Below, piece by piece: positions 1 through 64,000 of a DNA stretch of 64,000 bases; position 1 is the stretch's first letter, and every line of letters starts with the position of its first letter. The notes below the pieces were generated by a model. That model was not told the origin of the DNA, did not search any database, and saw only the letters and a list, made by a program, of their open reading frames with translations. The DNA is taken from positions 1,736,001 to 1,800,000 of the forward strand of contig OZ076409.1 of assembly GCA_964187785.1 (NCBI GenBank). Direction: 5' to 3'. A program made the translations under genes and the position numbers. Source of the DNA: Amphiscolops sp. MND2022 (lineage: Eukaryota).

Positions 1-14
1 GATGGAACGTAGGC

Positions 15-3000
15 ATGATACTCCGACACAATGCCAGGCATCCAGAGGACCCAACACCACTACCTCAATGGATAACAGAGTCACCAGATAACTACGCAAC
101 ACTCAAGCGACCCTTACCAGAATCAAAAACCGAACGTATCTACATCTGTGATAGAGACTACAGATGCGATCCCTGGGATGAACCAACCATTTATGATACT
201 AACAAACTCTCCTTCAAATTACAAGTCTCAAACCCCCAGGCTCAATCCACAGAAATTATGGACCTACCATCACCACCATCGCCAATTCTCAAAAGAACAA
301 CACCATCCCCAACAGTACCCGTCACCATCACGTCCACACCAATAGACGCTGAGAACATCATCTGCGTCGAGGACAAAACCATATGGGCGCATCAAGAAAA
401 ACGAAAACTAGAAAATGCTGATCCTTCAGTGACCCCTCCAAAAACCGCGCCCGTCACAACACTAATGAATGACGACGTAGAAATCACGGAATGTCCCTCA
501 AAATTGCCTGAAGATCTAGACACCATCAAGGAATTCATCCAACATGACAAAGACGACAACTACATCCCGTTAATGTCTTCCATCGCGCTCAAGAAGAAAA
601 AACAAATGCTTTTCCTACCAGTCGAATTCAACACGGTCAAAATCGACGCCTTAGTCGACTCAGGTGCGTACATTAACGCTATTAGCGAAAGGGACGCTGA
701 AAAACTCCGACAGCATGCCAGTCAGTGCATCGTCAATAAGGCACCCCCACCCCCTTTCAAAGTGCAGTATGCCAACGCCGAATTAGAACAACCACTTGCC
801 ACGTACACCCTACGTTTCAAAATAGGGGATTACACTTTTGAAGAAACATTCATCATCATGAATCAAACGTCATTCCCTATAATTGGATTAGCGTTCCTAC
901 TAAGCATGCCGCAATCCTTGACACGGCACAAGGAACCATTGACTTTCCTAAGATCCAAATCACGATGGCGCTCACAGACGAAAGACAAAAGTGCAATCCC
1001 AAACCCATCACGATAAAGACCGAAGCCAAGCATACAATCCCAGCGCACTCTACCCGAATCATCTACGCAACAATCCCTGTGAGTATCGAACACTCAATAA
1101 CGGGCACTATACAACCCCTACCACAATTCGATGAATGCGCGAAGGTAATAGTAGCTCCAGCGATTACAACAGCCAGAGACAAAAAGACACCAATAAAAAT
1201 CGCCAACACTACGGATTTCCCATACACAATAGCCACCAATACCAAAATGACAGAACTACAAATCCTGAAACCCGAAGAAACGAAAATGATCCGTCCAGTT
1301 GACATAGCCGCCCTGAATCTTCTCACCGAACATGAAGATGTGGTTACGTACATCAATGCACTAATGCAAGTAGAGCGGCCCGACGACAATGAAGAGAAAT
1401 TCTGGTTTCCAACCCCAGAACACCCCGGCAACGAACAGGAACATTCGCCCATACAAAAGCGAATCTTGAAAGAATTGCGAGACCTTGCCGAGCTAGAAAA
1501 ATTTGACCAAACCGAAAACGAAGAGTCTCGAAACAAATTTCTATCCATGTTCAAATGGACAGATTCACAGATTGCGAACAAAGACCGTGAAAACCTCGAG
1601 GATACCATTGTCGAATTCAACGACATCTTCGCTCGACACCGGCTAGACATAGGGATGAACACACAATTCAAAGTCAGCCTAACACCACAAGATGACAAAC
1701 CAGTCTACACACAGAGCCTACCCGTCCCAATCAACCTCAAAGAAGACCTGACCGTGGAACTGGCCCTCATGCATCGATACGGAATCATCACGACACTCCC
1801 CTTCTCCAAGTATGCCAGTCCCATATTTGCACAACGGAAACCCAACGGCAAACTGAGACTACTGGTGGATCTGCGCAAAATCAACGCACTTATAGCAGAT
1901 GACTACATCAACAACAACCACACTGTCAGCACCCTCTCAGATGCGGCACAACACCTAGCAGGGAAAAAACTGTTCTGCAAGCTTGACTGCTCCCAGGCGT
2001 ATCACTGCCTTCAAATGGCAGATCAAAGGTCAGTAGAGTTACTTGCTTTTAATTTTGCTAGTAGGACGTTTGCCGTCGACTGGCACAAGGACTAAGCAGA
2101 GCCCTATCAGCTTTTTCGAGCTTCATGCGAGAGTATCTGGACTCAGTTATCAAAGCCGACCAATGTGCACAATACGTAGATGACATTGGCATCGCCGCAA
2201 ACACAACGGAACAGCTCATACAGAACATCAGAGTAGTCTTCAAATGCATTAGAAAAGCAGGATTAAAACTAACCATCGAAAAATGCCATTTTGGAGTAAC
2301 CCAAATCGAATTCCTTGGCCGAACCATCACCCCCGACGGCGTAGCCCCGCAAGATCAAAAAGTCAAAAATTTCCTCTCCAAAGTCCGCTTCCCCAAATCC
2401 AAAAAAAAGTTCAAAAAATAATCGGCTTTGTTAACTATTACCGCAACTACATACCGCGCTTGTCAGAAAAACTCATTGGCATGTACGAACTTCTCAAAGC
2501 AGACTCCAAAATCAGAATTTCAGAAGAACTTGTCGATAACTTCAAAGAAATTAACGCCAGTTTAGCGGAAGCTTGTGGACTCGCACTCCGACAGCCCATA
2601 GCAGGAAAACAGTACGTTCTAATGACGGATGCAAGCTTTCGTGCATCAGGCTACGCCCTCATGATTGAGGAGAACGACGAACGCAAAATACTCTCCAAAC
2701 GAAAAACTTTCGCACCAGTAGCGTTTGGATCCCGGGTCTTTTCACCTGCACAACTGGAAATGTCCATCTACTACAAGGAGTTCTTAGCAATCTACCATGA
2801 CTTCCTCGAATACAGTCACATACTATGGGAAACAACAATCCCAACGCTGGTCTTAACTGACAACCGCTCATTAACTAGATTCTTCCAGACGAAAACGACA
2901 CCCCCTGCACTCTGGAATGCCTGCGACTACGTATTACAATTCAAGTTCCGAATTATGCACGTAGCTGGCTCCCAAAACACAGCAGCAGATTTCCTCTCAA

Positions 3001-5151
3001 GACTTGAACTTACACCGAAAGAAAAGGTACAACTTAAACTACGAGACGACATCCTAACGTCCCCAATTGAGGTTAATCTCCAATCATCAGATGTAGCCGA
3101 CGAAGAACAACTTTTCTTCCTACCAGACGAGGAAGATGAATCTGAACAAGAAATTTTTGCCCGAAAAGCACTCAGCAAGCGACGTGCTCTAGACGAACAT
3201 GAAAGAGAACTATCAACAAAAGTAACCGAAGTCATCAAGATACCACTCAACTCCGCAGTCTACTCTTTCGGTGCAATCAAGGAAAATGCACGGATAAGAA
3301 ACGAACAAGATGCAGACCCCCTCCTCAAAGCACTGAAACAACGGATCTCTTACGAAGAATATGACAAACACCTTCTCAAAACCGAACCACGAGGAAGAAA
3401 CCTATTACGACACGAAGAAAGGATCATAATGAAAGATGGAGTCCTGATGCGAAAGTACTACGGAGAAGACGGATCAGTCACCCATAACCAAATTATAATT
3501 CCAAAACACCTAGTTCCAGAACTCTTGTCCACCCTACATGGAAAAACAAATAAACACCCAGGAATCACCAAAATGATACAGGAATGCAGAGCGAAATATT
3601 ACTTCCCGGGTCTTGCACGCAAGATCAGAGCTTGGGTAACTAGTTGTCAGGATTGCATTGCCAATAAAAGAATTGACACGAGACAGATACGTCCCAAAAT
3701 GCTAAGCAACACTGAATTCACAATGGGACCAGAAGACTGCCTAGAAGTAGACATCCTACCAAACCTACCTTCCTCAAATGGATACCAACACATCATAACG
3801 ATGATGGATGTTTTTTCGCGTTACCTTTTCGCTCACCCGATTCAAGATATGACAGCAAAAACAGTCGCACGATGCATAATAGATGTCATGACACGACACT
3901 GCTATCTACCGACCGTCATTCTAACGGATAAAGGATCACAATTCAGATCAGAAGTAATCAACCAAATAACACAAACACTGGATATACAGATAAGCCACGC
4001 ATCGACGAAACATGCCCAAACGATTGGCATCCTAGAAAGAACTCATGCCTCTTTAAAAACCTCCCTAAAAATATCAACGGGAGAACGACGCTCTATGTGG
4101 CACAAATACGTCCAGATTGCAGTCATGAATCACAATACAAGCTACCATGAAAGCCTAGGCTGTGAACCTACAACAGTGTTTCACGGACGCATCCCGTACA
4201 ACATTTTGGACTTAAAACTTGGATTGAAACCTAACTGGGAAAAAGACAGCAACGAAGACCTAACGGACCAACTACAGAAACAAATAGCCGAAATACACCA
4301 AGCCGCCAAAGAGAACCTAATGCTGTCTTACCTCAAATACAAACAGTACTATGACAAGAAAGCAACGGCTACACCGCTCAAAGTCAACGACTACTGCTAC
4401 GTCCTTAATCCGAAGGCAGACAACCAGTCAATGAAATTCGCCTTTAAAGATTGCATTTGGACTGGACCCTACATAGTAGTCAAAGTACTCTCGAACAACA
4501 ACTACGTCGTACGTCGCACAGGAACTAGATATACTCAAACCCTCCATAGAATTCGCCTAAGGCTATATGCGCCCAATCAGCGAGTACCTGACGTAACAGT
4601 CAGAAGGAAAGATTACCTTCCAGACCCAGAGGTTAAAACAACCCACAATGATTGGTACGCGCAAGCTTGGGAAACCGAATTCGGAGAAGTTCTGTTCGGA
4701 AATACCACACGAAACGCCCCTGAAGAAACTAGTCACAGAAATCGTGGACACAACAGGAAATGACGAAAGCACAGCAGAAAATGGTGTGGTTGAAACAGCG
4801 ACAAACGAAATAACAACGGAAAATGATGTGGTTCAAACAACCACAAGCGAAACTATAACGGAAAGTGATGTGGCTCAAACAACCACAAATGGGCCTACTA
4901 CAGGGGATAAAACATTCTCCGACAACGTCACGTCATTCAATTTAGATGTCAGTGACAATCCGTATATACTAACCCCACCACCGATATAAAGCCCCCCCAA
5001 AACTCCTGAAATACCGCCTATTGTCGTTGGATACAATCCTAGAAAAGTCGGAAGATACAACCTGAGACCTAATCCTAGACCTAATGCGAATCCTGACTTT
5101 AGAATGCTTGACTCAGCTACTACGGAGGACTCACGGTCAACTCAAGACTAG
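15..5151 (+). pseudogene. pol: Gypsy pol polyprotein (aspartic protease, RT, RNase H, integrase), frameshifted
   Basis: Protease ALVDSGA; RT YASPIF..RKPNGKLRLLVDLR, KLDCSQAYH, YVDD; RNase H TDAS/TDN/ADFLSR; integrase H..HPG..C..C, TDKG, E and GPY motifs. Frameshifts near ~900, ~2075, ~2405, ~4725; stop at 4987-4989. Confidence 0.95.
4777..4903 (+). repeat. 3 x 42-bp coding tandem repeat in the post-integrase tail
   Basis: ENGVVETATNEITT / ENDVVQTTTSETIT / ESDVAQTTTNGPTT. Confidence 0.75.
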
Positions 5152-5310
5152 ATGAAAAATCAGCATACCAAACCGAACCGGAATGGCTACGTTAAAATTT
5201 GGAACATTCTAAATCTACAAAACCAATACTACGGATACTGAGCGTACCCTAAAACAACAGAAAAGGAAAATAATTCAGGACAAAGATATACAAAAATCCA
5301 TCAGTTCCAA

Positions 5311-8300
5311 TCAATTCTTCGAAGGTTTCTTAATTCTATGGACCACAGTAGGATCCTTCTTATCTTCCTTCGCCTGAGGCTTCTTCTTACTCTTCTTAGA
5401 AAACGAAGAACTGACGTCCAGTGCAGAAAGCAGATCCTCCTGAGATTTCCTTTTTGAAGGACAGCTAGAGCCCTCAGTGAGATTGCCACTCCGTCTCACA
5501 TTTCCACCTTTTGTCGACTTCTCACTCTCTGACCCAACAGACGAACTAGCAGCACTTTTTGACTCCCGATCTACGCGTGCCAAACGATTAGCCTTGTTAC
5601 AAGCATCGTAATGACTGTCGAAATATTTGCGCTTTTCAACCAAGAAAGCAGTATACAAAGAACCATGCCTTTTTACGAAAGAATCCAACTTTGAACCACA
5701 GAACTCTTTCCACAAGTCGAAATTAGCAGCCACGAAAAATGTCCCAGCATTCAACACAGCATCACGAACTGCTCTCATCGTATGGTCACTGAACAGCGAC
5801 TGATGTGAGTATCCCGCACTCAAAACGTGAGACTGCACAAGCAACAGACAGTAATGGAAACTCTCCCAACTTAATGCACTGCCACTGAGATCGAAGACAA
5901 CTGAAGGATACGTACTGCGTGGGACTCCAACAATAAGGCAACACACTTTAAACACGCGTAACAACCGATGACGTGCTTGAAAACTGAAATCCCGGAGCAA
6001 GAATTGGGAGACATCCGTGATAGTTGCGGACGTTCCGTCTGAATCAGAATGAAGCCTTCACTGCTCCACCACAAAACTTGTGTACTCCTCCTGTGCCGCT
6101 TTAGCCTCATCTGACAATAACGCTCCACAATCCACCAAGATTCCACAAAGACCGGCAAACAAAGTAAAAGCGATCGCATTATCGCCTTCTAACATCATGG
6201 CAGGACAGAAGCTGTATAGTCCCTTTGAAACCACCGGTGTCGCAGCTGAGGTTTTCAGTAACAGAACAACCACCCGATCAATGAATTCGCGACACCGCTG
6301 ACGAAACGTCACGAATTCGCTCGTCTTCCCTGCGGCCAGCACCTTCCCAAATTCGTAGTTCTTCAAGAACCCGTCAATAGGGGCAACAGGGAACCTACTC
6401 AGCTTCTGAACGTCCATGTACTCCTCCCACTCCATAATGCCAGGCAACTTGCTTGTGACCCGCGTCTTCAACAATAGGCAATAAATGAAGTTGCAAAGTT
6501 CACCATACCCGTGGAAAGCATAGTCTTTACGTGCCGGACTCATCTTCTCAAAGTTGATATGGACTAAAACAATACCAACACATTACTACGTACACAACGA
6601 TAAGAAAGAAAATCAAGTACAATCAACCAAACGAAAGACAGGCGATAAATCCAACAAACACAATCACGAACGAAACAGGTGCACATCAACAAACGCAGAA
6701 AATACTTACATGTATCGACCATAAACCGGAGTAAGCCGAAACGATAAGTAATCAAATTGTCGGCAACCAGCAAAGAGTCAGTCCCGTGCATCTAAAAATA
6801 AAAGGAAAACTTTCCCCTTATGACCCGGAAATAGCACGCATAGATAACACAAACCGACTTAAAGACAGAGACGACACAGCCAATAAAACAACAAGAAGGC
6901 ACTCACCCTATCTGAAGATCCCTTTGCTTCCAAGTTCCCAGTGCACCGGATGTAAGGTCTAATAGAAGGCCAAAGCTCTATCAAGTCTGTTAACAAGGGC
7001 CGAAGATCACAGAAGTCAACGAAGCCTTGACGTACACACTTGCGTAGAATGGGCCTGTCCTCCGTCCATGCTTCATACAATGCGCTCTTCATACGGTGAA
7101 CAGTATACTCCAACAGAGTGCTCACCTCCACCATTCCAAAGACGTCCTGGTGGGCCTGACGAACACACTGAAGGATTCCTTCAGGTCCAAACTGTTCATA
7201 CACAATAAAACGCCGATCATCAGTACGACTGTCCTCCAACACGCGCAACAAAGACGGACTTCCTCCACGAAGAGTCAAGGGCAACCTCTCTGATTCCAAG
7301 CTACACACAATGCGAGCTAATGGAACTAACTCGGGTCTAGGCATGGGCTGTTCTAGAGGTTCACACCCGATGCATACCTTTTTCAAATGCTCTTCATCCC
7401 AGAAAAGCACAAAACACCGTTTGAATGACGCATCCTGCTCGTATTGGATGCTGTATTCCCGAAATGACGTCGCACCACTTAGCACTTGGCGAAACACCCG
7501 CGGAGCAATCCCCTGACACAGAATTGACTAAAACAAAGCACCTACTATCAAGACACCTACTACAATACTAAAGACAAAAAAAAGAAAGAAGAGGAAAAAA
7601 AACGAGAAACGCCCACAAAACCTACCATAGTCTCTGAACGGCTCCACCCCAGAGTGAACAGCGGCTCTTGCTTGCCCAAGGAAGCCAGGAAATACCCCCA
7701 CAGACGTCGCAACAACGAAAAGTCACCGCCACTGCGCAGCAGATCACAAAAGCCGGACACGAACGTCATGAAGGGCACTTTTGAATCAACTCTCGCATGC
7801 TTCGGCAGCAAATCTTCTGGGAAGGGGAATTCAGGACCCAAATCAACAAACGGTCGGGCTCGATACTCAGCTTCCTGAGTCGCTGACAACTCCATCGGCT
7901 CCATCAACTTGTTGTAGACAGGAAGCTCCATATGAACACGATATGTCACGTCCGCCGCCCAGTGTCCCTTTGAACCAAAGTGACGCACAAACTCCGCAGC
8001 TCCGTGCGACCCAATCTTCACGTCGCGTTTGCAAATGCGACAATAGAAGAATTTTGCATCGCCACGCTTTGCACCAATAACGAAGTCACCGTAAACTGGA
8101 TTCAGCGACAGCATTCGTCTATGCAACAACTTACGACTGCCGTACTTCTTCTCTTCGTTGCGGGTCCGAGTCGAGTTTCCACAGTATCGGCAAGTGCACT
8201 GAAACCTACAACAACCAGAAAACAACCGATCTTCAATACCAACTAGTCAACTCACCATAACAGATGACCGGGAAAGACACAACAACTTACCACTCTCAAT

Positions 8301-9179
8301 ACTCCGCATCGTTCGCTCTCTCATCTCAGTCATCAACTGACGGCCAAATTCCGCAACCTCGGGCGACACTGGCAAAGGGTTTCCAGAGAATGCCAACGAA
8401 ACATCTTCACAACTGCTCCACCCTCCCTGGATAAGTTTGCGCAAGCTTGGAGTACTAGTCTGAGCACACTCACCAGCCGGGGGAGGAGTACCAAATTTCA
8501 CCTTCCTTTTCCGGAAAGGGAACGTACGTGAACCTAAAACAGAAGCACACGCAAAATAAATAATAGTGAACAGTGACAAGGTTACATGAACACTAGTTTT
8601 GTTACTACCGCTTGCTTCTTGCGTCTCCTCATCACTCGTATCACTCCGTTCACTTTCTTGGGCAGGGGGATCTGCCTCACCTCCTTGAGGCCCAACGGAC
8701 TGCCCAACTGATTGCTCAACTGACTGCTCAACTGACTGTTCAACTGACTGCTCAACTACGACTGGTGTGGACAAAGTAGCAGCAGGTTTGCACAAAATAG
8801 AAGCCACTGAAGGAAGCAATCCAGCAGAAGGCCCAGAAACAGGACAGACATCAGTCGGTTCCCCATCAGGAGGAATAGCGGTTTCCGCAGTAGAGCCGTG
8901 GACAACACCAATGGTATTCCCTGGTTGAGTTACTGAAAATCAAGATCTGGATTCAGACGCGTCGGATATTCGGGTAAGACTATAGAGGCTGATCACCAAA
9001 ATATAGTCCAATTACCCATGAAGGTCAGAAAGATTTTACCAACTTGAAGCAGAATGCGCAGCCTCAGCCTCCGAAACAAATACGTCAACGTCACTCCAAA
9101 CGTAGTTGGACTCGTGCCCACTGACGAATCCGGACTTAGGCGCCGGAGTAAGAGAAGGAAGGTCCGAGTCTTCGTCCAT
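5311..9179 (-). pseudogene. Multi-exon antisense accessory gene of the gypsy element, encoding a BED-type zinc-finger protein (slightly damaged copy)
   Basis: GT-AG introns 8534-8608, 8206-8290, 7513(or 7528)-7625, 6792-6906, 6564-6709; the last three join the listed ORFs in frame. Motif FFYCRICKRDVKIGSHGAAEFVRHFGSKGH. In-frame TGA at 6058-6060 and a probable frameshift near 8150; 5' start (ATG 9179) tentative. Confidence 0.8.
8697..8760 (-). repeat. 12-bp tandem repeat encoding (EQSV/GQSV)n
   Basis: ctcaactgactg repeated ~5 times. Confidence 0.8.
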
Positions 9180-9449
9180 TCTGAATTATCTCAAGACAAC
9201 AATCTGGAAAAAGAAAAGGAAAACTACGTCACCCATACGTAACCACCACTAGAAGGAAAAATTCTAACAACGTCAACCCTACGTAATTGAAAAATCACCT
9301 AATCTTCAACTTCAGTGAAAGCCTACTATGGCATTGAAAGGAACAAAACGTTTCCAAAGATACTACAGATGAATAAAAGATTCATCAAGAAGTTCTGAAG
9401 AAAAGATGTCATTTCGAAAATTACGGAATATGAACGTAGAATATTCAAG

Positions 9450-9764
9450 AAGAAATCAATGACGTCATAACGTCATTGACCGAGAAAGAAACGAAACGTA
9501 AAAATAGAAGCTTTTAATATGAGTTTCAACCAATCACCGCGCAGCAAGTAAACTTTCCATTCCCCGACTTGAGACGCACCGAAACGAAAGCGGAAAAACC
9601 GACCAATAAAATTTCGATGAAAATTACGAAAGGAAAGAACTCGAAACGTTCATTTGTCGTCCAAACCTGCAGCTTGACCAGCATAAAATTCAGAATATTC
9701 TCACCGCGCAATTTTTCATCAAGCAAGAAATAATCTCAAAAATTCCCCCGTCACAGTTACGAAA
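9450..9764. promoter_or_regulatory. Putative bidirectional promoter between the divergent accessory genes
   Basis: Lies between the minus-strand gene start and the plus-strand ATG 9765; TGACGTCA at ~9460, CCAAT at ~9530 and ~9603. Confidence 0.4.
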
Positions 9765-10636
9765 ATGAACGGCTACTCCTTAGTCATTGACATTTCATCA
9801 GACGAAGGAATGACCAGCACGCCAATCAAGACAGTGCCCGCTAATATGGTCGGAAAACTAAATATAAGCGACTCATCACTAGAAGCATGGCGGTCCTCTG
9901 ACGCCGAACTGGACTCAACTTTTGAAACAGACCGAGACGTAAAGAAAACGGAACCCACACCCAAAAAGAAAAAGCTCACTAAAGTTTCATTTAATCTGCC
10001 GCCCGCAAGAGGCTCAGTTTCGGACTCCGACAGTTACTATGAGGAGCCAGAATCACCATGCCAGTCCTCTTCGTTGAAACCTGCAATGCCGTTAAAAGAA
10101 AAATTCAACATTCCTCAGTTAGGAAATGAAAGAGCACCGGAAACGATCAAAACGGGGAATAAACACGAGCTATCAGTAATGGAGCTGGAAGCTGCATATG
10201 ACCTAGACATAGAAGACCGCAACTACTTTGCGGCTGTGGACCGTGGTAGGCACGCACCGAAGATAGCTCCTCTGCTAAAAAAAACCGTTACCCTAACAGT
10301 CCCCTGAATGATCTAAATGAGAAAAGCAAGCCGCCCGAAATTTCTCCTGAAGAAATGCAATATCTGGAAAAAATGGTACTCGATCTAGAAGAAGAGGAGA
10401 AGAAAATCGAATACATGAAAGCGGGAAGAGGACGTGGCCCCCACCAAGTGCGAAAATACATCAGCCGCCCTTCAATTGTAGTGAAAAAAGAAATCCCGCA
10501 TTGCCACGGTCTACCGTTGTCTCTTGCTTCAAGAGGGGCCCTGTCACGACCCGCTCCCGGTCGTAATTTTACTTGCTGCTCAGGGATACCAGGATTCGGC
10601 AGAGGTCGCGGACAAGGGCAAAGTAAATACTTTTGA
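9765..10636 (+). pseudogene. Sense accessory ORF (Ser/acidic N-terminus, basic stretch, RGRG-rich C-terminus) split by one frameshift
   Basis: ORFs 9765-10307 and 10355-10636 overlap in open frames around the A-run at ~10277-10285; PKKKKL and GRGRG motifs. Confidence 0.55.
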
Positions 10637-10974
10637 ACCTTATTAAACTAATCAAAATTCTACTTACAGTACAGCTAAATAAGCGCGAATAATTTCCCAA
10701 ATACGGAATTCAACGTAAACATTACGGAAGAATTTCAGAAATGACTTTAAACTAGCTAAAACTTCCGGTCTAATGTTTTCACACGCAACACCGCTTTATT
10801 TCCGGTTTTATCTTCTGAGTTTTCCATTCCAATCTAAATACTAAATAATTTTACAAACGGGATCATTTTGGCGCTCCACACTAAAATGAAAACGCAGAAA
10901 CGACATTTAACTCCGAGATCCCAACGGAGTCCATAAGATCTAAAATGAAAGGACATACAAAAACAGATTGGAAA

Positions 10975-12789
10975 TGTATTCGAATACTAGAATAGTTGTT
11001 AAATATCCACTTAAAACCTTAGCTTAGTGATTTTAAGTAAATATTCACAACGCGATGACAGCGTCACTCAACTAGGCTAGCAACGGGTGTTTCTGTTTTT
11101 ACGGACCAATAGCGTCACTTGCCGGCGGAATTATCTAAACTCGCACCAGTAGAATTACGCTTAGTTGCCCCTAGCAACGCTTACTAGCTAAGAAAAGAGA
11201 ATAAAATCGCCTACGCTCTCCGTTTTCACTCCGCTTGCTACCGCTGCTCAGCTATAAGCAATCTTAATACATACGGAGCACTTACGGAGCAGATTGTAAA
11301 ATTGTATTCCGCTGCTTGGCTATAAGTAATCTTTATACATACGGAGCATCTACGAAACAATTCATGAAGTGGTAGTAATGAAACAGTAGCTAAAACGGAA
11401 ACCAAATAAGGGTTTTTCGAATCGACGCATTCTAACAGTTCCAGAAACAACTTTACCCAAAAAAGCTGTACTGTAAGAAAGAATTGAAAGTTCACAGTGT
11501 ATTTTAATCCTGCATCGTAAAGGTGATACGTTAGCGCCACGTTGCACGAGACACCCTTTTAAAAGATTAACACCGAATATTATATCATTACGTTGTGTCG
11601 ACGTAGTTAAAAGGACAACGTGGGGATAACGTTTGGTGCTAGTTGTGCTAAATAATCCTTCCAATTAATGCAGGTAGAGTTGGAAATGCCATGAAGCTCC
11701 CTTTGTACTGTGAACAACTCTCATTTCGATGTTTTTGTACTAATGTTGAAATAACAACATCAGAAGTTTATACCTCGTGATTTTCGTTACAATTATCATT
11801 GTGTTTGCATTTTGTGCAGTTTTGTATTAAACAAGTGTTTTTGTCATGTATAATAATGGTTCTAAAGTGTTCTAGTGAAATCCTTTCAGCATCATTTATC
11901 CTCCCTAATAACTAGACATTTTCATTCACTAAAATTCATAATTCCGTTTCATTTCCGTCGTCATTTTTGAGTGTCATTCTTTTGCATCGAATCTAAATTT
12001 CCTAACTTCGAAGCTGATGGAAATGTCAGCTACACTTCTATTTTGCCGCAATTTTGAAGATCAAACAGGAAATGGATTGCCTGAACAAAAATGATTTCAA
12101 CAAAGTTTTACGGAACACCGACGCAACTAGGAATTTTGATACCTGATTTTATGACGCGGGACTGAAATAATATGAATCATTAGCGCTTTTTGTTGAACAA
12201 ACTTGATTTTTACGATACCTAGGAATTTTTAGGTGAGGAACAAATGATGCTGGGAAGGTATAAATATGTAGAACATACATGTAAGTTAGTTAGTCTTTTA
12301 ATCTGCTTAGTAACAACTTGTTCTGTTCCGTTTCCAAAACGCGTTAGAAAAACCCAAATCTTTAAGAAGAGTTTAAATTTTCCAAAGAATAAATCCTCTC
12401 TCTCTCTAAAATGACTACTAGAAGTCAGAAAAGGAAAGCCGTAGCCGAGCTAGTGTCAGGAGACTTTGAAGCTTCTTTAGCTGAGAACAATCCTACTGAA
12501 AATCTAACAGCTAGTTCCAGTAAAAACCCCAGATTTGAGCTTGAAAACCTGGAGGAGATGAAAACCACTCTAAGGAAAGAGACCATGTCTGATTTAACGA
12601 AAATACTCGCTGAAAATCAAAAAGAAATGCTTAAGCTGATAGCACCCTCAAACAAGAAGCAAACTATTCACATGAATACTCAAGACTCAGACTCCGAACC
12701 AGAGAATGTTTCCGTAGCAAGGACGTCTACTCCAATTAAAATCCACACTGCGACTAACTCTAAAACGACACCAGTGAATAGTCGTAACA
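10975..12789 (+). repeat. Putative 3' LTR (~1.8 kb)
   Basis: Starts TGTA after a purine-rich stretch and ends CGTAACA; TATAAATA at ~12259; contains a gag-like ORF that degrades right after 12789. Partner LTR is not in the window. Confidence 0.5.
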
Positions 12790-12818
12790 CTGGTAGCTCC
12801 CAAAAAAGCACTTTTTAA
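12411..12818 (+). CDS. Truncated gag-like N-terminus lying in the putative LTR
   Basis: MTTRSQKRKA start with a coiled-coil-like segment (LEEMKTTLRKETMSDLTKILAENQKEMLKLI); ORF ends ~9 codons beyond the TAACA boundary. Confidence 0.5.
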   Translation: MTTRSQKRKAVAELVSGDFEASLAENNPTENLTASSSKNPRFELENLEEMKTTLRKETMSDLTKILAENQKEMLKLIAPSNKKQTIHMNTQDSDSEPENVSVARTSTPIKIHTATNSKTTPVNSRNTGSSQKSTF

Positions 12819-14789
12819 GATCGAAAAAAGGATATGAATGGATTTCAATGGAATAGACGCACATAAGATTTCAACAACTTCGATTGTTCCGAAAACGGCT
12901 TCCGACGGAAGAACAATTGCGGCTCTCCAGTTGGGGCTAAAACAACTCTTTGTACGTTTGCTGAATTTTGTAAGAAGCAAAAAGTAATGTCCTCAAAGGA
13001 AAGCAAATAGAGGTCGAGCACTTGCTCTAGGCCCGCAACTTTAAGATGAGCTGTGTTCCTGGACGATGTCTTGTCGTGCTTGACGGGGGCGGCAAGCCTG
13101 AAACCCGGGGAGTGATGTAACGACGACCATGGGTACATCGAAATTTTCACCGAAGATTCATTTGAAACTGGCGTGGCCAATTTGAGCATGTATTGCCAAG
13201 GTTCCTGCCATCCCAAAAAACGACAACAGGAGAGAAGCCGCTGAGCGCTACGGCAATTCAAAACACAGAAAACAGCAAAAAAACATGCCAAATACGACGG
13301 TGCGACATCGAGAAATAGGTGCTATTCTCTACATGAGGCAACGAAACCCAAAAACGCGTCGCCTGCAAACATTGATCAACGGCGCCCTTTGGTATTCTCA
13401 GCTCGTGAGCTGGACGACCGATCTGCTGGACCCATTATTTCGGACAGTATTATATTATCATAAGTATGTTGTGCTAAATCCGTATTTAGATTACATGCTC
13501 GAGAGCAGCTCTTTTGTTGTTTGAGTGCTTTTTGTGGATTTCTGTGGATAACCACGTCTGTGGAGTCAACTTTTAAAAAGGCAGTTTTGAACCGGTTTTC
13601 ATTAGCTATTTCTGCGGTGGTTCTGAAGAAAACCGACATACCCGTATATTATAGCAGTAAAAGACCGGACTAAAGCAGAGAACGTTCTGGCAAGACAATT
13701 CCTCCTTCTCATGACCCGCATCGTTAGGAGGCAAAGTGCACGAGTACGTCGAAACTATGAGTCCCACACTCTGAACGTTTCCATACTTATTTCTCCTCCT
13801 CTGTATTGTGCTAAGCTATCCTTGCTTGTAGTTACAAAAATTTATACGTCACTTTTGAAAGGTTAAGTTTGCAAACTGAAAATTGGCATACAAAACTGAG
13901 CTTCGAAGCTATGATATGATGATCAGATATATGATAAAAGCTCAGATATGATGATCATCATATGCTTCTTCGAAAAACGTTCAGTTTCAGATTTGATGAG
14001 TATGTTGAACAGAACTACATGAAACTTTCAATAGCCTAGTATTGAAAATAAGTGTTTTTGAATAAAAGAATTTGAGAAACCAATCAAAACTTTGTCGGAT
14101 AAGACAGGCAAAACAAGAACTACTTACGCATCTACGCGGGGTGGCAAGGACTATCCACAAGTAGATTAAGTTGTTCATGCCACGCCAAAAGACCTTTAGG
14201 CCTTTTCTGGAAAACTGAGGAGGAACTGGTTGATATGCTTGTTCGAAAATACTGTTGAACATCTAAAAATAAAAATATAGATGTCATATCTATTTCAATG
14301 TTTAAATCATATAACAATCAGTTTCGTCAACCGGAAGTACCCAGCAGCAAAACTCCTTGTTCGAATTTCGATTATTGTTTGGAAAGTCCCGTGAAGAACG
14401 TGATCACAATGAGTAATTGATAAGTAGTTTGTAGATTCCACCGACTACGTGAAACGTTCAACCAGTTCGCAGAGAAAACTTCTGTACCCAATATCACTTT
14501 CCGTCCTCATTCAATCGAAGTACTAGTTCACTGCGAACACGATAAGAGCCTCCTCATTGCAAATGCCTGCATGTTCAAAAACATTCATAAGTTTTGAACC
14601 AAACCTGAAATGGTCCGAACATCAGATCCGAAAAATCGTTATTGGAATTGCGTTATGACATCATAGAATCTGGCTTGAATAGGAAGTGTTTCCGCATACG
14701 GAGGCCGAAATTGTAGAATAATGAACTGGAATTTTTTGACAGCGAAAACATTGAAAAAATCACAGCTTTCCTGGGACCAACCCGTTTTG

Positions 14790-16230
14790 GTAATGATGCC
14801 AGCGGACATTCACTGAAATTTGACTACAGTTGCTTTCTATTGAATATACCATCGAAAATCAATGCAAGTTAGTTGATTCCGTTAAGAACAAAAACCTGAA
14901 AATATACTTTTCAACAAAAACATGGTTAAAAGAAAACTTGAGGTGTTCACTTTTTGGCCTGCTTAAACCTCTCGCTAGAAGAGATCGAAAAGATGGTGCT
15001 CGTGGGGGAACTGTTATACACGGTAGATCAACATGGGTTCTTGAAGCCGAAGATTTGACATTGAATGATTCTGATTTCGCTGTAGCTGTTGGGGTTCAGT
15101 TTATAGGAGACTCAGCCTTTCTGGTTGTCCTAGTTTTTTTAAAAAGGTGATCGTGAAGTTTCAATGAATGACCTGGAACGTTCATTCAAAACCACTATTC
15201 AGTCTTTCTGATAGAAAGTTCCATCGAGTCATTATTCTCATTCCATTTGTTTCTCAAGTGATTTTCTTGAAACTAATGCACTGTAGCAAAATTTATCATC
15301 AAAGTGACCTCAACCCACATATTGAGCGTCGATAAGATGCATCAGCCTCACTCGTTTTTCTTGAATCATTCATTCTGGAATCATTCAAATCTGGTCTACT
15401 TTGTAAAGTTGTCGAATTCGCTTTCATTCATTATCCGACTAATTCCAAAATGGCGGATTTTTACAACCAACATTGGTTAAGCAGCATCGAGAATTCTTTC
15501 AACGGAAAACGTAAAATGCGCCTAGATAAACTGTTCTCCTATTCTTTCCACCAGATGCATGCGCTCAACAAATTGAACACAGCAAAAAACATCAATAAAC
15601 CACCAGGAATGTTACTGTGAAGAAAATCTGTAGAAAATCTGCACTTAGAATTTAGCAACTTTGCTGAACTAGACAGTATTTATTTCCATGATTGAGCTGC
15701 CACTAAAACTCTTTCTGATTATTTCACGCTGAATAGCCTCGAAACGAACGTGTATCCAATAGTTATGAAACATAAAGACAACTGTTTCGACAACAAGTAG
15801 CAAACGCGTTGACTATTCATTTCTCGAATTAATCCAATAATCAACATCCTCATGCTGTCATTCATGAATCTGATGACTCAATCAAGGTTGATGATATCCT
15901 TCAAATTCTTAATCTTCCAATGATTTGCCAACGGATAATCAAAAGGAAAGAATCAAAAACTACTACTTTAGATTTTTCCCTAATCAAATACTAAAACCTT
16001 GTCCTGGTCATCATCCATCTTCATCCCTGTCTTATGGAAAGTTTATTCGCCTTATATTCGAAAATAGGGAGCATAATCTAATTGTTGTTGCCCGTTCGGT
16101 AGAAGGCGGTTGAACATTTAAGATTCCGAAGAACCAATAAAGTATGTGTTTGTAGATGATTGCGTCGCTGATAGTTTTTCATAGCTCCCTTTGCTACATC
16201 TAGGGTTTCATTCTGTCAAGAGAAACGTTG
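14790..16230 (+). mobile_element. Highly degraded non-LTR (LINE) remnant
   Basis: APE-endonuclease-like STKTWL...RRDRKDGARGGTVI in ORF 14830-15150; FVDD-like tttgtagatgat at ~16149. Confidence 0.45.
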
Positions 16231-16254
16231 ACTCCTAAAGAGTTTTTAGGACCT

Positions 16255-16596
16255 TTATTGCAGACCTGCCATTTTGTTCCAATCAAGATCTTTTGAAAAT
16301 AGATCGTTGTTATCCATCACCAATGGAAAAACTGGTTCCAGATCATGAATCGCTGTAACACCTAAGCCAACGGAGTCCGCCGGGTAAAATTTTTCCCCAA
16401 AAGGCCGCTCAGTTAGCTTGACCGTTTTATGCAATCGCCGCGAAAGCTCATCTGTTAGCTTTAGTTTCCCATGAAAGTAATTCACACAACTGGGCTCATT
16501 TGCAATGACATCCGAAGAGTAATTTGGTAACAAGTCCAATGCATCGCCATTGTCACCCTTGACTACAAACAACTCGTTAGCATCATCTTGCGCCAT
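16255..16596 (-). CDS. Hypothetical 113-aa protein
   Basis: ATG-started ORF with globular-protein-like composition; no motif recognised. Confidence 0.3.
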   Translation of the reverse strand: MAQDDANELFVVKGDNGDALDLLPNYSSDVIANEPSCVNYFHGKLKLTDELSRRLHKTVKLTERPFGEKFYPADSVGLGVTAIHDLEPVFPLVMDNNDLFSKDLDWNKMAGLQ

Positions 16597-16831
16597 TCTT
16601 CAAGAAATGCTTAACAACCATAACAATTCAGTGGGAAAGGACGGAAAATGATACCAATTCATGATCACATCGGTAGCTCTGACATCGCCTCCACAAAAAA
16701 TAATGCAGTACGGAAAAGCCGAGGGTTGTAAATTGAATACTTTCAATGGTTGTTTTAAACCCTCAGAAACCCCGGAAAAGATTTATGTCTATAAATAGTG
16801 TTTTTCTTTACACGTACAATACAATAACACA

Positions 16832-17079
16832 ACAAGACGCCCGCTATGTACCGGGATATCATTTTCCGCTAAAAATGTAACGCATCAGCACGGGTTCGAA
16901 CCCACAACCTGGTGTCTCCCTGGTGACCAGATTTTACCAAGTAACTAGAATGTTCAAGTAACTATAATAGTCAAGTAACTAAGTGAGGTGAAACTGGGAG
17001 GAAATTTGGCAGGATTTGGAGAAAAAAACGAAACACAGATCATGATTTTCCTCCCCCATTATAGGTGGGCGGAAAATAA
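16832..17079 (-). mobile_element. Helentron/DINE-1-like non-autonomous element, family B, with tRNA-like core
   Basis: Subterminal IR attttccgc/gcggaaaat, terminal hairpin CCCG..CGGG before TTGT; B-box GGTTCGAACCC; homologous to 42215-42440. Confidence 0.65.
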
Positions 17080-17291
17080 CAAAACCTTAGTACTGTCTAA
17101 TGCTGCCCCTTTATCAAAGTAGTTGGCAATTGGTTTTACGGGAGTGTGTCTTCTAATATTGGTCTTGATTCTGTCATGTGCGTGTTTTATTATCAATCAC
17201 AATTAATGCAAAGCAGTTTAGTGATAAGTTTTGTATAATGAACCAGTTCGTGCGTTTGTTAGGAAGTTTTCGCCGTTTCACACTTTGGGTT

Positions 17292-20200
17292 TGTTGTAGT
17301 CAAAAACACTGAGCTAACAAGAATTGAATTTTATCGAATCAACTGTAGTATGTAAAATCAACTTGATGCAACGTTTTTCATTTGTGTAAATTCGACGACG
17401 TATAAAACAGGTACTTTATTAAATTTTTGACAATGTTTATCAATTAAACGTTAGCATCGTTCTTTTTTATTTTTGACCTTGGCCAATGGCCTCGGCCACA
17501 CCTGCCTCACTACGGGATAAAGTTCGTACTATCTAAATGTAATTATGTTTACGGTACAGATGTTACTAACAGAAAAGTTTGGGTTAAAGCTACCGCCGAA
17601 AAGATTGTTATAAGAGAATGTTTACAGGAACATGTACTAAATATATTGTATGTGTTTATGTTCAGTTTCAGATTCTGATGGTTTCTAATTGTCACCTATT
17701 CATCAATTTCTTTCTGGGGCATTACTTCAAAGTTGAGGATAGCTTCTAACTCCCTTCGAATTTGTTCTTCTGTTTGCGACTCGTTAATTTGCGCCGCTCC
17801 CTCTGGCTCCTCGATGATTTTCCATAACATTTTATACGTACCAGTCTGGGCGTCGTTATGGTCGTTGGCTTTGGCGTGAATTGTTTGTCAGTAGTTTTTT
17901 CTGTACTTTCTTCACTTGTTGTTTCTTGTTCTATGTTTTCGTTGTCTTCGTCAGAAGAGCTATCAAGAATGTCCATATTTTTGTCTGGTAATCCCGCCAG
18001 GGATTTTCTCGGTTTTATCTGTTTTCTTGGAGAGCGGTTTGTTTTGGTGGGATGCGTGTTTTGTAATCCTTTGCTGCAAAGAATTTATGTGGTTTGTTAA
18101 CCTCATTTTCGCTTCTTTCTTCGGCGTCTTTTAGTGCTGCTACTTTTCTCTCCAATGAATGGCTGTTTCCTCTTTTTGTGATGCGCTTTTTTTGGCAAGG
18201 TCTCGTTTTGATAGCACTTGGTGTCTTCTGTTTGTCTCCACTGTGACGGTGTGGCTCGATTCGGAAACGATGTTCCCTGGCGTTTTGAATTGGCCTTTAA
18301 GTTTTGTGTTTTGGGTTCAATCTTATGAGGAAGATCGTGGAGTCATCGTCCTTTGGAAGTTCGTCTGGAGAGAGCATCTGATTTTAGTCGTTTTCTAAAC
18401 AGTGTTTTGGTCTCTCAGTTATTATTTCTTTACGGTATTTGCAATACGACTAAACACCTGTTTGAAGGGGGTATTCTTATTGGCCGCCGCGGCCGTTCTT
18501 AGAGCGAATAAGAGACGCGCTAAACCTGCGTTTCCTTTTTCGGTGATAATTGTTTTATCGGCCCTTAATCTCTCATTAATGGTTCTAATTAATCGTTCTA
18601 CTTTACCATTTCCGCGGTGGTAGTAAATTGAACATTCGATATGCAGAATGAATTGTTCTTGGCAAAATTATTTAAACACTTCGCCGCGAAAGATAGTTAA
18701 GGAATCCGTGCGGATTCTTTTTGGAATACCGAATTGTGCGGCGTGTGTGTGTGTTTAGAAAGTTTACGACCCGTTCTGTGGTAGGTTTTGCTACAAGCGC
18801 GGCGTTCGGCCAAGACATTGTGGGCAGGACTGTCCCAGTAGGACGATATCACCACATGTCTGCTACTGCTTGTAGCATCGAGTCACGTCCTGGATGACCC
18901 CAGTGAAGGAAGGTTCCAAAAATTGGCTTTGTGAGCTCTTCTGGAATGACTATCTCATCCCCTGTAGATGAAATCGTTTTTGTCCAATCGGAATTCGTTG
19001 AACCTCTGTTGCCAAACTTTCGGTAGTTTGTTTATCGTCTGTTAGTTGTGGTTTTTTAGAACGTCGATAATTGATTTCAATAGTGGGTTGTGTTCGTACG
19101 TCCCTGCCAGGATGTTTTCTCCAATCCGTTGAATGCTGGAGTTGAGGGGAATTGTCGAGGTTTTATCTGTTATTGCGAGAGTTCTAGGTCTTCGGACCGG
19201 CTGTTTGATTGCGATTTCATGCAGTATGCGTGTCTCGCTTCAATCGCGCTTGTTTGCCAAGACAATTTGTTCGCTGAGTGCGTCTTTAAATGTTTGCTTT
19301 ATTGATGGCGTAGCGTCACGTTCGTTCACACCTTCGTTGGTTAAATTCTCGCTCGCATCGCGATGTGTGTGTGCGTTTAGAAAGTTTACGACCCGTTCTG
19401 TGGTAGGTTTTGCTACAAGCGCGGCGTTCGGCCAAGACATTGTGTTTTTGATTTGCAGAAGTCGCCGCGGAATGTCGCCTGATTCGTCAGGAGTGAATTC
19501 GTTCATTCTGAAACATCATTATCAATGAAACCTTCGTCCCATTATGTACTTGATTTTACAGATTTTTCATTTATCGGTGATGGGGTTCGAGACAAATAAT
19601 CAGCGATGCCTAACGTTCTGTCCGGTCCGTGTATTACCTCAAAATCAAAGGGATAAAGACCATCTACCCACCGTGTGAGCCTGCTAGAGTATGTCTTATT
19701 CGCCTTTTGTCCCTTTAATTCTGTTGCTAATGCTTTATGGTCTGTTGTTATTTTGAATGGGACTCCGTACACGTAGCTGCGAAAATATTCAACTGACCAT
19801 ACTATCGCAAATATTTCAGGTTCATTTATGGAACATTTTGATTTTAATTCAGTCAAAAAGCGTGATGCCAATGAAATTGGTTTCCACTCGTTGTTTTCTT
19901 CTTTCTGTAATGCAGCTCCCAGCCCAGACTTATTTGCATTGCAAATGATCCCCAAGGGGCTTTGTCGTTTGAAGTGATTCAGCATGGTTGCTTTCCTAGT
20001 TTCTTCATTTACTGTTTCACCCCAGAAATTTTTCACCCCAAGACTTTTCTTGTTCTTCACCCCAATTCTAATCATTACCTTTCTTTATTATATTTCGGAA
20101 TTGAAAGCACAGCTCTGCTAAATTGGGGATGAATTTGTTATATTGGTTAACGACGACCAGGAACGATCTGAGTTTTTTTAAGTTTGTTGGTTTCCACTCA

Positions 20201-22410
20201 AATTTGTCCGCTGCGGATGTGAACTTTTCTAATTTCAAACATATGTTTGCTTCGACGAGTCTTTTCAATACTTTTTTTACTTTCTTGATGTGTTCATCTT
20301 CTGTTCCTTGTGTGACATCAAAAATATCATCTATAAAAGCAAGTGTATTTGTGATACCTGCCATTGTTAAGTCCATCATTCTTGGATATTATGTAGGCAT
20401 GGTTTTGAGACCGTAGAACCCTGTTATGAATCTGTAAATTCCTGTCGCCGCGCCCCCGATTACTTGGAAGTTGCATTGTCGTGACGTGGCTTCGCTCAGT
20501 TCTACTTGTCCGTGTGCATAAGTCAAATCCAGTGCAGTCAAACAGGTCTTCCTTGGGCGTTGTTCCACATGTTCTGCAATCATAGCCATTAATTTGTCCA
20601 GACTCGGCCTTGTGTTTTTATCCTTAACAACAATTTTATTCAATTCCCTTGCATACAGGGCTATTTTGACGCTCCGATGTTTCTTGACGGTTATCTTTGT
20701 GGGCTGTAAGAAGACATCCTGTTTGATGTCCTGTACTTTAACATTTTGGCCTTCTTGCAATAGCCGATTTATTTCCCTTTTTACGGGTTCTTGTAGTTGG
20801 ATTGGTGCGCGGCGGCCCTTCTGTTGTTTTGTTACCGTTCTTTCGTGGAGCCTAGCGTGTATTATATGATATTTTATTCTACCCTTTCTAGCAAACAGGT
20901 CGGGGAATTCCGCCTGCATTTTGTTTACTAATAGACATGCTGGCAGTGTTTTAGTTATACATTTTACTGCATTGAAAAACTTAGTTTTCGTTCGATGCGA
21001 TACTGTAAATTTTTCAACCATTCTCTGCCGAGAAATGACTTTGCTCCCGGTCGTGCCACCAAGATTCTCGCTTTTCTTATGTATTTGTCGCCCACCTCCA
21101 TACATAAAAAATGTATCCCAGTAGATCCCGAATCGATCATTTGACAAATTGTTTTTCGATTTATTTTGCCTTTCATCATGAATAGGGGTGATTCACCACC
21201 ATCGATGCCAAGAACGTATTGTTCTTCTTTTTCTTGTTCGTCATTTTTGTCTGATTCATCATCAACCCAATTTACCCGCCGCGGTGGTTGTTTCTGCGAA
21301 GTTTGTGGTTCTTGCTGTTTTCGGCACACACGACCATTGTGACCCAAAAATCCACATTTGTTACATTTCTTGCCTATTGTGGGCACCCAGAAATTCACAT
21401 TTGTTACATTTCTTGCCTATTGTGGGCATACCTTCAGATGCTGTATTGAGAAATTTTCTGTTCCACAATGTAAACAGTCCTTCTTTTTCGTTACGACGCA
21501 TATGGGTTCACTCTTTATCGAGACTTTGGTTTATCCCTACAGTTTTTGGCGTAATGTGCCCTCCTCGTACCCAATTGGGAAATCCAATGCATCTTTTGGG
21601 GATGCTTTCGGTTCTGTACATAGTTTCTTTTGTACAGCCAGGTTCTTCATATTGAGAATGAAAATATCGTGAACGAAGCTTTCTGTTTGAGCCTCAAAAT
21701 TACATTCCGCCGACGCCATTGCGTTCATTGAGTGCCAGAATGGCTCCCATGTCTTTGACGGCATTTGTTTCCTGGATAGAAACCTGAAACGATCTAGTGT
21801 TCCGTTCCGTTTTGAATCGAAAGTACTAATGCAATTGTCCAGTAATACTTGCAGTGTTATTTCGGATATTTTGACTTTTGGATATTTGTCGGAAAATGTC
21901 TTCCGTGCCGCAGCCCCCAGAGATAAGAAAAAGTACGCTGACGCACTTACGCTCTGCCACTGGGTGGTCAAGATTTTTCTTTAATGCTTTATTTCAATCA
22001 GCCTCATTTATCACAGTCCTCAATACCTCTGCAATAGAGATTGAATGATTTGCAGTCATCGCCACGGCGAACAAATCGCACCATTTCTTCCATTCGATGC
22101 TTGGCTTTTGGTGAGGGTCCTTCCAATACAGCGCCAAACAGATACTGCTGATTTCCCATTTGTGGTTTTTCCAACGTCAGTATCAAAAGCTCGCAGCGCC
22201 ATGTTATAGTCAAAAACACTGAGCTAACAAGAACTGAATTTTATCGAATCAACTGTAGTATGTAAAGGCAACTTGCTGCAATGGTTTTCATTTGTGTCGT
22301 TTCGACGACCTATGAAACAGGTACTTTTTTAAATGTTTAACAATTTTTATCATTTAAATGTTAGCATCGTTCTTTTTTGTTCTTGACCTTGGCCAATGGC
22401 CTCGGCCACA
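17292..22410 (-). mobile_element. Complete decayed Ty3/gypsy element (Mag-like)
   Basis: 209-bp TG..CA LTRs at 17292-17500 and 22202-22410 (~20 mismatches by hand count); TSD gggtt/gggtc; PBS TGGCGCTGCGAGC (tRNA-Ser-like) at 22189-22201. Confidence 0.93.
17746..22190 (-). pseudogene. gag-pol of the decayed gypsy element
   Basis: Zinc knuckle CNKCGFLGHNGRVC, protease IDSG, RT fragments (LDLTYAHGQ, FIDD), RNase H (TDHKAL, ADYLSR), integrase remnants at ~18450-18950; many stops and frameshifts. Confidence 0.9.
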
Positions 22411-22430
22411 GGGTCACACGATGAAGAGAT

Positions 22431-22960
22431 ACAAGCCGAGAACAGCCAAAGTTGGCGCCATATCTAAGGCTCAAAATTCAAAAGAGGGGTTCCTTCGGGC
22501 TTTGTGAAACTCCAGCTGGTTGCAAAAAATGAAAAAAAAATTGAAGGGGAGACCCTTTGGAAAATTTTTTAAAATTAGATTTTTGAACACTGTCACAGTG
22601 CCGAAAAATGTGAAAGGGGGGACCCTTTGCGATTTTTGACATCCATTGTGTTGCAAAATATCGAAACAAATGAAGGGGGGACCCCTTGGTGCAATCCAAA
22701 AAGTTTCAAAAAGTCTCATAGTGCCGAAAAAAAGTGGGGCTATGGGGGCATCCTTAGTGTGTTTTCGAGGCTCTGGACGTCTGTTTTGTTTTTTCTTTTC
22801 GTTTTGGACGCACTTCTGAGGTTGGAGTTGCTGAGTTTTGAAGTTGTTAAGGTTTGACGTTGTTGAATAAATGAACAAAAAAGTGAACCTTACGCGTCCA
22901 AAAAAAACTACGCACTGTAATAGTCGGGCTCATTCTCTACTAAAATGCGCCGACTAAAAA
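22431..22960 (-). mobile_element. Helentron/DINE-1-like non-autonomous element, family A
   Basis: acaagccg...aagttggcgccatatctaaggctc at one end, agtcggg...gcgccgactaaaaa at the other; close homologue at 57014-57558. Confidence 0.75.
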
Positions 22961-24638
22961 CACAGACAGACGTATTGCTCAAATTAATTTACTTGATCTT
23001 CCGTGAACTTGAATTGCAGTTTCTTTACAAAAAGAGGCACACTCGAATGTTTTTGTTCATGAAAGATATTATTTTAACTTTTCGATGCTTGTCTTTAGAA
23101 CAGATAAATTGTGCTGAGAATAAATTTGAAACCAACATGACAAATGTTCATCGGTGCTTTCTTAGATAGTTGTGACTTTCAAGACCGACTAACTGACGGA
23201 TTTTATGTTTTATAAGCTGTTGCTTTGTAACTTGTTCCTTCTACCGCCACTTGGCACAGAGGTAATTAGAATTTTTTGAAGTCTGAAAAGCAGAAGCATG
23301 TAGGTTCGAGTCTCGCACTGGACCAAAAAATTTTATGCTTGTTATTTCGGCTTTGTGAGATTTTGTTTCAAAATTTTTTTGAAAGGTCCCCTCTTCGATT
23401 ATATAAAGATTTTTCAACAAATTGGAATTTCAAAAAGCACCAAGGGTCCTCCTTTTACAGTTTTCGACTTTGTAAGGTTTTTTCAGAAAGATTTTCCGTC
23501 TCAAAAGTAGGTTTTTTCACCACGCTATACCCAATATTTGTTTTGTTTCAAGACTGGTGTTTTTATCAAAACCCCCAACTCGATTTTTACTAGAAACGAA
23601 ACTAGAGATATCCTCAGGGATTTCGGCACTATGCGACTTACCGAAGAAGTTCATCTAAAAGTTTTCGAAAAAAACTTTCCCGTATCCCGTGTGTTATTTT
23701 TGACACTGTAAATTTCATGAAATTTTTTACAAAAGTGTCCTCTTGTGTATTTAGAAAACTTTAACCTTTTTGGAACCTTGAGCGGGTTGTTTGGACTTGA
23801 TGGAGAATATTTAGGGTACAGGACGAGAAATTAATTATCACAGACAACTTTTTGGGGTTTTCACTGGAATTTCTGATCTCTGTTATACTTCGTTGTCTGT
23901 TTAGAGTTATCCCCTGAATGGCCTACTTTTTTCCTCGGAATCAGCTGCATTAAAATATGAGAAATGTCCAATTTTCAGTTCTACAAACTAGTCATTCAAC
24001 AGAATCATGGCAATCTTGAAGTTAACCCTAGTCGAGAATGCTGCAGGTATGGGAATTTTTTACACGTTGCAGGCATGCACGCAGGGTAATTTTGATAAAA
24101 CCTAGAAAATTCAGACTGCGCGCAGGGAAAGTTCTTGTAAAACTTAAGGGTTGTTTATAATTCTTGTATCTATGGTCACCTCTTTAGCCTTTCAGCTTAT
24201 TTTCCCCCAAACGAGGAAATAGCAGGAATGCTGTTTTGCAATGTATGGCAAACGTTTAGTCCATAAAAAGACCGAATGAAAAGGTCCTTGTAGGAATTGA
24301 ATTTTTTGTTAAATCTTGTACGGTCATTGTAGAATACGTGGTCATTGTCAGATGGAAATTTATAGCACATTTATTTGTTTCAAAAAAGTTTTCGGAACTC
24401 TGATACTGTTGTGTATCTCTTTGTAAAAAAATAGAAGAAGGATGTGGATTTTTTCGAATACTCAGGAACAAAAGAACATATGAAAGATAATAATGTACAA
24501 CCACTTGAATTAGAATAGAATGATTTCTCATGCAATTCCATTGATGCATTCATGTTTGACTGCACCATAGATCTGCAGACGTATCACTAGATGGGATGCA
24601 TGCAAACATGTAAGAGCATGCATGGACATGCATGCATA

Positions 24639-25517
24639 CTAGGTGAGCCAAAAAAAAGGAACGCATAAAAATTTTTGAGCTCTCAAAATGTCGAAAAACT
24701 TGTCAACAATCTTTTCAAAACAACTTCTAACGCCAAAATTCAGCTTGTCAATAATTCAATTTGACAACATTGGTTTCACACATTCGACTGTCAAAGAACT
24801 TTCACACAGACTGGTAAAGATGTCTATAGATCGTTTCAAAACGTTCGCGAGATTAGAACTAATTAATCGTCGCTGAAAATACCTTTTGTGAAGTCAAAAA
24901 ATAAAAGTCGACGGCACCAGTTAACTGTCCTATCTTTTTGAGCATTCGAATGAACGTCTTGTACAGCAACACGATTTCGAATGTCGCGATATTTCAAAAA
25001 ACGGTGTGACGTGGCATTGGAGACAAGTCGTCTGGCTGTAAGCAGAAGGTCAGAAAGCCGGAATTTTGAGTTTCGATTAACGCGGCCCAGAAGCTGACGC
25101 TTTTATTTTCTTGTGAGTACAGATTTTCGACCCAATTTGAATTTTTCTGCCCAATACGTCGCTTCAGGATTCCTCTAAGTCTTGACTCGGAAATCGAGAA
25201 AATCCAAGCAAGTGGTGAATTTGCATAAATCCGGGTTTGCATCTTTAAAACGGTATATCGATTTTGCAAGGCCATCAGATGTGCCTTTGCCTCGCATATT
25301 TTCAGAAATTGTTATAATAGCATCGCTAATTAAAAGACTGGTACCTAGTCTCGCAAACTTTTTGAAACGATCTATAGATTTTCTTTAAAACATGCTCAGT
25401 TTTTAGATGTGATTACGTAATGAAAGCTCCATTCTGAATGCTCGAACAAAAAGTGAATTCTTACTCGCCAATTGTTTACCAATATTACAATTTTTCTTCG
25501 TTTCTTTTTTTGGTTCA
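24639..25517. mobile_element. TA-flanked MITE (Tc1/mariner-like) whose right TIR is split by the LTR element (remainder at 41345-41354)
   Basis: Left TIR ta|CTAGGTGAGCCAAAAAAAAGGAACG; right TIR tttttttggttca[insertion]gttcacctac. Confidence 0.8.
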
Positions 25518-27362
25518 TGTAAGAAAATCCAATTCGGGCTTGAAGAGAGTTTTAACAGACAAAAGTTTAACAGACAAAAGGTTGTTTTAGTGAGTTAGCT
25601 AATTCTGTTGAAGTTACTGTCAAGTTCTCTCTCCAGGTTTGCTGTATTGGCTCGCGTCGTCCGAAAACTTCGAGTAATGGAGTAATAAAATTACTTCTTT
25701 ATCGCAAAAATAACACTGGGCCCCTCAAATAAGTCAAACTAACTAATATTCATCAATCGAAGAAGCAATCTCCGATTCAACCAACTACAGGTTTATCACT
25801 TGTACGATTTCTATCTAGCTCCTGGAGCTAAACGACAACGTAATCTTCTAGAAGTGTCTCTTATCTCCGCGAGACTCAACTTGCTTCTAGCTCTATTACT
25901 CGGTTGTGTATATTCACCGCCTCGATAATGTTTATTCATCAGCTGCATTTTTGTTGTTTCGATGTAGACCTTTAAGTTAAATGCTTTTGACTTCATGTAT
26001 CTCTATTCCTTTTATGACATGGCAGCACCCTAGTTATATTTCGTCCAGACTCACTTCGCCGCCAACGACAAATACTTCAGCAATGGTTGTGCAAAGTTCA
26101 CACTTCAATAATAATTCAAGTCACCCAAAATATTTCTAATATCGGACAATCATTCAATGAACTTCACATACATGGTATACATGTTTTCTACGTAAAAAAG
26201 GTACTTTTCTCTTATTCAGAGCGGTGCATAGCGAATTCTCTCGCCTCACTGAAATGCATAAGTTGTCACGCAAACGGCGCTGATTCACATGTTTTATCGT
26301 AAGTTTCTCTATATGTTCGGGGATTGCATCTAAAATGACCTTGAGGTCCATCGTTGACCTTGAAATTATTCGTCCTCATCCAATGTTGCTACATGCCAAA
26401 TTAAGCAGTCCTAGCGTTAATGGTCTTCTAGTTACATGATGTGAGTATGGTTTGCTTACTCAAGGCGGTTGTCCCCGGATGGGCTATGAATACGATTCCA
26501 TTCGTGTTAGTAATCGACTACATTCGTTGTCACGGTTCGTTGCAGATATTACAAGCCAAAGTCAAATGTCATTCATCGGTCGACCCCGCGTGTCCGATCC
26601 CGCGTGCCTTAAACGAACATTACTCCTCGCGTGGTGGACCAATTAATGTATCTTTGATGGATATTACTTAGGGTTGCTAAGTGAACATCTTAGGTACGTT
26701 TCATGATCCTGGTGTCATCTGTTGGTTATTTACATAACAATCGGGGTTTATTCACATAGGGTCCGTGCAACTCCTACGCGCGTCGTAGTGTTGTGAAATT
26801 ATGCGCAAACGGCTCAATATCCTATGGGCTATCAATTCCGTATATAACATGAATTAGTCCGCGTTTCGCCGACGAGTTCGCGAGGGTCAACCAAGGTCAC
26901 TTTCGGTTCTAATAGCCCGGCACTGGGGGATTTACGGGGTCGGCTGCTCCGAGTCGAAAGTTGAGTTAACACCTGTTATATATCCATGCCAAGTTTCAGC
27001 GCGATCAGACAAGTCATTCTCAAAAAAGCAGGTGGCCTTTTTTTGGGATGCTTCTTCTTTTTGTATAATGTACAAACTTTGTGAATTTTGGTCCCGGGGC
27101 GCTCGATTTTAGCTTAGTTAATTCGAACAATCTCATTGTTCACGTCATTCAATAACTTGGTAAATTTGCCTTGGAAGTTTCGTTTATTATGTGAACACCT
27201 TGTTTGCCAAATAAGTCATATTGAAACACGCTATGGTCAGCCTTTTCAGCTGTTTTTACTATTACGGCTGTCTAAAGATATGATTAACGTAGTTCTGTCT
27301 ATCGTATGTACTTAGCGCAAATTCAATGAAGTTTTGCATACGCCAAAAACTAAAATTCCACA
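25518..27362 (-). repeat. 3' LTR (1845 bp)
   Basis: Colinear with 39490-41344; plus strand begins TGTAAG and ends CCACA. Confidence 0.92.
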
Positions 27363-27718
27363 ATCTTCTTTTCTGGACTTTTATTCTCCCGAATAAATTT
27401 ATCGTCGTTGGCTGAATCGTTGTAGGGTTACATTTCATTGTTATGATGGGTTGGGCATTGGTCAAAACAATTTCCAATAAAAAAGTAACACTGATCGTTG
27501 ATAATGTCTACAGTATTCATGAACTAGTATATTATCAAAATAAGAGAAACAAAAAAAATAGGCAATATAAACATCATATAAAGATAAAAGCACCGAAGGC
27601 TCAAAACAAAATGTTTAAAATTTCGAAAATCCTGGATAACAAATATTGTTGAATACCACTATCTAACACTACATTTTGTTTTCCTCTGTCACTGAGTAGG
27701 CCTCTAAAAACTCGCCAT

Positions 27719-28694
27719 ATGAGCCATGAGTTCTTCGAGCGCCCCGCTCTTCGCATTGAGATAACCCGCCGTTCTTTGGTCATCCCGGAGGAGCGCCAGC
27801 TGATTTCTTCACTCCTCCGTTCTCGGACGTATCACGACTTCTCGCTGAATACGGGCTGCGGTGGATACTTCGACTGTCATGGGTGCCCGGTCGAAGAGTC
27901 AGAAGATTCTTACTACGCGGACATACACATTCCAGTTCGGGAAGTACCAATTGCTAAGATCCATCCCATCAAAACCATGAATGCAATATTGTGAACTTTC
28001 GGACTATACAAATACTCAACAAACTCGAAACTTTATTGCTATCCGTACCAACAAAAATGCTTATATTCAAACGTTTTGTACCCGTGAGGTTCCATTTGAC
28101 GGGCTGTTCCGAGATCTGTTTAGAAAGCAAACAATTGTTTCTTGTAGTTCTATTACTTTCAGCAACATTCCGGTACGGGTTTTCAATGGTTTTCCACTTG
28201 CTTGCTTATGTATTCACTATCAGAAGTACGTCAGAGAGTCGAAAATTGTATGAGGTGGATTTGGACTTTTCGCCGTTGAACGTTTTGTTTACTCAGCAAT
28301 TTTACTCTGTTACCATAGTTGGTTTTCGCCAACTTAACATTTCGGAACTGCTAAATTGTACTCTTACATCTTCTCAATTTCGTGATCCGTGAAAGCAATG
28401 ATGCATTAGAAGATCGTAATACGAATGCAATGGGCTTCCCTTTACTATCGGAGGGTTTTCTCTATGCAGAACATGAGTGTATACGGGGGTCATGACATCA
28501 AAATAGTTTTGGAGGAAGGTGAACAGCTGTTGCTAGAATATCTGTTGCCTGGCTGGGTCGAATTTACCCTATTTCTGCTCAGTCTCTCTATTCCAGATGA
28601 AAGGGTCGAGGGTCAGACGTTTCGGCTCCGATTGGCACAACGAACGCTTCAAAGAGCTTTCAAAAAGACGTCGACTCTGGACTTTTTATCGTAA
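27719..28694 (+). CDS. 3-exon gene antisense to the LTR element (~170 aa, unknown function)
   Basis: Exons 27719-27943, 28163-28225, 28470-28694, all phase 0; acceptors tttcag and tatgcag, donor GTACGT; first donor (GTACCA) is weak. Confidence 0.55.
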
Positions 28695-31600
28695 AAATAT
28701 AACAAACTCTATCATTTTCACCCGAATTTCATCTTTCGTCGCTTCATCCTTACCACCTACCACAAATTTTTATTTCTTCTTTCTTTTTGGCAATTAGCAG
28801 TGGAATAGTTCTACCGAGTCTTCTCTAAATGTTCGAGAAAAAGTTTTGATTGTTTAGGGCGGTCTATCCGTGGTGTGATAAACAACAAGAAGAGTAGGAC
28901 TAGGGAAGGGATTATGAAAAAGGGGATGGGTATGCTCATGGGCACAGTTTTAGAAAATGGTTAGGGTCGGCGGTTTGGGATGAACAAAATTAAAAAGCAT
29001 AGTTTCAACGTTTATAAAAATGGTCTGTTGGTTTGGGTCCTCATAAGAAAAATAGGCACATACCGTTCCCGAACTACTTGCTACATATTTTTGGGCTGCG
29101 AACAACAAAAACTTATATCTTCAAAACTTTAATATCGTTCCTCTAAAAGACAAATGCTATGCGATGCATATTTTCAGCTAGCTTGGTCACAATAATTTGA
29201 ATAAAAAAACTAATTCCGGGAAAAATGAAGTTTAGGTTTGTAATTAAAAACTAATCTTTTCCCACTAGTTTTCGTTTACAATCTTCGCAGTCCTTGTTAG
29301 GCATCCTGGTTAGGCATCTCCTGAACGCGTATGTCTAGTTTCCATCTTCCGTGTTTCTTGTGACAGACCCAGCTGCAGGAATCAGCACTTGCCACAGCCA
29401 CACTTTGCCTTTGTTCCGCACCAGCCTCGCAGTGTTCACTGTCGCAGACACGTCTTGAAACAGGCTTCGTCTGGGAGTCGCACGTGGTTCGTGGTTGGCA
29501 GCACAACTTCCCCTCTGGATCTGTCATCACCTTGCAGGTTTCATTAAATTTACTTGTGTCTTCGTCATATTAACGTGTTTTTCCTCTGTCGTAGATTTTC
29601 CTCGCAGTCCTGTGCTCATCGCTCATCGTGGGGCACTTTGATGGAAACCGATCATCACCCTCTGAGTTCCATGCTTTGAGGTGACCCTCGCTCGCTTGGC
29701 CATTCATCGATCTACAGTTTGTTTCTCGTGGTTCACGCACTGATGCCATCTTAGTGTCATGGCAAAGATGCTTTGGACAACTCCTCGAGAGATTTATGAA
29801 CATCATTCGTGAGGGCGTGTTGAGTGACTTCCCTTCTAGAAATTTTCCACGTGGATTGTCTCGAGAGACTCCACCCAGCTTCTCACTTACTTCTCAGTGC
29901 CTGTTCTCTAAGCCAACGATGAGAACACTCGTTTTCAGACACTTCAGTACGTTCACTTGCACCCACAAGGCAGTCATGAACCACAGAAATGAAGTCCAAA
30001 CTTTTCTCTTGAGTCTTGCCCTGCTTGAATTTGTCAGTTTAATATCGGCTCTGTGGTCTGGCGCTCACTGCGAAGCTGCCCTCTTGACTCGAGAACTCTG
30101 TCCGGGTCTCCTTGCTGTTCATCTTCAACAAACAAGGTCGGAATACCGTGCGACGGCATTTCTGCTTCCGCTGTTTGCACATACATGCAGTTCAGATTGT
30201 CTTGCTTCGCACATCGTAGTTTCAAATCAGGTAGTTCTTCTGTGGGTTTCAAGTCACATTCCTCAGCTTGGGTGGGACATTTCCCACTTTCGACTTCCCA
30301 CGTTTCATCAGTTTTTCGCGAGAGCTCTATTCCTACTTCCAGTGAGAAAGAACATCTCTCACAAGGAAGCGTTGTTACCTCAGCACTCATTAGTTCAACA
30401 CCACCCGCAGCTGCTGCTTCATGGTTCAGTCGAACCAGTGCGCTTTCAATCAGGCCACGTGCTAGCCCATCGATGTGATTCGTCTGAACGTTTATCTCCA
30501 CATCATAATTTACCTAGGCACGTTGAATAATTGCTTCCCCAGATCTGACCAACAAAAGTGTTTTTATTAAATTTTTTTTGTACTCGTGAGGTTCCATTTG
30601 ACGGGCTGTTCTGAGATCTGTTTAGAGAGCAAACAATTGTTTCCTGTAGTTCCATTACTCTCAGCAAATTTTCGGTACGGGTTTTCAATGGTTTTCCGCT
30701 TGCTTGCTTAGGTATTCACTATCAGAGGTACGTCAAAGAGAAGAAACTTGAATGAGGTGGATTTGGATTTCTCGCCGTTGAAAGTTTTGTTTCCTCAGCA
30801 ATTTTACTCTTTTGCCACAGTTGGTTTTCGCCAACTTCACATTTCGGAACTGCTAAATTGTACCCTCACATCTTCTCAATTTCGTGATCCGTGAAAGCAA
30901 TGATGCATTAGAATACCGTAATACGAATGCAATGCGCTTCCCTTTACTAACGGAGGGTTTTCTCTATGCTGAACATGAGTGTATACGGGGGACATGACAT
31001 GAAAATTGTTTTGGAGGAAGGTGAACAGCTGTTGCTAGAATATCTGTTGCCTGGTTGTGTCGAATTTACCCTACTTCTGCTCAGTCTCCCTATTCCAGAT
31101 GAAAGGGTCGAGGGTCAGACGTTTCGGCTCCGATTGGCACGACGAACGCTTCAAAGAGCCTTCAAAAAGACGTCGACTCTGGACTTTTTATCGTAAAAAT
31201 ATAACAAATTCTATCATTTTCACACTAATTTCATCTTTCATCGCTTCATCCTTACCACCTACCAAAAATCTTTTATTGCTTCTTTCTTTTTGGTAATTCG
31301 CAGTGGAATAGTTCTACCGAGTCTACTGTAAATGTTCAAGAAAAAGTTTTGATTGTTTAGGGCGGTCTATCCGTGGTGTGATAAACAACAAGAAGAGTAG
31401 CACTAGGGTAGGGGTTATGAAAAAGGGGGTGTGGGTATGCTCATGGGCACAGTTTTAGAAAATGGTTAGGGTTGTCTGTTTGAGATGAACAAAATTAAAA
31501 AACATAGTTAAAACGTTTATGAAAAAGGTCTGTTGGTTTGGGTCCTCATCAGAAAAATAGACACAGACCATTCCCGAACAATTTGCTACATATTTTTGGG

Positions 31601-34600
31601 CTGCGAACTTTAAAAACTTTTATCTTCAAAACTTTAATATCGTTCCTCCAAAAGAAAATTGCTATGCCTTGCATAAATTCAGCTAGCTTGGTCACAGTCA
31701 TTCAAGTAAATTAACTAATTGCGGCAAAAATTTGAAGTTGAGGTTTGTAATTAATAACTAACCGTTTGTCACTAGTTTTCGTTTACAATCTTCGCAGTCC
31801 TTGGTTAGGCATCTCCTGAACGCGTATGTCTAGTTTCCATCTTCCGTGTTTCTTGTGACAGACCCAGCTGCAGGAATCAGCACTTGCCACAGCCACACTT
31901 TGCCTTTGTTCCGCACCAGCCTCGCAGTGTTCACTGTCGCAGACACGTCTTGAAACAGGCTTCGTCTGGGAGTCGCACGTGGTTCGTGGTTGGCAGCACA
32001 ACTTCCCCTCTGGATCTGTCATCACCTTGCAGGTTTCATTAAATTTACTTGTGTCTTCTTCATATTAACGTGTTTTTCCTCTGTCGTAGATTTTCCTCGC
32101 AGTCCTGTGCTCATCGCTCATCGTGGGGCACTTTGATGGAAACCGATCATCACCCTCTGAGTTCCATGCTTTGAGGTGACCCTCGCTCGCTTGGCCATTC
32201 ATCGATCTACAGTTTGTTTCTCGTGGTTCACGCACTGATGCCATCTTAGTGTCATGGCAAAGATGCTTTGGACAACTCCTCGAGAGATTTATGAACATCA
32301 TTCGTGAGGGCGTATTGAGTGACTTCCCTTCTAGATTTTCTCCACGTGGATTGTCTCGAGAGACTTCACCCAGCTTCTCAATTACTTCTCAGTGCCTGTT
32401 CTCTAAGCCAACGATGAGAACACCCGTTTTCAGACACTTCAGTACGTTCACTGGCACCCACAAGGCAGTCATGAACACAGAAATGAAGTCCAAACTTTTC
32501 TTTTGAGTCTTGCCCTGCTTGTGTTTGTCAGTTTAATGTCGGCTTTGTGGTCTGGCGCTCACTGCGAAGCTGCCCTCCCGCCTCGAGCACTCTGTCCGGG
32601 GTCCCCTTGCGGTTCATCTTCAACAAACAAGGTCTGAATACCGTGCGACGGTTTTTCTGCTTCCGCTGTTTGCACATACATGCAGTTCAGATTGTCTTGC
32701 TTCACACATTGTAGTTTCAAATCAGCTAGTTCTTCTGTGGGTTTGAAGTCACATTCCACAGCTTGATGGGACATTTCCCACTTTCGACTTCCCACGATTC
32801 ATCAGTTCTTCGCGAGAGCTCTATTCCTACCTCCAGTGAGAAAGAACATCTCTCACTAGAAAGCGTCGTTCCCTCAGCACTCATTTGTTCAACACCACCC
32901 GCAGCTGCTGCTTCATGGTTCAGTCGAACCACTGCGCTTTCAATCAGTCCACGTGCTAGCCCATCGATGTGATTCGTCTGAACGTTTATCTCCACATCAT
33001 ATTTTACCTAGGCACGTTGAATAATTGCTTCTCCAGATCTGACCAACAAAAGTGCATTAATTCAATTTTTTTGTACTCGTGAGGTTCCATTTGACGGGTT
33101 GTCCCGAGATCTGTTTAGAGAGCAAACAATTGTTTCCTGTAGTTCTATTACTTTCAGCAAAATTTCGGTACGGGTTTTCAATGGTTTTCCACTTGCTTGC
33201 TTAGGTATTCACTATCAGAAGTACGTCAAAGAGTCGAAACTTGAATGAGGTGGATTTGGATTTCTCGCCGTTGAAAGTTTTGTTTACTCAGCAGTTTTAC
33301 TCTTTTACCACAGTTGGTTTTCGCAAATTTAACATTTCGGAACTGCTAAATTGTACTCTTACATATTCTCAATTTCGTGATCCGTGAAAGCAATGATGCA
33401 TTAGAATATCGCAATACGAATGCAATGGGCTTCCCTTTACTATCAGAGGGTTTTCTCTATGCAGAACATGAGTGTATACGGGGGACATGACATCAAAATA
33501 GTTTTGGAGGAAGGTGAACAGCTGTTGCTAGTATATCTGTTGCCTGGCTTGGTCGAATTTACCCTATTTCTGCTCAGTCTCCCTATTCCAGAGGAAAGGG
33601 TCGATGGTCAGACGTTTCGGCTCCGATTGGCACGACGAACGCTTCAAGAAGCCTTCAAAAAGACGTCGCCTCTGGACTTTTTATTGTAAAAATATAACAA
33701 AGTCTATCATTTTCATATTAATTTCATCTTTCATGGCTTCATCCTTACCACCTACCACAAACATTTTATTGCTTCTTTCTTTTTGGTAATTCGCAGTGGA
33801 ATAGTTCTACCGAGTCTACACTAAATGTTCAAGAAAAAGTTTTGATTGTTTAGGGCGGTCTATCCGTGGTGTGATAAACAACAAGAAGAGTAGCACTAGG
33901 GTAGGGGTTATGAAAAAGGGGGTGTGGGTATGCTCATGGGCACAGTTTTAGAAAATTGTTAGGGTCGGTTTGGGATGAACAAAAATAAAAAGCATAGTTT
34001 CAACGTTTATAAAAATGGTCTGTTGGTATGGGTCCTCAAAGAAAAATAGACACAGACCATTCCCGAACTATTTGCTACTTATTTTTGGGCAGCGAACAAC
34101 AAAAACTTTCATCTTCAAAACTTTAATATCGTTCCTCCAAAAGACAAATGCTTTGCCATGCATATTTTCAGCTGGCTTGGTCACAATCATTTGAATAAAA
34201 AAACTAATTCCGGGAAAAATGAAGTTTAGGTTTGTAATTAAAAACTAATCTTTTCCCACTAGTTTTCGTTTACAATCTTCGCAGTCCTTGTTAGGCATCC
34301 TGGTTAGGCATCTCCTGAACGCGTATGTCTAGTTTCCACCTTCCGTGTATTTTGTGACAGACCCGGCTGCAGGAATCAGCACTTGCCACAGCCACACTTT
34401 GCCTTTGTTCCGCACCAGCCTCGCAGTGTTCACTGTCGCAGACACGTCTTGATACAGGCTTCGTCTGGGAGTCGCACGTGGTTCGTGGGTGGCAGCTCAA
34501 CTTCCCTTCTGGAGCTGTCATCACCTTGCAGGTTTCATTCAATTTACTTGTGTCTCCGTCATAATAACGTGTTTTTCCTCTATAGTAGATTTTCCTCGCA

Positions 34601-37600
34601 GTCCTGTGCTCATCGCTCATCGTGGGGCACTTTGATGGAAACCAATCATCAACCTCTGAGTTCCATGCTTTAAGGTGAACTTCGCTCGCTTGGCCACTCA
34701 TCGATCTACAGTTTGTTTCTCGGGGTTCACACACTGAAGCCGTCTTAGTGTCATGGCGTATATCCTTTGGACAAATCCTCGAGAGCTTTCTGAACATCGT
34801 GAGGGCGTACTGAGTGACTTCCCTTCTAGAATTTGTCCAGGTGGATTGTCTCGAGAGACTTCACCCAGCTTCTCATTTACTTCTCAGTGCCTATTCTCCA
34901 TGCCAACTATGAGAACACCCATTTTCGCGTCTGGACTATCAATGTTGAAGAGCATCATCTCAACTCCACGGTTTCCCTTGTGTCGAGTCCAACATCGATC
35001 ACTCTGTTCGAAGGCGTAGGGTGTCTTGGCTTCTCTCCATTTCGTGGCTTTGCAGCGGCTTCCGGAGGAAAGGCAAGGCCTGTGCTGCACTCAGTCTTCC
35101 TCACACATCAGTGACCCAGCTCGTCCCCAATTAACAAACGACGGCCAAAGCGCTTGATCCCTTCCATTGGAACATCTGGGTAAAGCGTTCCAAGGCTTCT
35201 GACGGTCAGACACTTCAGTACGTTCACTTGCACCCACAAGGCAGTCATGAACCACAGAAACGAAAACCAACTTTTTCTCTTGAGTCTTGCCCTGCTTGCG
35301 TTTGTCAGTTTAATATCGACTTTGTGGCCTGGCGCTGACTGCGAAGCTGCCCTTCCGACTCGAGCACTCTGTTCGAGGTCCCCTTGCGGTTCATCTTCAA
35401 CAAACAATATCTGAATACCATGCGACGGCATTTCTGCTTCCGCTTTTTGCACATACATGCAGTTCTGGTTGTCTTGCTTCACACATTGTAGTTTCAAATC
35501 AGCTAGTTCCTTTGTGGGTTTGAAGTCACATTCGACAGCTTGGGTGGTACATTTCCCACTTTCGACTTCCCACGTTTCATCAGTTCTTCGCGAGAGCTCT
35601 ATTCCTACTTCACTTCCAGTGAGAAAGAACATCTTTCACTAGAAAGCGTCGTTCCCTCAGCACTCATTAGTTCAACACCACCCCCAGCTGCTGCTTCATG
35701 GTTCAGCCGAACCATTGCGCTTTCAATCAGGTCACGTGCTAGCCCATCGATGTGATTCGTCTGAACGTTTATCTCCACATCATACTTTACCTATGCACGT
35801 TGAATAATTGCTTCTCCAAATGTGACCAACAAAAATGATTATATACAAGTTTTTTACTCGTGAGGTTCCATTTGACGGGTTGTTCCGAGATCTGTTTAGA
35901 GAGCAAACAATTGTTTCCTGTAGTTCTATTACTTTCAGCAACATTCGGGTACGGGTTTTCAATGGTTTTCCACTGGCTTGCTTAGGTATTCACTATCAGA
36001 AGTACGTCAAAGAGTCGAAAATTGTATGAGGTGGATTTGGATTTTTCGCCGTTGAAAGTTTTGTTTACTCAGCAATTTTACTCTGTTACCACAGTTGGTT
36101 TTCGCCAACTTAACACTTCGGAACTGCTAAATTGAACTCTTACATCTTCTCAATTTCGTCATCCGTGAAAGCAATGATGCATTAGAATATCGCAATACGA
36201 ATGCAATGGGCTTCCCTTTACTATCAGAGGGTTTTCTCTATGCAGAACATGAGTGTATACGGGGGTCATGACATCAAAATAGTTTTGGAGGAAGGTGAAC
36301 AGCTGTTGCTAGAATATCTGTTGCCTGGCTGGGTCGAATTTACCCTTTTTCTGCTCAGTCTCCCTATTCCAGAGGAAAGGGTCGAGGGTCAGACGTTTCG
36401 GCTCCAATTGGCACGACGAACGCTTCAAAGAGCCTTCAAAAAGATGTCGCCTCTGGACTTTTTGTCGTTTAAAAAATAACAAATTCTATCATTTTCATCC
36501 TAATTTCATCCTTCATTGCTTCATCCTCACCACCTACCACAAATATTTTATTGCTTCTTTCTTTTTGGCAATGCGCAGTGGAATAGTTCTACCGAGTCTA
36601 CTTTAAATGTTCGAAAAAAGTTTTGATTGCTTAGGGCGGTCTATCCGTGGTGTGATAAACAACAAGAAGGGTAGCACTGGGGTTGGGGTTATGAGAAAGT
36701 GGATGTGTGTATGCTCATGGGCACAGTCTTAGAAATTGGATAGGGTCGGCGGTTTGGGATGAAAAAAATTAAAAAGCATAGTTTCAACAGGTATAAAAGG
36801 ATCTGTTGGTTTGGGTCCTCTTAAGAAAACTAGACAAAACCATTCCCGAACTATTTGCTAAATATTTTTGGGGTGCGAACAACAAACACTTTTATCTTCA
36901 AAACTTTAATATCGTTCCTCTAAAAGATAAATGCTGTGCCATGCATGAATTCAAGTAGCTTTGTGACAATCATTCAACTAAAAAACATATTTCAAGCAAA
37001 AAAAATGAAGTTTAGGTTTGAATTAAAAACTAATCTTTTGTCACTAGTTTTCGTTTACAATCTTCGCAGTCCTTGGTTAAGCATCTCCTGAACGCGTATG
37101 TCTAGTTTCCACCTTCCGTGTTTCTTGTGACAGACCCAGCTGCAGGAATCAGCACTTGCTACAGCCACACTTTGCCTTTGTTCCGCACCAGCCTCGCAGT
37201 GTTCACTGTCGCAGACACGTCTTGCAACAGGCTTCGTCTGGGAGTCGCACGTGGTTCGCGGGTGGCAGAACCACTTCCCCTCTGGAGCTGTCATCACCTT
37301 GCAGGATTCATTAAATTTACTTGTGTCTCCGTCATAATAAGGTGTTTTTCCTCTATCGTAGACTTTCCTCTCAGTCCTGTGCTCATCGCTCATCGTGGGG
37401 CACTTCGATGGAAACCAATCATCACCCTCTGAGTTCCATGCTTTAAGGTGACCTTCGCTCGCATGGCCATTCATCGATCTACAGCTTGTTTCTCGGGGTT
37501 CACGCACTGATGCCGTCTTAGTGTCATGGCATAGATCTATTGGACAAATCCTCGAGAGTTTTTTGAACATCATTCGTGAGGGCGTACTGTGTGACTTACC

Positions 37601-38598
37601 TTCTAAAATTTGTCCACGTGGATTGTCTCGAGAGATTTTACCCAGCTTCTCATTTACTTCTCAGTGCCTATTCTCCATGCCAACTATGAGAACACCCATT
37701 TTCGCTTTTGGACTATCAATGTTGGAGAGCATCATCTCAACTCCACGGTTTCCCTTGTGTCGAATCCAGCATCGATCACTCTGTTCGAAGGCGTAGGGTG
37801 TCCCTGGCTTCTCTCCATTTCGTGGCTTTGCAGCGGCTTGCGGAGGAAAGGCAAGGCCTGTGCTGCACTCAGTCTTCTTCACACATCAGTGACCCAGCTC
37901 GTCCCCAATTAACATACGACGGCCAAAGCGCATGATTCCATCCATTGGATCATCTGGGTAAAGCGTTTCAAGGCTTCTGACTGTCAGACACTTCAGTACG
38001 TTCACTTGCACCCACAAGGCAGTCATGAACCACAGAAATGAAGTCCAAATCTTTCTCTTGAGTCTTGCCCTGCTTGCGTTTGTCAGTTTGATATCGGCTT
38101 TGTGGTCTGGCGCTCACTGCGAAGCTGCCCTACGACTCGAGCACTCTGTCAAGGGTCCCCATGCGGTTCATTTTCAACAAACAAGGCCTGAATACCAGCG
38201 ACGGCATTTCTGCTTCCGCTGTTTGCACATACATGCAGTTCTGATTGTCTTGCTTCAAAACATTGTAGTTTCTAATCTGCTAGTTCTTCTGTGGGTTTGA
38301 AGTCGCATTCGACAGCTTGGGTGGGACATTTCCCACTTTCGACTTCCCACGTTTCATCCGTTCTTCGTGAGAGCCCTATTCCTACTTCCAGTGAGAAAGA
38401 ACATCTTTCACTAGAAAGCGTTGTTCCCTCAGCACTCATTAGTTCAACACCACCCGCAGCTGCTGCTTCATGGTTCAGTCGAACCACTGCGCTTTCAATC
38501 AGGTCACGTGGTAGCCCATCGATGTGATTCGTCTGAACGTTTATCTCTACATCATACTTTACCTTGGCACGTTGAATAATTGCTTCTCCAGATCTGAC
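28049..38598. repeat. Tandem array of 4 units: 28049-30549, 30550-33043, 33044-35826, 35827-38598
   Basis: Recurring junction ...tgac|caacaaaa; MQWASLYY and MEINVQTNH ORF variants recur in the units; units 3-4 have an extra ~290 bp. Confidence 0.97.
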
Positions 38599-39300
38599 AT
38601 TTAATACTGAAGAACGCTCAGCAGCTTCCTTGCTTCACGTCGAAGTTTCTCGAAATGGCATCAATTTGCAAATTGTTTCAGGCAGTGCGAGGCTCGCATG
38701 GTTTCCGCATGCAAGTCTCACTATCTTGGTTTCGTAAAAATGTCTAAGAGCTTCTTCCAGTGTCAGCAGTTCGTACGGACACTCATAGTCATCGTCACTA
38801 TACAACTCGCTCAAGATCTCTTCGTTTTCTTTCTCTGACCACTCGTCGTCACTGGAATTACTCCACCATTCGCTCCGTCGAAACTGGTTAAACGCAGTAC
38901 CTTCGTCATCTCCAACGAGATTATCACAATCGTCGTCGCTGTGTTCACATCCGAAGTGTGACGCTTTTCACGCTGATTTTGACCTCGCTACTCGTCCAGC
39001 GTTTGTGTACGCACAGTTTTCTGATTGCATTTTTCCGTTCTAGCATTGGGCAGCATTGGAACTGTTCACGTCAGCAACGTCAGAAGCTCCAGAAGAAAAC
39101 GTTCTTTATTAGGTTCAATCTGAGAAACTCCAATCACTTCGGATGAGAATGTCCGAAACACTAGGTTCTTCCTCCAACTCTACTTCAACAAAGAACTTGG
39201 CTTCCAAAAAGGCATTGTATATAGCTCCCATGAGAGATTCCGATATCTAATGGCAACACTTCTAATAGTCCCATTTCAACTGATCGGCCGTGGCCAAGAA
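37055..39300 (-). pseudogene. Degenerate sense ORF following the PBS (gag position); its 3' part is repeated in each array unit
   Basis: ORF fragments (acidic SDDEWSEKENEE.., EINVQTNHIDG.., MFKKLSRICP..) chain together with few stops/frameshifts; no recognised domain. Confidence 0.5.
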
Positions 39301-39469
39301 CTTCAGCAGCCACTATCTCCAACTGGGGGTATTGCTACTCGGGAACTCTCCAACATCCACTTGGTTCTATTTCTTCAGTCTCCATCTCTCAAGTTGATAT
39401 CTCTGCAAAATCCACCGTTCTCTCTAACAGAGTCCACAAACAGCCACAGTAGTATCAAAAAGAACGGGT

Positions 39470-39488
39470 AGCCCACCCAGGAGCGCCA
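39470..39488 (-). other. Primer binding site, tRNA-Asn-like
   Basis: Minus strand TGGCGCTCCTGGGTGGGCT, 1 nt inside the 5' LTR; its complement AGCCCACCCAGGAGCGCCA resembles the animal tRNA-Asn 3' end. Confidence 0.75.
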
Positions 39489-39489
39489 C

Positions 39490-41344
39490 TGTAAGAAAAC
39501 CCTATTCGTGGCTTGGAGAGAGTTTTACCTCCAATTGAAAGCTTAACAGACAAAAAGTTGTTTGAGTGAGTTAGCCAATTCTGTTGCATTTACTGTCAAC
39601 TTCTCTCTCCAGGTTCGCTCTATCGGCTCGCGTCTTCCACAAACTTCGAGTAATGGAAAAATAAAAACAAAAGTATCGCAAAAATACCACTGGGTCTCTC
39701 AAATTATCAAATCAGTCAAACTAGCTAACTTTCATCAATCGAAGAAACAATCTCCGATTCAGCCAAGTACAGGTTTATCACAGTCACGTGTTCTCTCTAG
39801 CTCACGGAGATAAATGACAACGTAATCTCCGCGAAACTCAACTTGCTTCTAGCTCTCTTACTCAGTTGTGTAAATTCAGATATATTCCAATTCCGCCTCA
39901 ATTGTGTTTGTTCATCAGCCGCATTAGTGTTGTTTCGATGTTGCCCTTTAAATTGCATGCTTTTGACTTCATGCAACCGATTCTCTTTATGACATGGCAG
40001 CGCCCTAGTTATATTTCGTCCAGACATACTCCGCCGCTAACGACAAATACTTCACTAATGGTTGTACAAAGTTCACACTTCAAAAAGACTTCAAGTCACC
40101 CAAGATATTTCTAATATCGGGACAATCCTTCAATGACCTTCAAATACATGGTATACATGTTTTTTACGCAAAAGCGGTACTTTTTCTTATTCTGAGCATG
40201 GTGCATCGCGAATTCTCTCGCCTCACTGAAATGCGTAGGTTATCACGCAAACGGCGCTGATTTTCATGTTTTATCGTAAGTTTCTCTATATGTTCGGGGA
40301 TTGCATCTAAAATGACCTTGAGGTCCATCGTTGACCTTGAAGTTATTCGTCCTCATCCAAAGTTGCTACATGCCAAATTATACAGTCCGAGGGTTAATGG
40401 TCTTCTAGTTACATGATATGTGTATGGTTTGTTTACTTATGGCGGTTGCCCCCGTATGGGTTACGAATACGATTTCTTTCTTGTTAGGAATCGACTACAT
40501 TCGTTGTCACGGTTCGTTTGAGATATTACAAGCGAAGGTCAAATGTCATTTATTGGTCGGGCCCGCGCGTCCGGTCCCGCGTGCCTTAAACAAACTTTAC
40601 TCCGCGCATGGTGGACCAATTATTGTATCTTTCATGATACTTAGGGTTGCTAGGTGAACATCTTCTGTAAGTTTCATGATCATCGGGTCATCTGTTGGGT
40701 GTTTACATAATAATCGGGGTGTATTCACATAGTGTCCGTGCTCCTCCTACACGCGTCGTAGTGTTCCGAAAATATGCGCAAACGGATCAAAATCCTATGG
40801 TCTATCAATTCCATGTATAGCATGACTGATTCCGTGTTTCGCGGACGAGTTCGTGGGGGGGGGGTCTTTTTCGACCTAGGTCAGTTCCGGTGCTAATAGC
40901 CCGGGACTGGGGGAGGTAGCGGGTCGGGTGTCTCGTGTCGAAAGTTGAGTTAACACCTGTATTATATGCATGCCAAGTTTCAGCGCGATCCGACAAGTCC
41001 TTCTCAAAAAAGGGGGTGGTCCTTTTGGGATGCTTCGTTTTTCGCATAATGTAAAAACTTAGTAAATTTTGCTCTCGGGGCGGTCAATTTTAACTTAGCT
41101 AATTCGAACAATCTCATTGTTGACGTCATTAAATAACTTGGTAGTTTTGCCTATGAAGTTTCGTTTACTATGTAAACACCTAGTTTGCCAAATAAGTCCC
41201 ATTGAAACACGCCATTGTCAGCCTTTTCAGCTCTTTTCACTTTTCCGGCAGTCTAAAGATATGATTAACGTAGTTCTGTCTATCGTGTGTACTTCGCGCA
41301 AAACCAATGGATTTTTGTAGACGCCAAAAACTAAAGTTTCCACA
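39490..41344 (-). repeat. 5' LTR (1855 bp)
   Basis: Colinear with 25518-27362, adjacent to PBS and TSD. Confidence 0.92.
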
Positions 41345-41657
41345 GTTCACCTACTTTTTTGGCATCAAAATTTCGCTCTTCAAAATTAATATTTGTAAAC
41401 AAGGCTCTGAAAGTTGTCCAGTCAATTGTTCAAAGCGGAGCTCCTATAACGTAATCAAATCTTCAACAAAAGATGTCTTGAACACTCAGTGAAATTCTAG
41501 CATCTTTACCACTCACTTTCTTTGCACTTCTGAAGTGTGAAAGGTCTTTGACATTCGAATGTGTGAAAGCAATGTTGTCGATTCGAATGATTGACAAGCT
41601 GAATTTCAACGTTGAAAATTGTTTTTCGAAACACTTTGTTTAGGAATATAACAATTT

Positions 41658-42000
41658 CCAAAAAACGGAACGTACAAACATTTTCGAGCTCTCAAAGTTT
41701 CAAATATTTGTCAACAGACGTTGGAAAACAACTGTGAACAAACGCTGCTGTCAATCATTCAAGTTAGCTTCTTTTTTCAGAAGCATAAAAAACTTTCACG
41801 TTAGAAGTTAGAAAAATAGACTGATCTAGACGTCTAGACTGTTTTTAAAAGTTCGAACTGAGTTTGGTTGCAGATGTGATTACGTAATATGATCTTCGAT
41901 CGAACAGAAAAATTGAACGATTCTCGATGCCTTGTTTACAAATAATACGATTTTAAAGACGCGAAAATTTGTTCGTTCCGTTTTTTTTTGGTTCACCTAG
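41658..42000. mobile_element. Second, shorter copy of the TA-MITE family
   Basis: ccaaaaaacggaacg...cgttccgtttttttttggttcacctag|ta; similar to 24639-25517. Confidence 0.75.
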
Positions 42001-42018
42001 TAGTGAATGATTACATCA

Positions 42019-45000
42019 TCACTCTCGCTCGAGGAGTTGTACAGAATACACGACAGTCTTGCTTTTGACTTTGCTAGTGAGGTTGCTAAAGAGCAGCATG
42101 TAGATGCCCGGTTCCAGACAGTCGTGCGAGCCAGACTCCGGCCACAGTTCACACTCCACCTTCGGGGGTTGCCAATCAAGCCACAGGTATATGAGAATGT
42201 AGGTATGAATTATAACAAGACGCCCGCTAAGCACCGGGATATTTTCCGCTAAAAATGTAACGCATTAGCGTGGGTTCGAACCCACGACCTCGTGTCTGCG
42301 GAGCAGACGCTCTACCAACTGCGCCATGGTGACTAGATGTTTAGCATTCACTATTTGGAGTAAAAATGTGGAGATTTGGCAGATTTTAGAAAAAAAACGT
42401 AACACAGATTATGGCATTATATGTGGGCGTAAACGAATAAAAGCGTAACTTATACATACGAAATTGCTACTTTTATAGTACCAAAATTTCGAAAATTGAA
42501 AATTAAAATTTTTGAAAAAAGTTCTGTGACCAAAATATCACAATTGCAAAAGCTGGGAATTAAAAACTTCGACCATTTCAAGCAAATATGAATTTTTTGT
42601 GAAATTTCAAAATGTTGAAAGAATTATGTTTTATGATAAGTACAGGAAATTACTTGCCCCAAAGTCTTTCGAGGATGCTGGTATGTTTTCATAAAAAACT
42701 TTTCCTTAGTTTCAATTTTAAATAATCAAATTTTCTGATGTACTTTTCATAGCCCATCTCAATACATGCAATGCAGTGCTCATGGGCACAAAAGTCGTGT
42801 ACTTTTCATAATTCCGAATAATTTTTAAATTATGATGACGATTCAAACGAACAATTCAGCAGATTAAAAGGAATCGCAAAATGAAAAACAAATCCCAAAA
42901 TTTTGTTCGTAACGCTATAAATTTCAAGAATAAAAATCGAATTTATATTACAAATTCCAACTTTTGCAACTGCGTTGTAGATTTTTGTCAACCAAACCTT
43001 TTTGTAAACTAAGAAGAATTCTTAAAAAAACCTTCAAAACTTTAGTAGCTAACAATTGTTTCGTACCTATGACCATTTTAGGATTCATCGATGAAGTTTG
43101 GGATTTAAACTTTGCTATTTCAAGCGATGAAGGAAGTCTATTTCAAGCGATTGTAATAACTAAAACAAAGTCAACTTTTTCGAGTGGGCAATTCGTTTTT
43201 GTAGCATTGTTGAATACTCCGGAAAAAAGCAGACTCGAATATATTAGTCAGGGAATGTTAGTTGGTTCCAACTAAAAGCGCCGCTGTGACTTATAATTGA
43301 AAAAAAAAGAAATTGAAAATTGAAACAAGACGAGAACGTCGAAAGTCGGCGCCATATCTAAGGCTCAAAAAGCGCAAAACATTTTTTTGGAAAAAAATTG
43401 AAATTTTTGATTTTTTTTCTTTCAAAGAAAGGCGCATAGTGCCGAAAAGTATAAAAGGGGGACCCTTCTGGATTTATGGACATACATTCTGTTGCAAAAT
43501 ATCAAAAAACTCGAAGGGGGGACCCTTTGGGGACAAAAAAAATTTCGAAAAAAAATCGCACAGTGCCGAAAAAACTCAAAGGGCTGTTTTGTATCTTACG
43601 ATAAAAATGGAGTTACTGAAAGGGGGACCCTTTGCACTATCCTAAATGCGGTCCCCGTTTGCCGGTCCAGTAGTTTAGTCCTGTAATTAGTAGTTGAACG
43701 TTTTTTAATAAAAGCGCCGACTAAAAACATTTGAAGGCCACCCCGACTTTGTAGGGTGAGATGAGTTTTGTGGGTGCAGCGTCCTTGTTTGTCTTGTGGA
43801 ACAAACTGAAAGTGATGCGATTCTTCACTGTGTAGAATTCCCAGGCTAGGTAATACTTGGATGCCTCGTCCACTTCTATTTCTACACTGCTCTCAGACCC
43901 GGCCTACAACAAAGAGAACTCCTCAAACCATCAACAAGCCGAGAACAGCTCAATGTCGATGCAAAAAAGTGGACCTAGTGGGCTCGAACCCCGTCCTCCT
44001 GCTTCGGAAGCCAACGCTCTAACCATTGGGCCATCTGCAGTTCAAAGCTATATAAAATTCATATCGGCCGCCATATCCGTATATCAGCATTCTCAAAAAA
44101 AGTAGTGTCTAAAAGCTCCGACTAAAAACAGGAGGTTCAATTTCTTCGATTACGAAGGGTTTTCATGTGCACCTAACGGGGATTGATTACCGGGAGCCTT
44201 TTCGGAAATTATCAAGCTGTAGTTTCATTTTCGTAACCCAGTGGTGTAGCAATCATTGCCTCCAAGCTGCTGTCTTAAAGCGAGTTCGTCCCATTTTAAA
44301 AAGGTGACAATTCGTCCCAAATATTAAAAACTGCAAATAGTCCCCATTTTAATTGCCAATTAATACCTTTGTAAAAAAGGATCCGGAAATATTACATTTA
44401 ATTAGTAATTACACTCAAGACGCTTTGCTCAAGGTCACAAAGGTCTGACTGCTCACCGTTGCTCTTTTTGTTTTGCTTTTCACCGCCAAATGCGTTATTT
44501 TTTGTCATTGACCATACCACTAAGCTAGGGATGAAGGACTTGCTTAAGGACCAACAATGGTGAGTTCAGAGAGATTCGAACCTGATACCGCCCTAGTACA
44601 GACCGAATGCTCTAACCACTACGCCATGTTCCCCATAGAAAACGTGGGTTGAAATGAAAGTAGGGTGAAATGAATGTGGGGTAAAATGATATGGGGTGAA
44701 TTATGAAATATTATGAGGCTGTTAAATATCTGATCATTTGAACAATTTGGGACGAATTGTGGCTTTTTGGAATTTGGGACGAATTGTCGCCGAACCTTTA
44801 AGTTGTCATCTGTTTTACGCACGGCCACAACTTTTTGAAGCATTTTTTAAGTTGAGAAAAAACGTGAACTAACTTTGACGTCTTTGCGAGGCCAGTCTTT
44901 GGTAGTTTCCAGCAATCTGTCGAACTGGTAGAATTTTTCTGGAATTTTGCCACCGTCGCACAGTCCGTCTTCCTTCAGTGATCCTCCATATCTGGGAAAA

Positions 45001-48000
45001 TCACCCGAATTTAGAGAGGATAATTAATTCAAGAGAGAGGAATTACAGTCGAACTCGGATAAAAGAAACTCGGATAAAAGAAAAATTTGGATTTCCAAAG
45101 AAACCTTTGCACTCCTCCGCTTTTACACAAGACAAAATTTCTACGTTGATAAGACAACTGATAAAAGAAACTATGGATAAAATAAACTCATTTCTTACCG
45201 CCCCATGAGTTTCTTTTATCCGATTTTGACTGTATTTGCAATCAAGTAATAATCAAATGTCTCCTTCACTTTTAAAATAAGTCTTTACTGGAACATTTTA
45301 TGAATGAGGTGATGAACTCGTGTACTGTCAGTTAGTCAGTCATAAGCGGCCAAAGTTAGAAGCGCTCGAATACAATGCGCCTAGCTAAATATTCAGCTGA
45401 TTTCATCGCCCGTATTTTAACTTCAATTGAAAGTGTTCAAACAAATTAATAGTTCACTGGTAATGCCAAGTTGAGCATTTTCATGCCTTATAAAATTTTA
45501 CTGACATCGAATTAAATGGTTATTTTTGGCTTTTCGAGTACCAAAATATTAATTTCTTGAAGAAGCTATCAACCAAAAGACTTTTTTAAATATGAAAAAC
45601 TCATCAATATTCACTCGGAGTGAGAAACCTAATGTCTGGGGCGCTTTTGACTGTGAATTTAGGCGCTTTTGACTGTGAATTTAGGCGCTTTTGCCTTGTA
45701 ACCGGTTAACTAGACGTCAAAATCCCTTAAGATTCATATTCACTTTTGAGGGATCAGGGATGATCTTCAAGGGCAGAGTTCCGTTGGGCAGAGGTTTGAC
45801 ACTGCTAATTAGCCATTTAGCGAAGAACCGTGTTTCCCCGATAATAAGCCCTGACCTGAAAATAAGCCACCTCTCAGAAATTTTCGCAACCACTGAAGAA
45901 AGGCCACCCTATAAATGAACTAACGAGTCAAACTGCTTGATTGGTTTCATCTGGAGAATAGATTAGCGTGCATGCGCGTGTGAACAATCAATTCGCATTT
46001 TGTCAAAAGAGATATGAGTCATTATCTCTACACGATATTGTCAACTCAGTTGATTTCATTCAATTTATTTACACGCATTTACGTTTGACAAGGTGAGAGC
46101 CAATCGCAATTCTTATACGAACGAATTCGAAAAATAAACAGTTGAAGAAGCGAAGAGGAAAAATTTGGCACAGTTTTACCGACAAAACAAATTGGAGCTC
46201 AAAATGGTGCGAATATGGATTCAAAAGTATGAACAAATTGCTTATCGGTGTGAATCAGGGGACGCCAAAAAGCGAAGTACAGGCAGCGGGCGCCGAACTG
46301 TCAATGTTGATTTGGAAAGCGCAGTTTATGAATGGATTATTGACAGAAGGAGTAATTGCATGCACTCCACCGAGTTAATATTCAAAGAATGACGTTGGAA
46401 ATCAATAAAGAAAACGATGGTTCTCAATCTTTCAAAGCTTCCAATCATTGGTTAGACAACTTTATGAGTCGTTATAACCTTTCATTGCGCCGTTCTACTT
46501 TGCTTTTCAAATTGGAGAAACATCAAATCATAGATCGTGCCATCGCATTCAAAAAATTTATTGACAAATTGACTTCGCCGAATATGACAAGCATTGTATG
46601 ATAGCAATGGACGAAACTGCCGTTTTCCTAGAGAATACCGATACTACCACTGTCGACTCTGTGGGCTCATCATAAGTTTACTTGAAATCAACTGGCTATG
46701 AGAGCGCAAGAGTCACTTGGATTCTCGCCATCCGATTGGATGGTTCGAATGCTCGTCCCTTCCTTGTTACCAGAGGTAAAACTGAGTCAACTACCCTGAA
46801 GGATGGCGTTTATATTAAAGAATCTGGCAAAACCTGGATTACTCAAGACGTTGTCAAATCATGGGTAGATGTTATGATGCCACTCTCTAGTCGTGGCCCA
46901 AAAAGAGCTTTATTGTTATGGGATGTAAGTGCAACTTTCGAGGAGACTTATTTCGTAAAAACACTGAGTATGGACACGAAATTATGAAAGGAATAAATGA
47001 AGAAGACAGTTATTTTGAAAATGAAAATGGTACTGATATGATTGATGTGCTTGAGGATGATGAAATTGTAGTTGATGATGATTAATTCAAATCTTGTACA
47101 CTCTTTTTTCACCAAAATAAGCCCTACCCCGATAATAAGCCCAGTTTTTAATGCTCACTCGGAAAATAAGCCATGGTTTATAATCGGGGAAACACGGTAG
47201 TGGCCGGCAGAATTTTTTAGCGACTCAAATTAGCAGCAACCAATGAGCTGTTTAAAATCAAAGTTTTCTCCGAGTATACACGGAACTTCAAACTGAATTT
47301 TGAAAATTTTCAACTCTTACTCACACACTTACTCACTGTAAATCTCACACAGTATGAAAGTTCTAGTCTTTTTTCATGCAAAAACGGAATTGAGTCATTT
47401 TGAAACATGCTTGAATTTAAACATTTAATAGTTTGCAGAAAATGCTTTTCAGCGAAATAGCGATTTTAAAATTAGCGGTTTAGCGATTTGCGGAAAATTT
47501 AGCAAAGTCAAAACCATGCTATTGGGAAGGCCTATACTTCAATAGGGTGTCTAGTGGTCCATTGCTCAAAAGATACACAAACTGTCGAAAAGTTTACCAA
47601 GTGTTCGAAGCTATGGTACCCTTGCCAAGAACCATGGCAAGTTCTTTGCTAGTCTTGCCAAGATCTTGCCATGATCTTGTCATGATCTTGACAAGCCTTC
47701 CATGTATCATGATTGCCCATGATGTTGACAAGGGTACCATTCATGATTTAGCAAGATTAGCCATGATCATGGCAAGCGTTACATGGCTTCGAACACTGTA
47801 AGATCATACTTACAAATGATGATCTTTATTTTATGTACCTGACGGGAAGCTGATCTTTCTCGATGTAATTCAGAAGATCTTCTTTGTGATCCAAGATTAC
47901 GAATTTGCTGAACGTGGTCGGATCCATGGTAAGTTTCACCATCTTCAGAAGCAGTCGGAACAATTTGGAGCAGTTGACTATGTATGAACAGTACAATCTT

Positions 48001-50913
48001 ACAATTTAAAGGGATGTCGCAATTTTTGTTCAACAGAAACTCACTCAAAATTGATAGTTTTTACTTGAATTGTTAATAATGATTGGGCGGTTTCTTCCCT
48101 AAAAACGGAAATGATTCAAAGTGCAATAAAAAACAAGACGAGAACGTCTAAAGTCGGCGCCATATCTAAGGCTCAAAAAGCGCAAAACATTTTTTTTGCA
48201 AAAAAACTTGTAATTTTTGAAAAAAAATTTCTTTCAAAATAAGTCGCAAAGTGCCAAAAAATTTAGAAGGGGGGACCCTTTGGGATTGATTAGCATACAT
48301 TCAGTTGCAAAATATGAGAAAACTCGAAGGGAGGACCCTTTTGAGACATTAAAAATTTTTTCGAAAAAAATAGTCTCACAGAGCCGAAAATACTCTGAGG
48401 AGGGCGTACCCTTTGGTCCCTTTGAGTTTCTAAGATGATGTAAAATTACTACTTCGCAAGTATTTTAAATTTGTCAAAGTCAGAATTGTAAGATTTTAAG
48501 ATTTGTAAGAATTGTAAGAAAAGTGGACCGATCAGTGTGAGGATTGTAGTCTGAAGAAAAAAGAGAAAAAAAGGTCACTGCTATAGTCGGGCATTTTTCC
48601 TTAAAAGGAAAACGCGCCGACTAAAAAACACGTCAATTTCTATTCACATGTTATCACATAACGAGACGAGAACGTCCAAAGTCGATGCTATATCTAAGGC
48701 TCAAAAAGCGCAAAGTTTTTAAAATATGCCCAGCACGTATTTATGAAAAGTACAGAAAACAGTTTCGACACACCCAAAGGGTGCCTTTTACGCTCGATAA
48801 GATTCGGAAACCACTTTTCCCAACTGAGATTAAAAAACAAGCCGGGACTGGCCCAAGTCGGCGCCATATCCAAGGCTCAAAAATAGCAAAAAGACTTCCA
48901 AGTGTCAAGTATTCTCTTTTACAGTACTCGAAAATCGAAATTTTTTTTAAAAAAAAATTTTCGAAAAATTACATACTCAAAAAAATGGACCGAGTGGCGC
49001 GCCAGGAAGTGAGACGCGACTATTATAGTGACTCTTTTTTTCTATCCACACGAACTGGCCAAAATAGTTCTACAAGAGTTCTACAAAATATTATTGCACC
49101 AAATTGCACTATTTGGTCTAGCGAACTGAACCAAAAAGGTTTTTCCTGTTTTTCCGCGTAACATACCATACCGGGCGAGACCAAAGGCTCCCCCCTTTCA
49201 TTTTTTTCGGCACTGCGAGACTTTTTTTTCCAAAAAAATTTTCTCCGAAGGGTCCCCCTGCATTTTTTTGATGTTTTGCGTCAGAATGGATGTTGAAAAA
49301 CCTCGAAGGGTCCTCCCCCTTTCACTTTTTCGGCATTGTGAGACTTTAGCGCGCCACTCGGTCCATTTTTTTGAGTATGTAATTTTTTCGAATTTTTTTT
49401 TCAAAAATTTTCGATTTTCGAGCACTGTAAAAGAATACTTGACACTTGGAAGTCTTTTTGCTGTTTTTGAGCCTTGGATATGGCGCCGACTTGGGCCGGT
49501 CCCGGCTTGTTCAACATCCATTGTTGCAAAACATCGAAAAAGTTGAAGAGAAAATACCGGGACCCTTTGGGGAAAATTATTTTCGAAAAAAAGTCTCACG
49601 AAGCCGAAAAAACTGAAAGGGTCCCTTTAGTCTGTATGCTACGTTGAAAAAATTTTAAAAATTTTTGGTTCAGTTCCCTAGGCCAAATGGTTCAATTTGA
49701 CACCACAAACTTTCGTAGAACTTTGTAGAACTATTTTGGTCAGTTTGTTTAGATTGAAAAAAAAAGAGTCACTAGTATAGTCGCGTTTCACTTCATGAAG
49801 CACCGACTAAAAAGTGATGTCCGTAACACGAATCCTGGTACACAAATTAATTCTCGAGGTTTTCGTTGCCTGTTACGTTTAAAAAAACAAAAGCAAAATT
49901 TGTGGAAACTCTTTTGAAAATAGATACAAGTCAGAGATTTGGAACATTCAACGAAACATAAGAATACCGCCTAGGAACCAATGCAAAAAAAAATAATTAC
50001 AATACACCGTCGTTTGAGTACAGAGAAAGCACCGTGTATAGTACACTAGTTTAGTTCCTAACCAGTTCAATTCTTTCCCCCTAATTTGTCTAGTTTCAAA
50101 AAAATCCTTAGGAAATGAAGGTTACTTTTTCAAACAGTCCAACTAGTTTGGGTCGAAGTATTGAAAAAACAGGAACAAGCCGGGATCGGCATAAGTCGGC
50201 GCCATATCTAAGGCTCAAAATTAGGAAAAGGACATGAAAGTGTCAAAACTCAAAGTATCAAACTCACGAAAAACCCGAACGACGGAACTGGCGCGCAAGG
50301 GGGACCCTTTTGCATTTTTAACATCCATAGTTGCAAAACATCAAAAATTGAAGGGGGACCCTTTGGTGAAATTTTTGTTTCGGAAAAATGTCTCACAATG
50401 CCGGAAAAAACTGACAGGGGGTCATGTTACGCGAAAAAAAGGGGAAAACCTTTTTGGTTCAGTTCGCTAGACCAAATGATTCAATTTGGGACCATAAAAT
50501 TTTGTAGAACTTTTGAGAACTATTTTGGTCAGTTCGTGTGGATTGAAAAAAAAAGAAAAAAAGAGTCACTATAATAGTCGCGTTTCACTTCATGAAACGC
50601 CGACTAAAAATAAAAAATAAGGTCATTAATAGGTCATGACCTTTATTCTATTTGACCCGGGTCATGTCATTTATTGCACATCCCTGTCGGGGTAATTATC
50701 CTCGAAGATCTTGGCGATGATTTTTTGTCTCTGCATGACGCTTTTGGTCATCTGCCGAATGCTGAATCCCTCGGCATCAATCACAATCGTCCATTTATCC
50801 AGGGTCTTCTCGGGATTTGCAGCGTCGTTGTCTCGCAGTTTCTGCAAAAGAGTCTCGGCCTTGTAAAGCGCGTGCTCCAAAAATTCTTCGTCCGTTACGG
50901 ACATCAGAAGACC
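42019..50913 (-). CDS. SEC14-like lipid-binding protein (CRAL-TRIO + GOLD), 5 exons: 50913-50684, 47997-47839, 44991-44874, 43903-43748, 42159-42019
   Basis: Exons join in phase: GLLMSVT..WTIVIDAEGFS..FEDNYPDR|LYCSYIVNCS..DQLPVR|YGG..GGKIPEKFY..|AGSE..LAWEFYT..ITFSLF..|..PESGS..PGIYMLLFSN..SKTVVYSV*; 5' exons unresolved. Confidence 0.9.
42215..42440 (-). mobile_element. Helentron-like family B copy with tRNA-like A/B boxes
   Basis: Minus strand TGGCGCAGTTGG ... GGTTCGAACCC followed by TTTTT; same ends as 16832-17079. Confidence 0.7.
43325..43727 (-). mobile_element. Helentron-like family A copy
   Basis: acaagacgagaacgtc..aagtcggcgccatatctaagg...gcgccgactaaaaa. Confidence 0.75.
43934..44128 (-). 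mobile_element. Short Helentron-like family A derivative carrying a tRNA-like cassette
   Basis: Family A ends; minus strand TGGCCCAATGG..GGTTCGAGCCC..TTTTTT at ~43963-44038. Confidence 0.65.
44395..44632 (-). mobile_element. tRNA-derived SINE with CORE-like domain, inside a gacaattcgtccc-type MITE (~44283-44796)
   Basis: A box TGGCGTAGTGG, B box GGTTCGAATC, then GGTCCTTAAGCAAGTC (cf. CORE/MIR CCTTGGGCAAGT), AT-rich tail. Confidence 0.6.
45046..45232. mobile_element. Tc1/mariner-pogo-type MITE
   Basis: ta|CAGTCGAACTCGGATAAAAGAAA ... TTTCTTTTATCCGATTTTGACTG|ta. Confidence 0.85.
45789..47518. mobile_element. hAT-type MITE interrupted by a pogo element
   Basis: Ends cagaggtttgac / gtcaaaaccatg; degenerate 8-bp TSD ccgttggg/ctattggg; homologous to 59552-59914. 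Confidence 0.6.
45828..47197 (+). mobile_element. pogo-family DNA transposon with internally deleted transposase pseudogene
   Basis: TIRs CCGTGTTTCCCCGA / TCGGGGAAACACGG|ta; CENP-B HTH FKASNHWLDNFMSRYNLSLRRST, DDE motif AMDETAVF, KSTGYE, ALLLWD. Confidence 0.9.
47599..47798. mobile_element. MITE with internal gccatgatc repeats
   Basis: TIR agtgttcgaagctatg / catggcttcgaacact, followed by g|ta. Confidence 0.7.
48133..50610. mobile_element. Cluster of Helentron-like family A copies (48133-48628, 48661-, 48837-49813 with a nested inverted copy ~49005-49511, 50175-50610)
   Basis: Repeated gtcggcgccatatc(t/c)aaggctc and cgccgactaaaaa ends in both orientations. Confidence 0.8.
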
Positions 50914-51700
50914 CTGGAAAAAATGGGGAAAGTTTCATAAACTTGAGAAAAATGAGAAATTTTGTGGTGAAAACTTCCATTTTGTGTCAATTTCCGCTAC
51001 TAGCATAGTATGCAGTCAAAATAATTCTTTCAATTCAGTTTAGAATTCTGAAGAACTGAAATTTCTATCAAATCGTCAGAAACTGTTTTTAAAAATCAGT
51101 TAGTCATAATGTAGTCTGGTTGGGCGACAATTTGTCTCAAGCAACGATTCGTCACAAGCGACAATTCGTCCCAAATTCCAAAAGCGACAATTCGTCCCAA
51201 GCGGCAGTTCGTCCCATTTTGAAAAGGCGACAACTGTAGAAAGCGATTCGTCCAAAATGGTTTAATTCATCAGCTGATTAACAACCTTTTAGAGATTGAA
51301 ATCAAAAACATGGACAAATAAACTACAAATGATCATTTTTTGAATTAATTTGCATTACATTTGCCTCATATTTCACCTGCCTCATATTTCAACTCACACA
51401 TTTCACAACCAATAGGAAATACTGCCCTCTAGAAACTTTTGCTTGGTATAACGATTGCGCCAACTCGTGTGAACCCAAAAAAATTCGGTGAAGAGCAACT
51501 AGATTGAAATTTCACTCCTTAGAGAGCTCTTTGATTTCACCAGTAACGCCGATCCATTTATAATCCAAGTTAGGTTACAATCTGACGTCACCTAAGGGAA
51601 TTTGAAAGACACTTCCCGATGAACTTATGTCCAATCGGACAATTTTGCAGATTGGAACATGGCACAACGATGTAAAAAAAATATTATATGTGACATTTAA

Positions 51701-52211
51701 ACAAGCAGGGAACGGCCCAAGTCGGCGCCATATCTAAGGCTCAAAAAATAGTCAAAGGACTTGAAAATGTCAAGTATTTTCTTCTACAGTACCCTCATGA
51801 GGAAAAAATTGAAAAAAAAATCCGAAAATTTTTTTGGGCTCCGGTAAGTCGCATAGTGCCGAAAAATGTAAAAGGGGGCCCTTTGAGAGTTTTTAAACAT
51901 CCATTCATTTGCAAAATAGAAAAAAAATGAAGGGGACCCTTTAAAAAAATTGCCAAAAAAGTCTCACAAAGCCGAAAAAACCTGCACAAAAAATTTTTGG
52001 TCATGGGCGGGACTCGAACTCGTCCTTCTGCTTGGCAGACCTCAAAAAATCCTTCAAAAAATAGAAGCACAAGAAACTACATTAGTGTGGCAGTTAGTGC
52101 AAGCCAGCTTATAAAGCTTATAAAATCTTCCACTTTGTTGGTCTTAAAAAAGAAAAAAAGAAAATCCACTACTATAGCCTGCGTTTTTCTACGAAAAAAG
52201 CCGACTAAAAA
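51701..52211 (-). mobile_element. Helentron-like family A copy with partial B-box
   Basis: Family ends; gggactcgaac at ~52010; related degraded inverted copy at ~23240-23790. Confidence 0.75.
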
Positions 52212-54750
52212 CCAGGTCGCGTCAATTTTTCAAATTTCCGCTGTTTAATCTGAATAATGTAGTATCTGAATTTATCCGATTAAGTATGACACGCGTCTTC
52301 AGAGAAGAGGAGAAGAAAAGAGAAGGGGAATTAATATCCCCATTACCGTGGGGTGGACGCCGAATAAGCAGCAGTTCTGCGTTTCTAAGTCGGCGCCCTT
52401 TCGGATACCAACTCCCCAAAGCAAGCTATGGTACCATTTTTGCAGCCAAGTGGTCCAGCAATGGTGGGCTTCCTCCTCGAGCCATGGCATTCACGTTCAA
52501 GACACGAGGTATAAGGCGCGTGTCATACTTCATTGGATAAAATCGGATAAAAATTCAATATTCGAGAGGAAACAGTGGAAATCTGAAGAAACTAATTAGC
52601 TTAGTATTTATTTGCTCGTAGTAGCAAATGTCCTGGTAGCAATTGCATAGTAGCAAGTGTCCGGACACCCTTTATTCGAGCATGCTACACTTCGACCGAG
52701 TAAGGGTTCTCTGTAAACAAAATCAGTTGTTTTCTCTGAGCACTTTACGCAGCCTTTCAATGAACTTTTTTCATCATCTTTCGTTACGGCACTAAAGCAT
52801 TATTGGGAAATGGACCTAAGTTTGCTACCAGAAACCTCCAAACAGAAGTCTTCGTCTTAAAGTTCTCTCCTTGGGATCATCTCTCCGGTCTTAAAAAAGC
52901 GGTTAAAAAACATTTTGAAACTTTGAAAGTTTGTATTTGATGTTTTCATTCGACTCGGTTTGACTAATGCATTTGGCGAAAAATTTGCTCGTTTGGTGCA
53001 AGGCTCTCAAGTGACTTGAAAGGGACGAAGGCTGTATCTTAGTGCACACGGCTGGAATTTTTTACAAGCTGCAGGTGTGCAGACAAAGTACGATTTTCCC
53101 AGAAGCTAGAAAATTCAGTAAGATATCATCCTACTGATCTATTTTTTTGGATAACACTGCATCTTCTACACTAAAAGACAAAAAATCCGAAATATTTCAA
53201 GCTTCGTTAGCGACACGATCACATTGTTCTCATTTCATGTGATCACCGCGTTGTTAAATCTGTTGAGCTATTATTCAAGTACAACAATTACTAATGAATT
53301 AAACAGCCTTAATTATTGGTTATTATTCATGAAGAAGCCAAAACGTATCAAAACTGGCGTAAAAATTAGTAAACCTGAAATTAGAAATGAATGAAAGGTA
53401 AAACCACCAAAATACTTATGTAACTAATTAGGATCCATTAGCCAAAATTAGGTTAGGTAGAAATTGCTTACGGTTGAAAATGCAATAGGTTGAAATTGTG
53501 AGCGGTTGGAATGGCAACGGTTGGAATTGCATAGGTTGAAATTGCATAGGATTAAATATCCTGACACCAGTTCACAGATTAATACGTGTTTGAAGTTACT
53601 TTGTCAAAAAATGGCCGTAAAAATGATAATATCTCAGTTGCATTCCAAAATAGAACTGATGCATGAAAAGCAGCGGAAACGCACGGCCCAATTTGATTCC
53701 AAATTTTTGTTCAAAATACCAGGCTGCTTGATTGACGATTGAATAAAGAATGATTTATTAGATTTAATGCCCGAATATGTACAAATTACAACCTTGCATA
53801 TTGTTATCATTGGTAATAGCAGCACTCGAGTTGCAGATTATACTGCATGAAACAGAAAGGTTATTTAATTGGTCAACATTTACGGTATTCATCGTCTGGT
53901 CTAATTTTAGCAAACTGGGGCAAAAACAAAAATATTGCAGAAGCCTTTCACTGTCATGGTAAAAATAGTTGCAGACTAGTAGCAGTTGATGCAATTCGAA
54001 TACAACAGGGAATTTTTAATGCTTGAAAGTTCTCTGAAGAAATATAGTAAATCATAGTAAAAGTTGACAACTTCCAAAAACATGTAGAAAGTTCAAGAAG
54101 TAGTCAAATTCTCTGATCTGGAAAATGCGATCAAACACAAGTACAGAGTAAAACTTGTTTACACGAGACGCTTCTCTAATACCACTTGAGCTCATTAAAA
54201 ACGCTTTGCGCCGTTTAAGCTGCAAGCGGAGGACCAACTTTATTTTTTTCGATCTTGTTTGGTTTCCGAAACTCCATTTCCGTGAAAATAGAACATACAA
54301 TATCATTGTTCCAAATCAAAATTGTTATAACTACGAAATAAATTTGTATGTGAACCTAATTTTCACGAAGCTTCTCTAGCTTTGTTCTATAATTAATTTT
54401 TCGTGACAATGTCTTTCGTTTCTAAAATCTGGGAGAAAAAGTTAACAAGACATCTTGTACATTGGTTTGAGCCAATTCACACTCATGCCGATCATATTTT
54501 ATATCATGCGAAGATTTTTTGTCAAATCTTGATTCTATGATCTGTAATCTCATTTCATGATAATGACAACTGAATCCTACAGGATCTTGAGGGATTATTA
54601 GGCGATATTGTTTTACTTAAAATATCTAAAAATATCCCTCCAATAAAAATATACCTCCGTATTGTTTCAAAAAAATATTGAAGACAAAAACTCGTTGTTT
54701 TCAGCAATGTAAATGAACTAGAAAGTTTCCAAATTGAATCAAATTATCTT

Positions 54751-57700
54751 TCAAGTTTCGGAATCTTCGGCTGCATTTTCGGAATTTTGTTCGGTTTCTC
54801 CATCAAATCGAACCGTTTTCCGCGCCGACATAACTTTTCCTTTCCTCATAGATTGTTCCAAAGTCAAAGGTTCCGGTTCTTTTTCCTCCAAAGTGGGAAT
54901 CTCTGCCAGAGAAATCTTGGAAACTGACGGAAAAGGTGAAAATCCAGACGACTGATAATCTTTAGTGGCTTCGGAATCTATTCGGTTCAAGAAACTTGCA
55001 TTGCTGTCGTTTTGCAGAGAATACTGTGACGTAATGCTTGCTCCTGCATTCTCATTGGCTAACGACTCGCCGCTGTTAACGTTCGTCATCGAAAGTGTCT
55101 TTGTTACCAGCATCGATTCCATTGACTGTTCGGCTTCGGGCCTGTCTCGGGCAGTTCGTGGCTCCGAGATACTGTCAACCGAAGCTTCGCTAATAGTCCT
55201 TAACGTCGTTGCTACCGGCGTGTTGTTCTGTTTGAAAGATTCGGTTTTCGGAACTTCAGAAATTTGCTTTTCTTCCAATGTTTTGCCGAGTTTGGGTTCT
55301 TGTGTTTCAGAAACCCCTTCATCATTGGACGGTTTATTCATCACAACATTCTGAGGCTTCGTTTCAGGGTCAGTTTCGGCATCGGATTGTTCTTGTTTGA
55401 CCTCCAAATCTGGTAGCATTGCGGCCATTTTTTGGGTACTAGCCAATCGGGTGTTAGTATCTGGACTCGGCGGAGGAACCCCCGGATACTTCTTTGGACT
55501 TTTCGACTCCTCTTTGGAAATTTCCGGGGTCTTCAGTCCGGCAGTACTTCGAAGTTCCTCGTAGTTTTTCATATCCTCATTAAGGGGCCATACCGATACA
55601 GTCGAAGCATGTGTATCGGGAGTCTTCGGGTCCTCGCTAATGACGTAATCGTCACGTGACTGGCTTTCGGCCGAGGACCTGACTGGTTTTTTATCCAGGG
55701 TATTTCGGTACTGGCTGTAGGGAGAGGATGGGAGAGTTGCCAAGGCGGCAGAAATCTGGGACAATTTGCTCTGGGCAGAAGTCGCCCTGGAGTTGACCTT
55801 TGACCTGATGGGACTTGGGATGGGAATCAAGCCTCGTCTCACAGGGGATTCCGGGGTGGGGTAATGTTTCCTGATTACTCCCCCGAGGATGTTCAAGAAA
55901 TATGTTCAAAAAGTAATTAGTTTCCTCCGTAATCCAAAATAAACAAGCCGGGAACGGCCCAAGTCGGCGCCATATCTAAGGCTCAAAAAGACTCGAAAAC
56001 CACTTTTTCTACAACCGGAGACAACAGAAGCTCTCAAAAAACTAAAAATTGAGAAAAAAAATTCCGAATTTTTTTTTGAATTTTTTTTCAAAGTTTCCGG
56101 TAAGTCGCATAGTGCCGAAAATGTAAAAGGGGGACGCTTTTTATCTCATGTTAGACGCTTTGGATGCGTCGAAACTGAAGTACTAAGTACATATGGTAAA
56201 AGTTAGTAAATCTGCATTAATTGCATTAATGCACAAAAAGTGGACGTTACGCGTTGAACTGACGCAAAAAACTAGCCACTGTAAGAGTCGGGATTTTCTT
56301 CGAAAACGCCGACTAACAAGACTAAAAACATTGATGATTTGTCTGCTGAACCATTTTACGACATACTTTTTAGTCGGCGCTTCATGAAACAAACGCGACT
56401 ATTATAGTGACTTTTCGTTGTGTTTTTTTTTCATTTTTTCAATCCGGCTCAAATGACTCTAAAAATTTTACGAATTTTCAATTTGATTTAAAGGGTCTAC
56501 CCATTCACATTTGGACATACGTATTTGGTTGAATTGAAAATAAACTTGTGTTATTTTCGGATCTGTGCAACTTTTTTGGGGAAATTTTGATATCACAAAA
56601 GGGTTCTGGCTATGATTCTTTGTATTTCTGGTGGGGAAAAATCACTTTTACGCCCAAAGAGTCCCCCGTCCGGTTTTTTTCGGCACTGTGAGATTGAGAA
56701 ATTTTTCAAATAAGATTCCTCGACGCTTTGAAGTAGTTTTGCCTTGAATTACTTTTGCAAAACAAAACTAATCAAAACATAAACTCTCAAGAATAATAGA
56801 AACTTGACACATCAATTGTTTTGCAACATTCCCCTTTATAGTATTTATTTCAAGGGGAGAAGCTAGAAGAGCTGCTTAAATTCATCTTCTATTCTGGCTG
56901 GATGTAAATTTAGTTTTCCTTCCATAAATTCAGATGAAATTGTGTCTTTTCAAACATCCAGTCAAAAAACCTTTCCTTTCTTTTCCTTTCCAAGCAATAT
57001 TTTTTCCAAGTGAACAAGCCGAGAACGGCGAAAGTCTGCGCTATATCTAAGGCTCAGAATTGTAAAAGGGGGCACCCTTTGGGGTTTGTGAAACTCCAGT
57101 TGGTTGCAAAATATTGGAAAGATTGAGGGGGACCCTTGGGAGCTTTTAAAAAATTTCCAATAAAAATTTTTAAAATGAGATTTTTGAACAGTGTCACAGT
57201 GCCGAAAAATGTAAAAGGGGGATCCTTTGGGATTTTTTGACATCCATTGTGTTGCAAAATATCGAAACAAACGGAGGGGAGACCCTTTGGTGGAATCCAA
57301 AAAAATTCAAAAAAGTCGCATAGTGCCGAAAAAATCAGAGTGAAAAACACCAAAGGGGGCATCCTATATTTTCGAGGTTCTGGAAGTCAATGTTTTTGTT
57401 TTGGACGAGGTTCTGGCGTTCCGAGTATGTTTTGGACGTCCGTAGTTCAAGTTGATGATGTTGAACAAATGAACTAAAAAGTGGACCGTACGCGTCTAAA
57501 AAACTACGCACTGTAAGAGTCGGGCTCATTTTCTACTAAAATGCGTCGACTGAAAAAAGACATCTTGCTTTTTTGAATAGCAAATTGCAAATGAACAAGC
57601 AAGACTTTGAACGTCCTCATTTTGAGCACCTGATGGACTTGGAGCGATTGAAGAGCCCCCCCAGTTCGCTTCTAAGGGGCGGCAACTGGTTGAAACTCAC

Positions 57701-60700
57701 TCTGGACAGTTTGGCGTTGCTCTGGAACGGGTAGCTACTCACCAGACTCTGTTCACGAATCCAGTCCGGCACTCTGGTCAATGAATGCACCTATTCGTTT
57801 GTTTTGTTTTGTTTTGTTTTGTTTTCCCGAATTGTGCAACACTTTTTCAAAATTCCAAAGTTTTCTCAAAATTTGCAAACCGAATGAAACTGACTTTTTG
57901 TGCAAATCATGTAATTTTTCAAATCAAGGAGTTCGTTTTTAGTTTTTAGGAGTCGCAGAAAATTCTCGACTACTCATGCACTCGAAACCTTTTTTTCTCC
58001 CGATCTTTCAATGAAAATGTCTCAAAAACTGTCCATATTTTTTTGAAGTCCAGCACAGTCAGTCTACACCCAAAGGTGCTCCTGCGAGCGCAGTGACCTC
58101 AAAATCGTTTTGGACTTCTTTCGGTTTTCGATTTTCTCAAAAACTGTCCATACGGTTTGAACGAATTTTTTTAACAGTCTTTCTACACCATATTAGGAAC
58201 CTATGTGTGCAATCGTATGGCTGGGATCAGAGAAACAGCTAACTTAGTCAAAAAATTACCAAATGACAAAGTACGTACGTTGTTTTTCAATATTTTAATC
58301 CGTTTCCCACACCTTTACCGCATATGCGGCTCTGGTTTATTGCCTATTCTGGCCTGTTTCTAGTCCTTATATCAATGTTCTTTCTTGCCTTGTTGAACAA
58401 ACGAAATTTCAGTTCAACTTATAGCGGTCATTTGAATAACAATAGCATCGTAAAACCAGAGCCGCATGTGCGATGAAGAAGCCGGATTAAAATATTGAAA
58501 AACATATTTGGTACTTTAGTCAATTGGTCATTTTTGGACTAATTTTCGCTGTTCCCAGTCATACGATTTTGATGCCGTTGCACACGCCATATTTTATAAA
58601 AGTTGTATGGACAGTTTTTGAGAAATTAGAAATTTTCATTGAAAGGTCGGGAGAGAAAAAGTACGATTGCATAAGTAGTTGAAAACTTTGGTAGCCGTTC
58701 GTATAACCGAACGAGCTTTAAGAAAAACGAATATAAAGTCGATCTCGAATCTGATTGGACGACGAAATTAGCAAACTACCTACCACCCTGATTTTCATTT
58801 ACTCTGGTCGGTTACAAAGTTACATAATAGTTTCACCATTCGAAGCTCACTGACGAACGAAGCAACCAATCACAATTAAGAATTTTGATTCGGATCTGCT
58901 ATTAATTTATTCTGCATTATTACAGTTCGGCTGCAGCCGAACTGTAATAATGCAGAAAAAATTAATAGCAGATCCGAATCAAAATTCCTAATTGTGATTG
59001 GTTGCTTCGTTCGTCAGTACATGTACAAGCTACCACTGAAATATTTCTTCCGACTCCTGAAAATGGTCCAAGTCTTTTGAAACAGTGGAAAACAAAAAAG
59101 GAAAAGGAGTAGTACCTTTCCCGGTTTTTCAATCGCACCCAAGTTGGCATTACTCAATTTGAGGCCGGCTTGAGGGTCCGATTGAACATGGTGCATATGA
59201 TCGTGGTATTTCTTGGCCTCCCCGTGATAAATGGGCACAGGTCGACTAATAACACATTCGTCTGCGATTCTGGACATTTCCAGAACTCTGGCATTGTGAA
59301 GTTGCGAAATAATTGCCTCTATGACCTCGTTGGTTTTGGCAGGGGTCAATAGGTCAACAGCTGTGACCTGTTCCAAAACCTGGGATAAGATTTCCTTGGG
59401 CAGAGAAAGAAGTTCGTTGATCACTTCTTCTTGAACCGGGATAATCCTGGTAGCGAATATTATCAAAAATCATTGAAACTGATTTGAAGCGAGATTATTT
59501 TTTCTCAGCGAAATACGTATTTTGTTGTGTTTTTATTTTTTGATACCCTAGCTGAGTTTTGATACGGCTAATTAGCGAATTAGTGGATGCGCATGGACTT
59601 TTCAGCGATATCGTTCGCTATTCAAAATAGCGGCAACTAATAGAATGTCCAAAATCAATTTTGCTAAAAGTATACGCGGGGTTTCAAAGTGAATTTCGAA
59701 AAAAGTTCAACTCTTATTTTGGTGAAATCCACTGAGTATTGTAAAATGAAAGTCTTTCGTATTGAAAAAAAACTGAATTTAGTTATCAAATAATTTTGAA
59801 ACATGCTTGAAGTCAAACATTCAATAGATTGAAGAAAAACGCTTTAAGCGAAATAGGGAATTTGAGACTAGCAGTTTAGCGAATAATGAAAAAAATAGCG
59901 ATGTCAAAACCCTGTACCCTAGTGTATATAATTAAATTTTTATAAGATTTTTTAACTTTTTGGCTCACAATCCTAATCCACAGAAAAAATTCGCATTTGT
60001 AAAACGATAAACGTTTCCGAGCTTGCCGTTTTTTAAAAACACATTTTGATACTTGGCTACAATTGATTTTTGACAATACTTCCCTCGTGGTATTTTGCTT
60101 GGACCGATGGGTGAATTCGCTCTTTGAAATCTCCCGGTTGAAACTTCCTCCCAAATTAAGTTTACTGTCACCCTCAAAACTCGCCGGAAGAATCTCGTCC
60201 GTGAAATTTTTATTGGGAACGGCCGCTTTTCCTTCTCGGGTCATCACGAAAACTTGTTCCCGATATTTCGGTTCCTGGGTTTTCTTGGGTCCAACCCAAA
60301 CTAGAACCGTGTCTGGTTTCCTCTTGACCTTGAGGTTGGATAGCGGGTCAACTTTGGAAGTGGGAAAAATTTGGGGTGTGGGGGGAAGCGAAGGTAGACT
60401 GGCCTCTTCCGGAGTTCTGGGTTTGGGAGACCCAGCGACCGGAGGTGTGAAAATTGAGGATAGTTTGTCGGATTCTCCGGACGGATGATCTTTGTTATTT
60501 TCCATGCTCTTCAAAACTTCTCTGGAAGCTGTTGAAGAAACGCTTTTGGCATCATCCATTTCTAGGTCTTCTTTTTTGGAATCTTTGCTCCCCACAGAAT
60601 CGCTCGGTTTTCCCGCCAAATCAAACAGTTCCATGGATACTCGGGTGACTTCGCGTTCTACAGACTTTGAGTGTAGACCCTGTTTTTCTTTGCCAGAGAA

Positions 60701-60799
60701 ACTTTTGTTCAGATTGACAATTTTTTGCGTCGGCATTTTCTGACTGAGTTTCGCCACAGCTTTCACCCTTCGCTGTTTTTCGAACTCGTCCTGTTGCAT
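54751..60799 (-). CDS. Uncharacterised Ser/Glu/Lys/Pro-rich protein, 4 exons: 60799-60084(?), 59446-59116, 57790-57630, 55870-54751
   Basis: Long low-complexity ORFs; junctions 59116>57790 (phase 0) and 57630>55870 (phase 2) are in-frame GT-AG; first donor ambiguous. Confidence 0.7.
55943..57558. mobile_element. Helentron-like family A copies (55943-56316, inverted degraded copy from ~56367, 57014-57558)
   Basis: Same terminal motifs as the other family A copies. Confidence 0.75.
57960..58690. repeat. Inverted pair of another interspersed repeat (~57960-58340 and ~58450-58690)
   Basis: gcatatgcggctctggttt vs aaaccagagccgcatgtgc; ctcaaaaactgtccata vs tatggacagtttttgag. Confidence 0.7.
58849..59018. 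repeat. 170-bp near-perfect loopless palindrome
   Basis: actgacgaacgaagcaaccaatcac...cggctgcagccg...gtgattggttgcttcgttcgtcagt. Confidence 0.95.
59552..59914. mobile_element. hAT-type MITE
   Basis: Perfect 8-bp TSD TACCCTAG; ends ctgagttttga / tcaaaaccctg. Confidence 0.8.
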
Positions 60800-60983
60800 T
60801 TTTTGGGCTGCGTTATTGCGACAGGGTTGGGCTTTGTTATCTTAGTAAAGGCGTTTACGAAAAAGTGCCCAACTTTTACAGTTACTATCTTATTGGTTTG
60901 AAACCAGCCTTTTAATTGATTTCTCAAGAATTCATACAGCTTTGCAAAAGAGTGGACTGAAATGTACTTGACATTGCTGTGAA

Positions 60984-61397
60984 TAGAGGTGGATATCAAT
61001 TACCGGATATCAAGTCCGGGCCGGTATCGGGCCGGACGTTTGACGAAATCCGGTCGGACAAACATCTGAGCAAATGATCGCTTATTTCAGATTAGAACCT
61101 AGATTTCGACCCTTTCGTGCATTTATTGCCACTTTTGAACATTCATTTCCCCACAACAGCAGTCAAAAGTTTCCGGCATTTTGATGTTGAAGAAAAAATA
61201 GAATAATTTTTTTTTTGCACTTTTTTGCAACAAACTTAACTTTGCTTTTCGTCATACTCATTGCCCATTTTTGAAAACAGTCTTTCATCGCTTACAGTTG
61301 CGGATAATGTCCGGTCTGGCCCGGCCCGGTATCCGGTTTAATTTGTGTTGTCCGGTTGTCCGGCAGAGCGGATCTTTTCCTGTCCAGTGCAGCTCTA
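60984..61397. mobile_element. hAT-type MITE with CCGG subterminal repeats
   Basis: Ends TAGAGGTG / CAGCTCTA; 8-bp TSD gctgtgaa/gcagtgaa. Confidence 0.75.
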
Positions 61398-63181
61398 GCA
61401 GTGAATCTTTATGGAGTGCTGCGTGCATTACGGACGCTGTTTACGAACTCTAGCGTGCGTTTTGTAGTACGATCTTATTTCGACATAACAACAATCGTAA
61501 TGCGAATCGTGGCGCAATCCGAGCTAAGTCTTTGGCGTGAGCGACCGTGCAGTTTGCCGACCACTCAACTGGCCGACCGTGCATTTAGCGAATCCAGTTA
61601 AAGATGACTGAATATCAATGATGAGTGTTCGGGACACGAACTAAATTAATCATGCTTTCATAGCAACCTTGAAAGAGGAGTTACTCGGATAAATCTTACG
61701 TAACCGTTCTCTTTGAACATAACAGGTCTTTAACGGTCATTCGGTTTTCGGGCTTTGCTTTTGCATTGATAAATATGTTTTGCGTTTCGTGTTTACCAAC
61801 GAACGTACCATTTCGGTCGTTCGTGCTCTTTTTTGGGTTCAATGCTTACTGTCGCCTACTGAACCCGGTTCTCGTTAGTTTTCGTACATAGATCGAACGT
61901 TCGTCGATACATGTCAATCACTTGAATGACATCTCAACAATTTTCATAGTGAGGTGCCTTCAGTTCAAACGTTACGTAATGTAATCATATTTCATTCAGT
62001 TCACCACGCCATACTGAAACAATGCTTTTGTGCAGCATGTTCAAATGTCTTTGAACTTGCTGGAATCGGTACAAAGCCGATTCAACTTGCGTTACCTTTT
62101 TACCGGTTTCAATTAATAAGTCAAGGAAAGAGTTGCTCCCCAGACAATGACTTGTCTGGTACCTGCTAAAGTAACTTTAATGTTTTGTGAATCCCTTCCT
62201 AGGACACTTAGAGTTGAAATAACATGGGAGACAGGCACTGCTCGGGTCAATCAATTATTAAACTTTCACTGCTAGCTGCTGGTTCCTTCATGAGCCGTAA
62301 TCTTGTAACTAAGCCATAATTCCCATTCCTGTTAACTTTTTTTAACTTAATCTTCAATGTAAACCAACTTTGCTTTATACTTGAACAACTAATCAATTAA
62401 TTGTTCAATCCATTCATCAGCCTTTTATGCTCCCAAGTTAGCAGCCACAAATCACCCTTTGTGCACGCGGGCACAAACATACTCTACCAACTGAGATTCG
62501 CTTTCTTTTCTGGCTGTCTGGAGGAGTGACCGTTGTGAAGTCGTGATCGAAACAACACTTTCGTTTGGTGGAGGACGGCAGGGCAAGGTTCTGGTTTCTT
62601 GGACTGGCCTTTTGTTTTTGGGTGGAGCACGTCAACCGTTCCGCTGGAAGATTCAGTCCCTACAACCTTTAGTAGTTCCTCTACTTATTTATTATCTTCA
62701 ACTCCATCGTCGCAGCGTTGTTCGTCGCAGTAACGAGTTGGTGTTCGTCGCAGTAACGACATGGGTTTGCGTCGCAGAAACGATGATGAAGAATGCAGTT
62801 GCCCGTTCGAGGGTCGTGAGTTGTGAACTTAGAACTTTGTTTTTGGCATCAGCGCCATTTTTTGTCCTTTCGTCTTTCCCTTTAGCCAGCATCAGCGCTG
62901 TACGTACTCTCAATTCCGAAAATCTTGCCTTTTGTTTTTTGCTAAATTTTTCTGTGCTGATTCATTCGAATTTTTCTAAAGCCTTTTCCATTTCATTGAT
63001 TAGAAAAGTACTTATTTGAGCAAAACCGCTTTGAAAACTGAAAGCCCATTATTTTGTGCTTTAACTTTTGAACGTTTTTGATTTTTTCCAAACCAAACGT
63101 TAATTTTCGCAGTTTGTATTCATTTTGGGCTCAGTTTTTCACTTTTCCTGTGATTTGCCCTTCGTGCTGTTTTTTCAATTC

Positions 63182-63313
63182 ATCGAGCCCTATGCTCCCT
63201 CATTAATTTTGTTCGAGCCTTATGCTCTGTTAATCTCCTAATCGAGCCTTATGCTGTATTGATCTCTTATCGAGCCATATGCTCTTTCATTCCCTTATTG
63301 AGCCCTATGCTCT
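63182..63313. repeat. Minisatellite, ~29-bp period, 5 copies
   Basis: tcgagcc(c/t/a)tatgct recurring. Confidence 0.8.
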
Positions 63314-63806
63314 TGTTTCCTTCACGTTACATGTTGCCTTCATTTCCGTGCCTTGCCATTTTAGTAACCCGAATCAGTAGCTAGCTTGGGTTTTCGCAAA
63401 TTTTGGGTGTAGTACCGTGTTTCTCATTTTTCTTCCTTTGTCCTCACATACGGGATAACAAAACAAAGTTAGGACAGAAGTTTTTCTCTCTTTTTTTGTT
63501 TTTGTACGGTAGCACAAGAGGCAGAGGTACAACTGGATGTACTCTAACTTTTGTTTCGGTAGCCTACAAAATTAGTTTCTTTTTCGGAACAAAAGGAGTT
63601 GATAGTGCACAAAGTACTCCGACTCCTGTTGTTTTCGTCTCTGACGGATCGCCCACTGAAACTTTTTTTTTGAATTTGAAACTTTTGAAACATCAGTTTG
63701 AAGTTTGAGGATCGTGCGAGTTCAGCTTTGTGTGTTGATTTTTTGTCAGTGTTTGATAAGCGAGTTTGAAAGATTTTGAAAATAGTTGGTTGAGCGAACA
63801 TTCGAA

Positions 63807-64000
63807 ATGCCAGAAAAGATTGAAAAACTTCTTTTGGATAGAGGAAAGTCTATAAAAAAGTTATTTGAGTCCCTTGATGCTCTCGATGACAATGTCAATC
63901 GAAGTTGCCGAAGAATAAAAATACAGGCCTTGATTGACGAATGTGTCAACTTGCAACATATCGTTGCAGAGAAAAATACAAAGTTGTCAAAAAGTGATTC
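63807..64000 (+). CDS. Partial ORF running off the window (possibly a retroelement gag start)
   Basis: MPEKIEKLLLDRGKSIKKLFESLDALDDNV... open to the window end. Confidence 0.3.
   Translation, partial: MPEKIEKLLLDRGKSIKKLFESLDALDDNVNRSCRRIKIQALIDECVNLQHIVAEKNTKLSKSD

Follow-up and report, generated by a model that had tools for sequence, protein, structure and literature searches.

What kind of gene lies on the minus strand between pol and the 3' long terminal repeat (LTR) of a gypsy retrotransposon of Amphiscolops sp. MND2022? In the window, by which we mean the whole 64,000-nucleotide stretch of DNA that was analysed, positions 5311-9179 hold minus-strand open reading frames that the original prediction read as the pieces of a single spliced gene, carried by the element and coding for a BED-like finger protein possibly derived from a hAT transposase. 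We read this stretch as an element-borne accessory gene of an animal Ty3/gypsy clade, encoding what is most likely a nuclear regulator that acts for the element, and we place the probability of this reading at roughly three in four. The host is indeed an animal, as Wnt genes are present in the genome.

The element is a Ty3/gypsy retrotransposon of 16.2 kb in total, with 2.28-kb LTRs at its ends and a 5-bp target-site duplication outside them. It starts on the plus strand at -3439, upstream of window position 1, with a 5' LTR (-3439 to -1164) that is 96.7% identical to the 3' LTR (10542-12789, plus strand, TG...CA ends). The 5' LTR is followed, where a PBS would be expected, by a sequence beginning TGGTGACAGG, the polypurine tract AAGAGGGG (10531-10538, plus strand) stands 3 bases ahead of the 3' LTR, and the target-site duplication CTGGT (12790-12794, plus strand) recurs as the same 5 bp ahead of the 5' LTR. 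The sense gag-pol region (1-4763, plus strand) codes for protease, reverse transcriptase, RNase H and integrase and has several broken frames in the window copy. Its Pfam matches on the plus strand are, in order, gag-asp_proteas, RVT_1, RT_RNaseH, Integrase_H2C2 and rve, and the pol order PR-RT-RNase H-IN is that of Ty3/gypsy elements (Metaviridae). A repeat search found a 42-nt unit repeated three times in tandem where the pol frame ends (4752-4877, plus strand). The same search found no inverted repeats flanking the antisense gene, and a nested DNA transposon was rejected for this reason.

The antisense gene was modelled by comparison among copies of the element, and comprises seven exons and six introns, all on the minus strand, between pol and the 3' LTR. 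Exon 1 (9044-9179) begins with an ATG at 9179-9177 and carries the motif SGF[VL]SGH, which is common to the subfamilies; it is followed by intron 1 (8933-9043, 111 nt), the donor of which is weak in the window subfamily (AA/GTTGGT). Exon 2 (8609-8932, 324 nt) is of low complexity and evolves quickly, with 12-nt repeats at 8690-8749, and intron 2 (8534-8608, 75 nt) is by chance open in frame in the window copy. Exon 3 (8291-8533, 243 nt) and intron 3 (8206-8290, 85 nt) precede exon 4 (7626-8205, 580 nt in the window copy), which carries the zinc finger. Intron 4 (7528-7625, 98 nt) is T-rich and variable in length, and leads to exon 5 (6907-7527, 621 nt, 207 aa), which encodes a conserved middle domain. 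Intron 5 (6792-6906, 115 nt), the short exon 6 (6710-6791, 82 nt) and intron 6 (6564-6709, 146 nt) separate this domain from exon 7 (5311-6563, 1253 nt), which codes for a helical domain at the C-terminal end, for a long helix and for a basic tail, and ends in a stop codon at 5313-5311. All six introns are short and of the GT..AG kind.

Underlying this model are the minus-strand frames 5311-6057, 6058-6582, 6859-7527, 7560-8246 and 8247-8939, and the idea that these five frames are punctuated by introns proved right: they are joined through GT..AG introns. Three introns had been proposed. The junctions 6906>6791 and 6709>6563 were exact, as was the donor at 7625, but its acceptor had to be moved, giving an exon start at 7527 and not at 7512. 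The AG at 7513 is found only in the window subfamily and is missing from all four divergent copies; the two starts differ by 15 nt and are in frame with one another. The earlier set had missed introns 2 and 3 and had left intron 1 undefined. A conserved pyrimidine tract with an AG just 5' of the ATG (about 9203) hints at an additional upstream exon, and neither AATAAA nor ATTAAA occurs on the gene's strand in the 1 kb that follows the stop. Transcription, start site, splicing and polyadenylation of the gene are predictions from its sequence.

The window copy is itself dead for the antisense gene, as it contains one premature stop and one frameshift, both of which had been foreseen. The TGA at 6058-6060 in exon 7 is peculiar to this copy, a sense codon being present at the site in four of four aligned divergent copies and in both uninterrupted sister copies. 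The frameshift placed at about 8150 is also real: exon 4 is one base short, at 580 nt as compared with 581 nt in eight of nine sister copies and 582 nt in the other, and the defect lies near 8155. Lesions are present in most single copies, the window copy included. The spliced frame is open in two of the nine sister copies, and in one copy from a subfamily 52% identical. The uninterrupted sister copies yield a protein of 1079 aa, and not the roughly 1000 aa first estimated.

The 1079-aa product begins with a variable N-terminus that is acidic and of low complexity; then come one conserved CCHH finger, the conserved middle domain, the C-terminal domain of helices with its long helix, and a tail rich in lysine. 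The finger motif C-x2-C-x16-H-x5-H, read from the sequence of exon 4 (7962-8042, minus strand), was part of the original prediction as C-x2-C...H-x5-H and is conserved in seven of the nine rows of alignment A2 that span the site, as well as in three of four deep-subfamily copies. In the structural model of exon 7, pLDDT exceeds 90 at residues 10-215, a long helix spans residues 290-338, and the C-terminal domain is all-helical; the model of the exon 5 domain, which is of low confidence, has the order strand-strand-strand-helix. No Pfam family matches the antisense protein at E<=10 beyond sub-threshold matches of the C2H2 type, a profile search of PDB sequences gave no significant match, Foldseek searches with the exon 7 model against PDB and BFVD gave no confident fold match, and the ESM Atlas gave no usable match with exon 5.

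The finger bears on the origin of the protein. The signature of BED fingers is C-x2-C-x(n)-H-x(3-5)-H with aromatic residues upstream, and the antisense finger fits this spacing, a pattern that it shares with other long-spacer C2H2 fingers. It is possible, though we consider it tentative and on balance improbable, that the antisense protein is a far-diverged, catalytically dead derivative of a hAT transposase that was captured by the retrotransposon lineage as a sequence-specific DNA-binding or targeting factor. In such a derivative a BED-like finger would be followed by an RNase-H-like half, then by a helical insertion domain and a C-terminal part; this is a rival account of the origin only, and is compatible with an element-borne gene. 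The finger with its preceding aromatic residues (F-F-Y) looks BED-like, and a true hAT of this genome has C-x2-C-x15-H-x4-H. The order of strands and helix in exon 5 is consistent with the idea, and the succession of N-terminal CCHH finger, strand-rich segment and large helical region may be colinear with hAT transposases and their domesticated relatives, the ZBED, FAM200 and GTF2IRD2 proteins. Among the 30 ESM neighbours of exon 7, the only named sets are Dimer_Tnp_hAT (0.84) and FAM200-GTF2IRD2-like (0.83), scores which, being below 0.9, count as leads only, and the best hhalign alignment, which is non-significant, pairs a conserved Trp region with the hAT 'TRWNS' block.

Formal tests, however, do not support this descent. 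Membership in zf-BED was not borne out, as neither the exon 4 translations nor 15 members of A2 matched PF02892 at E<=10, and the 30 members of alignment A1 gave no match to PF05699 (Dimer_Tnp_hAT) at the same threshold, which makes 45 members without a match to either family. When A1 and A2 were compared by hhalign with the hAT alignments A3, A4 and A7 (profiles of 4, 3 and 23 rows), the probability was 0.08-0.14%, that is, about 0.1% against all three. The genome's genuine hAT elements are readily detected, with at least 150 PF05699 matches above the cut-off, yet none of the 150 matches listed coincides with a locus where the searches placed a copy of the antisense gene. No DDE triad was identified, the antisense gene is without flanking terminal inverted repeats, and, in contrast to hAT and ZBED relatives, it is carried by a retrotransposon. 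The suggested hAT descent thus failed both the HMM and the profile-profile tests, and three weak, non-significant leads are what is left of it.

The same finger has also been considered as one of the U1/matrin/JAZ C2H2 type, in which case the protein would handle RNA, serving in the export, packaging or protection of unspliced genomic RNA or of sense/antisense dsRNA, as an analogue of Rev or of the CERV protein of the C. elegans element Cer1. We regard this as unlikely. The only Pfam matches, all of them sub-threshold, are long-spacer C2H2 fingers, with zf-C2H2_ZN292 the best (4 of 15 members, best E 0.027) alongside KIN17, SF3a60_Prp9_C, zf-met and zf-C2H2_jaz, and several of these families presumably belong to an RNA-binding class. 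There is also a precedent: export of genomic RNA by a protein that the LTR element itself encodes is reported (PMC10309623). The Pfam matches are nonetheless far under the cut-offs of their families, the searches recognised no RNA-binding domain, and the H-x5-H spacing suits a BED finger just as well.

Our preferred reading, an accessory gene belonging to the element, depends on the distribution of the gene among copies. It is found in the same place and the same orientation in every copy examined, across at least seven subfamilies, the most distant of which share a protein identity of only 35-50%. The order pol (plus), antisense exons (minus), ORF3 (plus) holds in four of four divergent copies, and exons 4, 5 and 7 lie opposite the 3' end of pol in four of four deep-subfamily loci. 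Among the matches listed, 19 of 40 pol places have an adjoining antisense-gene match, and six of six more of these 40 places, fetched deliberately, also carry the gene; the check covered 25 of the 40 places, none of which was found without it. One deep-subfamily query matched all 104 scored candidates from its own genome, out of 8,477 first-look candidates. In the 52%-identical subfamily, seven of the 38 places listed, the query included, match the query copy at 99-100% identity, which argues for recent activity of that subfamily. That 5311-9179 might be a gene of the host, or a nested insertion unrelated to the element and confined to one copy, is therefore highly improbable and is refuted by the copies examined, as the region is multi-copy, always linked to pol and in one orientation, and lies within the LTR and target-site-duplication bounds without inverted repeats and with the same strand skew towards A and C as gag-pol.

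Splice sites are conserved as well. GT..AG ends are kept in 83 of 84 intron instances from 14 copies, at intron positions common to diverged subfamilies, and exon 6 measures 82 nt in all 14 of these copies and in four of four deep-subfamily copies. Intron lengths, in contrast, range from 62 to 173 nt across copies: intron 4 has 78-108 nt in sister copies and 100-173 nt in divergent ones, and intron 6 has 146 to 171 nt. One subfamily has shifted a donor site, and the shift is compensated such that the frame is kept.

The coding sequence is under strong purifying selection. In exons 4-7, dN/dS is about 0.06-0.15 at a dS of 0.6-1.2. Between copies L002 and C11_375, dS is 0.77 and dN 0.10, a ratio of 0.13 (exon 4, 0.06; exon 5, 0.10; exons 6-7, 0.13), and L002 compared with C10_319 gives 0.16; for exon 4, unsaturated comparisons yield 0.06-0.07. 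Exons 1-3 combined have ratios of 0.25-0.58, and exon 2 alone reaches about 1.2 (L002 against C1_941). Introns 2-6 drift in sequence and length, with Jukes-Cantor (JC) distances of 0.44-0.86. The conserved GT..AG ends and the low dN/dS of exons 4-7 are far beyond chance. The notion that the frames are chance openings in a non-coding antisense unit, in which only the antisense RNA would matter as a dsRNA or piRNA trigger, has precedents in the non-coding antisense transcripts of micropia, TART and IAP (PMC7264820, in the part available), but it is very improbable and is contradicted by the substitution pattern, by the kept exon lengths and compensated donor shift, and by protein similarity that persists at 35-50% identity between subfamilies.

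As an accessory gene of the element, the antisense unit would be transcribed leftward from a start within 9180-9764, a conserved region of 585 bp between the antisense ATG and the ATG of ORF3, which it would share with this head-to-head neighbour. The region has a mean pairwise identity of 63-73% and contains ATTGG/CCAAT motifs, TGACGT(CA) motifs and a palindrome at 9454-9481, which make it a candidate internal bidirectional promoter. ORF3 (9765-10636, plus strand) is split by a frameshift in the window copy; elsewhere it is a single conserved frame of 290-301 aa. It matches no Pfam family, and has an invariant LVIDISSDE motif, which we take to resemble a SUMO-interaction motif.

The host spliceosome would then take the six introns out of the antisense mRNA. 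Read in the sense genomic RNA, these introns have CT..AC ends and would go unrecognised, so that every new copy would inherit them; it is its antisense orientation alone that lets such a multi-exon gene persist through retrotransposition. Retrotransposition reporters use this antisense-intron design, of which the antisense gene would be the natural counterpart. The protein would enter the nucleus, bind DNA or RNA via its single finger and act in trans to the benefit of the element. It might plausibly regulate the element's own transcription or silencing by the host, a function that we put somewhat short of an even chance; the handling of RNA or the export of genomic RNA is an unlikely one, and integration targeting is less likely again.

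Intron 1 stands apart from the other introns as the most conserved segment of the locus: pairwise identity averages 85%, 68% of columns are invariant in five subfamilies, and the JC distance is 0.09 against the 0.44-0.86 of introns 2-6. It has no Rfam match, its folding z-scores are -1.55 and -0.96, and none of 36 predicted pairs shows a compensatory change. It is conceivable, but doubtful, that the locus is a long-maintained two-gene module served by a bidirectional promoter, in which a hAT-derived antisense protein, now a sequence-specific nuclear factor concerned with the element's own regulation or targeting, is paired with ORF3, and intron 1 acts as a controlling cis element. Were this true, a retrotransposon would have taken the protein of a DNA transposon into its own service.

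Among the closest known arrangements is the aORF-3R of the plant Tat lineage (Retand, maize Grande gene23, rice RIRE2), which, in the available parts of PMC11963269 and PMC7264820, is likewise antisense to gag-pol, lies in a long region between pol and the 3' LTR, and is present in most copies; Retand elements often have tandem repeats in that region, as with the three 42-nt repeats here. The word 'intron' is absent from both papers, which leave spliced antisense transcripts to future work. In contrast to the plant elements, the host here is an animal, the antisense protein has no Pfam match to TRP28 (PF04195), and the gene has six conserved introns, a much larger protein (1079 aa) and a head-to-head sense ORF.

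The antisense transcript of the HTLV-1 gene HBZ is spliced, and its antisense orientation uncouples expression of this type from the 5' LTR. HBZ resembles the present gene in being an antisense protein gene of a retroelement, and encodes a nuclear regulator (PMC11963269, in part); it is, however, a bZIP protein of small size, whose gene has one intron and a promoter in the 3' LTR (PMC7264820, in part). The present gene has six introns, codes for a CCHH finger protein and has a candidate promoter that is internal; bZIP families are not among the Pfam results for the antisense protein, and there is no sequence relationship. Animal LTR retrotransposons are usually described as gag-pol, some plus env. 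Genes captured downstream of pol are also found in animal LTR elements as the env of errantiviruses and the env, DEDDy and GDSL ORF3 of bdelloid rotifers (PMC5408684, in part), whereas the main extra gene here is antisense and multi-exon. In that paper 'intron' does not occur and 'antisense' is used only for small RNAs. Full-text searches of the open literature, which excludes subscription papers and Repbase-type reports, brought up no antisense gene with introns in any animal LTR retrotransposon.

In a genome of 1.07 Gb, a whole, recently active clade for which there are thousands of first-look candidates carries this large gene of several exons, which selection has clearly kept. Retrovirus-like complexity, with accessory genes, a candidate internal promoter and presumptive spliced antisense messages, would extend to animal retrotransposons. 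The protein family is without known relatives, and its function could show how elements control their expression or evade host silencing. Relatives were sought in metagenome contigs via exon 5, and none were found. Exon 7 matches 478 protein clusters at 50% identity. None of the 20 clusters that were checked is named, and all members are from ENA bar one from Logan. Public protein collections contain hundreds of unnamed, exon-by-exon fragments from prokaryote-style gene calls, which is a warning for annotation. The Logan cluster member retains intron 4, and the database ORFs P0001 and P0002 run through it.

The minus-strand gene at 5311-9179 is part of a Ty3/gypsy element, has a conserved exon-intron structure, is under purifying selection and encodes a protein with a zinc finger and a helical C-terminal domain. 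The element is read on the plus strand, is already under way at the start of the window, and carries protease, reverse transcriptase, RNase H and integrase domains in that order, ending by 4763 (+) (Pfam). When the 10 kb upstream of the window were joined to it (negative coordinates count back from the window start), two 2.28-kb LTRs were located at -3439..-1164 and 10542..12789, which are 96.7% identical to each other and start with TG and end with CA. The polypurine tract AAGAGGGG lies ahead of the 3' LTR, and a 5-bp target-site duplication, CTGGT, is found at both element ends. The LTR pair and the duplication therefore place 5311-9179 within 16.2 kb of DNA that moved as a single unit. The element's sense strand has a typical compositional bias (AT skew ~+0.25, GC skew ~-0.17), which continues without a break from gag-pol through 5311-9179 and fades outside. 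Three tandem 42-nt repeats at 4752-4877 (+) lie at the C-terminus of the pol frame, within the pol-to-3'LTR region; tandem repeats between pol and the 3' LTR also occur in plant Retand elements. A fragment of another LTR retroelement lies at 19542-21192 (-) (RT_RNaseH, E 3e-23), and the AT skew around it, ~-0.28 at 18-22 kb, has the opposite sign.

When the window's minus strand was aligned with four diverged copies from other subfamilies, codon-like conserved blocks were seen to alternate with short, length-variable and poorly conserved GT...AG stretches. The resulting model has seven minus-strand exons (9179-9044, 8932-8609, 8533-8291, 8205-7626, 7527-6907, 6791-6710 and 6563-5311) and six introns of 111, 75, 85, 98, 115 and 146 nt. 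Introns 5 and 6 of the original prediction (6906>6791 and 6709>6563) are reproduced exactly. Its intron 4 is also real, but the conserved acceptor starts the following exon at 7527 rather than 7512, the AG behind 7512 being confined to the window's subfamily; introns 2 and 3, both present in the comparative model, had been missed. Where database ORFs run on through intron 4, their exons end at the same points as in the model. Under this model the window copy carries two lesions, both of which had been foreseen: the TGA at 6058-6060 is a premature stop, replaced by a sense codon in the four aligned diverged copies and in both of the uninterrupted sister copies that were translated, and the frameshift placed at ~8150 is a one-base length defect of exon 4 near 8155, this exon measuring 580 nt in the window, 581 nt in eight of the nine sister copies (those of the window's subfamily) and 582 nt in the ninth. 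A pyrimidine tract and AG at ~9203 (-), ~25 nt ahead of the antisense start codon, are kept in all five subfamilies and may be the acceptor of a further intron in the 5' UTR; the start site would then be found farther upstream. Neither AATAAA nor ATTAAA occurs within 1 kb past the stop. In the subfamily represented by L020 (C5:12830000-12839999), exon 3 contains a ~64-67 nt GT...AG stretch that is missing in the other four subfamilies and may be an extra intron; this subfamily also has a shifted intron-1 donor.

Exons 1-3 encode an acidic, Ser/Thr-rich region in which little is conserved apart from short motifs. The C-x2-C-x16-H-x5-H finger noticed earlier in exon 4 is found in 7/9 of the rows that span it in a 15-member alignment of exons 4-5, and in three of four deeper copies; a well-conserved stretch follows directly, and exon 5 is conserved as well. 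A structure model of exon 7, built with a 30-row alignment (mean pLDDT 72.8, above 90 for residues 10-215), comprises an all-helical domain, a 49-residue helix at 290-338 and a disordered lysine/serine-rich tail. The model of exons 4-5, for which the template sequence was a database ORF reading through intron 4, with 15 rows, is poor (mean pLDDT 46.9). Pfam returned no family for any exon at E<=10 except sub-threshold long-spacer C2H2 fingers, and PDB profile searches, Foldseek against PDB and BFVD, and VIA-align gave nothing significant.

The finger had been described as BED-like, with a possible origin from a hAT transposase. Such a descent now seems doubtful: the Pfam HMMs for zf-BED and Dimer_Tnp_hAT match none of 45 members, and hhalign gives a probability of ~0.1% against alignments of own-genome hAT ORFs and of 23 ZBED1-like proteins, leaving the idea unsupported by either method. 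Three observations, all below significance, speak for it: in the best hhalign alignment the hAT TRWNS block pairs with the same Trp-containing helix, the finger's spacing differs little from that in a true hAT of this genome, and among 30 neighbours that the exon 7 domain has in ESM feature space, the only named ones are hAT dimerisation (0.84) and FAM200-GTF2IRD2-like (0.83) clusters. Yet among the listed matches of the hAT HMM, which exceeds its cut-off at least 150 times in the own genome, none lies at an identified copy of the antisense gene. The product cannot be filed as a hAT family member. The genome itself is rich in canonical hAT transposons (for example at loci L022-L026; at least 150 PF05699 matches over cut-off, 2,215 first-look candidates), with clear BED fingers and ZBED1-like proteins as their nearest named relatives.

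Searching the own genome with the antisense region yielded at least 74 matches (40 scored of 1,646 first-look candidates); 10 of the places are full-length and 95-100% identical, and identity falls to as little as 69% elsewhere. Across 14 copies (the window, nine sister and four diverged copies), GT..AG is kept at 83/84 intron instances, intron lengths span 62-173 nt, and exon 6 is always 82 nt, likewise at four loci of deeper subfamilies. The single exception comes from one subfamily, in which a GT four bases downstream replaces the usual intron-1 donor; the frame is kept because a one-base deletion in exon 1 accompanies the shift. An uninterrupted spliced frame of 1079 aa exists in two of the nine sister copies, and in one copy from a subfamily with 52% protein identity the frame stays open along all 3,224 aligned nt. 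Among 38 places listed for the latter, identity is 92-100%, with seven at 99-100% including the query copy, so this subfamily was active recently.

As predicted, the antisense gene belongs to the element, being present in the same position and orientation in every copy checked. In all four diverged copies, pol (+) is followed by the antisense exons (-) and then by a further sense ORF (+), with LTR-like sequence on both sides of the whole arrangement. At least 19 of 40 listed pol places have an antisense-gene match directly downstream on the opposite strand, and at six more the 2.2 kb beyond pol hold exon 7 and the last part of exon 5, again antisense to pol (6/6); the gene was never missing at the pol places checked (25 of the 40 listed). 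The four deeper loci, 35-51% (exon 7), 40-58% (exon 5) and 48-66% (exon 4) identical in protein to the window's subfamily and 71-94% in the integrase C-terminus, show the same exon order opposite the 3' end of pol, with GT and AG at the same three intron positions. For one deeper subfamily, 104/104 scored candidates matched (of 8,477 first-look candidates in the own genome). A host gene is therefore rejected, the gene being multi-copy and linked to pol in the copies checked, across deeper subfamilies, as is a nested insertion, no inverted repeats having been found flanking the gene and the element order being the same in the copies checked. Some antisense-gene matches are evenly spaced at 13.8-14.3 kb (C13:16515582/16529543/16543502; C149:24162/37934/51708; C1:94136240/94150511), which suggests tandem element arrays with common LTRs.

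Nei-Gojobori estimates, with codons set by an uninterrupted copy, indicate purifying selection. Against a 78%-identical subfamily, dS is 0.77 and dN 0.10 over the whole gene (dN/dS 0.13), with ratios of 0.06 for exon 4, 0.10 for exon 5, 0.13 for exons 6-7 and 0.25 for exons 1-3; the whole-gene ratio against a 74%-identical subfamily is 0.16. Saturation of synonymous sites (pS 0.73-0.83) is seen against the two most distant subfamilies, for which pN is still 0.10-0.33 in exons 4-7. Exon 2 is low-complexity, repeat-bearing and fast-evolving, and reaches dN/dS ~1.2 by itself in the most distant comparison, where its alignment is unreliable. The sense strand across the region is without a long ORF, and the constraint therefore acts on the antisense frame.

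Introns 2-6 have diverged by 0.44-0.86 (JC), in contrast to 0.09 for intron 1 (8933-9043, -), which is better conserved than any other segment of the locus (85% pairwise identity; 68% invariant columns in five subfamilies versus 51% for the best exon); no Rfam match, unusual folding energy or covariation was found for this intron. The antisense ATG is preceded by a conserved 585-bp region (9180-9764; mean pairwise identity 63-73% between subfamilies), which contains ATTGG/CCAAT motifs, TGACGT(CA) motifs and a palindrome, and at its far side begins a second, sense accessory ORF, ORF3 (9765-10636, +; other copies at L002:46-915(-) and L018:9050-9952(+)). Because the two genes start head-to-head, a bidirectional promoter may lie in this internal region. 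ORF3 is frameshift-split in the window and a single ORF of 290-301 aa in four of nine sister copies and one diverged copy; it matches no Pfam family and is 49% identical between subfamilies. Its N-terminus has an invariant LVIDISSDE, which we take to resemble a SUMO-interaction motif, and its conserved, Arg/Gly-rich C-terminus reads ...SRPAPGRNFxCCxGIPxFxRGRG. In the L018/L019 subfamily (C1:94146000-94165000), pol is 91% identical to that of the window element, versus only ~65-80% for the antisense gene, ORF3 and LTRs, with the switch near 5226, just beyond the antisense stop; the 3' module thus recombines between lineages. At L010, a window-type antisense gene is paired with an ORF3 nearer the L018/L019 subfamily.

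The antisense gene would be transcribed from the internal region and its transcript spliced by the host; since the genomic RNA shows CT..AC at these splice sites, the introns would pass reverse transcription untouched. The product is predicted to be nuclear and nucleic-acid-binding and to act in trans for the element, most likely by regulating its transcription or silencing (about 40%). A part in RNA handling or export is a less probable second choice, and integration targeting trails slightly behind it. The nearest known cases are HTLV-1 HBZ and the antisense aORFs carried by the plant elements Retand, Grande and RIRE2 (PMC11963269, PMC7264820). Unlike these, the present gene has six conserved introns and a paired sense ORF3, and it lacks both the TRP28 domain of the Retand-type aORF and the bZIP domain of HBZ. 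Rotifer LTR elements have extra genes, described, in the portions available, without antisense arrangement or introns (PMC5408684). Searches of full-text literature outside subscription journals and Repbase notes yielded no animal counterpart.

A library of 1.84 billion proteins contains 478 clusters (50% identity) matched by exon 7 at E<=1e-3, 251 of them at E<=1e-10; the best 150 of the 478 are all exon-sized (<=443 aa). Twenty clusters looked up are ENA/Logan gene calls without names, many holding tens of near-identical members. At least one is 100% identical to the own genome; another reaches only 36% identity there at best and probably comes from another organism. Unlike the hosts of the plant aORFs, the present host is an animal: Wnt genes are animal-specific, and the genome contains Wnt family matches well above cut-off (best E 3e-45).

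Follow-up and report, generated by a model that had tools for sequence, protein, structure and literature searches.

Do LTR retrotransposons in this genome house intron-containing genes on the strand opposite to their own, close to the 3' LTR? A preliminary description of the window (the whole 64,000-nucleotide stretch analyzed here) proposed such a gene, with three exons, in an LTR element located at 25518-41344 (element 2). Together with an antisense gene in a first element (element 1), it was taken as a sign of a recurring strategy. We examined the host element, the proposed exons and their relatives in sequence databases, and the other LTR elements of the window.

Element 2 and its gag-like family

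Element 2 is a true LTR element that lies on the minus strand, with LTRs, target-site duplication, primer-binding site, and polypurine tract all present. Its features are the following:

25513-25517, no strand: left copy of the target-site duplication, GTTCA, with an identical 5-mer at 41345-41349
25518-27362, minus: 3' LTR, ~1.85 kb, TG...CA ends, from comparison with the 5' LTR
27363-27376, minus: polypurine tract, from sequence
37055-39366, minus: broken gag-like sense ORF, from comparison with an intact relative
39471-39488, minus: primer-binding site, starting with TGG one base from the LTR, from sequence
39490-41344, minus: 5' LTR, TG...CA ends, from comparison with the 3' LTR
41345-41349, no strand: right copy of the target-site duplication, GTTCA, a perfect 5-bp match to the left copy

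We take the primer-binding site at 39471-39488 to be tRNA-Asn-like. Of the 1813 sites aligned between the two LTRs, 227 (12.5%) are different, indicating either that this copy is old or that its LTRs were unlike from the start. Between them, the interior consists of 891 bp of unique sequence, four tandem units, and 684 bp of unique sequence. Element 2 seems to be inserted into the end of a dispersed repeat (25470-25517), and an intact end of this repeat is found again near 41990 (41935-42000).

Compared with an intact relative, the gag-like ORF of element 2 has 13 stops in ~750 aligned codons, ~3 frame changes, and a deletion of ~145 residues. None of the 14 frames scanned in element 2 gave a Pfam match at the cut-off, whereas RT, RNase H or integrase matches were obtained for elements 1 and 3 in the same scan. 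The pol with RT, RNase H, and integrase that characterizes autonomous Ty3/Gypsy elements was not found in element 2. The sense frame matched 24 unnamed ENA clusters (502 candidates; 388-971 aa, 38-69% identical), which have up to 19 members each and include proteins of up to 1005 aa. These relatives keep the gag-like ORF intact over about 830-1005 aa, an RT motif was found in none of 50 sense-ORF relatives, and the C-termini of four of the five inspected, judged from proteins only, continue into 3' sequence that the window shares. The family to which element 2 belongs is thus likely gag-only and non-autonomous, and its cluster sizes, with as many as 19 members, suggest that it was active recently.

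The gag-like character of the sense ORF comes from a language-model feature search, in which the first 200 residues of the relatives scored 0.96 to Retrotrans_gag clusters (141 of 256 features). Gag identity was returned neither by Pfam (0 of 9 relatives at the cut-off) nor by a PDB profile search, which was empty, and the predicted fold of relative P0016 (pLDDT 28.7) was too low in confidence for use. The sense protein family (37055-39366; ENA P0009-P0032 and P0034-P0059) is an orphan family of ~830-1005 aa with a gag-like first 200 aa, an acidic middle, and no Pfam match.

A candidate three-exon gene on the opposite strand

The proposed gene lies on the plus strand, opposite to its host element, as had been described, and 356 bp inside of the 3' LTR. 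Its three phase-0 exons also have the positions, translation, and in-frame joins that were claimed for them; they are stop-free and amount to 75+21+74 codons. The model comprises the following parts:

27719-27943, plus: proposed exon 1, 75 codons, GC 55%, with a Cys/His cluster; single copy, ENA relatives 62-69% identical
27944-28162, plus: proposed intron 1, 219 nt, with few stops and a weak donor, GTACCA
28163-28225, plus: proposed exon 2, 21 codons
28226-28469, plus: proposed intron 2, 244 nt, donor GTACGT
28470-28694, plus: proposed exon 3, 74 codons and stop, hydrophobic stretch followed by a basic C-terminus
28989-29205, plus: possible polyadenylation signals ATTAAA (28989) and AATAAA (29200), weak, in AT-rich DNA

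The acceptors end with TTTCAG (intron 1) and TGCAG (intron 2), the second with just 53% pyrimidine over -20..-4. All three frames of exon 2 are open, and its frame is thus not self-evident. Intron 2 has 4, 3, and 3 stops in its three frames. No match to a TATA consensus was found upstream of exon 1. Splicing of intron 2 alone was considered and rejected, since the resulting frame ends two codons into exon 3. The predicted product contains four Cys in 170 codons; its exon 3 part includes a moderately hydrophobic stretch with a 19-residue hydropathy of 1.45, and the last 25 residues include six K/R and one D/E.

Coding potential was assessed by base composition. GC content dips at codon position 2 by 0.18 in exon 1 (reached by 3 of 300 stop-free shuffles) and by 0.18 in exon 3 (1 of 300), and no shuffle out of 300 reached the combined dip of the two exons. 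In both long exons GC1 and GC3 exceed GC2 in the proposed frame only. Among real sequences, a dip of at least 0.18 was present in 4 of 74 non-coding stretches free of stops and in 9 of 42 blocks known to code, which gives a likelihood ratio for coding of ~3.5 per exon for a statistic that was picked only after the exon and intron GC values had been seen. General three-base periodicity was not significant (37/300 and 47/300 shuffles). GC change points were located at 27677-27713, just before the ATG, and at 27888-27985, bracketing donor 1; the signal was weak for exon 3. Because the exons had been selected as open, three further results are inflated: the G+C contrast between exons (250/513, 49%) and introns (177/463, 38%; Fisher p=0.001), the absence of breaks in 170 exon codons when 3.6 were expected at the sense-ORF rate (~16 per 750 codons; p about 0.03), and the chance tests. 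In these, three-exon models that reached at least 150-170 codons and had signals no worse than the observed ones were obtained from 1-3 of 400 dinucleotide shuffles and from none of 60 real tiles. The tuned thresholds behind these counts were set by reference to the model itself, once a stricter run had failed to recover it at acceptor 2, and the pyrimidine window was then -14..-4. An honest range for the chance of an equally good model is about 0.3-17%.

The region might instead hold no gene and represent non-coding DNA from the 3' part of a gag-only element, with exons that are open by chance and bounded by chance GT and AG dinucleotides. When looser signals were accepted, 33 of the 400 shuffles and 10 of the 60 real tiles did contain a model, and a 225-nt window of 54% GC is present in one LTR too. 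Frame-specific Markov scores (11.9 and 14.2 against a null mean of 12.9) were no better than those of non-coding open stretches, under a periodic model that has no power beyond stop absence. Chance frames, however, do not account well for the dip at GC2 that both long exons show precisely in the frame proposed for them, or for the deficit of stop triplets on the plus strand at 27719-28691 (29 against 43.5 +/- 4.3 expected), which was found neither on the minus strand nor in the LTRs or downstream. These features support an antisense coding history of exons 1 and 3, and they make the presence of an antisense gene in element 2 probable.

The tandem array and relatives in databases

The preliminary description drew further support from recurrence of the exon 2-3 region in a tandem array. 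The array, at 28047-38598, is a four-unit, 10.5-kb tandem amplification inside element 2:

28047-30548, minus: unit 1, 2502 bp, 3' part of the gag-like ORF plus exons 2-3
30549-33041, minus: unit 2, 2493 bp, having lost its exon-3 acceptor and carrying a TACTAAC (30945) seen in no other unit
33042-35824, minus: unit 3, 2783 bp
35825-38598, minus: unit 4, 2774 bp

The units are 5.8-8.4% apart, compared with 12.5% between the LTRs, which makes them younger than the LTR divergence. Units 1 and 2 lack a 278-bp piece that is present in units 3 and 4, exon 1 is single copy and missing from units 2-4, and the exon-3 frame of unit 4 extends three codons beyond the stop of the other units. The splice signals of exons 2-3 had been reported from all four units. 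This holds for acceptor 1 and donor 2 (4/4 each) but not for acceptor 2 (3/4), whose AG is lost in unit 2. The TACTAAC presented as a canonical branch point occurs in one of four units, namely the one that lost the acceptor, the other three having TACTATC, and it cannot be counted as support. Variable sites among units made up 29/244 (11.9%) in intron 2, 8/63 (12.7%) in exon 2, and 22/225 (9.8%) in exon 3. A dN/dS comparison among the units gave 0.86 for exon 2 and 0.79 for exon 3, with 15 of 21 changes in exon 3 non-synonymous, and hence no signal of selection. The units are neutral duplicates, with introns as conserved as exons. Because introns vary no more than exons, the recurrence of splice signals in the array, where exon 1 is present only once, is uninformative.

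Protein searches were made for relatives of the antisense region. The search with exon 3, which covered proteins of at least 131 aa only, gave one match (P0001) among 85 candidates; exon 1 gave four matches among 1.84 billion representatives, one of which (P0003, a 4046-aa bacterial repeat protein) was rejected as a repeat artefact; and a profile search gave five matches among 2246 candidates. In all, six ENA clusters of 1-2 members were obtained, as against 24 clusters with up to 19 members for the sense ORF. They are unspliced gene calls on copies of the family with 61-81% identity, apparently decayed or partial. None of 25 candidate stretches in viral contigs gave a related locus, and the sole locus among the matches listed, L001 from the JGI metagenomes, was a 23-residue match judged to be due to chance. 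No distant homolog was found in these searches, and exons 1 and 3 and five related proteins had no Pfam match, including to TRP28 (PF04195). A language-model feature search with exon 3 gave no lead (best score, 0.77), and the predicted fold of the read-through protein P0006 (pLDDT 34.7) was too low in confidence for use.

No exon-intron contrast in conservation was seen among the ENA relatives. Exon 1 is 58-72% identical in three ENA pairs, compared with 57-69% past the donor, and exon 3 is identical to P0001 at 58 of 74 residues, compared with 21 of 27 just upstream. A conservative-substitution test had no power, as it could not distinguish any of the 7 sense-ORF controls from neutrality (p<0.05). 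P0001 ends at the same last residue as exon 3, and the Gln before exon 3 is kept (1/1). Donor 1 is of the GTNC type in every copy; its Val codon is kept in four of five ENA clusters, and the donor is lost in P0005. The lone cluster spanning exon 2 has a frame change inside exon 2 and, judging from the protein, an Ile at donor 2, so that this donor appears to be missing, both of which may reflect decay or an assembly error. The ATG of exon 1 is not seen in any of the three clusters that reach that end, with Ile in P0007/P0033 and other starts in P0002 and P0004/P0006. That the start codon is not seen in relatives, like the absence of a selection signal among units and relatives, is what would be expected of chance open frames; set against the codon-position and stop-triplet signals, it leaves a non-coding origin of the region somewhat unlikely in our judgment.

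Several of these proteins read through the positions of the proposed introns. P0002, P0004/P0006, and P0007/P0033 continue for 40-135 codons past donor 1, in frame and collinear, and P0001 extends in frame for 44 codons ahead of exon 3; relative to the read-through proteins, the window copy changes frame twice in intron 1. The gene could accordingly be a single unspliced antisense ORF of about 175 to 325 codons that begins with exon 1, with the introns representing decay breaks of an old copy. Six breaks in 325 codons would fit the decay rate of the sense ORF, and the introns are stop-poor (17 stop triplets against 25.1 +/- 3.3 expected; p about 0.02 in one of 16 tests). Gene callers and the length filter of at least 131 aa, however, favor read-through proteins. 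Moreover, that frame is interrupted by four stops in intron 2, as expected of non-coding DNA; in intron 1, the frame that is read through shows no dip at GC2 (its value was reached by 259 of 300 shuffles); and all six breaks would have to fall within 155 intron codons. We consider a single unspliced ORF quite improbable.

The 170 unbroken codons, despite LTR divergence of 12.5%, could also mean that the antisense gene was kept by the host (domestication) while gag decayed, or that a host-gene fragment was captured. The same sequence is nevertheless found in at least six other clusters of the family, the changes among units (exon 3 included) are mostly non-synonymous, and no host-gene homolog was present among the 1.84 billion representatives, which makes either version very improbable.

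Candidate antisense genes in this window and antisense genes of known elements

Element 1, a Gypsy element on the plus strand, has a predicted multi-exon antisense gene behind pol (5311-9179, minus strand). Four of its introns have canonical donors, namely GTAAGT, GTAGGT, GTGAGT, and GTAAGT; they are 85-146 nt long and T-rich (45-56%), in contrast to the introns of element 2 (219 and 244 nt; 32% and 35% T). The last three junctions join stop-free exons in frame, the last exon containing one in-frame stop, and one exon includes a C2H2-like motif (Pfam E 0.03, below the cut-off). The first three junctions were guesses that broke the frame, leaving 11 and 5 stops in two of the exons, and they were rejected. 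As predicted from sequence, the spliced antisense gene of element 1 is a convincing and much stronger case than that of element 2. The two elements are unrelated, as had been stated: beyond a single match of 20 nt (E 0.38) and another of 24 aa (E 0.07), blastn and tblastx showed no similarity between them. Two sense frames of element 1 (206 and 128 aa; 9687-10636, plus strand) are arranged head to head with its antisense gene, the first having no Pfam match. A third LTR element (~17292-22410, minus strand) is a Gypsy element with 209-bp LTRs that are 90% identical and a broken pol, and no antisense stop-free run of more than 122 codons was found in the 2 kb adjoining its 3' LTR. The claim of a recurring strategy thus comes down to three elements in one window, of which one is strong, one probable, and one negative for an antisense gene.

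Other features were noted elsewhere in the window. A 170-bp palindrome with no spacer and arms 98% complementary is located at 58849-59018. Minus-strand open frames at 54751-55905 (384 aa) and 59876-60841 (321 aa) have no Pfam match; the only PDB match of the latter, to an HMG-box protein, is weak (E 0.45). MITE-like dispersed repeats are abundant in both orientations (22416-22960, 43310-43580, 48118-51980, and 55928-57556) and presumably resemble repeats of acoel flatworm genomes.

With a probability of roughly 55%, we favor the reading that element 2 is a decayed copy of a gag-only family that carries a spliced antisense accessory gene, with predicted coding sequence in exons 1 and 3. In favor of a spliced gene, element 1 of this window carries a clear one, in which two of six guessed donors are also non-consensus. 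The exact three-exon path (27943>28163, 28225>28470) is the most likely join, although we would give it slightly less than even odds; other splice paths that use exons 1 and 3 add a little to the overall figure.

Such a family would borrow reverse transcriptase and integrase from an autonomous element. A separate promoter, located at the inner edge of the 3' LTR or close to it, would drive the antisense gene. Introns that are antisense to the genomic RNA are not removed by the spliceosome. Those proposed here could survive retrotransposition because, being antisense, they would be invisible to the spliceosome in that RNA. The ~170-aa product, with a Cys/His cluster and a hydrophobic and then a basic helix, would most likely be a small nucleic-acid-binding regulator. 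That it aids expression, export, or escape from silencing of the element RNA, by analogy with the nuclear GENE23 of Grande, is an unlikely proposal as it stands. After insertion, DNA-level amplification likely produced the four copies of a 2.5-2.8-kb piece that comprises the 3' part of gag and exons 2-3, and units 2-4 would be exon-1-less debris.

The retrovirus HTLV-1 has the antisense gene hbz, and CERV of Cer1 is reportedly made from the sense strand. Database searches found no similarity of the element 2 antisense product to CERV or hbz. CERV is described as a small accessory protein of a C. elegans LTR element (PMC10309623), and a retroviral antisense promoter has been placed in the 3' LTR (PMC7264820). 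According to the portions of these sources considered here, what CERV and hbz share with the proposed gene is that they are small LTR-element accessory proteins with regulatory roles, made from spliced or antisense messages, which is a functional analogy only.

Antisense ORFs between pol and the 3' LTR (aORF-3R) have been described for the plant Gypsy elements Grande (gene23), RIRE2, Retand, and PvRetro13 (PMC7264820, PMC11963269), and the GENE23 protein of maize Grande is nuclear (PMC7264820). Element 2 shares with them an antisense coding region just inside the 3' LTR, whose function is not known (PMC7264820). Like element 2, Retand has internal tandem arrays, with units of 8-100 bp as opposed to 2.5-2.8 kb, and it also has non-autonomous members. 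Unlike aORF-3R, the element 2 model has no TRP28, Smc domain, or any other Pfam match. In the sections of these papers that describe them, aORF-3R are ORFs rather than multi-exon genes, whereas the element 2 model has three exons. The host differs too, being a eukaryote with spliceosomal-type introns that is probably an animal, possibly an acoel. In fungi, brtn is an additional antisense gene of Boty-like Gypsy elements of Botrytis and Sclerotinia (Zhao et al. 2011; PMC8365987, PMC7264820). It occupies the same antisense position in an element that carries gag-pol, whereas element 2 has no pol; our searches found no sequence similarity between the two, and element 2 has no six-cysteine cluster (four Cys in 170 codons). 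TR-GAG elements of plants are non-autonomous LTR elements with a single sense ORF that are mobilized in trans (PMC8704663). They have two LTRs, a gag-like N-terminus, and no pol (PMC8704663), a layout that the family of element 2 probably shares. The GAG of the TR-GAG example has 562 aa, compared with about 830-1005 aa in the element 2 family, and the part of that description available to us mentions no antisense gene (PMC8704663). Bdelloid elements express extra ORFs from spliced messages, and the corresponding part of their description includes no antisense gene (PMC5408684).

We found no report of a spliced antisense gene in an animal LTR element among the titles and the beginnings of abstracts obtained from open-access text. 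The layout is known from plants and fungi, and what would be new here is an antisense gene that is an orphan, is probably spliced, and belongs to an element likely to have gag only. In plants and fungi, the function of the antisense genes of LTR elements has yet to be settled (PMC7264820). If the favored reading is true, the retention of such a spliced gene by a family with gag only, beside the multi-exon one of an unrelated pol-bearing element, would extend this layout to another host group and would narrow the function of such genes to something that does not need pol in cis. We suggest, tentatively and at less than even odds, that unrelated LTR lineages in this probably animal genome independently gained intron-containing antisense genes and that a family without pol keeps a spliced orphan gene beside gag. 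If so, the antisense gene would serve the RNA or particle of the element directly and would be worth more to the element than enzymes of its own.
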